Shown here: positions 1 to 64,000 of the stretch, in pieces
Numbering within the stretch: position 1 is the first letter of the stretch
How the letters are laid out: every line of letters starts with the position of its first letter
DNA from: Blastocladiella emersonii ATCC 22665
Lineage: Eukaryota > Fungi > Blastocladiomycota
NCBI GenBank assembly: GCA_025594325.1
Contig: JANHCV010000004.1
Coordinates: 434,001-498,000 of the forward strand
Length of the DNA: 64,000 bases
Direction: 5' to 3'
The notes under the pieces: model-generated
Told to the model about the DNA's origin: nothing
Database searches by the model: none
The model's input: only the letters and a program-made list of their open reading frames with translations
Position numbers and translations under genes: made by a program

Positions 1-1
1 C

Positions 2-1093
2 GGCTTCCAGGTCATCATCTTCTTCCTCAAGCGCGAGTGGCAGATGATCGGCTGGATGCTCATCTACATCATCGCCATCCCCGTCTTCTCCGGCATGATC
101 CCGATTTACTCGGTACGATTCTCATCTTTTTTTTCTCGCCCGTCCTCCGCATCGCACGCTTGTCGCGACCTACACCGTCCCCGCGGTCTACTTCCCTACC
201 CTCTCTCGCATTCCCTGTTCCCTCCGCCGTCCCCACGCTCGCCCCGGTCCTCGCACTCGTCGCCGTCCATCGCCGTCCATCGCCGCATTTTCTTTCGCCC
301 GTCCTCGACCTCGCGGCCGGGAGTGACGTCACTGTGGCGCGGGTGAGTCACTGGTCGGGGTGACTTCAACTTCGCGAACTTTTCACTTCTCTCGACTCCC
401 CCGACCTCCCCTCGCACGCTACTAACACTCTACTACCCTCCCGTATAGTTCTGGAGGCAAGACGACGCCTCTTGGGGCTCGACGCGCATTGTCGTTGGCG
501 CGGACGGCAAGAAGATCGCAGTGGCCGCCGACTCCGCCGAGAAATTCGACATTTCCATGATCCCGCACCGCCGCTGGTCCGAGTACGAGTCCGAGGTGCT
601 GCACGAGGGCGCCGCGCGCCACCCGATGGAGGGCTCGCAGTACGGCAGCGGCGACGACCTGTATTTCGACTCGCGTTCGGCCGGTTCGGCCGCGGGCGGC
701 GCTGGCGGCGTGTTCCGCCGGTCGACGGTCCAGTCGTCGGCGACGTTCGGCGGCATGAGCGCGGCCACGTTCGGCAACGCCGCCGCGGGTGCCGAGGACC
801 TCAAGCGCAACAACACGACGCGCACCACGGGCATGGACTCGATCCTCCAGCTGTACCTGCCGCAGACGCCGCCGCCGGCGGCCGTCGGCAGCGGTGCCGC
901 GGCGACGGGCTTCCCGACCGACGCCGAGATCTACGCCGAGGTGCAGCGCATCCTCGCGACGGCCAACCTCATGACGGTCACCAAGAAGCAGGTCCGCGAC
1001 GAGGTGTCGGCGCTCTTCAACGTCGACCTCACGCCGCGCAAGGACTTTATCAACCAGTGCATCGCCGATGTCCTGTCGTCCGGCCAGCAGTAG
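2..1093 (+). CDS. CHS: Chitin synthase, class V/VII-type with C-terminal DEK_C domain; 3' end only, gene starts left of the window. Exons <2-112 and 449-1093
   Basis: Spliced reading [37 protein letters not shown]|[13 protein letters not shown] matches the chitin synthase C-terminal 'FWxxDDFSWGxTR' motif. Intron 113-448 has GTACGA donor, ACTAAC branch (421-426) and TAG acceptor. The C-terminus [32 protein letters not shown]...RKDFIN is a DEK_C domain. Confidence 0.93.
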
Positions 1094-1234
1094 TTTGCGA
1101 GGCGAGCCGTGTCTCACCCGCTTGCGCTCTCTCCCCCGTTGTTTCGTTCTCTCTCCCGTTCATCCCTCCCTCCATTCTGTAGTCCAATATAGCACGTCGC
1201 ATCCTCTGTTCACTCTACTCCCTCTGTGTCGCTC

Positions 1235-2270
1235 TCGACTTTGTGCGCGTTCGCCCACGAGCACTAGCTCGCTCGGCCACGACTCCCAGCCTGGCCCAAC
1301 TGCTGCTCACTGCGGCGAGTGGGCCGACCTCGCCTATGACCAAGTTCCCTTGCTGCGACTGCGCCTCGTGGGCAGCGCGACCGCACTTCCGCTCTCAACA
1401 CAAGTCGACCTCCCGCTTCGATCATGGATACACTTGATGCAAAGTACTCGATCTTTGGACACGCGTGAGGCGCCGCGTGGCGTTGGCGAGCGCCGTCGCG
1501 CGACGGCGGCCCAGGCGTCCGACCTCGCTCGCCCGCCCGCCCGCCGTCTTACGCGATCCGATATATCGGCCAGGACAAACGGGCGCAGCGTTCCATTTGA
1601 ATGAACGTGACAACATAACTGATGCGGAGGATATGAATCTCAGCCGCCACCACGGTCTTGGAGGTGACCATGGCCGTGGTGGCCACGATGGCCATCGTCG
1701 CGATAGGTGGTACGCTTGTAAATTCCACTTACAGGCACGTCTGCGGGTTTTTTTTTTGAGGGCAAGATCTTGCCTCGTAAGCAAGTGGACTGGCCGTAAC
1801 TCAAACCGAAAAACGGTGCGGGTTGGACTTGATGAAGTTCTCGCGCGCCATCTCCAAGTGTGAACGCCGCCCGTGAACAATGCTAATGTAGCTTTGCTTG
1901 TGGTGTGCTGAGATACTCGCGGTAACGGCGAATGAAGATCGTGAGGTCGGTGGGCGCTCAGAGAGCAGTGACGGCGGGCGGGCGAGCGAGGTCGGACGCC
2001 TGGGCCGCCGTCGCGCGACGGCGCTCGCCAACGCCACGCGGCGCCTCACGCGTGTCCAAAGATCGAGTACTTTGCATCAAGTGTATCCATGATCGAAGCG
2101 GGAGGTCGATTTGTGTTGAGAGCGGAAGTGCGGTCGCGCTGCCCACGAGGCGCAGTCGCAGCAAGGGAACTTGGTCACAGGCGAGGTCGGCCCACTCGCC
2201 GCAGTGAGCAGCAGTGGGGGAGTCGTGGCCGAGCGAGCTCGTGCTCGTGGGCGAACGTGTGCAAGGTCGA
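1235..2270. repeat. Foldback inverted repeat with ~300-bp arms (1235-1548 and 1970-2270) and a ~420-bp spacer
   Basis: ORF 1068..1604(+) and ORF 1958..2287(-) translate almost identically over ~95 aa. The arms differ by a few substitutions and short indels. Confidence 0.92.
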
Positions 2271-3093
2271 TGCTGTCTCGTTTTCACCGTCTTGAGCTGT
2301 CCCTAACAAAATCAAGCGCGAGGCTTCATCTGCTTTGGCCAGCGGATTTTGCAACGGTCTCGCCGAGCTGCGCCCCGGACGCAACCAGGTTCGCGCTCTA
2401 TCGCCGCCAGGCTGCTCGGACCCCTGCACCCAACGCTACCGACGCTGCACAGGCCCGCGAGCCGGGCAGGGATGACGCGACGATCAAAACACGTGTGTGG
2501 CGTAGCGTTAATCCTGCATCCCGCTTCGCCGCGACCGGTCCTCGCCGTGTCAAGTCAATCATCTCATCGCTGTTCCCCGCTAAGGAATGGGAAATGACTA
2601 ATGGCTACAGTCGCCGGTATCGTCCTGACACGCTTCGCGGGCCGCGTCACAATCTTGCTCGAGCAGCTGATTATGCTGCCGTTCACGCATTCGCATTCGC
2701 ATTCGCATCCCAGCGATCAAGAGGTTGTCGCGAGCTTGCTGTATCAGAGATCATCACCGACACGACGCACTGGTTGCCTCGATGCCCAGCAAGTGTCAAG
2801 GAGCGATATATCAAGAGGCTGCAAAGTCTAATGCAACATGTTGGAGACCGGCGGAGCGAGCGCGAAGTCGCGTCGCTCCTGCAGCGAGAGATGTTGCGCC
2901 AGCCGACTCTGACCAAGCCCGCGCGCGATCTCTCAACTGCTGGCAGCGAAACCCGCAGCGGGCATGTGCGCAGCGTGCAACCGCTCCCCACCGTATACGC
3001 GTCGCGCCCATCACTCCTGATGCATGACTTGGGGCCACACAATCATCTAAGCAAACGCAACACATGTTCAACGAACGAATAGGTTGCGCACGC

Positions 3094-3821
3094 TCAGAGC
3101 TTGGGCGCCGGCCGCTGCTTGGACGCGAATGCGCCGCCAACAAACTTGGTGTGGCGGCCCGATGCGACGAGCGCGCCGGTGCTCGCGACCACGAGCTGAG
3201 CGCGCGTGAAGGCGAGGTTGGCGCCGACGCGCTCGACCTCGGCGAAGATGTGCACGGTCTGGCCGACCTGCGCCGGGTTCACGTACGACACGGAGAGCTC
3301 GGCCGACATGCCGCTCGTCGGGTGGCCTGCGCGGTGTACAGTCAGCGGTTGACGCGAGTGAAGGGTGGACCAGAGCGAAGCGGTTGACGCGAGTGAAGGG
3401 TGGACCAGAGCGAAGCGTCGTACCCGCCTCGCTGACAGCGATGCTCGTCACCACGTCGACCAGAGTCGCAGCTACGCCGCCGTGGAGCGTGTGCCACGAG
3501 TTCTGTTTTCACACGCGCGTGGCTCGTCAGCCGACACGCGGGAGGCGCGACGCGGGCGTGGGAACGCGCACCGTGTGCTCCGGCTTGACGACGAGCTCCG
3601 CGACCAGCGTGGCCTTGCTGGCGTCGAAGCCGAGGTACTTGAGCTGTTGCGAGCGGTCAGCATCTCGCGGCTCACGAGGATGCGTCGCAGCAGCATACGT
3701 CTTTCAGGGCGTGGTGGTTGAACCCGTTCTGCCCGACAAAGGCGGCCAGCGCGTCGGCGTGCTGAAGGGGCTCGAGCGTGTAGTCGGCGACCTTGGGCGT
3801 GGGAATAGCAAGAATCGGCAT
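3094..3821 (-). CDS. Hotdog-fold acyl-CoA thioesterase (PaaI/ACOT13-like), 4 exons
   Basis: Spliced product MPILAIPTPKV...ALKD|LKYLGFD...PEHT|NSWHTLHGGVAATLVDVVTSIAVSEAG|HPTSGMSAELSVSYVNPAQVG...ASGRHTKF. The N-x3-LHGG...D motif, S-x-ELSVSY and GRHTK are typical of the family. Three GT-AG introns. Confidence 0.88.
3345..3417. repeat. Perfect 35-bp tandem duplication inside thioesterase intron 3
   Basis: GCGGTTGACGCGAGTGAAGGGTGGACCAGAGCGAA occurs at 3345-3379 and 3380-3414. Confidence 0.95.
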
Positions 3822-4523
3822 GGTGAATCTCTAGCAGATGCAGCAATACATGGGCTCACAGAGCGGCGGTCGAGGGAGAGAGCGAGGACCGCGCGCGGGC
3901 GGCCGAGCCGAGAAAGCCGAGCGGCGCCGCCGACGTGCTGCGAACTGCCGCAGCCCCCGCTCCCTTCGCGACGAGCTCCCCCTCCACGCTCGCGCTCTCG
4001 GACGTGATAGCTTGATGCAAACATGTATACTGCCGCATGTAATCGGTCTCGCGGCGCCTTGCCTCGGGAACCGGGTGTGTCCCAGCTCGCTGTCCCTCGA
4101 GGGCACGTTTGTTCGAGGACCCGGTCCCGCTTCGTGGCAAGCGCTTCGGAGAGACCTTGTTGTAACAAGGACAGTCTTCGAGGACGCGCTGCGTCACAGC
4201 GTGATGCGTTACAGCTCGAAACCGCTGCGTATCCTGAACGACGCGGTACTCGTCGCCGCGCGGGTCGAGACCTCGGTTATCTGGGAAAGGAGCCCTCCTT
4301 CAAGCGCTCGCTTCTCCTGGCGCTTCCAGTTTGGAAAACTCACAACAGCGCGTCCGCCCGCAGTGAGAGGAACCCGCAACGGCCGCTCTGGCTCGCATTT
4401 TCGTGCGGGTCGGATCGGTGTTTCGTGCTGAACGACGCCGGCCAAGCGCGACGCGGTGCGATAGCGATGACAGGGAGCCACACAGACGTGAACATAAACG
4501 GCGACGCGCGCGAAACCACTGGC

Positions 4524-4790
4524 CCGTTGCCGCGGAAGCACGACGGCACCGCCGGCGAGGCGGTCGAGGAATTCGTCGCACGCTGGACGAGTGGGAGCGC
4601 ATGCCACGGGCTGCCGGTTGGGGTTACGCTGACATGGTCTTGCTGGATACCTGTCGCTGGGTCGAAGGAGCTGCGGCACGGCCGGCGAAGCCGATCGCAC
4701 GGCCGCGACGGAATCACGGAGCGACGAGCCAGACGTCCCCGTGCCTGGAACGACGGTTCTCCAGCATGCTGGTGTCTGTCGCTACCCGAT
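4524..4790 (+). mobile_element. Possible decayed Ty3/Gypsy-like gag fragment
   Basis: With one frameshift it reads LPRKHDGTAGEAVEEFV/LDEWERMPRAAGWGYADMVLLDTCRWVEGAAAR...CLERRF. This resembles the capsid pattern 'xDG...F...E....aaGW...l.G.A..W...L.xRF'. No pol or LTR was seen. Confidence 0.35.
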
Positions 4791-6699
4791 ATCACGTCGC
4801 GGACGGCACGATACTGGGCCGTCGAGCGCGTGTGCGTTGGGACCGTCCGAGGGGTCGCGGCCATCACGGGCTGCATCGCGTAGGGCAGGCCTCGGCGGAG
4901 GCAGCGCTCATCGAACGCAGATGAAAGCGAGCTGGTGTTCTTCCAAGGTTGGCGCAGGGGATCGATGGGACCTGAACGGAGGATAGGCGCGCGAATCAGG
5001 AGCGTGAATCAAGAGAAGTTCTGGGGTGCGCGCCTCGGAATGGGAGTCAAGGAGTCGCGCTTGGGGTGGCGGTCCCAGATGCAGCACGCAGCTGTTGGCG
5101 GCCCCCGCGTTCGCGTGCGCCTGGATCCAATCGCGGGAGTGACCATGAGGGACGCGCGATCGCGCTCCGGACTACCCGCGGGCGCTCGCGGAGTGAAGTG
5201 CAATGCGCTCACGTCGTCCGCCTCGATGGTTAGCCTACAGCAGCAGGTCGCGGCAGCAAGACCTATATGAGAATGCTGTGATTGTGTTGTACTAGCAGCG
5301 ATAGCGGTGGAGCCATGAGACCAGCAGACTGCTCGATGGCCACTAGAGGAACCTGCTGGCCTGAGCGCGCGGTCAGCATTCCTGTGAACGTTCGCGGGTC
5401 ATGCATGATCTGGCGCGGTGCCCAATCAGCACAGCGAGAACTCCGATCGAGCCACTCGGAAGGTGAGCGCAAGGCGAGCGGCGACGCGCTGCGCCACGCG
5501 GGCACGGCAACATGTGATGGCCGCGGCTCCGAGTCCCACCGCACCTCCCGCCAAGCAACGACCGAGGTCTCCCCTCCCGCTCTCTTGTATCGCGGCCGGC
5601 TTCCATGTATCTGCAATCTGGCACTCCCTGCAATGACCTTCAAACCATGAACTCATTCCGCCAAGCTGGTCCCATCGACGCCGCGGACCAACTCGCGGTC
5701 GGCGCTCTCCCCCGCCGATCGAAGCGGCCGTGGCCTGCCCTTTGCACCGGACCGTGTGCTTTACGAGATAACGTATAGCGTGTGAGAGTTTGACCATTGA
5801 GTGGTCTTGAGGGCCGTTCGTGCAGAGTCGTGTACATGCGCCAGGTTGTGTGTCGTCCGCCAAGTGCCTGCCCGAGCTATCGGCGCGATTGCGAGCTCGA
5901 TACTTGCTTTGCCCGCTCGATGCCAGCATAGGTTCCGACGCGTCGCTCGCTGCCCTTTGCGGTCAACACTAACTCGTGCGTCGAGCCGCCGTCGCGTTCC
6001 TTGCGTCGACCCTGCACTGGTCGCAGCGGTGATGCCGTACAGTCGGTCAAACGATGGCTCGAACCCGCTGAGTGGGCGCCCGAGGAGGGTGCCCTGTCCC
6101 GCGTCATCGACCGCGGCTGACCCGGCGTGCGGCGTGTGCAACGTCGGGCTGCTGCGCGTCGGCGCGCGCAAGTGCGAGGACGGGCTGCTGCGCGTCGGCG
6201 CGCCAACCACGTCGCCCACGTCGTCGTCTTGCATTTGCTGAATGCACGGCCGCCGTTCATGCAAACGGTCAAGCTGTTCGCGAGATATGCGGACCGCACG
6301 CACGCGAGTTGGTTGCGAACTGGCAGTAGACGCGGGCTTCGTACTGATTAAGCTGTGCTTGATGTCGAGCGCAGAGCTGGTCAGTAGCACCACTAGCACG
6401 CGGACACGGCCGGACGTGGTCCTCCTCACGACAGATGCAGAGTGCAACGTTGCGCAGTCATTGGACGGCGGGATCGTGGAAAGCGACGGTGATCCCGCGA
6501 GATGGCAAGCGAGTAAATTGAAGCTTTCTCACCTTGAAGTCGTCCGACTTGATGGTAAATCCGGGTTGGACGCGATCGTATCACCTTCAGGAGCGCGATG
6601 CGCCACACGGGAGCCGCAGCCGCTGGACCCGGCGCCATTTTCTCACTCGCTACTTACTCTTGGTTCGCAAAGAAACAGCTGGATATACATTGTTCATCG

Positions 6700-9600
6700 T
6701 CATGACGTTCTCGCCTTGCGCAGCCCACCGACCGGTTCCCCTGCTCCGTGATCGCTCGCGTCCGCGAACCACATGACGGCGCCGCTGCCCGTCTCCGGCT
6801 CGCTGCCCGCGGTGGACTCGCGGCGGCTGTCCGCAGCACTGCCGAGCGCGCCACGCAAGCTGGAACGACTTGGAGGCCGCAGCGACCGCGATGCCGACGC
6901 TGACGATCCGAGGTATGGGTGGAACCGCGCGGCGGACGCGAACGACTCGCGGTCGCAGCGGGTTGATGAAGCCGCGGAGTTGGGCGAGGACGGAAAGAAA
7001 ATCGGCGAGGATACTGCGGGGAGTAGCGGAGCTGCGGGCGCGTGGAATGGCAGGGGCGGCGGCGGCGGGAGCAGGTCGAGTAGTGACGGCGCGGGCTCGG
7101 CGTGCGGGGACGCGAGCAGCAGCCACGAGTCAAACCCGTACTGGTCGCCAGAACTCGGCACAAACGACGGAGCGACTGCAGACGCGGTGGCCGAGGAGGC
7201 AATCAACGCCGCGCGCGCATCGGCCAACGCGACGCGCTCGGAGCCGGCGCCCAAGTCCCACGAACGGGGGCGCGCGGCGGCCACATCCGCGGTCCGGTGC
7301 GGTGAAGCGGGTGCGGTTGATGATTGGAACCGGGGCGCGCGGCCGTGCGAGTGTTTGGTGCGACTCGGCTGCACAGGCGCGAGCCCGCCGTACGGCTGCG
7401 GCGCGAGGTGGAGCGCATTGAGCCCGCCCGCGAGACTGGTTCCCGCGCTGCTCGCGGCCGTGTGCTGCGGGTGCCCGAGCGCATAGGCGGCGGATCTCGG
7501 GTCGATGGAGCCGGACCGCGCGCTACGTGATGCATGCGAGCGGGCGCGGTGGAGTCAGCGAGAGGTCGAATCGGAGGGATGGGTGAAGCATGGCAGGGAG
7601 CGGCCCCCGGTCCGATCGCGGCCGTCCGGCCACCGGCGCCGGCACGCGAAAAAGCGGAGTCAAGGGGGCGGCGGGCGGTGGCGGCGACAAGCCCGAAATG
7701 GGGGCATCCGGGACCGCGCACGCGTTCAGCCCGCTGTACGCGCCGTGGCTGGAGAGTGTTCGCGAACGTTCCCCTGCGACCCACACCACGCCGCGATCGC
7801 GGGGCCGCGCACAAGGGACGCTCACGCGAGGGGAACACGCGGAAGCGATCAAGTGAAAGAAACGTACCTCGCGAGCGAATCGGCCGCACTCGTCGGTGCC
7901 GCAGCCGAAAATGCAGGTACCGCGAGCCGGCCAGACGCTGCCGCCGCGTGCGATAGAGACGGCCCGGCGACCACGTCCGCAGCGCGCGCGGGCGACTCTT
8001 CGTTCCGCGACGGCTGCTGGCTCGTCTCGTTCGCAAGCAGCGCGATAGCCGCGAGAATCTCGGAGTCGCCGTTGCCGCCACCCGTCGCATCCCGGTCGGC
8101 GCCCGATGCGTTGCCGTCTGCTTGAACGTTCCACGCGGTAGTCAACGGTCCGCCGAGGGCAAAGAACGTGGCCGGGTCGAGCGGGTTCGACGGCGGCAGA
8201 TCCAGTGTCGCCGCGTGCGGCGCGATGGCCGCCGAGTCCCACAACGAGTTCGCTGCTGCGGGCGGCAGAGCCGCCGTGGGAACGGGTGCGAGTTGGTGGT
8301 ACTGCGCGACCGCCGGCATCGCGTTCGGGTGGTGAAACGGAGCGTGACGCGCGGAACCGGTTGCAGCGTACGCGCCGTTGTGATGATGGAAGTGCACGGC
8401 CGGCGATGACGCGCCGCCCAGATACGCGGGACCCGCACCGTTCGGTACTGACCCGTGGTCGTAGCCGTGCGCGCGCGCGTGCGGGAAGCCGCCGTACGCG
8501 GCCGAGTGAAGGCCGGGCGGCGGCGGCGGAATCAGGGCCGACGGCGGCCACGCGAGCGCGGGCGCGTGAGACTCGCCGGGTGCCTGCATCGTGCTACTGG
8601 GCGCGCCCGCGAACCCGTGCGTCGAGGCCTGCGGCGCCGATGGCGATGGCGGAGGCGGTGCAGCGGGCAAGTCGGCGAGATCCAAGTCGTGCTCGGCCGC
8701 GAGCAGCTCGGTCCAGTGGTCGGAGCCGGGCTCGCCCGACTGCATGGCCATGGTCATCATGACGTCGACATCGGGGTCGTTGCGCTGCGAGAGCAGCCGC
8801 CACGCGCACGACGGCTTGCCCTTGAGGTGTTTGACAAAGTGGTCGCTGGAGGGCACATCTTTCGTGAGATCAGGGCGCGTTCATAGCGGATCAGGGACAG
8901 TCGGCGGAGCGAGGCGGGCGGGCGGGTAGCTTTATAGGACCGCGCAGCTGCAGGGCTGTACTGTCCTCGCTCTGGACAAGTACAGGACAAAGCGACGCGA
9001 CACGAGCAGCAGCGGCGGGAGACGCGCGAGAAAGAAGATGATGATCAACGCACCGGCGGTTCGTGCGCGAGTGGCACGGCGCGGGACACATGAACGGGAG
9101 CGACTCGGGCGCGTGCTGCGTCTGGAAGTGCCGCGCGACGTCGTTGGACCGCTCGCGCTTGCTACACACGCGCGTGCAGCACGACGTCAGTCGGTCATGG
9201 CCGCGAACACGCTCCGGTCCACGTACAAACGCTGGCGGCATCCCGGGACCGGACACGCTGTGAGCCGCTGACGGTCGGCGCGCGACTCGAGGAGCAGGCA
9301 CCCGTCGGGCGTCACGCCGAATACGAGGTGCGGGTACGACGCGTGCAGCGCGAGGAGGGCGTCGCGGACTGGCATCGATGGTCGCCGCACGTCGCGTTAT
9401 TTGGGAGAGAGAAGGTGCGGACGGGGGTGGCGAGTCGCGTCGCGCCATACACGATCGATGGACATTCACCGCTCGCGGCGCATGGAGATCGCGTCCGCCG
9501 CGGAACAAGTGGTCGTCGGCGAGGGGATGACGCGCAAGTCGGAAGAGGGAGAGCGGGTTTCAGGGCCGCGGGCGGTGCGGAACGAAACCCGATGGTCCGC

Positions 9601-9941
9601 GACGGCGACGGCGGCAGCGAGCGAGAGAACAAGGCATTCCGAAGGCGAAGAACGTTTCGATCCCGCGCGGCGGTCGCCACAGGCGCGGGCACATGGACAC
9701 CACCAGCACGAACACGAGAAAAAGAAATCGCACCGCAAAGCGTGGGGCCAGCGCATACAACGAAAAATGGTCGACGGAGCGAGCGCGGACAGAAGCGAGA
9801 GAACACAGAACAAGCGAGCGGTCCGTCAGCACGCACGAACGCAGACGCCGCAGAGCCCGAATGAAGTAGAGGCGTACCGCGACCAAGGCGCTGAGCGCCC
9901 GTGGGCGGCTGGCCCGTCTCGATCGGAGAGCGGCGCGGCAT
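6700..9941 (-). CDS. C2H2 zinc-finger transcription factor A (~704 aa); exons 9941-9878, 9368-9227, 9161-9054, 8845-7868, 7522-6700
   Basis: Splicing at GT-AG sites assembles CPVPGCRQRF|KRERSNDVARHFQTQH-APESLPF-MCPAPCHSRTNR|RDHFVKHL. The exon sum of 2115 nt is in frame. A long Pro/Ala/His-rich tail follows, and there is a TATA-like TATAAG at 10114-10109. Confidence 0.8.
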
Positions 9942-12900
9942 CGCGATACGATACGGTGGCCGCGGCAGGGCGGACAGAGGTCGATTCGATCGGAGGCCGC
10001 GCGAGCAGCGGGATCGAGGAGCAGCCGAGGAGCGGGCGAGAGGGAGCGGGGGCCGGGCGCGACGGGTCGAGGGCAGCGGCGGCAGAAAAGCGAGGTCGCT
10101 TCGATCCACTTATATGGCGCGTCTCAGGACCGACGAGTGAAACAGTAGGACTGGACTGGGCTGGACTGGGCGGGAGAGATCGCAGGGTCGCGAGGCGAAG
10201 AGGCGAGAGAAGGGGCTGCGGCGGCGGGCGGGGCGGGAGGCGCCGAACGCTGGGGCGGGGGAGCGGCCGAGCAACGGGCAAGCGGGGCGAGCCTCCCAAC
10301 CCGAGACGCCCGACCGCCTGGCGGAAAGCTCGGCGGCCCCGATCAGGGTGATCCCGAACCGAACGGACGGCCGAACCAGCACGCACGAGCATTGCGCCAC
10401 ACCAGGTAGCAGTTCGGAACCCAGCTTCGAACCCAGCCGACCCGATCACCTCCCCACCACGACCCCGAAACGCCTTGGGGTTCTCAGCATCGCAATGGAC
10501 TGCATGAGCTGATCTTTCGCTGAAACGACCACGGTTGCAGTGCGAGCGCGGGATTTGTCAGGTGGTTCGCTCTCAAGCTGGATCAGATGAGAGCCGCGTC
10601 AAGGTGAGCCTCGGGTGACGGTGGGTGACAGCACCCGCAGCGTGGGAGCCGCGCGGGCGCGGGAAGCGGGAGGCGATGCGCGTTCTCTTGCGCAGTTGGA
10701 TCAGAGATTTTACTGGCCAGCGACAGGCAAGGGCGAGGGAATGGATGGGCGTGACAGGCCGTGATCGCGACCCCTGCACCGCGTTTGCGGTGCCTGGGCT
10801 AAGCTGGTCCATGAGAAAGCTGGGAAACCCCCGCAAACAAACGCTCCAGTTTTGTGGGAAGTGGATTTTTCGTGCGAGTCTCGCGTTTGATCGCAGGTGT
10901 GATGCGGTTCGCGCCCATCAGCGGTGATCTGGCGCTTGAAAGGGAGGGGCGAAAACGGTGATCAGCTCACCGGTTGCGGCGGTGCCGGCCGGCCATGGCC
11001 GTGGCCGTCGCCCACTCACTGTCACTCACCGCCACCACGGTCACCCACAACACTCTGACTTGACTGCAATTCATTCTCGCGCTTACACTGCTCATTGGCT
11101 TTTCAAAACCATCTTATTCTAAAAGAACATCGCCGGCTATCCAGGCTAGTTGTTTGCAATGGACAATTGGCAGGAGGCACGCTTGATCAAGCGCGTGCGC
11201 AACGTCCGTCCGCTTTTCTGGACGCAGTGATTCACGCAAACACTCCGGCTTTGGCATTGAAAGAACAGCGACAGCCATGGCCGTGACTGTTGCAGTCCAC
11301 AATATCAATCACAGCAGGAGTGGCGCGGGACACGTCAAGTGAGAGGGGATGCACAAGGCCAGCGGGCACGGCATGGAGAGTGAGCGTGTTGAGATCAACG
11401 TCAGTGACATGGAAGCTAATGTCACAAACCTGCAACGGGATCAGCACGACGCCGGCATCATCAGGCGTGACCGGCATACAAACAGTGGAGAACAGGGCCA
11501 CGATGGTGGCGTGAGGTTGGAATCGCACACAGGCGGCTTCCTGGCCATCATAAACGTGGCACACGTGTTCGACAAGTTGGTCAGGACTTGCTGGACTTCG
11601 TCGCATCACATTGAATGAGGGGGACATGTGGCAAAGTCTGGAGATCAAGGAGGGATCAAGGGCACCAGCAGGTTTCTCCACGCCAAGCGCGACAGGGCGC
11701 GCAAGTCTGGCAACGTGTCACCCGCGCACGCCGTCTTGAAGCATCGCGTTGCGCCGCTGCACCGCTGATTCATGACATGGTGAGGGAGTATCAGCTCGGG
11801 TAACGCGGCAACGCGAGCGAGCGAGGTATCGCTCAAGGGCAGCGTATGGCAGACAGATGATCAGGCGCGCGGTGTTGGCCACGCACTCCACAACCATGTT
11901 TCCACCAGCCGCAAGCATGCACCACAGGCCCGCGTGCGTGGTGAACATGTGGCCAATAAACGAGCAGACACGGCGCAATGAAACGCGCGTTTAGTTTAGC
12001 TGAGTACGTTCGCAAACCAAGGGATGAGCGGTGATTGAAACGGTCGCGTTGATCGGGGGTTGGGCAATAACTGGCCGCAAGGCAGCGTTGCAGTGTCAAG
12101 GAGGTCCCGGAACATCACTGATCAGCGCAGCACGCAGAGCGGTGACGGTGATGGTGGTCGGGAGGCGAACAGGCTGGCCGCGCGTCGCTTTGGGCCTCCA
12201 TCACACGCGCCATCACGTCCAGCCCGCTGCTTCCTGCGTCCCTGCGAGCTGCAACCAGACTGGACAACTGACCTTGTAAACGTCAGCAGGGTCTCTCAAC
12301 GAGGCGGAACAGTTTGTTCGATGGCCAAGAACGTTGAAGGGAGCGAACGGTGAAACGGGACGCGTTATTGGTCGCTTGGTCCAGCTCGTCCTGACCGTGC
12401 GATGCAGACTGAGCTCTTGGGTGGGCTGTCAAGCGCGTACGTAGACTTGGACAGCCGTCGATGCATCGCATTAATTGATTTGCAGAGCGTGGGTGATCCC
12501 GGACAAAAAAGAACAACTATAGCAGGTCTCTCTTCACTTTGTACGTTGGGAATGCGGCGGGCAGCTACCGATTCTGCATGCGTGCTTGCTCTCTTGCTTC
12601 TCCGCGCGCCGCGTCCTTGCAATTTGCACCCGTTTGCCACGCGGCATTTTTTATGCTCGCTACAAGGAAGCTCGCGACGATCCGAGTACTCATCAAGACA
12701 CTGCAAAGTTAATGAAGCGAGCGTGCCGTGCCGCAACTGTACTGCATCGGTTAATGCTGTCTCTCCATCGACAGGTTGCTCGCGGTTTAGACGCAGACCA
12801 TGACTGCCGGTGAAATGATGCGCGGCGCGAGACGGCGTGCGTGGCCGGGTGCAACGCGTGGTGAAACGCGTCTCGCACATTTCACGTGACTGTCTCTCGC

Positions 12901-13419
12901 ACGCTGGACTCGGGCTTGCACGGTCCTGCGACGCGTTTCGGGGTGCCGGTATGCGATCCGCTACAGGTACCTTCGACGTGACAAGAAGGTCGGATGGTTG
13001 TTGACGAGTTGCCGAGAGTAACTCGCGGCTTTTCCACGTGAGCGCGGTGCAGGATGGGAACCAGTTACTTCGCGGCGCGCCCAACAATGGAAGAGGGCGA
13101 TTTGGACGCGCACAACCGGTTGTACTGTCTGAGAGGTGCGAAGTGAACAGTTCCCCGATGCGGTGGTCAGTGGTCGCCCACCTTCCATTTGGTTTACCGC
13201 AGCTGCCAGCCTGACAGCGGAACAGTAAGGAGCTACGCCTTCACGACGCTCGCACCGCTCCTCCCACAGGGTCCCGATGCATCGGTTCGAGGAAACCAAC
13301 CTATCGCTCGCGGGGCCGCGTCCATGTCGCGGTCGCCCAGGGTGGGTCGGGCGAGAGTATAAGAGCTGTGCGGCCCCGCGCAACGTCTTGGTTTCCCTTG
13401 AACTTCCTTTACACCATCG

Positions 13420-14553
13420 ATGGATTCACTCAATGCAGGGCAGGATGCGGCTAACCGTCAAGCACAAGTCCCTCGACGTGGTACGCACGCTCGACGTCTC
13501 GGTCGCTCGCGAACACTGATAGGTCGCTGATGAATGACGGCCACCGCACGTACCGCACCACGCGAGTAGTGACGGACTCGGTGCTCGACGCGGTGGCCGG
13601 GCTGCACCGCGAGTACCCCGCCTACCGCTTCACGCTGGGCAAGCGCGGCGCGCTCGTCATCATGTCCGTGGACACGGGTGAGCGGCCGCGCAGCTGCGTG
13701 CACCCGACTTGCTCGGTCAACTTGTACGTCACCGCCCGTAAGAATGAGACTGGGTGCACTCTCACCGAAGTTGTTGCTCGTGTAGCAAGCGCTCGAACGA
13801 CCTCGCGCGGCACTTTCAGACGGCTCACGCGTCAGACACGCTACCGTTCCGCTGCGTGATGGGCTGCGGTCTTCGCACGAACCGACTGTACGTCTGCCCT
13901 TGCAGTTGAGCAGCTGCAACAACGCTAACTTCACGACCGCCATGACTAGGGATCACTTTGTCGAGCACCTCAAGCGCGACCTGCCGCGGTGCGCTTCGCC
14001 GCTGCTCGAGAATCTCGGAGCGGGCGCGAGCATGGACGAGGACGCGGCGTCCGTGGTTGCGCACATGTTTCCCGGCGCACAGCAGCCGGCCGCGGTATTG
14101 CGAGAGCGGCTTGCGGATCTTCTCGAGATTCGGTCTGAAGCTCGCGTTGCCGTTCCTCCGCCGCCGCCCGCGACCGCGCCGCAAATGATGCTTGGAGCAT
14201 CCGTGAACGGTTGGACGCGGGGGCCTCCTGCGGTCCATCATCACTTACCGGTGGTTGCAGGAAACACAATGAATGGACTCGGGTATACGGCGCCGACGCA
14301 GCCCTTCCTCCCTCCGCTGCCGATGCTCCCGCTCGAGTTCGTCCGTGGTCCCGCAAGTTCGCATCCGTTCGCGACGCCTCTCGAGGCGAGGCCGTTCGGC
14401 AGGTTCATTGGTCAGCAGCCACTCGAGGGCCCGATGGGCGCGCATCGTCGGCCCGCTGCGGCCCCCGTTACGGACACCGCGGCTGACGAGGCGTGGATGC
14501 TTGGCCTCGCGCAGCAGATTCAAGGGGGAGACAAGGGCAATGTGGGCAACTAG
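13420..14553 (+). CDS. C2H2 zinc-finger transcription factor B (~306 aa), paralog of A; exons 13420-13480, 13570(or 13567)-13723, 13786-13887, 13950-14553
   Basis: Spliced CVHPTCSVNF|KRSNDLARHFQTAH-ASDTLPF-RCVMGCGLRTNR L|DHFVEHL. It has the same intron phases (1,2,2) and positions as gene A, and a TATAAG at 13358-13363. Confidence 0.8.
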
Positions 14554-15054
14554 CTGATAGCGTTCGACGGCTTCATATACAGTCGCACTTTTTCAGCTCG
14601 CGTGTGCAGGGTTGGGATGCGAGGCTGAAGGGTCGCGGTGGTCACCGGCACGTGTGCGGTGCAGTCACGCGAGTGCTGCGGTGCGAGCGACGCGTCGCGT
14701 TTCGGCGCGGTCGTTGCTCCGATGCATCCGTCATCCCCGCGTTAACGAGGCCACTCCATGCATTTGTACCCGTATCGAAGCGCCGATCCGCCCAGGAGGC
14801 GACTCGCTCGTCGCACCGAGGTCGCCGCAAGGGCGCCGGTTCCCCTGACGAGAACAACACTCATTGTCCACATGGACGCGGCAAGCAGCTCAGTGCCACC
14901 ATTGAGTCGTACACGAAGGGAAAGCGGCGAGCACTCGCGCTGGAGCGGGAAGGCGGAATGAGGTCGGTCCCCGTTCTCGGTGCGCACTGTCCTGAAGAGG
15001 AAGGCGAGAACGGGCGGCAGCGCTGCTTCTCTGCGCCCGTCGCATCGAGGGCAC

Positions 15055-15060
15055 TATAAA
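15055..15060 (+). promoter_or_regulatory. TATA box upstream of the BK-like channel
   Basis: TATAAA about 60 nt before the ATG at 15122, in otherwise GC-rich sequence. Confidence 0.5.
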
Positions 15061-15121
15061 GCAGCTGCCCCCGTCATGATCCCCTCTCCCCGACACGCAA
15101 CTGGATGCAGCTGCCGCCGCC

Positions 15122-18100
15122 ATGTCGCACCCGCTGATCCCGCCGCTGCGGCGGTACCAGACCGTCGCGCGCATGCCCGCTGCGGCTGCCGACTCGGAGC
15201 CATCCTCGCCCGCATCCGACGACGTCCGCCTGCGCCACCTCTCGGCCCCGACCAGTGCTGCACTCGACGGCGTGCACTCGCCGCTGCTGCTCCGCCGGTC
15301 TCACGATGCACCCGCTGCTGCGACCGCCACATCGCCGTCGACGGCGCGCTTCACGGGCTCGTCGGCCGACTGGGACGGCGTCACCGTCACCGGCTCCACG
15401 CTCGGCTCGCCTGCAGCCGCCACGGGCTCGCACTCAGTCGCCATCCCACCGCCGATCGCCGAGCACTCTCTCGACCACGACGCCGAGCACGTCGACGTCG
15501 GCCTCGACGCGGCGTTCGCCGTGCCGCACCGCTCGCAGCGCAAGTACTCGCTCGCGCGCCTGCTCGACCGCGTCCACGAGCGCGTTTTCGGCGCCCGCCC
15601 GCGCTACCAGTCCTACAACGTGGCCCGCTACGCCTACGAGGAGGCCCGCCGCGCCGCCCGCCTTCGTGACGCGGCGACAACGGGCGACCGTGGTGGCGGT
15701 TCGCACCGCGGGTGGTGGAAGGAGCGCCTCCGCGACCACGCCGTGCCGAGCGAGACGGTCGCCGCCCTCTTTGCCAGCGCGCGCTTCCGCGTCGCCGTCG
15801 TGACCGCCGCCTTCCTCGTCGACCTGTGCCTCGTGTGCCTCTACGTCGTCGAGATGATCTACGTCGAGTCGGTTTTGGGGAGCGACGCCCGCACCCGCGC
15901 ATTCAACGACCTCGACCTCGAGCCCGTCTGGCTGTGGACGCCGCGGCCCGTCTCCGTCTACTGGGCCGCTCTTGGTACGCATTCTCACTCGCCCACTACT
16001 CGTGACGACCGAGCACTGACGACCACCCCCAAAAGCGCTCGAGATGTTCAACCTCGGCTACGCCGTCGTCACCTTCCTCGTGTCCATGAGCATCCACGCG
16101 CTCTCGGCGCAGGGCTACTCGCCGCTCGACCTCGTCACGTCGTTCCCCTTCTTTGTCTCGCTGTTTTTGCGAGAAGGCCGCTTCCTCTACATCCCGTACT
16201 TCCTCCGGTCGATCCGCCTCATCCCGCGCATGCGCCGCCTCATCTTCATTCGCGACGAGGTCGCCGGCGGGTCCGCCGTCGCCGTGTCGGTCCCCGCCCA
16301 CACGCACCAGACCCAGCTCACGCTGCTGCTCGTCCGCCTCGCCAACATCGTCTTCGTCACCACCTGCGCCGTGCACTACACGGAGCTCGTGTTTGGCGCG
16401 ACCCCGATCAGCCTGTTCGAGGCCCTGTACATGACGGTGGTCACGATCACCACGGTCGGGTACGGCGACGTGACCGTCAAGAACGCCGCCGGCCGCGTTG
16501 TCATCATCTTTGCCATCCTGCTCTCGTTTGTCACGATCCCGGCCATTGCGTCGTCGTTCATGGACAAGGTGCGCGCGTACCGCGAGGGCGGCGGGTCGTA
16601 CTCGTCTTCGTCCGCCATACCGCACGTCGTCGTGGTCGGCAACGTGTCGAGCGCGAGCGTGTTCATGTCGCTGCTGCACGCCTTTTTCCACTCGGAGAAC
16701 GCCATCCCGCTGCGCGTCGTCATGCTGACGCGGCACGCGCCGTCGGCCGAGGTGCGCGCGCTCATGGGCTCGCCCGCCTTCCGCGGCCGCGTCTTCTACC
16801 TCGTCGGGTCGGCCCTCGACCCGGTCCACCTGCAGCGCGCGCGCGTCCGCGACGCCCAGGCCGTCTTCTTCCTGGCCGACACGGGCTCGTCGGCGACCGG
16901 CGGGTACCACGACACGCACGTCGAGGGCGCCGAGACCGAGGACGAGCGCAACGTGGTCCGCGTGTGGTCGGTCGCCCGGTACGCGCCGCGCGTCGACCTG
17001 TACGTGTACGTGCAGCGGCCCGAGTACGAGCGGTACCACGCGGCGCGCGCCAACGAGGTCGTGTGCGTGCAGGACCTCAAGCAGGCGCTGCTCGCCTCGA
17101 ACCTCGTCTCGCGCGGCGTCGCCACGCTGTTCACCAACCTCATCAACAACGCGACGCCGCTGCAGGACTACTCGCGGCCGTGGCTGGTCCAGTACGGCGA
17201 CGGGCTCGGCCAGGAGGTGTACAAGCTCGGCGTGCCTGCACCCCTCGTCGGGATGCGGTTCCACCGCGCTGCCGCGTATCTTTTCGCCGAGTTCCAGGTC
17301 ACGGCGATTGCACTCCGCGCGCCGCTTCGGGATGGTGCGGGCAAGGTGCGCGACGGACACGTCCTGCTCAACCCGGCCGCCGACTGTTCATTGTTTGGGG
17401 ATGACGAGCTCGTGTGCATTGCGCAGTCGCCGCGCGAGATTGCGCTCGTCGAGTCGCTCGACCACGCCCAGTTTGCCGCCTCGAAAGCGCAGTACCCGTC
17501 GCTCTTTTCGGAAATCAAGGACGAGCGCTCCATCACGCCCATCAGCCTGCGCACCAACTCGGCCATGACTGGCGGCGGTCTCCCCGGGTCGCAGCGCGTC
17601 GACTACCGCCACACGATCCCGGCGACGGCCGAGTCGTTTGTGATCGGGCAGCCGCCGTCGCCGTTCACGACCGACCCCAACAAGATCCCCGACTGCCACC
17701 TCGACCCGCGCCCGCCGCGCCGCATCGAGGACGTGACCATCACCTCGCTTGCCGAGACGGACCCGCGCGGGAACGGCCACGTCGTGGTCATTGCGCCCGA
17801 CGCGCACCTGTTCCGGTTCCTGTGCACGCTGCGCGCCGCACACATCCCCGCCGCCGACCTGCGCTGGGTCGTCGTCGTTGTGCCCTCGCTCCCCCAACCC
17901 GACGATTTCCGGTTCCTCGCGCCGTTCCCGCGCGTGCTGTACATGCAGGGCAACGCGCGCCGGCGCCGCGACCTGCTGCGCGCCAACATCCCCGCCGCAT
18001 CGCGCATCGTGATCCTCGCGCACCGCGCCAGCGACGACCCGGCGTTCGTCGACCTGCAGGCGATCCTGATCCGGCACCTCGCCATGGCCACGGCGGCCCG

Positions 18101-19151
18101 GTTCGCGCCACCCGCGATGGCGGGCCGCCCGCCCGCGTACACCATGGTCGAGCTGTGCGAGTCGGCCAGCATCAACCTGCTCGCGCCGTCCAACGACCTC
18201 GTCCACCAGCACGCGTCGACGGGTCGGCAGTCTCCGCCTCCATCTCATCCGCCGCGGCTCGAGAAGATGCCGCAGGACTCGCGCGAGACGCTCGTCGTCA
18301 CGAGTCTCGAGAAGAGCGGCGGTAAGGAGGCGGCGGCCATGCAGGTGAACGAGCGCCCGCCGATCCCGACCTCGCTCACGGCCACGCGCCACCAGCGCCG
18401 CCTCGGCCTGTCGCTCGCCGAGAAGCTCAAGCGCAAGCGCGCCAAGCTGCTGCGCCGCGGCGGTAGCGGCTCGAGTCCCGCGGACGACTCGGATAGCGAC
18501 GACGACGACGGTGCGCGGGTCCGTGACGGCGACCGTGCCGCGGCGCGCGAGTTCGGCACCGAGATCGGGTACCCGGTCCCGCCGCCGCGCCTACGCGTCT
18601 TCTACGACCCACACTTCGCGTCGGGCGAGGCCTTTTGCGGCGACCTGCTCAACACGGTCCTGGTGCAGCACCTCATCAACCCGACCATCCTCGACCTCGC
18701 GCGGCTGTTTGCAGGTGTGCGCAACCGCGCTGACCGGCTCGTTTCCCACACGCTGCGCGTGCGGCCGTCGTTCCTGTCGACGGTCGAGCTGCCCGCGGGC
18801 TACGCGGGCCGCACGTACCGCGACCTGTTCATGGACCTCGCCGCGGGCGCGGGCGTCGTGCCGATCGGCCTGTACCGCGCGCCAAGCACCGAGCTCGGCA
18901 ACGCGCACTGGTTCGTGTACACGGCGCCGCACCCGGACGTGGTGCTGCTCGCAACCGACCTCGTGTACGTGCTATCGCAGGCCGACAAGGTGGCGAGCCC
19001 CGAGCCGCAACAGCCGCAGGTGCCGCGCGACGTCGAGCCCGTCTCCGACTACGGCGGGATCACGGACGACGACGAGGAGGCCGAGGAGGAGTTTGACTCG
19101 GCCAAGAGCGAGCAGCCGCGCGACGAGCGCCGCAATGTCTTCTTCCGGTAA
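15122..19151 (+). CDS. Slo/BK-family K+ channel with tandem RCK domains (~1322 aa); exons 15122-15974 and 16036-19151
   Basis: Multiple TM helices, pore filter TITTVGYGD, S4-like YFLRSIRLIPRMRR, RCK motifs (PHVVVVG; YLVGSALDPVHLQRARV; QGNARRRRDLLRANI) and FASGEAF. A 61-nt intron (GTACGC...CTGAC...AAG) joins the two long ORFs in frame. Confidence 0.92.
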
Positions 19152-19153
19152 CG

Positions 19154-21943
19154 GTGTCGCGCAGCAAAAGTCTCTATACACCTAGGTTTTGGTTCTTTTT
19201 GAGCGCTCCTGAGCGAAAGTGTTCCCTATAAACGCTGGCAGTTGCTCATCGACGCGGTCGAGTCTCATCGTTCACATCTGCAAGTGAAATTAGCCGGCAG
19301 TTCGACGTCGCAATTCATCTCATCTGCGTACAGGAAGCGACGGGACGAGTAGGTGCGCTACGCGTCTCGTTGCTCGCCGTACCGTTGGGCGGACTCCAGG
19401 TCAGCCGCTGAGACAAGTCCCGGCGCTCGCGCCTCGCTTCAGGGCGGGCGACGCGGAACGAGTACAGCTTGACCGTGAAGCAACGACACGACCGTTCCCG
19501 CGCACGGAACCGACTTTGACGGCTCACGCGCGGTACAGGACACGTCCGTGGTGCGGCGCCCTGAGACCGTTTACTGCGAGTGCGGACCGAGTCCGTTCCC
19601 CTTACGGCACACATTAAACGACCGCGCACAACGCAGGCCTGAACCAATCAAGAGAGGCCCAGCGCAGTCTGTTCGGCACTGTCGCCGCATCGCCAACTCC
19701 GCGCTGCAAGGTGTGCCTTGCGACGCTGCGTTGCTACGCTGGCGGCGGCGCGAGACCCGGCGCACTCCTGCCGTCGACGACGCCAGCGGCAGAAACGCCC
19801 TCCGTCCGCTCCAGCCACCCTCAAGGTCCGTATGGGATGAAGGAAGGGAGCAGGCATGGCCTGACAACCTCACGAACCCTCCGGAGTCCCGTGGCGACCA
19901 CCGCAGCCCGCACGGACGAGGTCCCGTCGACGTCGTCAAACCGAGCGCCGTGGAAGCGTCCCTGAAGAGGATTCCATTCCATTGCATCGGGTTCCCGTCG
20001 CCGCATGGCATACTGTATTCATTGCGGTACGGCGGTTGGTGAGCGGGGGTCGGCGTCCAAGAGCGGCGGCGCTCAAGAAAGTCAAGAAAGAGGCCCGACC
20101 TCGGCGCCCCCCTCTCCTTCAACGCAACACAACAACCATCACCCTGCCATGGATCTCGCCGACGAACTCACCCACTTTGCGCTCTCGCCTCGCGGCGCCG
20201 CCGTGATCACAACGGCGCTCGCCTCCGTTTTCGCGCTCCTCGTGGCGGCCCCCGCGGCGCCGTTCGAGACGGCCTCGATGCTGACGCTCGCCGAGTACCG
20301 CCCGACGTGCGAGGACAAGGAGGAGGACGAGGTCTCCTCGGAGAAGACGCACCCAGTCATGACGACGGCGGGCGGGTACTGGTTGACGCTGCGCACCGTC
20401 TACTCGCGGCTCGGGTACCGCCGCGGCCTCAACCGCGCGCTGCCCGGGTTCGCCGCCGACGTTGCCACGTCTCTCGCGGCCGAGCTGATCCCCGTCACCG
20501 AGACGATCGCACCGTTCCTCGGGATCGCCGCCGATACCGCCGCCGAGCTCGAGCTCGAGCTCAACACGGTCGCTGGTGCGGCACTCGCGCTCACGACGCG
20601 CTCCGTGCAGGGCGCGATCCACACGTTCGCGTTTGCGCCACTCGTCGTCGCCAACGTCCGCCGCATCGTCGCTGTTCAGCCCAAGGGCCTCTTCGCGACG
20701 GCCCGCGACCACATCCGCGCCGACCGGCCGTACTCGCGCGCGCACGGCGCGATCGCGCTCCCGCTCCTCGCGCGCTTCGTGCTGCCGACGGCGACCAACA
20801 TTGTGCATGCATGCCTGCGGCCGCTTGTGCTTTCGGCCGACCGCCCCGTGGACGCGTGGCAGCTCGCGCGCCTGTTCGGTCTGACGCTCGCCGTCGAGTC
20901 GGCGTCGTGCCTCATCGACCTGCCACTGCAGATGGCCGTCGTGCGGCTCTCGCTCGATCCCGCCGCCGAGTCAGTGGTGCGCACGCGCAAGATCGAGTAC
21001 CCCGAGGACGCGGCCGCGTGTTTGGAAGTTGTGGTCCGCGAGGAGGGCGGGTCGGTCCGCGATGCGCTGTGGCAGCGCCTGATGCGGACCGTGTACCGCA
21101 CGCTCGCCGTCGAGGTCGCGACGTCCGTGGTGCTGGCCGCGATCGAGGTCGTGAGCTTCGAGTGACAGTGAAATTAATGGACAGAGCATGCGTTCAAACA
21201 TTCTCGTGACCCAGTCGTCGCGATTCCGCGGTCGTAGCGGAGGCGGCATCACGCGCGCACAGGTCGGACAGTGTGGTCAAGGCTTCAGAGGCGCCCAACA
21301 GCCTCAACGAGTTGCTTTGTAACACAAGGCATGCGACCGGCTCGATTACCTCGGCCACACGTTCGTGTGCTTGGACAGCGAGAAGGCGACGTTGAGCATG
21401 GGCCGCGCGCTGCAAAGCTCTCGCGCGGACACCTCGCACATAGCGCAGAGCTTGCGCAGCTGACCAGCCCGGGCGTTTTCTTGAGGAGAAATGCGCGATT
21501 TCGATAGAGTGGGTGTTAGTTTTCGCAATACCTCAACAACGAGACAGCCGTCCGTATCCGTCGCCAAGCTCAACCTGCTGCTGAGCAACAGTACTCGGCC
21601 GATTTCGTGTCAACGAGACACGGCCCTCACTCTCACAACGCTTGATGGTTACAAAGTCCTCGCTACATTCGTGGCCTGGACTGGACTGGACTGGTCCTTC
21701 CTTGAAGCGGTCCACGAAGCGTGAAAGCGGTCACGGCGCCCTCGCGTCACGACCCACCTGGCGGAATCGCTCTCTCGCTCTCTATTGGCTTGCTGGTCGA
21801 CACGGAAAACTCTCGACGCCTGGTTCGCGCACGTTGGTGATGCAGCTGGGTGATGCCAACCGGGAGATCTGATCTCGAGCGGGGTGGCGCAACGCGTCGG
21901 GTGCGAGACACACGTGATATTGCGACGCGTCTCGCGTCTCCCG
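19154..21943 (+). repeat. Left arm of a 2,790-bp inverted duplication
   Basis: Reverse complement of 30612-33401. Every paired ORF has an identical translation and mirrored coordinates sum to 52555, so there are no indels. Confidence 0.97.
20149..21165 (+). CDS. Divergent mitochondrial carrier-fold protein (Ugo1/SLC25A46- or MTCH-like), copy 1, 338 aa, intronless
   Basis: Degenerate carrier signatures PFETASML, YWLTLRTVYSRLGYRRGL, DLPLQMAVVRL and YPEDAAACLEVVVREEGG. First ATG is at 20149 and codon usage is GC3-rich. Confidence 0.6.
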   Translation: MDLADELTHFALSPRGAAVITTALASVFALLVAAPAAPFETASMLTLAEYRPTCEDKEEDEVSSEKTHPVMTTAGGYWLTLRTVYSRLGYRRGLNRALPGFAADVATSLAAELIPVTETIAPFLGIAADTAAELELELNTVAGAALALTTRSVQGAIHTFAFAPLVVANVRRIVAVQPKGLFATARDHIRADRPYSRAHGAIALPLLARFVLPTATNIVHACLRPLVLSADRPVDAWQLARLFGLTLAVESASCLIDLPLQMAVVRLSLDPAAESVVRTRKIEYPEDAAACLEVVVREEGGSVRDALWQRLMRTVYRTLAVEVATSVVLAAIEVVSFE

Positions 21944-22779
21944 AACCACCGCCGCCGTTGATGCTCTTGTTCAACCAGTTGAGAGAAAAAGGGCGTGAAA
22001 AGCAGCTGCCGGCGGCGTTCTAAACACCAAAAAAGTGAATGCGCGGTTGTTGGATCCGCAATCTGCACGGCCGTGGCGAGTCTCCTATCACAGCGACTCG
22101 GGCGAGGATCGGAGGCCAGTTGATCCCGTCAGAATCGAACCTCCCGCCGGAGTGCCGTTCATGTCATGTCAGGGCTTCCTCGACCGCTTGAGTGGCATCC
22201 ACTTCGAGGACACTCGCTCGACCTCGGTCAAGGACGCATTCCCGCCGGCCTCCGGCGACACGTATCAATCAGGGCAGGCACGCCTTGTTCGACGCGGTAA
22301 GGGAGGGCAAGATACAAGCTGAATGAGAAATCACGCCTGAATGGAGTGAGCTGCGTGGGAGATCATGGCCGCGAAAGGTGTGGTAGGCACGACGGATCTA
22401 TTTGAATGCTCGCAGCTGCAGCGCTTAACGGTCAGTGACCACTCGGGTCATAACATTAGCAACGTAGATTTGAACTCGTCCCCAAGTTGTACTCCCTGCC
22501 GCGGACCATAGCCAATGCTGCGACATGCCGCGCACGCAGGCACGAGCACGAGCGCAGATGGCGTTGCCACCCATCGGCCACCCACCGCCGCGCAAGTCCG
22601 CACATCAAAGCCGAAAAACTCGTCAGTGATGGGCGACACGAGCGAAGAGAAGGGCACCTAGACGTGGGCAGTGGCCCAGCAACGTCGTAGAATGGATATA
22701 ACTGTTATCTTCCTCGTCCAAATCGGTCGTTTGTGCGATAAACTAGCAGGTGACGGTCGGCGACCGGCCGCGGCAGTGC

Positions 22780-22872
22780 AATCAGGAATCAAAGGTTGAA
22801 ATCAACGAAGGCGAGAGACCCGCCGGGTCCTCTGGTTCATCTGAAACACGGATATGAATTGAAGTCATCAGG
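22780..22872 (-). ncRNA. snR18: U18/snR18-like box C/D snoRNA
   Basis: Box C TGATGA (22870-22865); guide TCCGTGTTT (22852-22844), complementary to the conserved LSU rRNA segment UUGAAACACGGA; D' CAGA; C' TTGATT (22805-22800); box D CTGA (22785-22782). This is the same element order as recalled U18 sequences. Confidence 0.75.
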
Positions 22873-23055
22873 TACGCCGCAGCGCGGTCGAGCCCAGAAA
22901 GTAGCAGGTGAAGAAATGCGGGTGTGCTGCCTCAGTTGGTAGTGCATGTTTGTTTGTAATCAAAGTATTCAGTGATCTTGGTGAAACAGTATAATCAGCG
23001 GCCAGCAGGACATAAACCGATTAGCAATGTAGGGTTACAAGGGAAAGGGAAGAAA

Positions 23056-23617
23056 GTTCGCTCAGACATCCAAGGAAGGTCACGATGTGCCATCAGCGAG
23101 CCGGTCGCAGCCTCCCCACGAGCAGCGCCAGTCAACCTTCCCCCACCTCGACCCGAACACACCTTGCCCGACCCAAGCGTTCCTGTTTCTCCCAGCGCTT
23201 TCGCCCACAACGACCCCAGAGACGCGGACGAGACTGACTTCACAAACGGCAGCACGACCAGGACCGGACCCCGTGAAGGGAACAGTACTTGAGACCGATC
23301 GCGCTGTACGCTATGAACATCAGGCCACCACACGCCGACAAGGCCGAAGGGAACGCCGGGCAGGAACGAGTAGGGCGAACAAGGGGATGGAGAGGGGATG
23401 AGGGCATGGTCGAGAGGTACCAGTGTGGACGGCAGGCACTCCTGCCACACGACGCATGTTCGGCAGAATGGGTTTAGCGTACTGGTGCGTGTGGGTGCCG
23501 CTGCCGATCCGAGACCGTCACGGCAGGGCGCGGAGAGCCCGCCTGGAGGCCGGGACACAACAGAGGACTCTACGGTGGAAACTGCGAAGTTGATATGGAA
23601 ACTTCATCAGCGCGAAC
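23056..23617 (-). ncRNA. snR128: U14/snR128 box C/D snoRNA, greatly expanded (562 nt)
   Basis: Terminal stem GTTCGC/GCGAAC; box C TGATGA (23609-23604); domain A TTCGCAGTTTCCACCGTAG (23588-23570); Y-domain-like AGTACGCTAAACCCAT (23483-23468); domain B ACCTTCCTTGGATGT (23080-23066), complementary to 18S ACAUCCAAGGAAGG; box D CTGA (23065-23062). Confidence 0.9.
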
Positions 23618-23828
23618 GGGTGGGCGTCGCCTCCTCGAGCAAGAGAGGGTAGGGAAGGGAGAGGAGGGGTGGGAGTGGTCGTCGAGGCGCGGTTGTCGAG
23701 TTGTCGATGGCGAGGGCGAGGCGAGCGTGCTGAGAGACGACGGGCAGAATGCAGCAACGGTGGTGAGGGTGGAGTAGGCTGCATGGAGCAGCGTGCCGAG
23801 CAAGAGATGGGAGTGGGCCGAGTGATCG

Positions 23829-23835
23829 TTTTATG
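23829..23835 (-). promoter_or_regulatory. TATA-like element (CATAAAA) of the putative snoRNA host transcript
   Basis: AT-rich box about 210 nt upstream of U14 box C and just downstream of the RanBPM 3' end. Confidence 0.35.
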
Positions 23836-24062
23836 GCGGCGGCCGAGCGCACTCATCGACCGCGAAGTGGAACGTGTTTGGGCCGTGTCAAGTGACCGCA
23901 GCTGACCCGTCGCGAGGTGGATTTTCCTTGAGCTTCGCTCACTTTCACCTCACCACTTCGCATCGCAGCTGAGCCACCACCTCCACCGACGACCACCTCG
24001 AAAGAAGGAAACTGGGGTGATATAGTTACTCTCGCACGCACAAAACAAACTGCTTTCCGCCG

Positions 24063-25964
24063 TTACAGCCCGCCAAACACGCGGGCCGCGACATTGACGA
24101 GGGGCGCGTCCGCGATCCCGCGGGCCGCGAGGACGGCCGCGGCGGCGCGTGTCTGGCACGCGACGGCCTCGAGCGCGGGACGGGCGGGGCGGCCGAGGGC
24201 GCCGACCTGGATGGCGCCGTTGACGCGTTCGGCGAGGAGCGCGCGCTGGGCGGGGTCGAGGAGCGGGGCGACGACGGGGACGGTGCGCGGGTCGGCGTAC
24301 GCGACGAGCGAGAAGACGGCGAGCAGGCGCGGCTGGACGAGTTCGGCGGGGAGCGCGGTCGGCGAGGTGGTGTCGTGGCCGTACGGCGCGAGGGTGCGGC
24401 GGCCGTAGTCGAGGGCGGCGAGGAGCGGGGCCGGTGGTGCGCCCGTGGCGGAGGCGGCGTCGCGCTCGGCGAGCGACGCGGCGACGAGCTCGACAAACTT
24501 TTGGCACTGCAGGGCGAAGCGGGTTTCCGGGTGGCGGTCGAGGAAGGCCGGGTACGCGGCGTCGATGGCGGCGAGCGCGCGGTCCATGTCGCCGTCGAGG
24601 ATGGCCTCGCGGATCGCGGCGCGCTGCTCCATTTCGCGCAGCTGCTCGCGCACGTCGGCCGCGTCCGATGCCGCCGCCGCAGCGGACGCGCCGTCCACGT
24701 CCATGGCGTCGCCGCCGTGGCTCGCACCAGCAGCGGAAGATGGAGATTCAGGGGCCGAGGCGGACGAGGCGGCAATCTTCTGCCGCTGGCGCAGGAGGGC
24801 GGCGGCCGTCTTCTTGTACCCGTGGTGGACGAGGTAGCCGAGGACGAGGTCGGTGAGCTGGCGGACCGAGGGGTCGGGGACGGCGGGGTTGGGGCGCACG
24901 ATCTTGTCCCATGCGGCGGCGCGCAGGTCGGCGGCGTAGGCGGCAATGTCGAACTTGAAGGGAGCATGCCCAAAGTTGGCGGCGACGACCTCGCCCGGGG
25001 TGCGCATGCCGACGGCCGGGTAGAGGGGCTTGGAGATGGGGGCCGAGTTGCCCGAGGCGGGGACGGGGGTGGTCGGGAAGGGGAGGTTGGTGAAGGCGGT
25101 GCCGAGGTTGACGCCGTTCTTGGTGAAGAAGGCGGAGCGCGCCGCAAAGTTGATACCGCAACCGATCACGTCGCCGGTGGTGAAGGTCGGGCCGTAGGCC
25201 TTGCCCGAGCCCGAGGACTGGAAGATGTTGCCGTCGTCACCGTGGTAGCCCCACGAGTGCTGCTCCCAGCCGGGCAGGCGGTTGAGGGCGACGCCCTGGG
25301 CGCAGAAGCCGACGCTGATGTACCCCTCGCGGCCCTTGGAGACGATCTGGACCTCGTAGTAGTAGATGCCGGTGGCCATGGGGATCGGGTAGTTTGCGCG
25401 GACGGCGGCGGCGTCCGTGTCGCTGCGGCCGGGCCCCGTGTAGTCGACGCGCTGGTGGGCGTCCTTGAGCTCGAGCAGGCCGCACTTGTCGCGCTGGTTC
25501 CACGCGCTCGGCAGCTGGATGTGCAGGCCGTCGGCGGCGGGCAGCGCGGCGCCCATGACGGGGTTGTAGGTGGGCGCGCCGAACGCGGCGCTCGCGGGGC
25601 TGAGCGGGCCGGGTGCCGCGGCGGAGAGCGGGCTCGCGAGGGCGGAAACGGCGGCGGCAGTCGCGCTCAGCGTCATGGGGCTCGTCGAGGTGGCGGGCGA
25701 GACGCCGGCGGCGAAGGCGGCGGCCGAGGTGGCGGGGTCGGCGAGCTCGAGGCGCGGGGCAATGGCGAGGGTGCGCAGGTAGGCGGGCAGGTTGCGGTTG
25801 ATGCCCGCGTCGCCCACGACACCGTCCTCGTCGGCGCCGGCCGCACTGGCAGTGCCGGGCGCGCCGGCAAGCGCAGCGGGGCCCGTGGCGAGGTGCAGGG
25901 CGGCGGCGAACGGCTGCTTGACGGGAGCGGCGAGCGGGGGCGCGCTCGCGAACTGGCCGTCCAT
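24063..25964 (-). CDS. RANBP9: RanBPM/RanBP9-10 (Gid1-like) with SPRY-LisH-CTLH-CRA domains, 633 aa, intronless
   Basis: SPRY (AAVRANYPIP...YYYEVQI...GFC...LPGWEQHSWGYHGDDG...YGPTFTTGDVIGCG), LisH (LVLGYLVHHGYKKTA), CTLH (RAAIREAILDGDMDRAL...FALQCQKFVEL) and CRA (FSLVAYADP). Confidence 0.95.
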   Translation of the reverse strand: MDGQFASAPPLAAPVKQPFAAALHLATGPAALAGAPGTASAAGADEDGVVGDAGINRNLPAYLRTLAIAPRLELADPATSAAAFAAGVSPATSTSPMTLSATAAAVSALASPLSAAAPGPLSPASAAFGAPTYNPVMGAALPAADGLHIQLPSAWNQRDKCGLLELKDAHQRVDYTGPGRSDTDAAAVRANYPIPMATGIYYYEVQIVSKGREGYISVGFCAQGVALNRLPGWEQHSWGYHGDDGNIFQSSGSGKAYGPTFTTGDVIGCGINFAARSAFFTKNGVNLGTAFTNLPFPTTPVPASGNSAPISKPLYPAVGMRTPGEVVAANFGHAPFKFDIAAYAADLRAAAWDKIVRPNPAVPDPSVRQLTDLVLGYLVHHGYKKTAAALLRQRQKIAASSASAPESPSSAAGASHGGDAMDVDGASAAAAASDAADVREQLREMEQRAAIREAILDGDMDRALAAIDAAYPAFLDRHPETRFALQCQKFVELVAASLAERDAASATGAPPAPLLAALDYGRRTLAPYGHDTTSPTALPAELVQPRLLAVFSLVAYADPRTVPVVAPLLDPAQRALLAERVNGAIQVGALGRPARPALEAVACQTRAAAAVLAARGIADAPLVNVAARVFGGL

Positions 25965-26569
25965 GGTTGCTTCTGGTTGGATGTGTTACGTTGCTTGCTT
26001 CGTGGTCGAGTGTTGGGGAGAGGAAAGGAGAGGAGAGGGAGCGCGGACCGAACGCGTCGGGCGGCGGGGCGGGCCGCGGCTCCCACGCGTCCGCCCGCCG
26101 CTCTCGCCCACGCGCGACCACGCGACCCGACGCGCAACTTGTCCCCTCCCCTCGCCCCTCGTCTCTCTCCCCTCCCTCTCTCTCGCTGAGATCCGCGACT
26201 CGGTGCACCGCCGCCGCTCCACGCATCGACGACCCTCGCGCACGCGCACCCGCCGCGCCGCGCCGCGCCGATCTCGCCACGCTGGCGCCCGGCCGCCGAC
26301 CCCCACCTGCCGCTCGCGGCCCGACCCCGCCGCCCACCAAGCGCCCCGCCGCCGACGATCGCGACGAGGAGCCCGCTGCTGCCGCGACCTCCGCGACCGC
26401 GCCCACCGAGCCCGCGCGCAAGCGCCGCCGCAAGGAGAAGAAGCTGCGCCAGAAGCAGTGGCGCGACGACCAGGCCGCCCGCCGCTCTGCTGCTGCCGTC
26501 GAGCCCGCCTCGGCCGATCCACCTACCGCTGCTCCACCCGCACCCGCCGTACCCGCACCCGCGCCCAAG

Positions 26570-28519
26570 ATGAGCTTCGCGTACCGCCGCTTCGGGTCCG
26601 CGCGCCGCGCGCCCGTCGAGGAGTCGACGCCCGAGGAGACGCACCAGCGCCACGAGCAGCTCGCCCGCATCCTGACCGGCGAGCCCGACGCCGCCGCCGC
26701 CGTGCTCGGCCCGTCGTCCGCACCGGCGCTCGGCGGGAACCTCACCGAGGCCGAGCTCGCCGCCGACTTTGACCCCGCCCTGTGCATCGAGTGCCAGGAC
26801 CACCCCGCCGACCTCGTCTGCCACGGCTGCGCCGACGACAAGTACTGCTCCGTCTGCTTCCACGCACAGCACCGCAAGTCGCCCGGCCGCCTCGCCCACA
26901 AGTCGACCCCGATCCACGGCGGTGCTGCGGCCGAGAACGGCGACGCTGCTGCCGCGTCCGCTGCCGCCGCCAACGGCGACGCGATGGCGACCGACTCGCC
27001 CATGGACACGTCGTCGGCCGAGAGCCCGACCGCTGCCCCCGCTCCCGCCGCCGCGCCCGCCGCGCCCGTCGTCGCCAGCCCCTCGGCCACCCACAACGCC
27101 GCCGAGTTCGGCGCCTGGCTCACGGAGCGGTGCCAGTGGATCCCCGTGCGCATGTCGCTGCCCGAGCGCAAGCTGCTGCGCCTGCTCGACGCCGCCCTGC
27201 GCGTCTCCGAGTACACGGACCGCGTCGACATCCTCGCCGCCGGCTCGCGCACCCAGCGCATGGTCACCCAGATCCGCGAGGTGTGTCAGACCCTCGCCGG
27301 CCTCGTCGTCGCCGCCGACTACCAGCTCGGCCAGGAGCTCTTTGCCGACCGCGACTTTGCCGCCAACGCCGCCTGGTACGCCCACGTCTTCGAGCTCGGC
27401 CGCCGCCACAAGATCCTCAACCCCGACAAGATGCGCGCCACCTACGGCAAGCTCATCGTGCTGCTCCAGGACGCGGCCCTCCCCGAGGTCCAGCGCCTGC
27501 TCGGCTTCGACGTGATCGCCCCCGTCAAGACCGTCCACCGCGTCCTGTCGCAGCACGGCGCCCTCCACCTGCTCATGGACCCCATGGTCCTCGACGCCAC
27601 CGCCGAGATCATCTCCGACGGGAAACCGCGCCGCGTCATCGACGCCGAGATCCGCCGCAAGGAGCACGCCGTCGACACCCTCGCCCGCAAGTACGCCACC
27701 CCGTCGCTCACCGCCGACGACCTGCGCTCCGTCCTTTACTCCATCGGCGACCACCACCATTACCTCCATTTTCATCGGGACCCGTGCGACCACCTCCTCA
27801 AGCACCTCAACACCTTCTTTGGCGGCGAGGAGCCCGTCGGGGGCAGTCTGGCGATCCGCGCCGGCAGTTTTGGGGCCCGATTGACCCATTCACACGCCAA
27901 GCAATACGCGTACGTTTCGCAATCACTTGCCTTGTGGCGTGAAATCGAAAACGACATGTTCATGCTCTGGTCGCTCGCCGAGGCCGACCTGCTGTCGAGC
28001 GACGGGTACCGGCTGCGCAACACGGGCCAGGGCCTCAACCGCGTGCAGGCGTGCCCGAACGTCGGCCGCGCCATGCACGCGATCCTGCGTCGCGCGCAGA
28101 CGCGGCTCGGGTCGTGGGTCGGGTCCAGCGTCATCCACCTCGGCGACGAGAACGTGCCCAACGCGCTCATGTTCATCGACAAGTACACGCAGGTGCCGCG
28201 CATCCTGCACCCGGTCCTCAAGGCCGTCGACCGCCTCGAGTCCGAGATCCACGCGCACCCGGCGCTGCGCGAGTTCCTCCGCGCCCAGTACGGCGCCGAC
28301 GACACGGTGCGCCGCGCCCAGTGCGCCATCCTCGAGGACTTCTTCAAGCACGCGTTTGACGGGTCCGGCGCCGACAACTTCAACTCGGCCGGCAGCTGCA
28401 TCGACGGCCGCCTCACCAGCGCGTGGAACTGGTGCTCCGCCATCGAGAAGAAACCCTACTTCCCCATCTTCCTCCTCACGGGCTTCGTCGGGTTCGACGG
28501 CGAGTCGTTTGACGTGTGA
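26570..28519 (+). CDS. B-box zinc finger + UPF0652/DUF2009-like protein; possible non-AUG N-terminal extension from 26282
   Basis: B-box CIECQD...CHGC...YCSVCFHAQH...H, followed by a conserved-looking region (IPVRMSLPERK.LRLLDAALRVSEYTDRVD; ELGRRHKILNPDKMRATYGKL; AFDGSGADNF..AGSCIDGRLTSAWNWCS..EKKPY..IFLLTGFVGFDG). Confidence 0.85.
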   Translation: MSFAYRRFGSARRAPVEESTPEETHQRHEQLARILTGEPDAAAAVLGPSSAPALGGNLTEAELAADFDPALCIECQDHPADLVCHGCADDKYCSVCFHAQHRKSPGRLAHKSTPIHGGAAAENGDAAAASAAAANGDAMATDSPMDTSSAESPTAAPAPAAAPAAPVVASPSATHNAAEFGAWLTERCQWIPVRMSLPERKLLRLLDAALRVSEYTDRVDILAAGSRTQRMVTQIREVCQTLAGLVVAADYQLGQELFADRDFAANAAWYAHVFELGRRHKILNPDKMRATYGKLIVLLQDAALPEVQRLLGFDVIAPVKTVHRVLSQHGALHLLMDPMVLDATAEIISDGKPRRVIDAEIRRKEHAVDTLARKYATPSLTADDLRSVLYSIGDHHHYLHFHRDPCDHLLKHLNTFFGGEEPVGGSLAIRAGSFGARLTHSHAKQYAYVSQSLALWREIENDMFMLWSLAEADLLSSDGYRLRNTGQGLNRVQACPNVGRAMHAILRRAQTRLGSWVGSSVIHLGDENVPNALMFIDKYTQVPRILHPVLKAVDRLESEIHAHPALREFLRAQYGADDTVRRAQCAILEDFFKHAFDGSGADNFNSAGSCIDGRLTSAWNWCSAIEKKPYFPIFLLTGFVGFDGESFDV

Positions 28520-28665
28520 TCGATGCCCCTCCTCCTCCCCTCCCTCCCTCCCTCCCTCCCTCTTGCTCCAGCTGACGCGAGTCGACGACCGACCGATTGA
28601 ATGAACGAATGAATACATAGCACCACACACTTTCTCTCTGCACCTCGACCACGACTCTCTCTCGC

Positions 28666-29292
28666 TCAACTCCGTGCCGCCAGCGGCGGGAGAGACATGC
28701 ACGGGATATCGCTGAGCCGGCTCGACACGGGGAGCCCGGGCAGCAGCGCGCGCCACCCGCTGACCTTGGCCGCGCCCGTGATGGTGACGGGCAGCCGCTT
28801 GACGACCATGCCGCTGCCGCACAGCTTCTCGAGCAGCGCCAGGTTGTCGGACGCGATGGGCAGCACGAACCGCGTCGACTTGAGCGGCGCCAGCACGCTG
28901 CCCGCGGGCACCGTCACCCGCACGAGTGCGCGGCCCTCGGACTGTACCTCGACGTCGAATGCGCGCGTCTCGAGCTTCGAACCGAGTGTGTTCCACACAG
29001 CGATGCTCGCTTCCATGTCCGGGAGCAGGGTGACGGTGGATGTGCCGTTCGCCGCGCGCTGGCGGATCTCGATAAAGTCGACCATGATCGCGCTCTGCTT
29101 CCACACGACGTAGAGCGCGGCAATGGACGCGAAGATGAGCAGGCCAGCGACTAGCCCGACGCCGAACCGGCGGCGGCGGGACTTGATAGCGGCTGCGGCC
29201 TGCGCTGCGCTCGTGGACGCGGCCGCGTCTTTCTCGACGTCGGCGTCTTCCTTGCGCGAGTGCGGGAACCGTATGATGGGCGCGACTTTCAT
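28666..29292 (-). CDS. Single-pass membrane protein with LEA_2/WHy-like beta domain (~208 aa)
   Basis: Basic RRRR followed by one TM helix (FGVGLVAGLLIFASIAALYVVW), then a beta-strand pattern (IAVWNTLG...FDVEVQSEG..LVRVTVPAG.VLAP...RFVLPI). Codon usage is GC3-rich. Confidence 0.5.
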   Translation of the reverse strand: MKVAPIIRFPHSRKEDADVEKDAAASTSAAQAAAAIKSRRRRFGVGLVAGLLIFASIAALYVVWKQSAIMVDFIEIRQRAANGTSTVTLLPDMEASIAVWNTLGSKLETRAFDVEVQSEGRALVRVTVPAGSVLAPLKSTRFVLPIASDNLALLEKLCGSGMVVKRLPVTITGAAKVSGWRALLPGLPVSSRLSDIPCMSLPPLAARS

Positions 29293-30611
29293 GCTGCTTA
29301 CATGGGTGCTGCTGATACTGTAGTGCGTTCGTTCTCCTCGAACCAGCGAGGGATGGATAGTGCTGGCAAGACGGGGGAGAAGCAGCGCCACGAGGGCTTG
29401 TAGACGAAGCGGAGCGGAAGCTCCGTGGCTTGGGCTGCGGGCACTGAATTTGATCGAAACCATGATCCGAGGCTGGCGGAGCGACGCGCCGGTGTGGCGC
29501 AACGCGTGCCATGCACTCCTCGACGCGTCGGACTTGCTGCGTTGTTGCCGCCCTCGACTCGCAACGCCTCGAGGGCCTTCCTCTGCTTCGTGATCCCGGC
29601 GCCGCTCGAGCGTTTCCGCGCGTCAGCGAAGGTCGAGCGAGATCTTGACCTACGAGCCAATGATCACCTCCTCGCTCCCGTCGCCAAGCACTGACAATTC
29701 GGCGCGAGCGCTGTAACTCTGTATCCGCGTCGAATCCGAGGCCGTCATCGACACGTGGTGCGACCCGCCGAGGCCCTCCTAGTCGGGCGCGTTTAGCGCC
29801 GCGGCAGCGTTCGCTTTGGCGGGAGGACGGTGGCCGTGGGTGGCATCGGCTAGGGAGCGGTGGTGCTCGAAATCTTCCACCCGAGCGGGGCGACGCGGCC
29901 GAAGATGGACCGCGGGACGCCTGTGGCGAACACGCGCGAGAAGCGCCGCGGCTATGGTGCCACGATGGCCGTGGGCTCGATCCTGAGCCTCTGAACTCTG
30001 ACGGCTCGCCGTTCATGATGCGTGGACTCCTCGAAAACGGGTGACGCGGGCGGCGATGCAGAGGCTCTTTGCGGCGCCGCGACCTGGACTGGAACCGCGT
30101 CATACCGATGCTGTGCAGCTATTGCCGTGACGGCGGGCTCACCGGATGCCGTGTCGCTCAGCGTGGACCCGTTCGGCTTGTCCGTGTTGCTGCGCAGTAC
30201 CTGCGACCGAGAATATGTACTCACCCTTGAGTTTGCGTCATGAGCATGTTACAGGTCCCCCGCAGCGTCGAATACGTTTGGCGGCGGAGGCGAAAGACAA
30301 GTGGCCTCGGTTGGGCGACTGCCATCGAGGTGGAAGCGAGTAGAGCGGTCAAGGTCAGTTGCACTGCGGTGACATAAGTGGGGCCCCGGCGTAAGTGTGT
30401 TCGATCCCGGATCATTCGAAAGTCCGAAACCGGGACTGCTGCGATAAAAGACTGAGCTTGACCGTGCGGATTCAGACACCGCGCATTCACTTTTTTTCGC
30501 TGTTGTCGCTGCGAACGGCCGACGGAAAGGCCTATTTTCCCATGAGTATTTGCTAGGAAAAGAGATCGAGCAGCGAGTGGCTGTGGGGGACGCGAACCGG
30601 AAGCGCTCCAG

Positions 30612-33401
30612 CGGGAGACGCGAGACGCGTCGCAATATCACGTGTGTCTCGCACCCGACGCGTTGCGCCACCCCGCTCGAGATCAGATCTCCCGGTTGGC
30701 ATCACCCAGCTGCATCACCAACGTGCGCGAACCAGGCGTCGAGAGTTTTCCGTGTCGACCAGCAAGCCAATAGAGAGCGAGAGAGCGATTCCGCCAGGTG
30801 GGTCGTGACGCGAGGGCGCCGTGACCGCTTTCACGCTTCGTGGACCGCTTCAAGGAAGGACCAGTCCAGTCCAGTCCAGGCCACGAATGTAGCGAGGACT
30901 TTGTAACCATCAAGCGTTGTGAGAGTGAGGGCCGTGTCTCGTTGACACGAAATCGGCCGAGTACTGTTGCTCAGCAGCAGGTTGAGCTTGGCGACGGATA
31001 CGGACGGCTGTCTCGTTGTTGAGGTATTGCGAAAACTAACACCCACTCTATCGAAATCGCGCATTTCTCCTCAAGAAAACGCCCGGGCTGGTCAGCTGCG
31101 CAAGCTCTGCGCTATGTGCGAGGTGTCCGCGCGAGAGCTTTGCAGCGCGCGGCCCATGCTCAACGTCGCCTTCTCGCTGTCCAAGCACACGAACGTGTGG
31201 CCGAGGTAATCGAGCCGGTCGCATGCCTTGTGTTACAAAGCAACTCGTTGAGGCTGTTGGGCGCCTCTGAAGCCTTGACCACACTGTCCGACCTGTGCGC
31301 GCGTGATGCCGCCTCCGCTACGACCGCGGAATCGCGACGACTGGGTCACGAGAATGTTTGAACGCATGCTCTGTCCATTAATTTCACTGTCACTCGAAGC
31401 TCACGACCTCGATCGCGGCCAGCACCACGGACGTCGCGACCTCGACGGCGAGCGTGCGGTACACGGTCCGCATCAGGCGCTGCCACAGCGCATCGCGGAC
31501 CGACCCGCCCTCCTCGCGGACCACAACTTCCAAACACGCGGCCGCGTCCTCGGGGTACTCGATCTTGCGCGTGCGCACCACTGACTCGGCGGCGGGATCG
31601 AGCGAGAGCCGCACGACGGCCATCTGCAGTGGCAGGTCGATGAGGCACGACGCCGACTCGACGGCGAGCGTCAGACCGAACAGGCGCGCGAGCTGCCACG
31701 CGTCCACGGGGCGGTCGGCCGAAAGCACAAGCGGCCGCAGGCATGCATGCACAATGTTGGTCGCCGTCGGCAGCACGAAGCGCGCGAGGAGCGGGAGCGC
31801 GATCGCGCCGTGCGCGCGCGAGTACGGCCGGTCGGCGCGGATGTGGTCGCGGGCCGTCGCGAAGAGGCCCTTGGGCTGAACAGCGACGATGCGGCGGACG
31901 TTGGCGACGACGAGTGGCGCAAACGCGAACGTGTGGATCGCGCCCTGCACGGAGCGCGTCGTGAGCGCGAGTGCCGCACCAGCGACCGTGTTGAGCTCGA
32001 GCTCGAGCTCGGCGGCGGTATCGGCGGCGATCCCGAGGAACGGTGCGATCGTCTCGGTGACGGGGATCAGCTCGGCCGCGAGAGACGTGGCAACGTCGGC
32101 GGCGAACCCGGGCAGCGCGCGGTTGAGGCCGCGGCGGTACCCGAGCCGCGAGTAGACGGTGCGCAGCGTCAACCAGTACCCGCCCGCCGTCGTCATGACT
32201 GGGTGCGTCTTCTCCGAGGAGACCTCGTCCTCCTCCTTGTCCTCGCACGTCGGGCGGTACTCGGCGAGCGTCAGCATCGAGGCCGTCTCGAACGGCGCCG
32301 CGGGGGCCGCCACGAGGAGCGCGAAAACGGAGGCGAGCGCCGTTGTGATCACGGCGGCGCCGCGAGGCGAGAGCGCAAAGTGGGTGAGTTCGTCGGCGAG
32401 ATCCATGGCAGGGTGATGGTTGTTGTGTTGCGTTGAAGGAGAGGGGGGCGCCGAGGTCGGGCCTCTTTCTTGACTTTCTTGAGCGCCGCCGCTCTTGGAC
32501 GCCGACCCCCGCTCACCAACCGCCGTACCGCAATGAATACAGTATGCCATGCGGCGACGGGAACCCGATGCAATGGAATGGAATCCTCTTCAGGGACGCT
32601 TCCACGGCGCTCGGTTTGACGACGTCGACGGGACCTCGTCCGTGCGGGCTGCGGTGGTCGCCACGGGACTCCGGAGGGTTCGTGAGGTTGTCAGGCCATG
32701 CCTGCTCCCTTCCTTCATCCCATACGGACCTTGAGGGTGGCTGGAGCGGACGGAGGGCGTTTCTGCCGCTGGCGTCGTCGACGGCAGGAGTGCGCCGGGT
32801 CTCGCGCCGCCGCCAGCGTAGCAACGCAGCGTCGCAAGGCACACCTTGCAGCGCGGAGTTGGCGATGCGGCGACAGTGCCGAACAGACTGCGCTGGGCCT
32901 CTCTTGATTGGTTCAGGCCTGCGTTGTGCGCGGTCGTTTAATGTGTGCCGTAAGGGGAACGGACTCGGTCCGCACTCGCAGTAAACGGTCTCAGGGCGCC
33001 GCACCACGGACGTGTCCTGTACCGCGCGTGAGCCGTCAAAGTCGGTTCCGTGCGCGGGAACGGTCGTGTCGTTGCTTCACGGTCAAGCTGTACTCGTTCC
33101 GCGTCGCCCGCCCTGAAGCGAGGCGCGAGCGCCGGGACTTGTCTCAGCGGCTGACCTGGAGTCCGCCCAACGGTACGGCGAGCAACGAGACGCGTAGCGC
33201 ACCTACTCGTCCCGTCGCTTCCTGTACGCAGATGAGATGAATTGCGACGTCGAACTGCCGGCTAATTTCACTTGCAGATGTGAACGATGAGACTCGACCG
33301 CGTCGATGAGCAACTGCCAGCGTTTATAGGGAACACTTTCGCTCAGGAGCGCTCAAAAAGAACCAAAACCTAGGTGTATAGAGACTTTTGCTGCGCGACA
33401 C
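30612..33401 (-). repeat. Right arm of the 2,790-bp inverted duplication
   Basis: Mirror of 19154-21943. The match ends at 30612 (vs 21943) and at 33401 (vs 19154). Confidence 0.97.
31390..32406 (-). CDS. Mitochondrial carrier-fold protein, copy 2 (identical to 20149-21165)
   Basis: Translation is identical to copy 1 in the ORF track. Confidence 0.6.
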   Translation of the reverse strand: MDLADELTHFALSPRGAAVITTALASVFALLVAAPAAPFETASMLTLAEYRPTCEDKEEDEVSSEKTHPVMTTAGGYWLTLRTVYSRLGYRRGLNRALPGFAADVATSLAAELIPVTETIAPFLGIAADTAAELELELNTVAGAALALTTRSVQGAIHTFAFAPLVVANVRRIVAVQPKGLFATARDHIRADRPYSRAHGAIALPLLARFVLPTATNIVHACLRPLVLSADRPVDAWQLARLFGLTLAVESASCLIDLPLQMAVVRLSLDPAAESVVRTRKIEYPEDAAACLEVVVREEGGSVRDALWQRLMRTVYRTLAVEVATSVVLAAIEVVSFE

Positions 33402-33973
33402 TTCATCGCGACGTAACGCCTGGGTGCTCCATATCTTGTTCCTGTTGTCTCTATGATGTACGCGTATCAATTTCCGAGGATTTCTCGTGCATTTGCCTGC
33501 TTGCAACGACCCAAGCTGAGGTTGAGGTACGATTAGACGCGAACGGGAACGAGTCCGCCTCGTGTTGCGCACCGCGGTTGTTGAGCAGACAGCCGTCCTC
33601 TGGGTCGACTAGCCGTGCGATCCTGTGCGAGTCGGCGGCGAGCGGAAGCGTCCAGCGAGTGAAAGCAGCGATTGAGCGAAAGCATCCAGTGAGCCGTAGT
33701 CTGTGAGGCTCAGCAAGTACGATTGCTTTCCGGATCGCTCGCTCGCGCTTTTGACCCGAGCACGGACGCGACTGAGCCGACCAGGCGCAACAGCTGACAT
33801 CGGATCTCGCCGCCTGTCCGATCCACCAGGTCAGCGTGATCGGAACTTCTGCAGCAGCCCCCCTGTCTGCACCGTCATGAGCAGGCATGCGAGCCAGCAG
33901 ACACTCGAACGCCCCGAAACAAAAAGTGTGCAAGAGAAACGGGTTTGGCGGGTATATTGCGATCATCTCATCC

Positions 33974-35116
33974 CTACCCTGCACCGCCAATCGTGTCCGG
34001 CACGCCCCTCGCCCTCGCCCACCCGTCGAGCACCTTGACACACGCGTCGACGAGTTTGCGGTACACCTCGGGCCGCTTTTCCGGGTCGAGCGCGGTCTCC
34101 GCGGCCTCAAGCGCGCGCTCGCCCGCGCTCGCCTTCCCCGCCTCGACGTACACCATCATGGGCTCAGCCTCGTCGGCGTGCCAGTCGTCAGGCAAAAACC
34201 GTTTCGGCGGGACGTAGACGGCGGTCTCGGGGTCGCCGCCCATGACGCGCGTCGCGACATTGACGACGTTGACGCCGCGCGCGCGCAGGGCGTCGATGCG
34301 GGCGACGCGCGAGTCGAACGGCTCGACGAGGACCGGGTGCAGGAACTTGAGCCGCGCGTGCCACCGCGTGTCGAGGCCAGCCATCTCCGCCAACCCCGCG
34401 GTGACGCCCATGGCGGCGCGCGTGACCGCCCCCACCACGGCGCGGGACACGAACGCGAGCGGTTTCGCGTCAACGAACTTCCGCCGCGCCGAGCTCGCGC
34501 GCGGCTTGCTCGGGAGCGCGAGCTGGCCCGAGTACGCGAGCAAGGCCGCGTGCGCGGCGGCGCCGTGCAGGCCGCTCGGGTACAGGAAGAAGGGCGCGTT
34601 GAGCGCGAGCACGCCGTCGACGAGCACGCGGTCGGCCCACGCCGCGACACTGGCGTCGCCGCGCCGCGCGTCGCAGTACGCGAAGAAGGTGCGCGCGGCT
34701 TCCGCGGCCACGAGCCCGCCGACGTCGTGCCCGACAAACACGATGCGGAGCGTGCCGGCGGACTCGAGCGCGAGGGAGCGGACGCGCGCGACGACGTGCC
34801 GCGCGGCGTCGGCGATCGAAGAGGTAGTCCAGTCGGCGACGAGGACGCGGTCGTACGACGCGGCGAAGCCGCGCACCGGGTCGAACTGCGTGTCCTCGAG
34901 GGCCTGGGTGAAGGCGGCAAAGGCGGCGCGCGCGGCCGGGTCGAGCGAGCCGACGCACACCATGGAGCACGCGTCGTGCTCGATCGGCAGGTGCGGCAGG
35001 TGCGCAATGTCGGTGGCGAACGACTGGAAGCTCGCGGCGGGCGAGTCGGCGAGGTTGAGCAGCGAGAAGCGCTGGTCGGGCGACACCGGCGTGGTTTGGT
35101 GGTCGTGATCATTCAT
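33974..35116 (-). CDS. Alpha/beta-hydrolase-fold protein (DUF676/PGAP1-like) with Asp at the nucleophile position
   Basis: IVFVGHDVGGLVAAEAA elbow, followed by VDGVLALNAPF and ARLKFLHPVL. First ATG is at 35116; intronless ORF with coding codon bias. Confidence 0.6.
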   Translation of the reverse strand: MNDHDHQTTPVSPDQRFSLLNLADSPAASFQSFATDIAHLPHLPIEHDACSMVCVGSLDPAARAAFAAFTQALEDTQFDPVRGFAASYDRVLVADWTTSSIADAARHVVARVRSLALESAGTLRIVFVGHDVGGLVAAEAARTFFAYCDARRGDASVAAWADRVLVDGVLALNAPFFLYPSGLHGAAAHAALLAYSGQLALPSKPRASSARRKFVDAKPLAFVSRAVVGAVTRAAMGVTAGLAEMAGLDTRWHARLKFLHPVLVEPFDSRVARIDALRARGVNVVNVATRVMGGDPETAVYVPPKRFLPDDWHADEAEPMMVYVEAGKASAGERALEAAETALDPEKRPEVYRKLVDACVKVLDGWARARGVPDTIGGAG

Positions 35117-35365
35117 TCTAGTGTAGTCTGTTGCATCGAGTCGTCTAGTCACCGATCCATGGGTTCATGTAGTGATGGTTCCTGCGAGAGAGGGAGGAGA
35201 TCGGTTGACGAGGAGAGGTCTGCACCCAGCTTGCACCGCAGCACAGCGAACCTGACAGCGAACCGCAGTCCAGAAAGAAGGGAGAAGGCGAACATTCGAG
35301 CAACCGTGTGATACACGTTTATTATTACCTACCCCCCATCCACCGCTGAGCCACCCTCCACTCAC

Positions 35366-38300
35366 TCACGACCCCGACCCAGATCCCGGCACCCGCGCCG
35401 TGGCCGCGGCCGCGGGGTCGCGCTGGAACCGGTGGACGACCTGGACGAGCGTCCACGCGAGCCGGTTCTCGCCGGGCGGCCGGGCGAACGCCTCGGTCTT
35501 GAGCTCGTTGAGGATCTGCGGCACCGTGGGGCCGGCGAGCTGGCCGTTGCTACCACCGGCGGCAGCGAGCGCGGCCGCGTCGGCGGGTGTCGGCTTCGGC
35601 CCGCCCACGTTCCCCGACGCACCACCACTACCTCCGCCGCCACCCGCGCCCGAGGACCCGTCCGCGAGCTGCGCGAGAAGCGTCGACGGGTCGAGCATGC
35701 CTGCGTCGAGCGAGGACGCGGCGGAGCCAGGGGCTCCAATCCCGCCGGCGCCCGTCCCCGCGATGCCCGCGGCGGTACCCGGATCCACGCCGTCGACATC
35801 ATCGTGGGCGCGCCCGTCCACCCCGATGCCCGACGACGCCTCCCACGGCGAGACCACGTTGGCGTCCCACGCGTACACGAGCGGGACGAGGTACGTGCTG
35901 CCGCCGTCCCCGGCGTTGGGGAACGCGACCGTGAACATGAGCGATGCCGCGGCCGCTGCGCCGGGGGCGGTGGCGCCCGAGACAACGACAGCCGAGCGCG
36001 GGAACGGCGGGAGCGCGTTCGCGACGCTAGCGGGAACACGCGCGGGTCTGGGCGCGAGGAGGAGGAACTGGACGACCGCGTGCTGGAACAGCGCGTGCGG
36101 GCACTGCGCGAGGGCGCGGAGCACGCGCCAGGGCAGCTCCATGACCTTGATCACCGCGTACGTGAGCCGCGGGACCAGGACCGCGCCGTAGTCGTCGGCA
36201 TCCCCCGATCCTGCGACGGCGTGCGACTCGGCGACAGCCGACGCGCCCGCGGCCGTGAGCAGGTTGGCGAAGGTGCTGCGCTCCGCGGCGGACCACTCGC
36301 CGTAGTGGTGCGCGGCGCCGGGCCCGGGTCCGTGCCGCGGGGACGTCGGCGGGTCGGCCGCGTTCGGCGCAACGATCGTCGCGACAACCCCGCGCGCGCG
36401 GTCGATCCGGATCGCAAGCCCGGCCCACTGCAGGTGCACGGCGCCGGCCTCGACGCGCGCGCCGCGGGGTTCCTGCAGGGCGCCCGGCCGCATCGGCGGC
36501 GCCGCGGAGGCGGAGGAGGTCGGCGGCGGCTGCGTCGCGGCGGGGAACCGGCGCACGAGCATCGCGTGCGCGTCGATCAGGTCGCGCTGCTCGCGGAGCT
36601 GTGCGTCGAGCGCCGCCATGAGCACGTCGACGGCTGCGGCGCTGACGAGGAGCGTCGCCGGGTGCAGCTCAACGACCTTGACGCTGCCGTCAACCCTCGC
36701 CTCGCGCACCGCGCGCGCGAGCGCCGAAACCACGTGCCACGCGGTGGCCGTCACCGCGACCGCGTCCTCGGCGGGGAGGTACCGCAAGTGCACCGCGGCG
36801 GACGCCGCGAGCCATACAGACGCGTGTGTAAGGGACTTCGCGACGAGCCGCGGGTACCCAGCGCCGGCGGGGCCCGGCAGCGCCGAGGGTGCGGGGCTCG
36901 CGGCCCAGCTGCGGACATGGTGCGCGACCGTCGCCCACACGTCGGCGGCCGATAGGACGAGGGCGAGGCGGAGGTCCGACGCGGGCGCCGACTCGAGGTA
37001 CGCGTGGGCGAGCGACGCGACCGCGGGGCACGCGGACCCGTCGGCGTGGTCGACGGACACGGCGAACCGCGGGACGGGCCACGCGGGTCGTTTCGCGGCG
37101 GGCGGGACCGCCAGGCTCGCGGTGCTCGCGCGCCGCTTGGAGCCGGTCGCGGGCCGTGATGCCGCCGGCTTGGGTTCGGCGGGTTTCCGCGCCGCTGCCG
37201 CGGCCTCGTCGGTGGGGTCCGGGACTGCGGGCGCAACGCCCGTGACAGTCATACTCGCGCCGCCGGCGAGCTCGAACACGACGCGTGCGGCCGCGAGGTC
37301 AGCCGACACAACATCCTCGGGGTCGGCCTGCGCGAGCAGCCGGATCGCGGCGAACGCGGCGACGGTATGCTCGACCGCGGCCGTCGCGGACGAGCACGGG
37401 ATCTCGAGCGCGGTCGCGGAGAGGCCGGGGAGCAGGACGCGGGTGCGGATGGCGACCTGGAGGGGGAACCGCTCGACGCCCGTGGGCTCGATGGTGACGC
37501 TCTCGACGGTCGACAGGACCGCGGACCCGGGCGGGAAGCTGGTGAGGTCGACGGCGAGACACAGGCCGTGCCACTCGGTGCGGATGCGGTGCGCGCGGAG
37601 AGGTGGCTGGATCCGGTGCAGGAACGTGTACTGGCTGTGCGGGGGAGCGAGGGGTTGAGTGAGGCGGTTGAAGGAGGAGCGGGGATGGAGGTAAGCGTAC
37701 CGAAACGTCTCGACAATGTCGTCGAGGGTCGGCTGGTACTCCTTGATGACGACGCGGCCGGGCCTAAAGCGGAGATCGCGCGTCAGTCACGTCCAAAAAC
37801 CAGACTCACGGAGAGCGTACCAGTCGAGCACCCAGCACGTCAGCTTGGTCGCAACAACATTGATCGCGAGCCGGTACGCGGGGTCGTGCGGGAGCTGGAG
37901 GACGCGGAGGAACCGGTCGTCGCCGAGCGCCTTGAAGTTCGCGCCGGACGCGAGATCGACGAGGGGTTGCGGCGGCGGTCCACCGCCACTCCTACTACTC
38001 CCACCCTGCTGCTGCCCCGCAGCAGCCTTCCCGAGCATAAGCGGCGCGACGTCAGCGCGCTCGAACCCGAGGAACGTGAGCGAGGCCTCGACCTGGTCGA
38101 GCAGCTGGACCGTGGCGAGGCACGCGAGCCCCTCGGCGAGCTGTACGGGGTCCTTGTTGAGGATCGACCGCACGTTGTCGAGCTTGTCGTGGAACCGGTC
38201 GAGCGGGACCACGTGAAACAGGCCCGAGTTGCGGTGCACCGACAGCGCCAGCGCGTAGTGCGGCAGGTACAGGGACCCGCCCGACACGTACGGCGGCCGC

Positions 38301-40349
38301 TCGTCGCTCGACACCACGCTCGCGGCGATGGGGGCCGCTGGTGGCGAGCCCGGTGCGGGTATTGGTGGTGGTGGTGGCACGGCGGGCGCGACGGCGGACG
38401 TGGACGATGGCGGCGCCGGCAGCAGCGCCTTGACGGCGGCGGCGGGCCGTTTCCGCAGGAGCGCGGGCCCGGAGGGCGGGAGCGAGAGGTCGGGCGACCC
38501 GACGAGCGCGGCGAGGGCGCGGTGGATGAGCCCGATATGGACGTCCATGCACGCGGCGAGGATCTTATCGAGCGGGAGCCCGGCGGGCACGGGTTCCTCG
38601 CGGTCGCAGTAGATGAGGACGAGCTCGGACGCGACGGACGTGGCCTCGACCATGACGGGCTCGACGGGCAAGCTGACGCGGGCGGGGACGGGCGCCGGGT
38701 CGGGCGGCGGGGCGAGGAGCGGGTGGTGCGACACGTTGACGAGCTCGCGGCGCGGTTCCTCGCGCAGGACGATCTGGACGCGGCCCGGGTTGCACGACTT
38801 GGACCAGTACCGGACGTCGAGGCGCGACTCGGCCTGGTGCAGGACGGCCGAGTCGACGCCCGACGTGGCGGTCGCGCTGCGCAGGACCTCGGCCTCGAGC
38901 GTCATTTTCTCGAGGCGCAGCAGCAGGACAAAGTGGTGGTAGAAGCTGTACAGCTCGAGCAGCGGGAACCGGAGCGCGGACGCGAGGTCGACGGCGGGCG
39001 CGGCGCTGCTGCCACCACTGGCGGGACCCGCCGCGGCAGACGCGATGGCGGCGGCGTGCTGGGCGAGCGACGCGGCGGCGGCCTGCAGCTTGCTGTTGCC
39101 CAAGCTCATGAGGTGCATGGTCTGGTGGTGGAGCAGCGAGAGCGTCGGGTCCAATATCCGGAAGTCGAGCAGGTGCCAGTGCCCCGCGGGGTCGGGCCCG
39201 CCGGGGAGGATGAGGGTGACGGCAAACTCGTCGGGGACGACAAAGGTGACCTGGCCGTTGGCGATGTGGTAGTTTCTGCGGAACGGGTCGGGGACGGCGC
39301 ACTCCTGGGTGAGGAGGCGGGTGCGGATGACGGCGTCGAGGGTGGCGAGCAGGTTTGCCGCGTCGTCGTCGGCGAGCGGCTCGGGCCCGCGGATCGCGGC
39401 GATGGAGCGCGGCAGGCCGCGGTAGGTGCCGGCGGTCAGCACGCTGATGGCGGTCGGCACGTCGGCGTTGTGCCTGCGGGCGGCGGCCATGCGCTCCGTG
39501 AACTGGAACAGCTGCGCCGACACGGCGTCAAAGGCGGCGTCGTCGGTCTGCAGCATGGCCACGATGCTCTGGGCGCACACGTACGCGGACGAGTGGCGCG
39601 CCCACTGCATGACGATGGCCAGCTTGGCGAGCACGGCGCGCGCCTGGCGCACGTAGCTCAGCAGCTCGCGCTTCTGCGGGTCCGAGTCCATGTGGCGCGA
39701 TTGTCTGGAGGTTCGGTGGGAGCGAGAGTTAGCGAGATCAGAGCGATCCGTCCAGGAGGAGAGCAGCGTACGCGAGGACCAGCTCGTTGAGCTGCTTCAT
39801 GACCGTGTAGGTGACGCGGCGGACGACGGCGGCGAGCGGGACCATGACGCCGTAGTGCGGGTCGAGGCGGCGGTGCGGGTCGTAGTGGTCGAGCCCGCGG
39901 ACCGGCGTGCGCCGCGGGTCTGCTGCTGCCGCCGCCTCAGGCGGATCCGCATCTCCTGGTGGCGCAGCGGGATCGGGCAGCGGGTGGTGCCTTGGACTGG
40001 CGGCGGCATCAGGCCCATCGGCGTCCGGGTACGCGGCAGCAGGGTGGCGGTGGTGCCTTGGCAGCGCGTCGACGGGCAGCCCGCCGTGCTTGGCGTGCAT
40101 CGGGTGATGGTGGTGATGCGGGTGCTGGTGGTGCGGGTGGTGGTGCATGATCGGGGCCGGTCGCACGCTGGCGTCCATGGCCGGGCTCGGGATGCCCTGT
40201 GGGGCGAGGGACGCGGGCGGCGGCGGCGGCGGCGCAGCAGCAGTGGCCGCAGCAGCAGCTCGCGGCGGGCCAGTTGCGTGGCGCGCAGGAGCAGGCGGTG
40301 GTGGCGGCGAGCGGGCAGAGGTGCGGACCGACAGCGGGTTGGCTGCCAT
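35366..40349 (-). CDS. MED14: Mediator subunit 14 (Rgr1), ~1597 aa; exons 40349-39772, 39704-37821, 37763-37701, 37634-35366
   Basis: Med14 N-domain: VPLAAVVRRVTYTVMKQLNEL...DPQKRELLSYVRQARAVLAKLAIVMQWAR...DVPTAISVLTAGTY.GLP...IANGQVTFVVPDEF.VTL...WHLLDFRIL. Three GT-AG introns give an in-frame sum of 4794 nt. Confidence 0.88.
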
Positions 40350-40920
40350 GCGACGGCGGCGAGGTGTAGCGGCGGCGAGGTGTAGCGGCGACGAGACGCG
40401 TGTGTGTGCGAGATGGACAGGACCCGGCTGAGTGGCGCGGGTCCAGTAGACTCGGCGGCGGCGGGCGCGACGAGGGCCGGTCCGTCGGCGCGCTGATGAG
40501 CTCGCCCGGCAGCAGCGACTAGTGCAGGCGGGGCGGGCCGCGCAGGTCGGTCGGCCGTTGTGATCGCGCGAGGCGGAAAGTCAGAGGCGGGCCCGAGCAG
40601 CGACCGGGGCGGGCGGGGGCGGTCCGGCGGGCAGGTAGGGCGGGGCAGATGCGTTGCGGGGACTGTGTAGCGCGCGGCCGAGAGGATGGGCGAGTGCGGC
40701 CCGGTCGTCGGGCAGGCCAGACTGGGAGGAGGGAGAGAAGCGAAGAATAGGACCCGGCACAACACGTGCGCCGCCTGCCACGCGCACTGTCTCACGCGGC
40801 GCGCGACGCGTGGACGCGTGTGGCTGGCCGCGCGAGTCATGTCATTTCGCCGAGCGTCCCGCCGACCCGGTGATCGATTCCCGCCGTCCCCACGCAGCGC
40901 CACACGAGCTGCATGCAACA

Positions 40921-40926
40921 TATAAA
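40921..40926 (+). promoter_or_regulatory. TATA box upstream of DDAH
   Basis: TATAAA about 70 nt before the ATG at 40994. Confidence 0.5.
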
Positions 40927-40993
40927 GGAGGACCGCACCCCCTTCGTTCGCTCGCTCCCCAACGCCCTACATTTGCTACGCATCAACTCCACC

Positions 40994-41872
40994 ATGGCCG
41001 CCCTCCCGATCCCGCGCCCGCGCTACACCGCCGCCCTGACGCGCGCCCTCGCCCCCTCCTTTGCCAACGCCGTGTCCGAGCACCCGGACGGCGGCCGCAT
41101 CGGCGTGGCGCGCGCCGACGCCCAGCACGCCGCCTACAACGCCGCCGTGCGCCGCTTCGTCGGCCCCAAGGCCGTGACCGAGGTCGCGACCGACCCCGCG
41201 CACCCGGACTGCTGCTTTGTCGAGGACACGTGCGTCGCCGTCGGATCGGTCGCCGTGCTGACGCAGCCGGGCCACCCGAGCCGCCGCGGCGAGGTCGCGG
41301 GCATCCAGGCGGCGCTCGCGGCCGCTGCCGCGCCGGGCATCCAGCACGTCTACCAGATGCACGGCGACGCGCTGCTCGACGGCGGCGACGTGCTCTTCAC
41401 CGGCGCGCACCTGTTCATTGGCCTGTCGGCGCGCACCAACGAGGCGGGCGCCGCGTTCCTGTCGTCGCACGTCAACAAGCACTACCCGCACCGTCCCGCC
41501 GTCGTGCTCGACCTGCGCCCGCAGCCGACGCTGCACCTCAAGTGCGTCATCACCGCGCCCACCCACAACCTGCTCATTGTATCGGACGACGCGCCCGGCC
41601 ACTTCACCTACGACCTGATCCCGTCCGCCGTGCGCAACCAGTACGACGCCGTGTGGGTCCCCGACCAGGTCGCCGCCAACGTGCTCGCCTTCCCCGACGG
41701 CGACGGCGGCCTGCTCGGCGTCGTGATCCAGGCCGGCTTCCCGACGTCCGAGGCCATCCTCGAGGAGACCTTCGCCAAGCGGTTCCCGACCGCCGCGGTC
41801 CACAAGCTCGACATGTCCGAGTTCATCAAGGCCGACGGCGCGCTCACCTGCTGCTCGTTGCTCTTTGCGTGA
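40994..41872 (+). CDS. DDAH: Dimethylarginine dimethylaminohydrolase (amidinotransferase superfamily), 292 aa, intronless
   Basis: FVEDT, TQPGHPSRRGE, LLDGGDVLFTG..LFIGLSARTN..G, LHLK and DGALTCCSLL. The catalytic Asp/His/Cys motifs are intact. Confidence 0.92.
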   Translation: MAALPIPRPRYTAALTRALAPSFANAVSEHPDGGRIGVARADAQHAAYNAAVRRFVGPKAVTEVATDPAHPDCCFVEDTCVAVGSVAVLTQPGHPSRRGEVAGIQAALAAAAAPGIQHVYQMHGDALLDGGDVLFTGAHLFIGLSARTNEAGAAFLSSHVNKHYPHRPAVVLDLRPQPTLHLKCVITAPTHNLLIVSDDAPGHFTYDLIPSAVRNQYDAVWVPDQVAANVLAFPDGDGGLLGVVIQAGFPTSEAILEETFAKRFPTAAVHKLDMSEFIKADGALTCCSLLFA

Positions 41873-41916
41873 TTGCATGTGTATACAACAGATTTCTTCC
41901 ATCCACGACCGTCTGA

Positions 41917-42479
41917 CTACATGCACCCCGAGGAGTCCTCGGCCTCGGCCTTGAATCGCTTGGCGCACGGGAAGAACACGACCGCAAGGCACCCCTGCAC
42001 GATGGCGATCAGGAGCGCGGATTGCGAGCCCGGTGCGGCCAGCACGTACACCATGTCGATGGCCCGCATGACGGCGTTCATGTACGCAAACAGGGTAAAC
42101 CGCTGCGGCCGCCAATGCATGGTCGCGCCCAGCCCAAAAATGTCCACATAAGTGCACAAAATGTAGAATAGTGCGGCCGGGTCCACGTCCTCTGTCGGGT
42201 CCAACTCGGACTCGGAGCGCCGCGGAATCATCAAGCGAATGGTGTAGAGGTTGAGCAGCATGGTGGCGCCGACCAAGCTTTGGACGATATCGTGCATGTC
42301 GAGCGGGAAGCAGGACTTGAAGGTGCCCTCGTCGTCGTGCTCTCGTCGTCGTGCTCCTCCACGTTGGCCGCCGGCTTGGCGGTCGTCGCCTTGCCCTGCT
42401 CGGCCGCGAGCAGCTTGAAGTCGCCGACCTCAATGGTCGTCACGTTGTTCGTGGGGAGGAAGGAGGTCTCGACCGCCAT
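41917..42479 (-). pseudogene. LAPTM/DUF4728-like multi-TM paralog 1, frameshifted by a 14-bp tandem duplication (42329-42356)
   Basis: Removing one TCGTCGTCGTGCTC copy joins ORF 42231..42479 to ORF 41917..42297. The joined product (EEHDDEGTFKSCFPLD...RFTLFAY...APGS) aligns with paralog 2. Confidence 0.7.
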
Positions 42480-42767
42480 GATGATGAGGCTGACGCGCGC
42501 GAGAGCGTGGGCCCTGCTGGGATCTGTCCCGATTTGAGCTCGATTCAGCCTCTTGAGAATGCATGCAGCATCAAAAACGCAAGCCGCTTCGAAAGTTGGA
42601 CGCGTCGCTGCTCGGCTTCCAGGCGATCACGTCCCAGATCACGACGTTCAGACTCGCTTTCTCCCGCCAACAACTCCACGATCGTGCGTTGCGCTTTTCA
42701 AATTGCTACTATTCAATCCCATAAGGGCGCGCTGCGTCAAACACGATGACTTTTCAACACGCGCTGC

Positions 42768-43433
42768 TTACATCTCGGCCCATAGCCAGTTGCGGTACCG
42801 CCAGAGCACGACTGCGACGCCCACTTGCACAAGGACAACCACGACCGTGGGGAGCGAGCCTGGCTCGGTCAACACGTTCACCAAGTCGAGGACCCGTATC
42901 GTGGCGTGTTGACTCGCGGCGAGCGTAAAGTGGGTCGGGTTCCGCGTCATGGCCGCCCAGAGCCCCCACGCGCAGACGACCACGTCAAACACGTAGATCG
43001 TTGTCATCACGGCCAAAGAGTTGCGGCCGCCAATCGACGTGAAGAGGGAGATGATGTTCAGGAGCAGCGAGATGCCAAACAGGAATGCGACACCCGCGCG
43101 GATCTCGATGCAGCAGCAGCACTTGGACTTGACGTGCTCGTCCTCCTCGACGATCTTCTTGGCCGTGGTCTCGGTCGCCACCTCGCGCGTCGCCTTGGTG
43201 GTAGCTGCGGCGGCCGTGGCGTCGGCCGACGAGGCCGTGGCCGCCTCTGCCGTCTCGGTCGGGCTCTCGGCCACAGCAGCAGGAGCGGCGGCCGGCGTGG
43301 CGACAGCCGACTCGGCTGTCACCGTCGTAGCCGCGGGCGCTACAGTCGCCGTCGTCTCGACCGTCGCGGGAGCCGCCGCCGCAGGCTCCGACGCCGTCGT
43401 AGTGGTGGTGGTAGCGGTCGTCTCGGCGCTCAT
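42768..43433 (-). CDS. LAPTM/DUF4728-like multi-TM paralog 2 (221 aa, intact), with a Thr/Ala-rich N-tail
   Basis: KSKCCCCIEIRAGVAFLFG motif followed by about four hydrophobic segments. Start at ATG 43433. Confidence 0.7.
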   Translation of the reverse strand: MSAETTATTTTTTASEPAAAAPATVETTATVAPAATTVTAESAVATPAAAPAAVAESPTETAEAATASSADATAAAATTKATREVATETTAKKIVEEDEHVKSKCCCCIEIRAGVAFLFGISLLLNIISLFTSIGGRNSLAVMTTIYVFDVVVCAWGLWAAMTRNPTHFTLAASQHATIRVLDLVNVLTEPGSLPTVVVVLVQVGVAVVLWRYRNWLWAEM

Positions 43434-43507
43434 TGATTCGTTGATCCGTGTAAAGATGCTTCGTTGTTTTGGTCGAGAGAAGAGAGTTCCGGGGGGAGCG
43501 GCTACGC

Positions 43508-43825
43508 TGGACACTTTGCGCAATTCGGGCAGGGGGACTTGATTCGGGCCTCTCCCCGAATCTTGAAAGGCTGGGCGCGTCACATGACGCGCCGAACCGC
43601 AACGCAAGCGACCTGCCACGCCTCTCGACAAGCGCTGCACTCGCGACTCCCTGCAAAGCGAGGGCCGAACTTTCAGGCCGCGCTTCCGCGCGTCGGCCGC
43701 GTTCCGCGAGCGGCGAGAGGCGTGGCAGGTCGCGGCGGCGCCCACAAGCTGGCGACGGCGCAGGTCGCGTGGACGCGCCAGCCTTTCAAGATTCGGGGGG
43801 AGGCCCGAATTGCGCAACGTGTCCA
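43508..43825. mobile_element. MITE/foldback-like element (~320 bp) with ~55-bp terminal inverted arms and a nested 20-bp inverted repeat
   Basis: TGGACAC(T/G)TTGCGCAATTCGGGC...CCCCGAATCTTGAAAGGCTGG(G)CGCGTC reads at 43508-43581 and in reverse complement at 43771-43825. GCGACCTGCCACGCCTCTCG at 43608-43627 is the perfect reverse complement of 43714-43733. Confidence 0.65.
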
Positions 43826-43972
43826 TTTAGTCCCCCTGGCGCCAGACTGGCGCCCGTTGTCTCACGCGCCATCATCGCATCGATCACGCGTGTTCTCTCA
43901 CCCAATCTTCGAACGAATCCGGAGTTTCACACAACGAAGCACGTGTATTACAGCGGCGCAATGCGACGGGCT

Positions 43973-44689
43973 TCAAGCAGCGACCGCCTTTTCAGCGACC
44001 TTCTTTTCCTTCTCAAACTTGAGGACTTTGGCGTACTGGAGGTACACGTAAGCGAAGTAGCCGGGCAGGATGAAGAAGACCCCGATCAACAGCAGCAGCG
44101 GGCCCGTCATGAAGAACACGACGATGATCCCGAGGAGGACGAGCGCGACGTTGACCAAGGCGAACGCGGAGAACGAGCCCGCGTGGCGGTTGGCGGCGGC
44201 CCAGAGACCTCACGCCGAGAAGAGGATGTTGAGGCCGTTGAAGGTCATGCTGAGGACCGACGTGTCGTACTTGCCCATGCTCATGACCAGCGTGATGAAG
44301 TTCATAACGAAGCCGAGGCCCAGGAGGAACAGCACGCCCGCGCGGATCTCGACGCAGCAGCAGCAGCTCGACTTGATGTGCTCCTCCTCGTCGTCGACCG
44401 CCTTCTTGGCCGTGGTCGTGGTCTCGCTCGCCGACACCTCGCGCGTCCTCTCGGTGGTCGCAGTCGAGGTCGTGGCGGCCGTCGCCTCGGCAGCGGGAGC
44501 AGCCGCAGCCGTCTCGGCGGGGATCTCGACGACCGTGGCGCTCGACGTCGTGGTCGTCTTGGCCGTGGTGGTGGTGGTCGTCGTCGTCGTCGTCGCCGCG
44601 CCCGACTCGGACGTGGCGGTCGTCGATGTGACCTCGATCGTCGCGGCGGCGGCGGTCGGGGCAGCAGCAGTAGTAGTTTCGTTGGTCAT
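43973..44689 (-). pseudogene. LAPTM/DUF4728-like multi-TM paralog 3 with an in-frame TGA (44212-44210) at a Trp position
   Basis: KSSCCCCVEIRAGVLFLLG...LFSA*GLWAAANR versus paralog 2 VCAWGLWAAMTR. The frame continues open to 43973, and there is a TATAAA at 44750-44745. Confidence 0.7.
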
Positions 44690-45122
44690 CGTTGCGTGTT
44701 GGTCGGACGGAGAGCCTGCGCGATCTGCGGGGGCGGGCGCACACTTTATACTCGTCGTCGAGCCGGACTGAGGCAACGCCGCGCAAGCGCCCGCTCTCGC
44801 CTGCGAGTTTCATGCACGCGCGTGCATAGACTTGCGCCGAGCGATGGCGGCGCCATGGTGGGCCGCCACAAATTGCCGCCGCCACCGCGTGGGCGTGGGC
44901 GCCGCGTGGGCCAGCCAGTTATTCGACTCGTGGCCGCTGCGCCACGTTTCGCGCGAGGATTCGGGCCATGCGGATCAGCAGTTGGATCACACGCATTCGC
45001 GTCGCGCGTCGCGCGCGCTGCTCCGTCCGATGCCGTGGCCTGAGAATCTCATGCGCCGCTGCTTTTCTTCGAAGAAGACATGTTAAATAAGTCTTTCCAT
45101 GTTTCCCACCACCGTGGATCAA

Positions 45123-46207
45123 TCACTCATCATCGTCATCGTTCCCAACCGCGTTCGCGCGCGCGGGCCGTTCCTCGTCGATCCCGCCCTGGTCGCGCGC
45201 CTTGAGGTACCGCTGGTAGTCCTCGAGGACGAGCGGGAGCTGGACCTGGTTGAACACCTGGCGCGTGAACCGGCCGTCGGCGAGGAACAGGAGCCGGTCG
45301 GCGTAGCACTCGACGTCCGGGTTGTGCGTGACCATGATGCACGTCGTCTTCTGCTCGAGATTGATGCGCAGTAAAATGTCCATGACCTGCACCGTCGCCT
45401 TGCTGTCGAGGTCCCCCGTCGGCTCGTCCAGGAGTAGGACCTCGGGCGAGTTGGCGAGCGCGCGCGCGATGGCTCTGGATAGACAGACGGGCGTGCGAGA
45501 GAGTCAGTCCTGGTCGCGATCCACCACCACGAGTGCCGTGGAACGTACACGCGCTGCTGCTCTCCACCCGACAACTCGGACGGTAGGTGCGCGACGCGGT
45601 CCTGGAGCCCGACCATCGCCAACAACTCGAGCGCGCGGTCGCGCCGCTCCTTGACGGTCAGCTTGCCCGCGATCGCCATGGGCAGCTCGACGTTCTCGAA
45701 CGCGGACATGGTGGCGAGCAGGTTGAACGACTGGAAGACGAACCCGATCCGGAGCAGCCGCAGGTCCGACAGGTACGCGTCGGGTGACCGCTCGTTGACC
45801 ACGTCGCCCAGGATCTCGACGGTGCCCGAGGTCGCCGTGTCGATGGTCCCGATGATGTTGAGCAGGGTCGTCTTGCCGCCGCCGCTCACGCCGCGCAGGC
45901 AGACAAACTCGCCGCGGCGGATCGGAAGAAACTCGCAGTCGGGCGCCAGGTGCACGTCGCGTAAAGCGTGCACCGTCTCGCCGTCGGCGCCGCTGGCCTT
46001 GAAGGCTACGCAATAAATTCATGAGCGGTCTTTCATGATAGTTGTGGGTGGAAGCATACTCTTTGTGAGATGCCGCACGACGACCACGGGCTCCCCGAGC
46101 ACCTTGGGCGGGATCGCCGTCACCTCCCTTCTCTCCTCGAGCGGGACACAGGCAAGACTTTTCGCCGACCCGACTCCATTGCGGGTAGTTGCGCCGATTG
46201 CTTCCAT
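45123..46207 (-). CDS. Stand-alone ABC ATPase of the LolD/MacB/FtsE-like type (318 aa); exons 46207-46060, 46005-45549, 45474-45123
   Basis: Walker A GVSGGGKTT, Q-loop GFVFQSFNLL, signature LSGGEQQRV, Walker B LLLDEPTGDLD and H-switch MVTHN. Two GT-AG introns give an in-frame sum of 957 nt. Confidence 0.9.
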
Positions 46208-46353
46208 GGTGAGTCGTTCGCTAGGTCGGTCTGAGTTGCCGCGAGCCGGGAATGTGGCGCAACGCGTCGCTCTTTCCCTCACGCGACCGCGCGTCACCGA
46301 TCCACTTCGAGCAGTTCAAGCAAGCACCAAAGCGTCGCAAAACCGTTCAAAAT

Positions 46354-48621
46354 TTACATGATAGTACAATCCTGGTCACGACGACGCCCCTTGCCCGCCT
46401 CCTTGGCCTGCATCTTGAGCGCGAGCGCCATATCGGCCTGGTCGAGGTGCGGCGCCGAGTGCCGCCGCCCGTGCAGGGGCCTGCTCTCCCCGCCGCCGTC
46501 CCCGCCCTCGCTCGGCAATGATGGCGGCGCGAGCAGTCCCGGCGCGGGTGCGGGCGGCGAGTACCGCGGCAACGTTGTCGTCGCGGAGACCGCCGTAGCC
46601 GAGGGCGCGTCCTCGGTGGTGCGCCGCAGCTCGTAGAAGACCAGGTACGCGTTGCGCGCGACCTCGTCCATGAACTGCCGCGTAATCGCCGCCGTCGACG
46701 TGAACGTCTGCACCTTGTTGCTCGCCGGCAGCCCGTCGAACCGGAGCCACGTCGGGAGCGCGTCCTCGGCGGCGGCGGTGACGGTCGGCGACACGGGCGG
46801 GCTGGTCGCGGCAGCAGCGGGTGATGGCGGTGCGGGCGACAGTTTCGCGGGAAGCGCGCCGGGCGAGTACGGCGGCGGCAGGCTCGCGGGCTCCGACTCG
46901 GCGAGCGGCTGCGGGCGCGGCCGGAGCGGGGGCGCGGACGCCGCTGCAGATTCGGCGACTTGCGCCGCGGCAAACGCTTCGGGGTCTTTTTCCGGCGCAG
47001 CAGCTGCGCTCGGTGGCCGCGGCGGGAGCGGCGGGACGGGTTCCCTCGCGGCAGCCGCCACAGCAGCAGCCGAGACCGCGGCATCGCGCGTCGCGGGCGG
47101 CGCGCTGGCGTTGACGTAGGTGATGAAATGGCCGGACGTGGGCGTATCGCCGAGGTGGCATACGACGGCCTGGAGCACGAGCGAGTAGGACGCGGGTCCG
47201 ACGGCGGCGGTGGGCGCGGCGTCGACGTCGTTGTCGGCCGTGTACTGGTCAAAGTTGATTTCGATCGGGACGAGGACCTGGCGCGACGTGCGCTTGAGGG
47301 CGTTGTTGCTCTCCTTGCGGTAGTAGCGCTTGAGGAGCATCGGGATGACGATGGGGCCCGCGGCCGTGGAGAGCAGGTTCGACTGCTCGCCGAGCTCCGA
47401 CTCGCCGACCTGGAACGGGAGCAGTTTCAGCATGCTCCACCCGTCGACGAGCATGTCCTCGACCGAGAGCACCGAGTCGGCGCGGATCACGCGCGAGCTG
47501 CTCGAGGATGACGACGCGGACGACGACGACTGCAGCGAGGCGAGCCGGCGCAGGCCGTAGACGCGGCGGTTCTCGTTGGCGAGCTTGTCCGAGACGCGGA
47601 CGACGGGCACCTTGCGGGAGATCTTATCGACCTTGTTATCGAAAAAGTAGGCCTTGAGCAGGGCCTCGAGCGACACGGGGTCTTTCGCCTTGGGGTCGGG
47701 GATCGCGAGCTGCAGGCACCGCTCGGTGCACACGCGCAGGTCGTCCTGGGCGTCGACCTTCCCGCCGTGGTGGATCACCTGCCACAGCGGTAGACTGGGC
47801 GCGCGCAGGCAGCTGGCGAGCATCATGAACAGCTCGGCCACGTCCTCCTGGACGCCCGGCTGGCCCGCGTTGGTGCCCTCGAACGCCCACAGCTGCTTGA
47901 TGGCGGCCTCGACGGAGCGCATCTCGGCGCGCGTCACCAGACACCCCTTGCGCAGCCGGTTGATGACCAGGATCAGCTGCACCTGCACCGCACGCAGCAG
48001 CGACCGCCGCCGCGCCTCGGCGAGCTCGGCGGGTGTCGGAACCATGCCGCTTGACGAGCCCGGCGGCGCGCCAGCGAGCGGCTTGGGCGGCGGGACGGGC
48101 GCCGCCATCGGCGCGGGCGGGAGCGGCGCGTCGTCAAAGCTCTGTGCGAGCCACCCGTCGATCGCGTCCATGCGCGCAAACAGGGCGAACAGCAGGCTGT
48201 CGATGTAGCACGTGTTGCCCGAATTCTCAATCCCGAGCAGCGCGACGCCGCGGTCGACCGGGTGCAGGCTGCCGGAGATGGCGTCGGACCAGTCCTCGAG
48301 GTACTCGGCGGCCAGGTTCAGGCTGCGCCACTGCGTCACGTTGAGCGCGTGCTGGACGTGCCCGCGCGTCCGGACCGCGGCGGCGGCCGGGACCAGCGCG
48401 AGGAGACGCGCGATGGCTGTCTCGCGCTCCGAGGCCAGGATGGGCGCGTCCGACGACGGCCACTCGGGCGCGGGTGCGGGTGCCGCGTACGCGGGTGCGA
48501 GGAACGAGGCGCCCGACGACTGGCTGCGCCGGTGGCGCGACAGACGCGGCGAGGGCGGGACGTCGTCGGCGTCGCCGTCGCCGGGTTTCGGGGTGCGTCG
48601 GCGAGCGAACATGGATTGCAT
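46354..48621 (-). CDS. Ubiquitin-specific protease (CYLD-like Cys box), 755 aa, with a C-terminal MIU-like motif and CaaX box
   Basis: GIENSGNTCYIDSLLFALF, QEDVAELF, His box CHLGDTPTSGHFITY and WLRFD. The protein ends QADMALALKMQAKE...RRRDQDCTIM*. Confidence 0.85.
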   Translation of the reverse strand: MQSMFARRRTPKPGDGDADDVPPSPRLSRHRRSQSSGASFLAPAYAAPAPAPEWPSSDAPILASERETAIARLLALVPAAAAVRTRGHVQHALNVTQWRSLNLAAEYLEDWSDAISGSLHPVDRGVALLGIENSGNTCYIDSLLFALFARMDAIDGWLAQSFDDAPLPPAPMAAPVPPPKPLAGAPPGSSSGMVPTPAELAEARRRSLLRAVQVQLILVINRLRKGCLVTRAEMRSVEAAIKQLWAFEGTNAGQPGVQEDVAELFMMLASCLRAPSLPLWQVIHHGGKVDAQDDLRVCTERCLQLAIPDPKAKDPVSLEALLKAYFFDNKVDKISRKVPVVRVSDKLANENRRVYGLRRLASLQSSSSASSSSSSSRVIRADSVLSVEDMLVDGWSMLKLLPFQVGESELGEQSNLLSTAAGPIVIPMLLKRYYRKESNNALKRTSRQVLVPIEINFDQYTADNDVDAAPTAAVGPASYSLVLQAVVCHLGDTPTSGHFITYVNASAPPATRDAAVSAAAVAAAAREPVPPLPPRPPSAAAAPEKDPEAFAAAQVAESAAASAPPLRPRPQPLAESEPASLPPPYSPGALPAKLSPAPPSPAAAATSPPVSPTVTAAAEDALPTWLRFDGLPASNKVQTFTSTAAITRQFMDEVARNAYLVFYELRRTTEDAPSATAVSATTTLPRYSPPAPAPGLLAPPSLPSEGGDGGGESRPLHGRRHSAPHLDQADMALALKMQAKEAGKGRRRDQDCTIM

Positions 48622-48846
48622 GGGCTAGCGTAGTCTAGTGCTTTGGTGGTTTACGTTGGGGAAGGGAGGGAGCGGGGGCGAAGGGAACGCCAAGTCTCGG
48701 CGCCGCGGCGCGCCATCACGTTTCGCCCCTTCGCGGCCCCTTCTCGACTCGGCGACGTGATCCATCGCTCTCTCCTCCCTCCCTCTACTGCATGACAGCC
48801 CATGAAACCCGCACACGATTGAGAACCTACTGCAACCGCCGCCACC

Positions 48847-50028
48847 ATGGACATCAGCTACTATGAGGAAGAGGCCAAGGTGACGTGCCACGCGTGCATG
48901 TTCAACCGCGAGAACGACCCGACGCGCAAGGTCAAGGTGACCATGTGCAACCACAACATGTCCGTGTGGCTCTTGCGTGATGGATCGGTGCATAGAGACT
49001 GATTCCCCCCGACCCGTAGCTGCGAGAAGTGCCTGTACCGCATCCTGCGCTCGGGCCGCGGCGCGTGCCCCAAGTGCGGCCGCGAGGTCAAGCAGACGGA
49101 CGTGCACGAGCAGCGGTTCGCCGACATGACTGTCGACAAGGAGGTGCGCAAGCGGAAGCAAATTCACCGCATGTACGTGTCCCCTCTGCCGTGCACACCC
49201 AACCTCCATCCTCACACTCCCTTTGCCACCATAGATTCAACAAGCAGCCGCGTGAGTTCGCGTCGCTGCGCGAGTACAACGACTACCTCGAGATGGTCGA
49301 GGACATTGTGTTCAACCTGACCAACGAGATTGACGTGGAGCGGACCAACGCCATTGTCGAAAAGTACCGCCGCGAGAACCAGGAGTCGATTGAGCGCAAC
49401 CGCCTGTCGCGCAACCCCGAGCACCAGCGGCTCGCCGAGCTGCGCAAAAAGGAGGAGGAGGAGCAACAGCTGCGCCGCGAGCAGGCCAAGCTCAAGTACG
49501 AGGAGGAGGGCAAGATGCAGCTCGAGGAAAAGGAATCGATTCTCAACGAGCTGGTACGCTCTTCTCGTATTCGCACCACTGTGGTACCGGGCTAACCCTC
49601 GACCTGTCTAGGCCTCGTCGAAGCGCCGCGCCGAGGACATTGTCAACGACCGCAAGCGCGTGACCAAGGCGCGCGGCGGCGTCGGCAGCGGACCGGGCGC
49701 CTCCGCGGCCGCGCACGACTCGATCCGCGAGTTCGGCATGGCGCACGCGTACACGGAGCTGTTCGATCCGTCGGCCGAGCGGGTGACGGCGGGCGCCGTG
49801 GACCCGCTCGACACGCTCGACTTTGACGACGAGCTCGAGGGGTGCTTTGAGCTGCAGGACAACTACCACGACCCGTACCTGCAGCCGTGGCTGCACGGGA
49901 AACCAGCGATCCCGCCCGGCGGATACCACCCGAACGTCACCTACTTTCGCGCCATCGAGTCGGCGTACCGCGGCCTCCTCGCGCCGCCACCACCACCCGG
50001 CGCGCATCCCGTGCGGCCCGACGAGTGA
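48847..50028 (+). CDS. MAT1: CDK-activating kinase assembly factor MAT1/Tfb3 (RING finger), 4 exons
   Basis: Spliced CHAC...MCNHNI|CEKC...CPKCGR...F.D.TVDKEVRKRK.I..I|FNKQ..EF.SLREYNDYLEMVEDIVFNL. C-terminal DPYLQPW...GGY matches the MAT1 tail. Confidence 0.92.
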
Positions 50029-50198
50029 GTTGGTGAGAGGGAATAAAACGCGTCTCTTGTCGTCCCACGTGTAAGTCAGCTGATGCGCGCCTCGACGTGT
50101 TTGGCGATCGTTCGCTCGCTCTTGTCGGCCGGCCGATCATGCTCTCTTCTCTTCTCCCCACCAAGCACCACCTGTTGTTGCAACGTAGCTTGATCACC

Positions 50199-51045
50199 AT
50201 GGCCGCCAAGAACCCCAAGGTCTTCTTCGACATTGCCGTCGGTACGGCGATCGCACAGCCACGGGCGAGTCGCGAGGCCAGGGACTGACGTTCGCTCGCA
50301 CCCGTGTAGGCGGCGCCAAGGGTCCGTTACCCTCTCCACTCGTATCGCATACGAGCCCTGACACGCCCGTACACACGTAGCCGGCCGCGTCACCTTTGAG
50401 CTGTTCGCCGACAAGGTACCGCGCTCCTTGCGACTGCGCCATGGACTCGCGACTGACATCGCTCCGATCTTGCAGGTTCCCCGCACCGCCGAGAACTTCC
50501 GCGCCCTGTGCACGGGCGAGAAGGGCATCGGCAAGTCCGGCAAGGCGCTGCACTACAAGAACAGCATCTTCCACCGCATCATCCCCGGGTTCATGGCCCA
50601 GGTACGTCCGCCGCGACCTCGGGCGCGACTTTTGCTCACCTCCTCCCATCATTTCTAGGGCGGCGACTTCACCCACGGCTCGGGTATCGGCGGGGAGTCG
50701 ATCTACGGGACCAAATTCGATTGCGAGAAGCCTGGCCTTGCCCTCAAGCACACGTCGCGCGGCCTGCTGTCCATGGCCAACGCTGGCCCCAACACCAACG
50801 GGTCGCAGTTCTTCATCACGTTCACGCAGACGCCGTGGCTCGACGGTACGGTCCGCACTCGCAGTAGGACGCGCGGGGCGCTGGTGGGCTCACTATCCGA
50901 TCCCCCCCGTCTAGGCCGCCACGTCGTGTTCGGCAAGGTGATCGAGGGTGAGAAGGTGCTCGACGCGCTCGAGAAGGTCGGCTCCGACTCGGGCAAGGTC
51001 AAGGTGCCCGTCCAGATCCTCGAGTCGGGCGAGATCAAGGCCTAA
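50199..51045 (+). CDS. CYP: Cyclophilin-type PPIase (CypA-like), 7 exons including a 12-nt micro-exon (50310-50321); an in-frame upstream ATG at 50139 adds a 20-aa presequence
   Basis: [10 protein letters not shown]|GGAK|[12 protein letters not shown]|[17 protein letters not shown]...[11 protein letters not shown]|[15 protein letters not shown]...[18 protein letters not shown]...WLDG|RHVVFGKV. Confidence 0.95.
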
Positions 51046-51163
51046 GTGCTGCAGCAATACACGAGCGAGTGTCTCTTGAACTGAAGAATGTATACCGGGA
51101 AGACTGAGAGAATGGTGAGGCTCTATGATACAAGAAGTAACGATACTGTGGAGTGACAATGAA

Positions 51164-52598
51164 TCACTCCTCGGCGACGGCGCGCAGACCCTGGTCCGCG
51201 CTCGCGGGCTGGGACGACCCCTCGGCGGCCGCCGCGAGCGCCGCCTGGGACGCCTGCTGCATGCGGGAGATCGCGACGACCTTGTGCACGGCGCCGCGGA
51301 ACTTGTCAATGTACCGCTCCTGGCCGCGGCGCAGCGTCGGGACCAGGTTGACGGACGCGATGTGCGCCGTGTCGGGGTCGGCCATGGACAGGATCGACTC
51401 GGGCCGCTTGGTCGCGGCGAGCGACGACGGCGTGCTGTAGGCGAACCCGGGCCGCTGCGCCATGGACGCGCGCTGGATCCACGGGTGCGCCATGGCCGCG
51501 GTCGCCGTCATGCGCTCGTCCACGTTCACGACCAGGCACTTGGAGATGAAGTCCTTGGCCTCGGCCGAAATGTCGGACCAGTACTCGGGGTCGAAGGCGA
51601 AGCGCGCGTTGACGATCTCGTCGAAGACGCCGCGTTGGCTAGATGTGGGCGGGCGAGACGTGGTTAGCGTTCGAGTCCCGACCACGAACACGGCGCAAGG
51701 AAACGTACGTCTCGGCCCAGAAGGGAATGTAGCCGCAGAGAATGACAAAGGCGATGCAGCCGAGCGACCACATGTCGACGGGCTTGCCGTGGCCCTTGTT
51801 GAGGATGATCTCGGGGGCGCAGTAGGCGGGAGTGCCGCACGCGGTCATGAACATCTGGTTGTCGAACTCGGCGAGGCGCGAGAGCCCGAAATCGGCGACC
51901 ATGACGCGGGCGTTGGCGGACGTGTCCTTGAGCAGGAGGTTCTCGGGCTTGAGGTCGCGGTGCACGACGCCGTGGTCGTGGCAGAACTTGACGGCGTCGA
52001 GGACCTGGGCAACCACGTTGACGGCGTCGCGCTCCGAGTAGAAGCCGCGCTCGACAATCGAGTCGAACAGCTCCTTGCCCGTGCACAGCTCCATGACCAG
52101 GTGGTACGCGTCGGGGGTGTCGAAGAAGGCGTCGTCGCCGTCGACCAGACCCACAATGTTCGGGTGCGTCGCCAGCGTCGCCAGCACCTCGATCTCGCGC
52201 GCCACCACCTTCTCGCGGCCCTTGAGCTTGCGCTTGCGCATCGTCTTGAGCGCGTACTTAGAGCCAGTCCGCTTGTGCGTCACCATGTACACGTCCGCGA
52301 ACGTCCCCGAGCCCAAGCGAGCGCCGCGCTCGTACACGTCCGTCAGCTCGTGCTTGCTCGGCTCGACGCGCGGCGCGGGTTTCATGGGGGCGGCGACAAT
52401 GTCGGCCGACGCACTCGGCGTCACGGTGACGGCGGGGACCGCGGCGACGACGGGTGCAGGCGGGTTCGGCGTGGCGGCCGGCTGCTGCTGCTGCACCTGG
52501 GCGTAGGTCGCGCCCGCAGAGCTCGGGGCGGGCGCCGACCCGGGCTTGGGCTCGCCGGCGTTGCTGCCGCGGAGGCACGGGCAGAGCAGACCGAGCAT
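51164..52598 (-). CDS. CMK1: Ca2+/calmodulin-dependent protein kinase (CaMKI/Cmk1-like), 454 aa; exons 52598-51709 and 51638-51164
   Basis: LGSGTFADV, YALK, HRDLKPEN, ADFGLS, CGTPAYCAPE, DMWSLG, YWSDISAEAKDFI and a CaM-binding-like helix KFRGAVHKVVAISRM. A 70-nt intron keeps the frame. Confidence 0.93.
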
Positions 52599-52949
52599 GA
52601 TGATGATGGTGGCGGTGTTGAGTGGTGCGGTGCGGTGGTAGGGGGTTGCGGGAGGCGCAACCGTGTGCGGCGGCGGAGGGACGACTGTGGGGGACAGCGA
52701 GGGCAGCGCAGTGCACCAAGTCGTTGCCGTCGTCGAAGGTCGGTCTCGTGTGCTTCGTGGACGTGAGATGAGGGCTTCGCCGGAGAAGGGAGAGCGGGAG
52801 CTGAGCTTGGCGCAGGCGCGGGCGGTGGCGCGGTCCCCCGATTCGGCGTCCCCGTGCGCACGCACTCGGCCGCTTCCCTCTCCTCCCTCCTCCCTCTCTT
52901 CCACGCTGATGCGGTCCCACCCACATGCAGAAACTAATGTATTAGACCG

Positions 52950-54120
52950 TTACTGGAACGAGAGCAAATCGCGGGCTCTCAAATGAATGACGAGTCCCAG
53001 CGGCACAGCCTCGCGAACCGGTGCGACCAGCTCGCCGTACTCCATCGTCCGGAACGAGTACAGCTCGAGCTCCTCGAGGGCGGGCGGGATCCGAGCAGCG
53101 AGCGCCTGCAGCCCTGCCTCACCCAGCGGATTGTGCGACAGCACGAGCTTGGTGAGCGTGGGAGGGAGCCGTGGTGCGAGCACGGTCAGCGCCTTGTCAG
53201 CAATCTCGGCCCGGTTGAGGGCGAGCGACTGGAGCGCGGGCGGCATGTGCATTCCCAAGTACGCCGCGCCGATGATCTCGAGGGAGCTCATTGAGAGGTC
53301 GAGAACCCGCAGCGACGCAGGCAGCGCCGCCATGAGATCGGGATGCGAGCTGCTGCTCGAGCTGGCGGTTTCGCTCAGCTCGAGCGTCTCGAGGCCCGCG
53401 GGCATCCGGCACACGAGCGCGCGGACCGCATCGTCGTCCGGGTGGTAGGCGCGGCTGTTATACCTGAGCCGCTTGAGAGTTGGCGGGAGTGCGGCCATGA
53501 CGGGCGCCAGGCTGCTGTTCTTGTAAACCTTGCTAACATCCAGCGCCTCCAGAGCAGGCGGCAGCGACGCAGCGAGCACGAGAATGTCCTCGTCGCCGAG
53601 AGTCATCTCGTGAAGGTCCAACTCGGTGAGAGTGTCAGGAAAGGACCACGCTGGTTGTTTCTCGCCGGGGCCGTCGTCGGACCGATCCTTGTTGAAGTTG
53701 CCGCCAATGTTGAGCGAGCGGAGCGACGGCGGAAAGTGCGGGCCGAGGGCTGCGAGCCCCTCGCTCGAGATTCGGGTACGGAAAAGGCAGAGCGACCGAA
53801 GCGTTGCAGGCAAGAGGCGGACGAGTGCAAGCGCGCGGTCGTCGCCAAGAAGGCAGGAAGACATGTCGAGCGAGGCCAGCGTTGAAGTAAGTCGCGAGAA
53901 GAGGCAATGGACGGACGTCGCGCACAGGTCGGTCCGAACGGCGAGCGACTGGAGATTGGCCGGCCACTGTATCGGGTCGAGCACCTCGGATTCGTGAGGC
54001 GATTCGAGCCAAAGGTGAGCGAGCTTGATCTCGGTCACCAAGTCGGAAATGCTCTACGGCGTGGACCAAGATCTGCTCAAGGATCTCGGGGACGTGGTGT
54101 TTGCCAATTCGAGTGCTCAT
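52950..54120 (-). pseudogene. RNI-like LRR gene 1: F-box-like start fused out of frame to the LRR C-half (internal deletion)
   Basis: MSTRIGKHHVPEILEQILVHAVE switches frame near 54060 to SISDLVTEIKLAHLWL...WPANLQSL... with a 363-codon LRR ORF (LxxLxLxxNxI/L repeats). The central part present in copy 3 is absent. Confidence 0.65.
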
Positions 54121-54627
54121 AATACAAGTTGCATGTAGTTCAATTACTTTTCGTGGCAGGGGGACTGTGGTTCCAGGAGAACAAGCTCAGGGAGAGTGAA
54201 AGGCGTGGTTCAAGCCAGCAACAGGTGACCTAAACGTGATATCTGAACGCGTCTCAAGGCTCGTCTCAAGCCTCGCTCGCGAGCACCACCGACCGGACAA
54301 GTCAACGCGTGTGGGCGCACTTGGTCGCTGCCCGTTTTCTTCTGTTCATGAGCGTTCATACTTTACGGAGCAGGGCAACTTCCTCTTCAAAATCACCGAA
54401 TAGGTGCGAGTGCTGATTCCTTGTTTCCGGGACCCCCCGATTCACAACGAGCGAGAGACCTCCCTGCCCGAACACGTCTCTAGTCCCACAGATCTCGATC
54501 AACACAATTCAAGTTATATCATAGTGGTAAACGCTCGGGATTGCGCGTCTTGAACATGTGTCACGAACGCGGCCGTGACATCAAGCGTGGATGCAACCGA
54601 TGTCACATCTCGTGGATGCGGCCGATG

Positions 54628-55850
54628 TCACATCCCGTGGATTACGAGGGTGGGCGGCCCAGCTGCCCGGATTGCAGCAAACCCTTCGGTGAGCTGGGCG
54701 CGCGGATAAATGATCAGTTCAAGCTTGCCGAGCGCTGGCGGGATGTGAGCGGCAAGGGCCACCAGCCCGGCATTCGTCAAGTCGTTTTGGGACAGGTTCA
54801 GGTTGATGAGTCTGGGCGGAAGGCTTAGGGCAAGGGCTGTCAGCGAAGTATCGCCAATTCCAGTGTAAGCGAGGGCGAGCGTCTGCAGCGCGGGTGGCAT
54901 GTGGGTGGCCAGGAGCTGCGCGCCAGCCGCACCGAGCTTATTGTAGGACAAGTTAAGAGCCTGTAGCGAGACGGGAAGTGCCGGAATCAGAGTCTGCAGC
55001 GCGGAGGTTGAGAGGCTGCACAAGCTCAGGTTGAGCGATACAAGGTCCAGCGGAAACCTGCCCACAAGGGCGTTGGTGAGGAGCGTCTTTGAACAATTGA
55101 GGCGCTTGAGAGTCGGCGGGAGAGCGGCCATGAGCTCTGCCGTAGGAGCGCTGACTTTCTCGAAATCAAGCGATTCCAAGGTCTGCGGCATCGACCCAGC
55201 TAGCGCACGTACGCAAGAGACGTCAAGAGTTGCGCTGTTCATACCGAGTTCAGTGAGAGCGGCGGGGAAGGACCACGGCCCAGTCGTGCCAGCGAAGTTG
55301 TTGCACCCAATGTTGAGCGACCGAAGCGATTGTGGAAGGTGCGGTCCAAGCGCTGCAAGGCCATTGCCTGTGATGTTGTTTTCGTAAAGGCTGAGTGACT
55401 GGAGCGTTGCTGGTAGCAATCCGAGAAGCGCCATCGCAGCATTGTCGCCGAGGGCGCACGAGCAAACATCAAGCGAGGTCAAGGTAGTCGGGAGTCGCGA
55501 AAAGAGGCAATGAACAGCCGCTTCGGAGAGCTTGGGTTCGCGGATCGTGAGCGACTGGAGATTGGTTGGCCAGCGCATTTGTTCAACTGCACCGAGTCCA
55601 CTGGGCGCTTGAAGCCAGAGCCGAGCGAATAGAATCTGGGTCACAGAGTCAGAGAAGCGCAGTGCGAGCAGCCGTTGAGTGTCGATGGTGGACCAGGTGA
55701 TGGTGAACGAGGACAGCGCGTGCGGCGCAGCAGCCATTGCATCGTTGAGGGCGAGAATCCCTGAACGAACGAGAGCGAGCGTCCGCAACGCGGGCGGCAT
55801 GTTCTCGGCCAAAAGCCGCGCGCCTGCCTCCGCAACAGGGTTTGATGAGA
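54628..55850 (-). pseudogene. RNI-like LRR gene 2, 5'-truncated at a MITE-like insertion
   Basis: 394-codon LRR ORF homologous to gene 1 (WPTNLQSL..., VHCLFSRLPTTLTSLDV). The upstream LRR NISSNPVAEAGARLLAENM is cut by an in-frame stop next to the insertion. It could still be expressed from Met 55803. Confidence 0.6.
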
Positions 55851-55862
55851 TGTTGCATCACG

Positions 55863-56084
55863 ATTTTTTTTTGGTCGTTTTGAAGGCGATTAAGGCACCG
55901 CAGGCAAGCGGTGCTTTCAAAAGCCATGTCCGGCCGTTGAAGGCACCCACCAGCTTTCAAAAGCACTCCCCCGCCTTCAAAAGCACTCCCCCGCCTTCAA
56001 AAGCACTCCCCCGCCTTTGAAGGCTGCGCACGCTTTTAAAGGCTATAAACGCTGTTATCGCCTTCAAAACGCCCAGGAAAAATT
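55863..56084. mobile_element. MITE-like element (~220 bp) with ~30-bp TIRs and internal 20-bp tandem repeats
   Basis: TIRs ATTTTTTTTTGGTCGTTTTGAAGGCGATTA and the reverse complement of TTATCGCCTTCAAAACGCCCAGGAAAAATT match at 25 of 30 positions. C(C/T)TTCAAAAGCACTCCCCCG occurs three times at 55954-56013. The element is AT-richer than its flanks. Confidence 0.75.
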
Positions 56085-58129
56085 CAATGTAGGTTCGCCA
56101 GCTCACGCTCCAGCTTCGCTCAGGGACCACGAGAGAGAGATAGGAGGAACAAAATGTATTGATCATCAGGCACATCGAGGGCGGGAGATGGGAGGAGGGC
56201 GACGACCGCATCATGTCGCGGCCGATTCGGGGGATCTGAAGCACACCGCACTCGGCCGCCATCGACCTGCGAGCCGACGCGTGCACGCGGCCGTGACCTT
56301 GGGGACCCTTGGGGATGAGCTTGAGGTACTTGGGCTTGGCCACGGTGGCGATGCGGTCGATTCCCAACTGTACAGCTGCAGCGCTTGGGAGATGCGCGCT
56401 TGGGTACAGCATCATCAGCGCTACGAGGAAGATGCAAGTGAGTGACTGTCGTGGATGAGCAAAAGCCGCGGGGCGCGTACCGTGACCATGGCCGTGGCCT
56501 GCTAGAAAACGTGTGTCTTGTCGCGGTTGACCTTGCGCGCGCGAGCGAGTTCACGCGGAAGCCGACTACACGGTGCAGGCGGGGCGCGACGAGTCAGAGA
56601 CAAGCCGCGTGGGAGACCTGGTGAGAGGTGTGCAGACCGTTGCCGCGAGAGAGATCCGGGACACGGTGGTCGGGCCGGGACTCGGCGGCGGGTGGCGGCG
56701 GCGAGGAGGACCGGACGGCGGCCGCGTGCGAGCTCGACTAGTCGATTCGAAGGAGGCCAGCGGGTGGGCGCGATGACGGTGGCCGGGCTTGGTGAGCGAG
56801 GTTCGTGCGGGCACTACACAGCGAGACGAGACGAGACGAGACGGGTCAGGATCGGCGCTCGTTGGGACGGGGCGACGAGCGAGTTGGCGACGGCGAGGGC
56901 GGCATCAACCAGCGTCAGCGGAGCACCAAGTAGGTGCGCAGACAGCGTAGTCGAGGGAGATCGAGCCGTGACGAGTGGAACGGGTAGCGCGGAGCGAGAG
57001 TGACGCGGCGAAGGGGAGCGGCGGCGGCCGTGAGGATTCGGGGAGCGACGGTTTGGCGTAGGGGGCGAGGGTACTGCGGCGGCTGGAAGGTTGCGAGCAT
57101 GATGGCGGAAGGGGGCAAGCGGAGGAGCGAGCGTGGGGCGAGCGAGAGGCGGCGGACCAGAGGCACGCTCACGACGCGCGCCGGTGCAGTGTGGGCCGCG
57201 CGACGGCGTCGGTGTTGCCAAGCATGTCGTTGGTGCGTGTGGTTGTGGCGAGGAGGGGGCGGCGGGCGGGGGAGAGAGCGGGGGAGAGAGCGGGGGCGGG
57301 CGGCGGCGCTCGCCCTTTGTTTGGCGGCCGGGTGGCTTGCCCGCCGCCGGGCCGCGGTGATCGCCGAAGGGCGGAGGCCACAAAACGTGACGCGCCTGTC
57401 ACTTCAAGCACGCCCGCTCCCTGTGCTTTTCGGGACTTTGCGTCGGCGCGAGTGTGCGCCCTCGCTGCTGCTGCTGCGAGACCAGCCGCTCCTCTCTGTG
57501 ACGGTCCCCTCGAGCTGACCTCGCCCTGCGCTACGCGCCGCCTCCGCTCCGTCACGTTCCAGCCGGGCGCCCGGCGCTCCTCTCAGCTGCTCACCGTCGC
57601 GGTGGCGAGCGAGCGCGGGTCGCGAACAGCCGCGCCCCAACTGCGCGCCGTCTCGGCCCGCGATGCGCCGCTCCTTGATCGGGCAAGCCGTCGGGCTCGC
57701 ATGCTGAGCGCGGGGAGCCCGGGGCCGCGAGCGTCGATCGTGAGCGATCGGACGCCGTTCGGGGCGAGGTCGGCGGCGCCCGCCAGGGCCACGGCAACGT
57801 TGCATGCGGTGCCGCCGCGAACAGCGTGCTCAAGGCCGTGCCGCACGCCGCACGCCGCGCCCGCGTTGGCCAGGGCGTTGGTCTCGCGCGGGGCTGCGCG
57901 CGGGGCTGCCCGGCTGAGCGGGTCGCGAAGGACTGCTCGCGCGCGGGCGGGACGCGGGGCGGGACCAGTGTTGGCTGTCTCGCGCGCCTGGCTCGACGCC
58001 GCCGCCGTCCTGCTCAGTGCGACACGATGAGGCGAGGCGTGACGGGTCGGAGCCTCTCGGGAGCGCGCTCAGTCAAAGCTTCGAGTTGTTGCAGTGGTTA
58101 CATGATGATATATTCGCGTTAGAGCGCTG

Positions 58130-59739
58130 TGTGTGATGCGGAGGGATCGGGGAGCAGGGGTTTGAGGCGCAGGGTGGTGGGGAGGTGGCCTGCAGCCGGC
58201 GGTCCTTGGCTGCGAAGCGGCGGGGAAGCACTCAAAGGAGCGCGGCGGCCTGCAAAGCGGCGGGGGTGCCTGCAAAGCTGTGGGGAGCTGCCTGCAAAAC
58301 GGGGTGGGCGCCTGCGAGCCTGAAACGAATTTCGTGATGTGAGGACCTGAAGCGACTCGGGCAAGGCCGTGATAACGCTCAAGACGGAGTTTGGCGGAAT
58401 GGAACACAAATTCAGCTGAAGAACTTCGAGACCAAAAGGCATGCTGCCAACAAGCGCGACCACGTCCTCGTCGCCCATGGTGTGATGCTACAGTTAAGTT
58501 GCTTGAGAGTCGCTGGAAGTGCGGCGAGTAAGATCGAAAGGATGGCCTTTGTGGGAGGAAGAGCGCTGAGAGTGAGAGCTTCCAATGAGGGCGGCATCGA
58601 TGAGGCCAGCGCGCGTGCACCATGGTGGCCAAGGATCACGTTTTCGAAGCCCAAGTCAACAAGGGTAGCAGGAAAGGTCCATGGCAGGTGTCCGGAGGTC
58701 AAATTGCCGTGGCGAAGCTTGAACGACTGGAGCGACATCGGAAAGTATAGGCCAAGAGCGGCGAGCCCATCACATGTGAGTTCGGTAAGTGAAAGACTGA
58801 GCGACCGAAGCGCTGCGGGCAACAGCTGAACCAGAGTACGCGTATTATTGTTGCAAAGTGACGCCGAATGAACTTCGAGCGTGGTTAGCGTTGTGGGCAG
58901 TCCCTGAAAGAGACAGCGAAAAGCTGCGTTGGACGGGAGTCTGGGCTGGTGGACGACAAGCGAATCAAGTTGGGCCGGCCAGCTCATTGCATCGTTCTCG
59001 CCGGGATGATTGAGCCAGAGTCGGGCGAGGTAGATACGGGTGACCGAATTGGGAAGGCGTAGCGCGACAGTCGGGAAAAGTCAACCGTGCACCCATCGAT
59101 AGCAAAGGTCGTGAGCGGGCGGGGCCCGGCGGCCATGGCATCGTTGGGAGCAATAATCCCATGCGATGAGATGGGCTTGTGCTGTAGCGACAGCGTGTCC
59201 GTGGAACCCGCCGTGATGCTGGCGCACGCAGTATGCACCGCCTTGTCAACAGCCAAACCGCTTCGTAAGTTCTAGACTCGTTTTTAGGGTGCGTCGTCAG
59301 GACGTGGACTTGGCTGGCGGCTAATGGATCCCCGTACCTCGTTACCAGCTTCATCTCGGAAACGGCCTAGGGAGCAGACGGCGAGCTCGAGGAGTTTGGG
59401 ATCGCAGAGCCCGCTCGCCGCCGTGTCCCTCCAAAACTCCAAGACTCGCAGGTAGCCGGAAAATCGCGCCTCCTCGAGTTCATCGACGGAGCATTCAAGC
59501 GCAAGCCCAAGTTTGGCGCGCAGCTCAAGCACACCGAGCCGACCATACATGGTTGCCGATCTGGCTGAGAGGGTTGGAGAGCGCATGAGGATGGCGCGAT
59601 GAACGAGCGAACGAGGCCCCTGGCGCATGACGCGCGCATACTGCAAGAGACCTCGAACATCGTCGGGGTTCGGGTGGAGCTCGACGGCATACAGCAAGAT
59701 TCGCTCGACGATCGCGGGCACGTTACATGAAGCTAGCAT
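58130..59739 (-). pseudogene. F-box-like/ankyrin-like + RNI-like LRR gene 3 with several frameshifts
   Basis: MLASCNVPAIVERILLYAVE...GRLGVLEL...GYLRVLEFW is followed by LRR blocks homologous to genes 1 and 2 in shifting frames (~59068, ~58480). The 3' part is interrupted by GCCTGCAAA repeats. Confidence 0.7.
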
Positions 59740-60037
59740 GGTAAACTGACACTCGCTAGACAAGTTGCATATAGTTTCGTTGCGCATTCATGGAAGAGGA
59801 GCGGTGTGTGAGGGAGAAGGGGCGGTCGGGAAGCTCAAGCGACCTGGCCCGCTCGCCCCTCGCGACTTGCTTGGCCTGCACCTCTGCTCACAAGCGAGTT
59901 CTTCCTCCGCGCAAGGGTGCGCGTCGTTCTCTGCAAAGTGATTCCTTTAGGCTTGACAAAACAACGACAGAACACAATAGTTCAAAGACAGCAAATCTAC
60001 GGGGGCCGCCGTGGCCACGCAGGACCGCGACGACGGC

Positions 60038-63000
60038 TCATGGCCGCTTGCTTGGGCTGCCGCCGCCGAGTTGTGCGGGGGCTCGTGGCATGGGCGCGGA
60101 CCGGAGCACAATGGGTTGTGTCTGCGACTGCAATGCGCTGCTCTTCTTGCTCGAGTCGACGCCGCCCGACGTGATGACGCCGCCGAACGCGGGCGTCGAC
60201 CCCGACGACGAGCTGGACACGCCGACCACGCGGTAGCCCATGGTCGCGCGGTGCCTCCGGAACAGCTGGACGCCGATGCGGATCGCCGTCATGTACGGGA
60301 GCATGCCGAGGGCGATGGCGATGCACAGGCCCCACTCCTTGCCCGTCAGCGGGATCGTGCCCATGAAGGCGCCGGCGAACTGGACCATGAGCGTCTGGAT
60401 CACCAGGATCAGCGTGAGCATGGTCGGGAACAGCCGGTTGGCCCAGAAGCCCTTGAGAAAGTTGACCTCGAAGTCGAGCTGGCGCGCGAGCACCTCGTTG
60501 ACGACCTGCAGCAGCACGAACGTCGTGAACAGGATCGTGTGCACCCACGTCGTCTTGTCGATGGCGCTGTGCGCGGCGAGGTCGTAGTACAGCAGCGACT
60601 CGCCGGCGTACAGGATGATGAGCAGCGCAATGACCTGGTACGCGGCGATGCACGCGACGTAGCCGCGCATCGACTTGGACATGATGGGCTCGCTGCGCGC
60701 GTGCGGCCGCTCCTTGAGAATGTCGGGGCCGGGCACGTCGCTGGCGAGACCGAGCGCGCCGAGCGTGTCCATGATCAGGTTGACCCACAGGAGCTGCACG
60801 GGGTTGAGTGGCGACTCGTCCTGCGTCAGCGACCCGACAATCGTGATGATGATGGCGACCAGGTTGACGGCAAGCTGGAACTGGAGGAACTTGCGCACGG
60901 CGCTGAGCACGTTGCGGCCCCACTTGATGGACTGCACGATCGAGACAAAGTTGTCGTCGAGCAAGATGATGTCGGACGCGTTCATGGAGATCTGCGTGCC
61001 GCTGATGCCCATGGCGAACCCGACGTCCGCCTCCTTGAGCGCCGGCGCGTCGTTGGTCCCGTCGCCCGTCACGGCCACCACCTCACCCATCTCCTTGAGC
61101 AGGCTGACCAGCGTGTGCTTGTCGGCGGGACTCGACCGAGCGAGGACCTGCAGCTTCGGGATCACGGCCTTCTTCTCGGCCGTCGACAGGGCGCGGAACA
61201 CGGGGCCCTCCATGGCAACGCCGCCGTCGTCGCTGAGGATGTTGCACTCGCGCGCGATCTTGCACGCCGTGATGACGTTGTCACCCGTGACCATGCGAAC
61301 CACAATGCCGGCTTCCTGGCACGTGCGGACGGCGTCGGGGACGCTCGGGCGCACGGGGTCCTTGATGCCGACGAGGCCGACAAATACCATGTCGTGCTCG
61401 GGGTCGTCGCGCTCGCTGCGGGTGAGCGGGCGCTCAAAGTCGCGGTACGCGAGGCCGAGGGTGCGGAGCCCCTCGCCGGCCCACTTCTGGATCGTGGCGA
61501 GGATCGCGTCGCGCTCGTCGGCGCCGAGCGGGAACACGCAGCTGCCGTCGGACGCGAGCTGCGACGTGCACAGGTTGAGGACGATCTCGGACGCGCCCTT
61601 GCAGTTGAGGCGGAACAGCGGCGGGACGCCGGACCCGCCGACCGTGGTCTTGGGCTCGCACAGCGTCGACATGCGCTTGCGGTCGGACGTGAACAGGTAC
61701 TCGCCGTTCTCGACCTTGCGCGCCTGCTTGCGCACCTTGTCGTAGTCGTACCCGAGCTTCTGCGCCATGACGAGCAGGGCGCCCTCGGTCGCGCTGCCGA
61801 CAAAGGTGGGCAGCGGGTCGTTGGCCTTGTACTTGATGAAGCATGTCGAGTTGACACAGATGGTCTCGGCGAGGAACTCGCGCAGCGCCTCCGGGTACAC
61901 GCTCTCCTGGATCACGACCGAGTCGGGCTCGCCCGACCCCTCGCCGTGCATCACCGACTGCCCGAACAGCGTCTTGACGACCGTCATGCGGTTCTCGGTC
62001 AGCGTGCCCGTCTTGTCGGTGCAGATGGCCGTGGCCTCGCCCATGGTCTCGGACGCGTCGAGGTGGCGCACGAAGCACCGGTCCTTGATCATCTTGAACA
62101 TGGAGAAGGCGAGCGAGATGGTCACAGCGAGCGGGAGCCCCTCGGGGACCGCGACGACGATGACCGTGACCGAGACGTTGAAGAACTTGAGCAGCTGCGA
62201 CAGGTTGCCCGCGGGGAACCCGCCGTTCGGGTACAGCTTGACCTGCGCGACAATGAACCGGATCGTGAGCCCGACAAACGTGATGATGCCCGCGGCGAAC
62301 CCGACCTTGCCGATGAGCATGGCCACGTCGCGCAGCTTCTCCTGCAGGACCGTCTCCTGGTTCTGCGCCTCGCTGAGCAGCGTCTGGATCTTGCCGCCCG
62401 ACGACCGCGCGCCGACCGACGTCACGAGCATGAGCCCCGTGCCCTCGCTGACCTGGCACCCGGAGAACATGAAGGGCGACTTGGCCGACTTCTTGACGGG
62501 TATGCTCTCGCCCGTGAGCGGCGATTCGTCGACCACGAGCCGGTTGCCGCGGACGAAGATGCCGTCGGCGGGGACCTCGTCGCCGACCACGAGCTCGACC
62601 AGGTCGCCGACGAGCACGTCCCACGAGGACACCTGGTCCTTCTTGCCGCCGCGGATCACCTTGGTCTTCTTGTCGGACTGCAGCAGCAACAGCTTCTTGA
62701 ACTTCTTGTCCTTGGAGTAGTCATTGCCGGCCGTGACGGTCAGCACGATGATGACGGCGCACAGGATCGCGAGCCCCTCGATCCACCCGTCGTGCTGGAT
62801 GAAGCCGATGATGAGCGTCACGGCGGCACTGGCGATCAGGATCTTGATGATCGGGTCCTCCTTGATGGTGCCCCACACGATCCCGAGGATGGTCTCGCTC
62901 GGTGGCGGCGGGATCAGGTTGATGCCGAACCGGTCCTGCCGCACGACCGCGTCGGCCACCTCCATGGCTACACACACACGCGCGCGCGGAGAGAGACGAG

Positions 63001-63423
63001 TCAGCTTGCGCGCGTCGCTTCCGCGGGGCCGCGCGACGACGTACATCCGGGAGCCGTGACCGTGAGCCCGTTCGTCGTGCTGGTGCGGAGAAAGTAGGCG
63101 AGCCCGTCGGCGCCGCCGTACTTGGCGTTGAGGAGCTTGGTCTGCTCGGGGTTCGACCGCTCGTCAAAGTTGACGACGGTGCCGAGCTGGTCCGACGTGA
63201 TGGCGAAGTCGTCGGGCGACATGGCCGGCCCGCCGCCGGGCTGCGACAAGGAGCCGCCGCCCATGGCGGACGAGTCGCCGTCCATGCGCGGTGCGGCCCA
63301 CGGTCCCGTCGGCGTCGACGAGAGCGGCGGGAGGTGGTTGGAGGGGGCGGAACCGGTGCCGCCGAACGAGGACCCGGGTGGCGGCGACGCGGTGGACCCG
63401 TGTGGCGAGACGCCAGAGTACAT
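60038..63423 (-). CDS. PMC1: P2B-type Ca2+-ATPase (PMCA/Pmc1), ~1102 aa; exons 63423-63045 and 62967-60038
   Basis: DESPLTGES, VAVPEGLPLA, ICTDKTGTLT, KGASE, DPVRP, MVTGDN, LARSSP.DK, VTGDGTNDAPALK, QFQLAVN and QLLWVNLIMDT. A 77-nt intron keeps the frame. Confidence 0.96.
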
Positions 63424-64000
63424 GGTGGTGGCGGAGATGGCACGGTGGCCGAGGCGCTAGTGGTAGTACGCTCGCGGCCGGGGCGCGTAGGGCAGCTACA
63501 CGCGTGGGCGGCGGTCAGGGGTTTCGGCGGAGCGCGGGTCGGGAAGGAGAGCTAAGCGCACAATGTGGGTGCGTGCGCGGCGGTGTCGAGTCGAACACTA
63601 GCGTCGGATGCTCGCCCGACCAGCAGCAGACGAGCGCGGGTCGAGTTGGTGTAGCGTCGCGTGTTCGGTCGTCGCGCGAGTCGGCGGCGGATGCATGCGA
63701 GTCCGTGGCACGCGATTCCGAGGGGGATCGCGGCGCGCGCGCGAGATGGGTGCGCGAGCGGGCGTGCGCGAGCGGCGGCGGCTGGGATAAGGGGGAGTGC
63801 TTCGTCCGCTGCTCTGCCTCGCAGTGAGTAAGCAAGTTGTGCAGGATCGGGACAGTCTGGCTGATTCGCGCGCGCGAGGAAGCGGGCGTCTCAGAAGCGG
63901 GTGGAGAGGTGCGGCGACGGGTCGAGGGGGGAGACAAAAGCGGACGTCCCGTGCGGACCGACGCGTCGCAACGTGAGCCGCGATTGCGGATAGCGACTCC

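Follow-up and report, generated by a model that had tools for sequence, protein, structure and literature searches.

How do two stretches of DNA, each 2,790 bp long and facing each other on the same contig, come to be identical to the letter? The question is raised by a locus of the fungus Blastocladiella emersonii ATCC 22665, where two such arms enclose a block of 8.7 kb that carries genes of its own. We analysed the locus within a window of 64,000 nucleotides, the whole stretch of DNA under study, whose positions are used here unless a contig is named. We conclude that it is probably (at an estimated 70%) a genuine palindrome of the chromosome, with a spacer between its arms, in which an old inverted segmental duplication had its arms homogenised by arm-to-arm gene conversion.

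Two identical arms enclose a unique, gene-bearing spacer

A repeat search combined with direct string comparison revealed that the left arm (19154-21943, plus strand) is the exact reverse complement of the right arm (30612-33401, minus strand) over 2,790 nt, with 0 mismatches or indels, a count to be read with the proviso that Illumina polishing could in principle remove a small number of true arm-to-arm differences. This confirms the boundaries and the 100% identity proposed from spot checks in an earlier, sequence-only reading of the locus. The arm pair is the sole long repeat that the search detected within 15-38 kb of the window, and the spacer between the arms (21944-30611, 8,668 bp) is unique and without long internal repeats. 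In a whole-genome search (32.6 Mb, 21 contigs) the arm sequence is present exactly twice, at C16:453154-455943 and C16:464612-467401. The locus therefore lies at 453-467 kb inside a 2.5-Mb contig and not at a contig end.

The outer edge of the identity is knife-sharp and has no diverged fringe, unlike other palindromes of the B. emersonii genome. The left flank ends in ...CCGGTAACG and the right flank begins with TTCATCGCG, as had been quoted correctly before, and they contain no direct repeat that would enclose the structure. Alignment of the outer flanks showed no collinear homology beyond the outer arm edges. On the left side, the arm starts 2 nt past the TAA (19149-19151) of an open reading frame (16044-19151, plus strand) for a BK/Slo-type K+ channel (Slo-like_RCK at 1e-35, BK_channel_a and Ion_trans_2), so that the whole 3' untranslated region of this gene would fall in the arm. 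On the right side, a lipase/hydrolase-like open reading frame (33974-35152, minus strand; weak Pfam hints, GC3 of 0.92) ends 573 bp outside the arm.

The gene content suggested earlier for the spacer holds in part. Clear Pfam matches identify a RanBPM-type gene with SPRY, LisH and CTLH domains (24063-25964, minus strand) and a B-box gene that also carries DUF2009 (within 25967-28519, plus strand). The proposed LEA2-like gene (28666-29502, minus strand) is weak, with an E-value of 0.009 that falls below the Pfam cut-off. Likewise, U14 and U18 are present as sub-threshold Rfam matches only. These belong to a snoRNA-like cluster of C/D type on the minus strand (22806-23617), which comprises a SNORD18-like match (22806-22876, 20.5 bits), a SNORD33-like match (22927-23005, 32.5 bits) and two SNORD14-like matches (23062-23114 and 23518-23615, 21 bits), all of them below the Rfam threshold.

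Each arm carries one copy of an orphan gene

GC content by codon position indicates a single coding region per arm. In the left arm about 850-990 bp of non-coding sequence precede the coding stretch at 20146-21165 (plus strand), and about 780 bp of non-coding sequence follow it. The frame encodes an orphan protein of 338 aa and stays open back to an ATG at 20005. The second copy, at 31390-32409 on the minus strand, is identical to the first; mapped to the genome, its residues 1-339 match C16:465393-466409 (minus strand) at 100% identity. With GC values of 0.71, 0.50 and 0.91 at the three codon positions the gene resembles its neighbours, and its codon periodicity is strong. Its product is identical to an annotated database protein of 338 aa (P0001). 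A coding gene copy is thus found in each arm, as judged from the GC3 of 0.91 and the annotated protein.

The arm open reading frames contain no Pfam domain, even at E = 10, and a word-indexed protein search with the arm protein returned the self match only. A HMMER scan of 1.84 billion representative proteins yielded the protein itself, one paralog from the same species and nothing else. This paralog (KAI9148593.1, B. emersonii ATCC 22665) is 48% identical to the arm protein and maps to contig 9, where it occurs in two direct copies that lie 50.8 kb apart and are 99.88% identical over at least 2.4 kb. The contig 9 paralogs have the coding region alone in common with the arms, and there is no synteny. 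By sequence similarity, the arm gene is a species-only orphan with the contig 9 pair as its sole apparent relatives. The palindrome would hold this orphan in two identical doses.

A single-sequence AlphaFold model of the arm protein is all-helical, at a low-confidence pLDDT of 38. The ESM Atlas hints at mitochondrial carriers (score 0.90); this recognition falls below the reliability bar and is an unconfirmed lead.

Diverged homology adjoins the identical arms

Inside both arms the inverted homology continues into the spacer. The left copy of this extension (22029-22230) begins 86 nt and ends 287 nt from the left end of the spacer, the right copy (30302-30496) lies 115-309 nt from its right end, and the two align with 63% identity over 210 columns. 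The alignment scores 56, compared with 14.2 ± 2.1 for shuffled sequences and at most 32 for other genomic 500-mers. The best-conserved 15-nt word, AAGTGAATGCGCGGT, is confined to these two sites in 32.6 Mb, and a genome DNA search found no further copies of the whole element of about 200 bp. The stretches that directly adjoin the arms, 85 nt on the left and 115 nt on the right, are essentially unalignable.

We also asked whether the 200-bp pair encodes an RNA. As a tRNA it was rejected, with ARAGORN negative even when introns were allowed and positive solely at a junk-level threshold; as a known RNA it was rejected after a negative Rfam search. Rather than neutral remains, the two copies might represent an element conserved for its function.

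The distance in the extension amounts to about 0.5 substitutions per site, compared with 0 differences in the 2,790 bp of the arms (95% upper bound of about 0.1%). With both values side by side, a single age for extension and arms is impossible without homogenisation. The sequence-only reading had stated that perfect identity implies either recency or homogenisation. We agree, and the adjoining homology of about 63% speaks for the latter, with an old duplication that was homogenised, and against a single recent event. Since each arm copy borders on a distinct, diverged paralogous sequence, both inner junctions are biological and were not made by the assembler.

From this pattern we propose the following course of events. 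An inverted duplication, about 3.1 kb long or longer, would have arisen long ago and taken in a whole species-specific gene together with the non-coding DNA around it. Gene conversion between the arms would have kept the outer 2,790 bp letter-identical, or made them so recently. The innermost 300 bp or so may have escaped this copy-correction and drifted to about 63% identity, while the unalignable sequence at the inner edge would serve as a barrier of heterology behind which the innermost part can drift.

Further palindromes in the B. emersonii genome

Three further palindrome pairs were found via a dispersed motif, which is described below, and were then verified by alignment. The pair at C18:52991-59087 and 90196-84100 is 99.9% identical, the pair at C16:288255-295000 and 323987-317226 is 99.7% identical, and the pair at C2:1150524-1152511 and 1196227-1194245 is 95.9% identical and adjoins blocks of 74-85%. 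In the C18 and C16:288-324 kb pairs all differences lie near the outer edge, and the 4.9-5.8 kb further in are perfect. Confinement of differences to the edges is the fringe pattern expected of conversion.

Similar to the locus studied here, the other palindromes of this genome have near- or letter-identical arms, species-restricted arm genes and diverged edges. The locus differs from them in its relatively long, gene-rich spacer of 8.7 kb (four or five genes), in the sharp outer edge 2 nt past a stop codon and in an inner edge that coincides with the dispersed motif. The words 'inverted' and 'palindrom' are absent from the genome paper (PMC9730499).

Alternative origins of the structure

A TIR or composite DNA transposon was considered and rejected. 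The outer ends (CCGGTAACG and TTCATCGCG) show no target-site duplication, neither a transposase nor another Pfam domain was detected in the arm open reading frames, no mobility gene was found, the arms contain no terminal repeats and end in sequences unlike each other, and the genome holds two copies only. The sequence-only reading had already called a TIR transposon unlikely, given the missing duplication and transposase. An assembly artefact, in which a single arm is real and the assembler or the polishing produced the other copy or joined its flanks, would account for perfect identity as well, as would be seen for a collapsed or duplicated repeat. We consider it very improbable. The assembly was built from 605,547 PacBio HiFi reads (mean 10.5 kb, about 186x) with the La Jolla Assembler, which gave 21 contigs after purging, followed by Illumina polishing (PMC9730499); reads with a mean of 10.5 kb bridge a repeat of 2.79 kb with unique anchors on both sides. 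Moreover, each arm copy is adjoined by its own diverged paralogous sequence, and the structure is located 450 kb inside its 2.5-Mb contig. Reasoning further suggests that a path L-A-I-A'-R in the assembly graph is not expected from a heterozygous inversion. Copy number and orientation are based on this one HiFi assembly plus the internal sequence evidence.

The remaining explanations accept the palindrome as real and differ in how the arms came about. They may be young and built on an old seed, if a short inverted repeat, now visible as the pair of 200-300 bp, was extended recently by outward copying of 2.79 kb. This would have happened through break-induced replication or template switching from in or near the seed, ended by non-homologous joining. 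Such a course fits the 0 differences in 2,790 bp and the sharp outer edge with no homology beyond it, 2 nt past a stop codon, as well as the absence at this locus of the outer diverged fringes that other palindromes of the genome possess. However, a seed of 63% identity with indels has diverged too far for homologous copying to start from it, the stretch adjoining the arms is unalignable, and two events are needed where one process suffices, so we regard young arms as unlikely. Alternatively, one very recent event with staggered breaks may have flipped the 8.7-kb interior while duplicating, at one breakpoint, the stretch between the staggered nicks, which agrees with inverted duplicates at both ends of the segment, no target-site duplication and no transposon (model in PMC1885836). 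A recent single event leaves the homology of about 63% beside both arms unexplained, and the further palindromes of the genome point to a general process of duplication and conversion. We therefore find this origin distinctly improbable. If the inversion were old, it would merge into the reading of an old, copy-corrected duplication as its first step; the first duplication could have occurred by staggered-break inversion or by inverted insertion of a copy.

The sequence-only reading had also raised the possibility of a flip-flop segment like those that methylotrophic yeasts invert when they switch mating type. In such a switch, regulated inversion of the interior would change gene expression. 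Perfect inverted repeats of 2.8 kb around a gene block do recall Ogataea and Komagataella (PMC6692504), yet the likeness to a mating-type switch did not stand up. The interior and arms contain a snoRNA-like cluster, a CTLH-complex subunit, a DUF2009 E2-like gene, a LEA_2-like gene and the orphan, and Pfam detected no mating-type, recombinase or regulator genes among them. After an inversion each end of the interior still adjoins the same 2.8 kb, the identical arms thus buffering both ends in a context that is insensitive to orientation, and the locus lies well inside its contig. As the neighbourhood is the same in both orientations and the contents are housekeeping-like, there is no reason for a programmed switch, and we judge it extremely improbable. 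Crossing-over between the arms could nevertheless invert the 8.7-kb interior passively, as recombination is open to any perfect inverted repeat of 2.8 kb. The short junction sequences are identical in both orientations.

Comparison with known systems

With inverted arms more than 99% identical around a unique spacer, and with an arm identity higher than the age of the duplication would allow, as judged indirectly from the adjoining homology of about 63% within a single genome, the locus is a palindrome of a known structural kind, an inverted segmental duplication with gene-bearing arms. The best-known examples are the palindromes of mammalian sex chromosomes (P1-P8 of the human Y, and those of the X), whose arms are kept at more than 99.9% identity by gene conversion (PMC3723533, PMC8600007, PMC8327919). 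Common to both are inverted arms, a unique spacer, genes in the arms, an arm identity far above that of adjoining homologous sequence and the expectation of rare spacer inversions. In contrast to the mammalian cases, the B. emersonii locus has arms that are smaller by a factor of 3 to 500 (2.8 kb versus 9 kb to 1.45 Mb) and a spacer that exceeds them in length, and it belongs to a zoosporic fungus, on a contig without known sex-chromosome status. Furthermore, conversion is deduced here from one genome and not from comparisons of populations or species.

Among fungi, the MAT loci of Ogataea polymorpha and Komagataella phaffii are flanked by inverted repeats of about 2-3 kb, and homologous recombination between these inverts the enclosed block (PMC6692504). 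The B. emersonii locus shares repeats of this length around a fungal gene block but has no MAT genes, no silencing centromere or telomere beside an arm and no gene context that depends on orientation. At Drosophila inversion breakpoints, staggered breaks generated inverted duplications (PMC1885836). Like these, the arms are inverted duplicates at the ends of a segment, with neither transposon features nor a target-site duplication. The Drosophila duplications are usually dated to the inversion and diverge thereafter, whereas the arms described here are identical and the homology adjoining them is about 37% diverged.

Taken alone, the locus is an unremarkable case of a known structure, valuable as one clean data point with its sharp step from 100% to 63% identity. 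Its spacer is gene-rich and longer than the arms, and the locus fits a genome pattern of perfectly homogenised, gene-bearing palindromes around species-only genes that the genome paper (PMC9730499) omits. If conversion and occasional flipping both take place, B. emersonii would make a compact model in which to study how palindromes behave outside sex chromosomes. Those who annotate the genome should reckon with identical duplicated genes and possibly with an orientation polymorphism of the 8.7-kb block.

A dispersed motif at the inner edge of the arms

The inner end of the left arm is formed by a dispersed motif of about 55-60 nt (21881-21943, plus strand; core CACGTGATATTGCGACGCGTCTC) that ends at the inner identity edge, with its mirror copy at 30612-30674 (minus strand). 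A genome search matched the last 60 nt or so of the arm at 85-89% to three other loci. Allowing up to 3 mismatches, the motif core occurs at 19 genomic sites, compared with 0 for the reversed control. At fifteen distinct loci the motif can be aligned over about 25-55 nt, while the flanks are unrelated, and about 4 of the 15 are palindrome pairs.

The neighbours of the motif include no consistent gene, and no Rfam family lies nearby; on these grounds we rejected the motif as the promoter of one gene family or as a known RNA. A role as a general identity boundary was discarded too, as the differences in the C18 pair and in the pair near 290 kb on C16 lie 0.4-0.9 kb away from it, near the outer edge, and the motif itself lies within perfect sequence in both. 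We therefore treat it as an unexplained lead and not as a finding. Palindrome formation and copy-correction in B. emersonii may be unusually active and possibly influenced by sites, with the motif (core CACGTGATATCGCGACGCGTCTC) marking where homogenised tracts start or stop, although we hold this broader idea to be unlikely. At the palindrome described here, identity ends 17 nt after the motif core; for the C2 pair, the high identity falls off some 40 nt past the core.

Large inverted duplications and the arm-gene family

The palindrome with identical 2,790-bp arms (window 19154-21943 and 30612-33401) is accompanied by three more large inverted duplications in the B. emersonii genome. These lie at C18:52991-90196 (contig C18; arm identity 99.9%), C16:288255-323987 (99.7%) and C2:1148392-1198404 (74-96%). 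The C16 structure is only 130 kb from the window on the same contig. In the C18 and C16 duplications, all differences between the arms are close to the outer edge.

Each arm of the palindrome carries one copy of a 338-aa species-only orphan gene. The only paralog of this arm gene is present as two direct copies on contig C9 (47905-50337 and 98674-101106), spaced 50.8 kb apart and sharing 99.88% identity over at least 2,433 bp (3 mismatches). As the C9 paralog is thus also duplicated, all four members of the arm-gene family lie within young or homogenised duplications.

Sequence elements at the arm edges and in the spacer

On the left, the outer edge of arm identity falls 2 nt past the point where the BK-channel reading frame stops (window 19149-19154), so a second copy of this gene's whole 3' untranslated region would lie at the opposite end of the palindrome. 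The inner arm ends contain a dispersed motif of ~55 nt (window 21881-21943 and 30612-30674), which also occurs at C5:471303-471366, C21:1481253-1481313, C3:744227-744279 and about 10 more sites. Its core, CACGTGATATCGCGACGCGTCTC, is nearly invariant among sites and comprises one E-box and two ACGCGT sites; at up to 3 mismatches it was found at 19 sites in the genome versus 0 for the control. The motif is usually found in extended non-coding DNA, and palindromes contain 4 of its ~15 loci.

Just inside both arms, window 22029-22230 and 30302-30496 form a diverged pair of ~200-bp inverted homologs (~63% identity). Read on the strand that runs towards the arms, they contain words resembling the A-box and B-box sequences of class II tRNA genes (GAGCGGTCAAGG and GTTCGATyC) and end in a run of 6-7 T. 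The pair may be a relic or a novel polymerase III unit; neither copy was recognized by ARAGORN or Rfam.

Further into the spacer, C/D snoRNA matches cluster on the minus strand at window 22806-23617: SNORD18-like (20.5 bits), SNORD33-like (32.5 bits) and SNORD14-like, the last in two pieces that score 21 and 16 bits and are separated by ~400 nt. The sequence-only reading had placed U18 and an expanded U14 here, with which the SNORD18- and SNORD14-like matches are compatible, although the scores are below the Rfam gathering thresholds.

Further repeats in the window

A second, small inverted repeat occupies window 1295-1541 and 1973-2219. Its 247-nt arms share 99% identity and are separated by 431 nt; beyond them, complementarity persists in weaker form as far as about 1270 on one side and 2240 on the other. 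A 131-nt segment occurs in three direct copies (window 53703-53833, 55306-55436 and 58712-58842; 69-72% identity), which probably belong to a family of tandem genes.

Follow-up and report, generated by a model that had tools for sequence, protein, structure and literature searches.

U14 is one of the few small nucleolar RNAs (snoRNAs) that are both essential and universally conserved. It is required for making 18S rRNA and thereby the small ribosomal subunit, and is a stable nucleolar RNA to which fibrillarin, Nop56, Nop58 and Snu13 bind. Its typical length is 80-160 nt (PMC6315972), the Neurospora crassa homologue (CD37) measures 97 nt, and in yeast, N. crassa and plants the gene is clustered with other snoRNA genes (PMC2780460). 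The U14 of Saccharomyces carries a Y domain (Samarsky et al. 1996, as cited in PMC6315972), and lethal mutations in this domain are suppressed by the helicase Dbp4 (PMC3950691). In a fungal survey, 90% of the C/D snoRNAs were 80-135 nt long and the longest family reached 200-300 nt (PMC5824354). Large size differences are described for other RNAs, such as the H/ACA snoRNA snR86, which is about 1 kb in Saccharomycetes and about 180 nt in N. crassa (PMC5824354), and fungal U3, which can carry large inserts; the U3 genes of Dikarya can also contain introns with the consensus GTRWGT / RCTRAY / YAG (PMC5832005). In the literature searched, no modification-guide-type box C/D snoRNA longer than about 300 nt was found, and neither an enlarged U14 nor any snoRNA from blastoclads was described.

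Here we describe a U14 gene of 562 nt in a 64,000-nt stretch of the genome of Blastocladiella emersonii (the window, whose numbering is used throughout), together with its orthologues in other Blastocladiomycota; in this and related zoosporic fungi the gene is four to six times as long as usual. The best reading of the locus is that of a genuine U14 whose internal hairpin, located between boxes D' and C', appears to have grown from about 23 nt to 215-530 nt.

Results

The 562-nt locus carries all the elements of U14

From terminal stem to terminal stem the gene occupies positions 23056-23617 on the minus strand. The 5' strand of the terminal stem, GUUCGC (23612-23617), pairs at six of six positions with GCGAAC at the other end (23056-23061), as had been claimed in an earlier reading of this DNA from its letters only (the sequence-only reading). 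Box C (UGAUGA, 23604-23609) follows the stem after a 2-nt spacer and precedes domain A, the 18S-complementary processing element, which is a 14-mer (TTCGCAGTTTCCAC, RNA form UUCGCAGUUUCCAC; 23575-23588). Next come expansion segment 1 (ES1, 23484-23574), which comprises the 91 nt between domain A and a Y-type motif with a GAACCCA-type loop (AGTACGCTAAACCCA, RNA form AGUACGCUAAACCCA; 23469-23483), and expansion segment 2 (ES2, 23096-23468), which comprises the 373 nt from this motif to box C' (UGAUG, 23091-23095). Domain B starts 11 nt 3' of box C' and runs directly into box D (CCTTCCTTGGATGTCTGA, 23062-23079, with the box D CUGA at 23065-23062); it consists of the methylation guide CCTTCCTTGGATGT (RNA form CCUUCCUUGGAUGU), which is followed by CTGA. 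All the hallmarks that the sequence-only reading had listed were therefore found on the minus strand in the canonical order of stem, box C, domain A, Y-type motif, box C', domain B and box D.

A search of the 64-kb window for box C with domain A gave a single match (0.00 in 100 shuffles), and domain B with box D was likewise matched once, even with 3 mismatches allowed, where 0.02 matches were expected from shuffles. Logan contigs from two DNA runs of one sample covered positions 22600-24100 with 0 differences and 0 joints and gave no sign of misassembly, with the reservation that the sampled runs may themselves be the source of the assembly.

At the gathering threshold Rfam gave no match in the 64-kb window, which bears out the expectation that standard covariance searches could miss this RNA. 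With permissive thresholds the SNORD14 model (RF00016, 111 positions) recognised both halves of the gene, one match in each, at 21.3 and 16.3 bits (the gathering score is 64). At E<=1 nothing was found in the U14 loci of Catenaria or Allomyces described below. All the sequence features of U14 are present, and only the Rfam score and the length fall outside the family; both deviations are attributable to the insert, and the low score to the insert rather than the core. That 23056-23617 on the minus strand is a genuine U14 (SNORD14) gene we regard as close to certain.

The two guide domains match their expected targets in 18S rRNA

Pairing of the guides was evaluated on the SSU sequence of another fungus (metagenome locus L123), which served as a proxy for the host's own 18S. 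On this proxy, domain A formed a duplex with SSU positions ~77-94 and domain B a 14-bp duplex with positions 411-425, with energies of -19.7 and -27.4 kcal/mol, respectively. The target of domain B is the 18S-Cm411 site that has been assigned to the U14 homologue of N. crassa (PMC2780460), and the domain A 14-mer was found to be exact in Catenaria and Allomyces too. We read the locus as what appears to be a working U14 with the usual dual role in processing or chaperoning and in guiding methylation. The terminal stem would bring boxes C and D together, domain A would pair with the 5' region of 18S rRNA in a processing or chaperone function, and domain B, lying 5' of box D, would direct the 2'-O-methylation of the conserved cytidine in 18S rRNA (Cm411 by N. 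crassa numbering).

U14 is the first gene of a snoRNA cluster

Two further box C/D snoRNA genes lie downstream on the same strand. A SNORD33-like gene (22927-23005, minus; Rfam 32.5 bits, E 0.0022) starts 50 nt after U14, and a U18-like (SNORD18-like) gene (22806-22876, minus; Rfam 20.5 bits, E 1.1) is the third member. The SNORD33-like gene was found 43-52 nt after U14 in all the blastoclad orthologues (Catenaria and Allomyces), and the guide of the U18-like gene (AUCCGUGUUUCA) is also present in Catenaria, about 70 nt after the SNORD33-like gene. The order U14, SNORD33-like, U18-like is common to the window (22806-23005, minus) and Catenaria (L001:12880-13100). The Allomyces loci keep U14 and the SNORD33-like gene, and the U18 guide 12-mer was not found in them. 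A crude box C/D scan upstream of U14 gave no further snoRNAs.

Both neighbours are of ordinary size (79 nt for the SNORD33-like and 71 nt for the U18-like gene), which indicated that the expansion is specific to U14. Given that the spacers among the three snoRNAs are only 50 nt each, they are too short for an arrangement of one snoRNA per intron and a polycistronic precursor is indicated; the cluster would be transcribed as a single precursor and trimmed by nucleases.

The expanded layout is shared by three blastoclad lineages

Directly upstream of U14 lies a SPRY-LisH-CTLH gene of the RanBP9 type (24063-25964, minus), and the cluster begins 446 nt downstream of it. Its protein is most similar to those of Catenaria anguillulae (55% identity) and Allomyces javanicus (47%), with other zoosporic fungi next, which places the host in the Blastocladiomycota without a closer relative in the database. 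U14 orthologues were sought at the loci of the SPRY orthologues. In C. anguillulae the SPRY gene is followed after 477 nt by a U14 gene of 620 nt (L001:12208-12827) in the same orientation. In A. javanicus, A. macrogynus and A. arbusculus the U14 genes are 304, 294 and 294 nt long and lie near the SPRY gene on the opposite strand, with the same order of elements (L002:13640-13943, L005:14038-14331 and L006:14069-14362). At the SPRY loci of Paraphysoderma (L003) and Sorochytrium (L004) no U14 was found within 10 kb.

All five species have box C, an exact domain A, the motif AGUAC[A/G]C..AACCCA, domain B, and a UGAUG situated 11-12 nt 5' of it. Measured from domain A to the end of domain B, the genes span 525 nt in Blastocladiella, 586 nt in Catenaria and 255-265 nt in Allomyces. 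The split layout thus seen here recurs in related zoosporic fungi. An equal architecture at syntenic loci excludes a chance juxtaposition of U14-like motifs as well as an insertion private to Blastocladiella, and the comparison shows that the expansion is common to the three blastoclad lineages sampled (Blastocladiella, Catenaria and Allomyces).

Several observations were made on the surroundings of these genes. The position of U14 directly downstream of the SPRY gene is common to the window and Catenaria, and the head-to-head pair formed by the SPRY-LisH-CTLH gene and a B-box/DUF2009 gene (24063-28519 in the window) is kept in Allomyces (L002:7106-11674 and L005:7479-12057). A DOPA-dioxygenase gene, which was checked for synteny, is absent from the 64-kb window. 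About 500-650 nt upstream of the Allomyces U14 (L002:14440-14600) there is a block with 80-94% identity among the three species in a spacer of otherwise 40-50%; this could be another non-coding RNA, or a promoter that U14 shares with the divergently oriented PI4-kinase gene. In each of the three U14 genes of Allomyces, CUUA stands in place of the box D CUGA, directly before the terminal stem (L002:13640-13660, L005:14038-14058 and L006:14069-14089, minus). A change of G to U at this position would be expected to impair the kink-turn, but it is fixed in all three.

The central domain is bounded by covarying helices

As the sequence-only reading had stated, the Y-type motif is flanked by extra sequence on either side, with 91 nt before it (ES1) and 389 nt between it and domain B (ES2 counted as far as domain B). 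ES1 is steady in length (91 nt in Blastocladiella, 92 nt in Catenaria and 92-97 nt in Allomyces) and its sequence is barely alignable, and ES2 measured to domain B varies from 389 nt here to 448 nt in Catenaria and 115-122 nt in Allomyces. The similarity of ES1 and ES2 to their Catenaria counterparts was weak and above that of shuffles (z of 2.2 and 3.55, respectively). The first half of ES2 is pyrimidine-rich and the second half purine-rich, and the purine profiles of Blastocladiella and Catenaria were correlated (r 0.68) above every circular shift. A whole-gene MAFFT alignment across the lineages misaligns the middle. No second copy of the central domain was found in the 64-kb window; it is not a repeat, and a transposon insert as the source of the expansion was rejected, there being no other copy in the window.

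Two helices frame this domain. The terminal stem covaries, with GUUCGC/GCGAAC in Blastocladiella and UUUCGC/GCGAAA in Catenaria (G-C to U-A), and in Allomyces it is extended by two pairs to 8 bp (GUGUUCGC/GCGAACAC). The argument of the sequence-only reading that the complementary ends belong to one unit is strengthened by this. A closing helix of 5 bp is formed by GAGUC (23566-23570, minus), 4 nt after domain A, and GGCUC (23098-23102, minus), 2 nt before box C', and encloses 463 nt. Catenaria has GGACC/GGUCC at exactly equal offsets, with three of the five pairs changed and pairing kept (A-U to G-C, G-C to A-U and U·G to C-G), and Allomyces has CACC/GGUG at nearly the same place. The covariation comes from three independent lineages and rests on few pairs.

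In the Allomyces trio, three-way identity was 88% within the U14 block and about 40-50% in the flanks, with the edges exactly at the terminal stems and with variable patches of only 5-15 nt inside the block. An RNAalifold consensus of the trio contained 4 pairs with compensatory double changes, 2 of them in an ES2 hairpin. This pattern of conservation shows the whole block of about 300 nt to be under purifying selection, and in Allomyces, at least, the ~300 nt behave as one selected RNA that has no intron-sized segment running free.

The internal folding of the domain gave a different picture from its borders. GC-rich hairpins, which the sequence-only reading had pointed out, are present in the minimum-free-energy fold, but the central domain folds no better than composition-matched shuffles (the z-scores were -1.6 to -2.5 for Blastocladiella, about 0 for Catenaria and +1.9 for Allomyces), and the hairpins are therefore not evidence in themselves. 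No robust fold of ES1 common to the lineages was obtained, the consensus of ES1 and the Y region being weak (-10.7 kcal/mol). Local stems closing the Y-type loop can be drawn for each species and differ among species; the AGTACT (23291-23286) that had been proposed as the Y stem partner has no conserved counterpart in the orthologues and was given up.

The borders of the domain bear on whether the locus could hold two independent RNAs, a 5' one with box C and domain A and a 3' one with a mini box C', domain B and box D, in separate snoRNPs. A box C'-like UGAUG is present 11-12 nt 5' of domain B in all lineages, and the UCGC before it could pair with the GCGA after box D, as such a division would have it. 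The 3' unit would be only about 45 nt, however, and the 5' unit would have no box D. Covariation of the outer terminal stem extends over 300-620 nt, and the order of box C, domain A, hairpin, box C', domain B and box D is the normal one in compact U14 genes. To our knowledge, 45 nt is also below the size of the known eukaryotic C/D snoRNAs. We consider two separate RNAs very improbable.

We have equally little confidence that the locus is a U14 pseudogene disrupted by inserted DNA, with a working compact U14 elsewhere in the genome. In favour of this reading, the genome search covered 64 kb and the Rfam score is below threshold. An expanded layout that is found at syntenic loci of three lineages, where the boxes are intact, the guides exact and the stems covarying, speaks against it, as do the purifying selection in Allomyces and the insert being unrepeated in the window. 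Furthermore, in the full Logan contig sets of two DNA runs of one sample only the locus itself matched at 80% likeness and there were no partial matches; this last point is weak, as short guide-only matches escape such a search.

A spliced insert is an unlikely alternative to one long RNA

With a genuine U14, the insert might still be removed partly or wholly, by splicing of a spliceosomal intron, as occurs in U3 genes of yeast, or by excision of an internal spacer, leaving a shorter mature U14 or one of two base-paired pieces. An intron-like stretch of 110 nt was found within ES2 (23420-23311, minus), starting with GUACCU and having CUGAU 9 nt before UAG. Its length falls within the range of 55-333 nt of B. 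emersonii introns (PMC2773782), the GTACCT donor is also used in one Catenaria gene model, and fungal U3 shows that snoRNA genes can contain introns (PMC5832005). An intron pattern this good was, however, obtained in 28% of dinucleotide shuffles, and the candidate has no counterpart in Catenaria or Allomyces. The GUACCU donor is 2 positions off the fungal GTRWGT consensus, and Blastocladiomycota are without U3 introns (PMC5832005). Without the 110 nt, the RNA would still measure about 450 nt. The Allomyces genes are conserved over their whole 294-304 nt, without an intron-sized variable block or a usable AG, and the insert is enclosed by covarying helices. Being at chance level and absent from both relatives, the stretch at 23420-23311 is probably not an intron. 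Removal of the insert in one of these ways is possible and, in our judgement, rather unlikely.

The single-intron gene models of Catenaria (L001:1265-2070 and L001:10001-11731) have the donors GTACCT, GTACGC and GTATGC, and donors in blastoclads may follow the fungal GTRWGT consensus less strictly. The U14 Y-type motif, too, begins with GTACGC. An ORF inside the Catenaria U14 was used as a protein-search query aimed at transcriptome contigs and gave no match.

The full 562 nt are, on balance, likely to be kept in the mature U14 RNA.

Compact U14 genes have the same internal hairpin in a short form

A scan of metagenomes with the domain-B/box-D 18-mer gave 187 matches at 120 loci, and a clade-specific 26-mer gave no match. 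Where box C and domain A were recognisable, the stretch reaching from domain A to box D measured 50-97 nt in about 165 genes and 189 nt in two (L053 and L123), compared with 525 nt in Blastocladiella; other longer values were mis-pairings with neighbouring tandem copies. Many of the compact genes have the sequence CCAC-AGA-CAGCC-[GAAUGAACCCAAU]-GGCUG-UG-UGAUG, that is, a hairpin with a 5-bp stem starting 3 nt after domain A, a 13-nt loop containing GAACCCA, and box C' 2 nt after the stem. Tandem compact U14 genes (e.g. L008:700-800, L022, L065 and L101) carry UGAACCCAAU in the loop of this hairpin.

Since the closing helix, the loop motif and the geometry of box C' of the blastoclad genes match those of the compact genes, the central domain appears to be the ordinary U14 internal hairpin, with the base of the stem and the loop motif kept and 215-530 nt added. 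The motif, which the sequence-only reading had described as fungal Y-domain-like, is conserved in the relatives; it is not specific to fungi, being present in compact, tandemly arrayed metagenome U14 genes. Given its occurrence in compact non-yeast genes, the GAACCCA motif looks ancestral and older than the yeasts.

The two genes with a 189-nt span (L053:2500-2741 and L123:1020-1253) are of intermediate size, roughly 225 nt, and have a Y-type loop motif (CGAACCCAU) and AGAUGA as box C. These sizes indicated that expansion of the hairpin is not confined to Blastocladiomycota. The L123 gene (L123:1034-1253, about 220 nt, Rfam 49 bits) is situated in an rDNA intergenic spacer, with the 3' end of the LSU (1-601), U14, a 5S gene (1856-1975) and the SSU (from 3811) in this order on one strand. 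Assemblies frequently lack rDNA spacers, and, if the source of L123 is a basidiomycete-like fungus, such a location could account for the reported absence of U14 from Basidiomycota (PMC5824354).

Discussion

In the proposed mature RNA, insertions of 91 nt before and about 370 nt after the Y-type motif would lengthen the D'-C' linker to about 470 nt, and the whole 562 nt would stay as one mature snoRNA. The expansion would project from the snoRNP core as a tolerated, fast-evolving arm, similar to the expansion segments of rRNA or the enlarged yeast snRNAs, and the arm may provide extra contacts with proteins or pre-rRNA around the Y-type loop. For Blastocladiomycota in general, we see about even chances that U14 is a single mature box C/D snoRNA of ~300-620 nt whose central arm has clade-specific functions (contacts with pre-rRNA or a helicase) and is not ballast.

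If a length of 300-620 nt proves to be conserved for U14 throughout a fungal phylum, this would mean that a box C/D snoRNP can accommodate about 0.5 kb of linker between its two halves. The origin of the GAACCCA "Y" element would also move to well before the yeasts, and blastoclads would offer a natural system for studying its function. A practical warning follows from the fact that the blastoclad U14 genes are wholly missed by covariance-model annotation: given that such models miss an expanded U14, absences of U14 reported for fungal clades (e.g. Basidiomycota, PMC5824354) may be failures of detection.

The locus can be compared with four known systems. Intron-containing U3 genes of the Dikarya are similar in that the gene is longer than the expected RNA and has GT...AG-like sequence inside, but the sole candidate here is at chance level and unconserved. 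With U14/SNORD14 as known from yeast (snR128), N. crassa (CD37), plants and vertebrates, the gene shares the boxes, domains A and B, the hairpin, the terminal stem, the dual purpose and the clustering; it differs in its 562 nt, in being recognised in two pieces (21 and 16 bits) and in the 525-nt span between domain A and box D. As in the yeast Y domain, an additional element with a loop of the GAACCCA type is placed between domains A and B, and we take the motif AGUACGC..AACCCA to resemble the sequence of the yeast Y stem-loop. The yeast element is a hairpin of about 30 nt, whereas the motif described here sits in a domain of about 470 nt and its proposed closing partner is unconserved. The U1 and U2 snRNAs of S. 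cerevisiae are enlarged as well, and these, snR86 and fungal U3 all resemble the present gene in combining a conserved core with large, fast-evolving and lineage-specific insertions that standard homology searches do not bridge. Those examples, however, come from Saccharomycotina or Dikarya and belong to other RNA classes.
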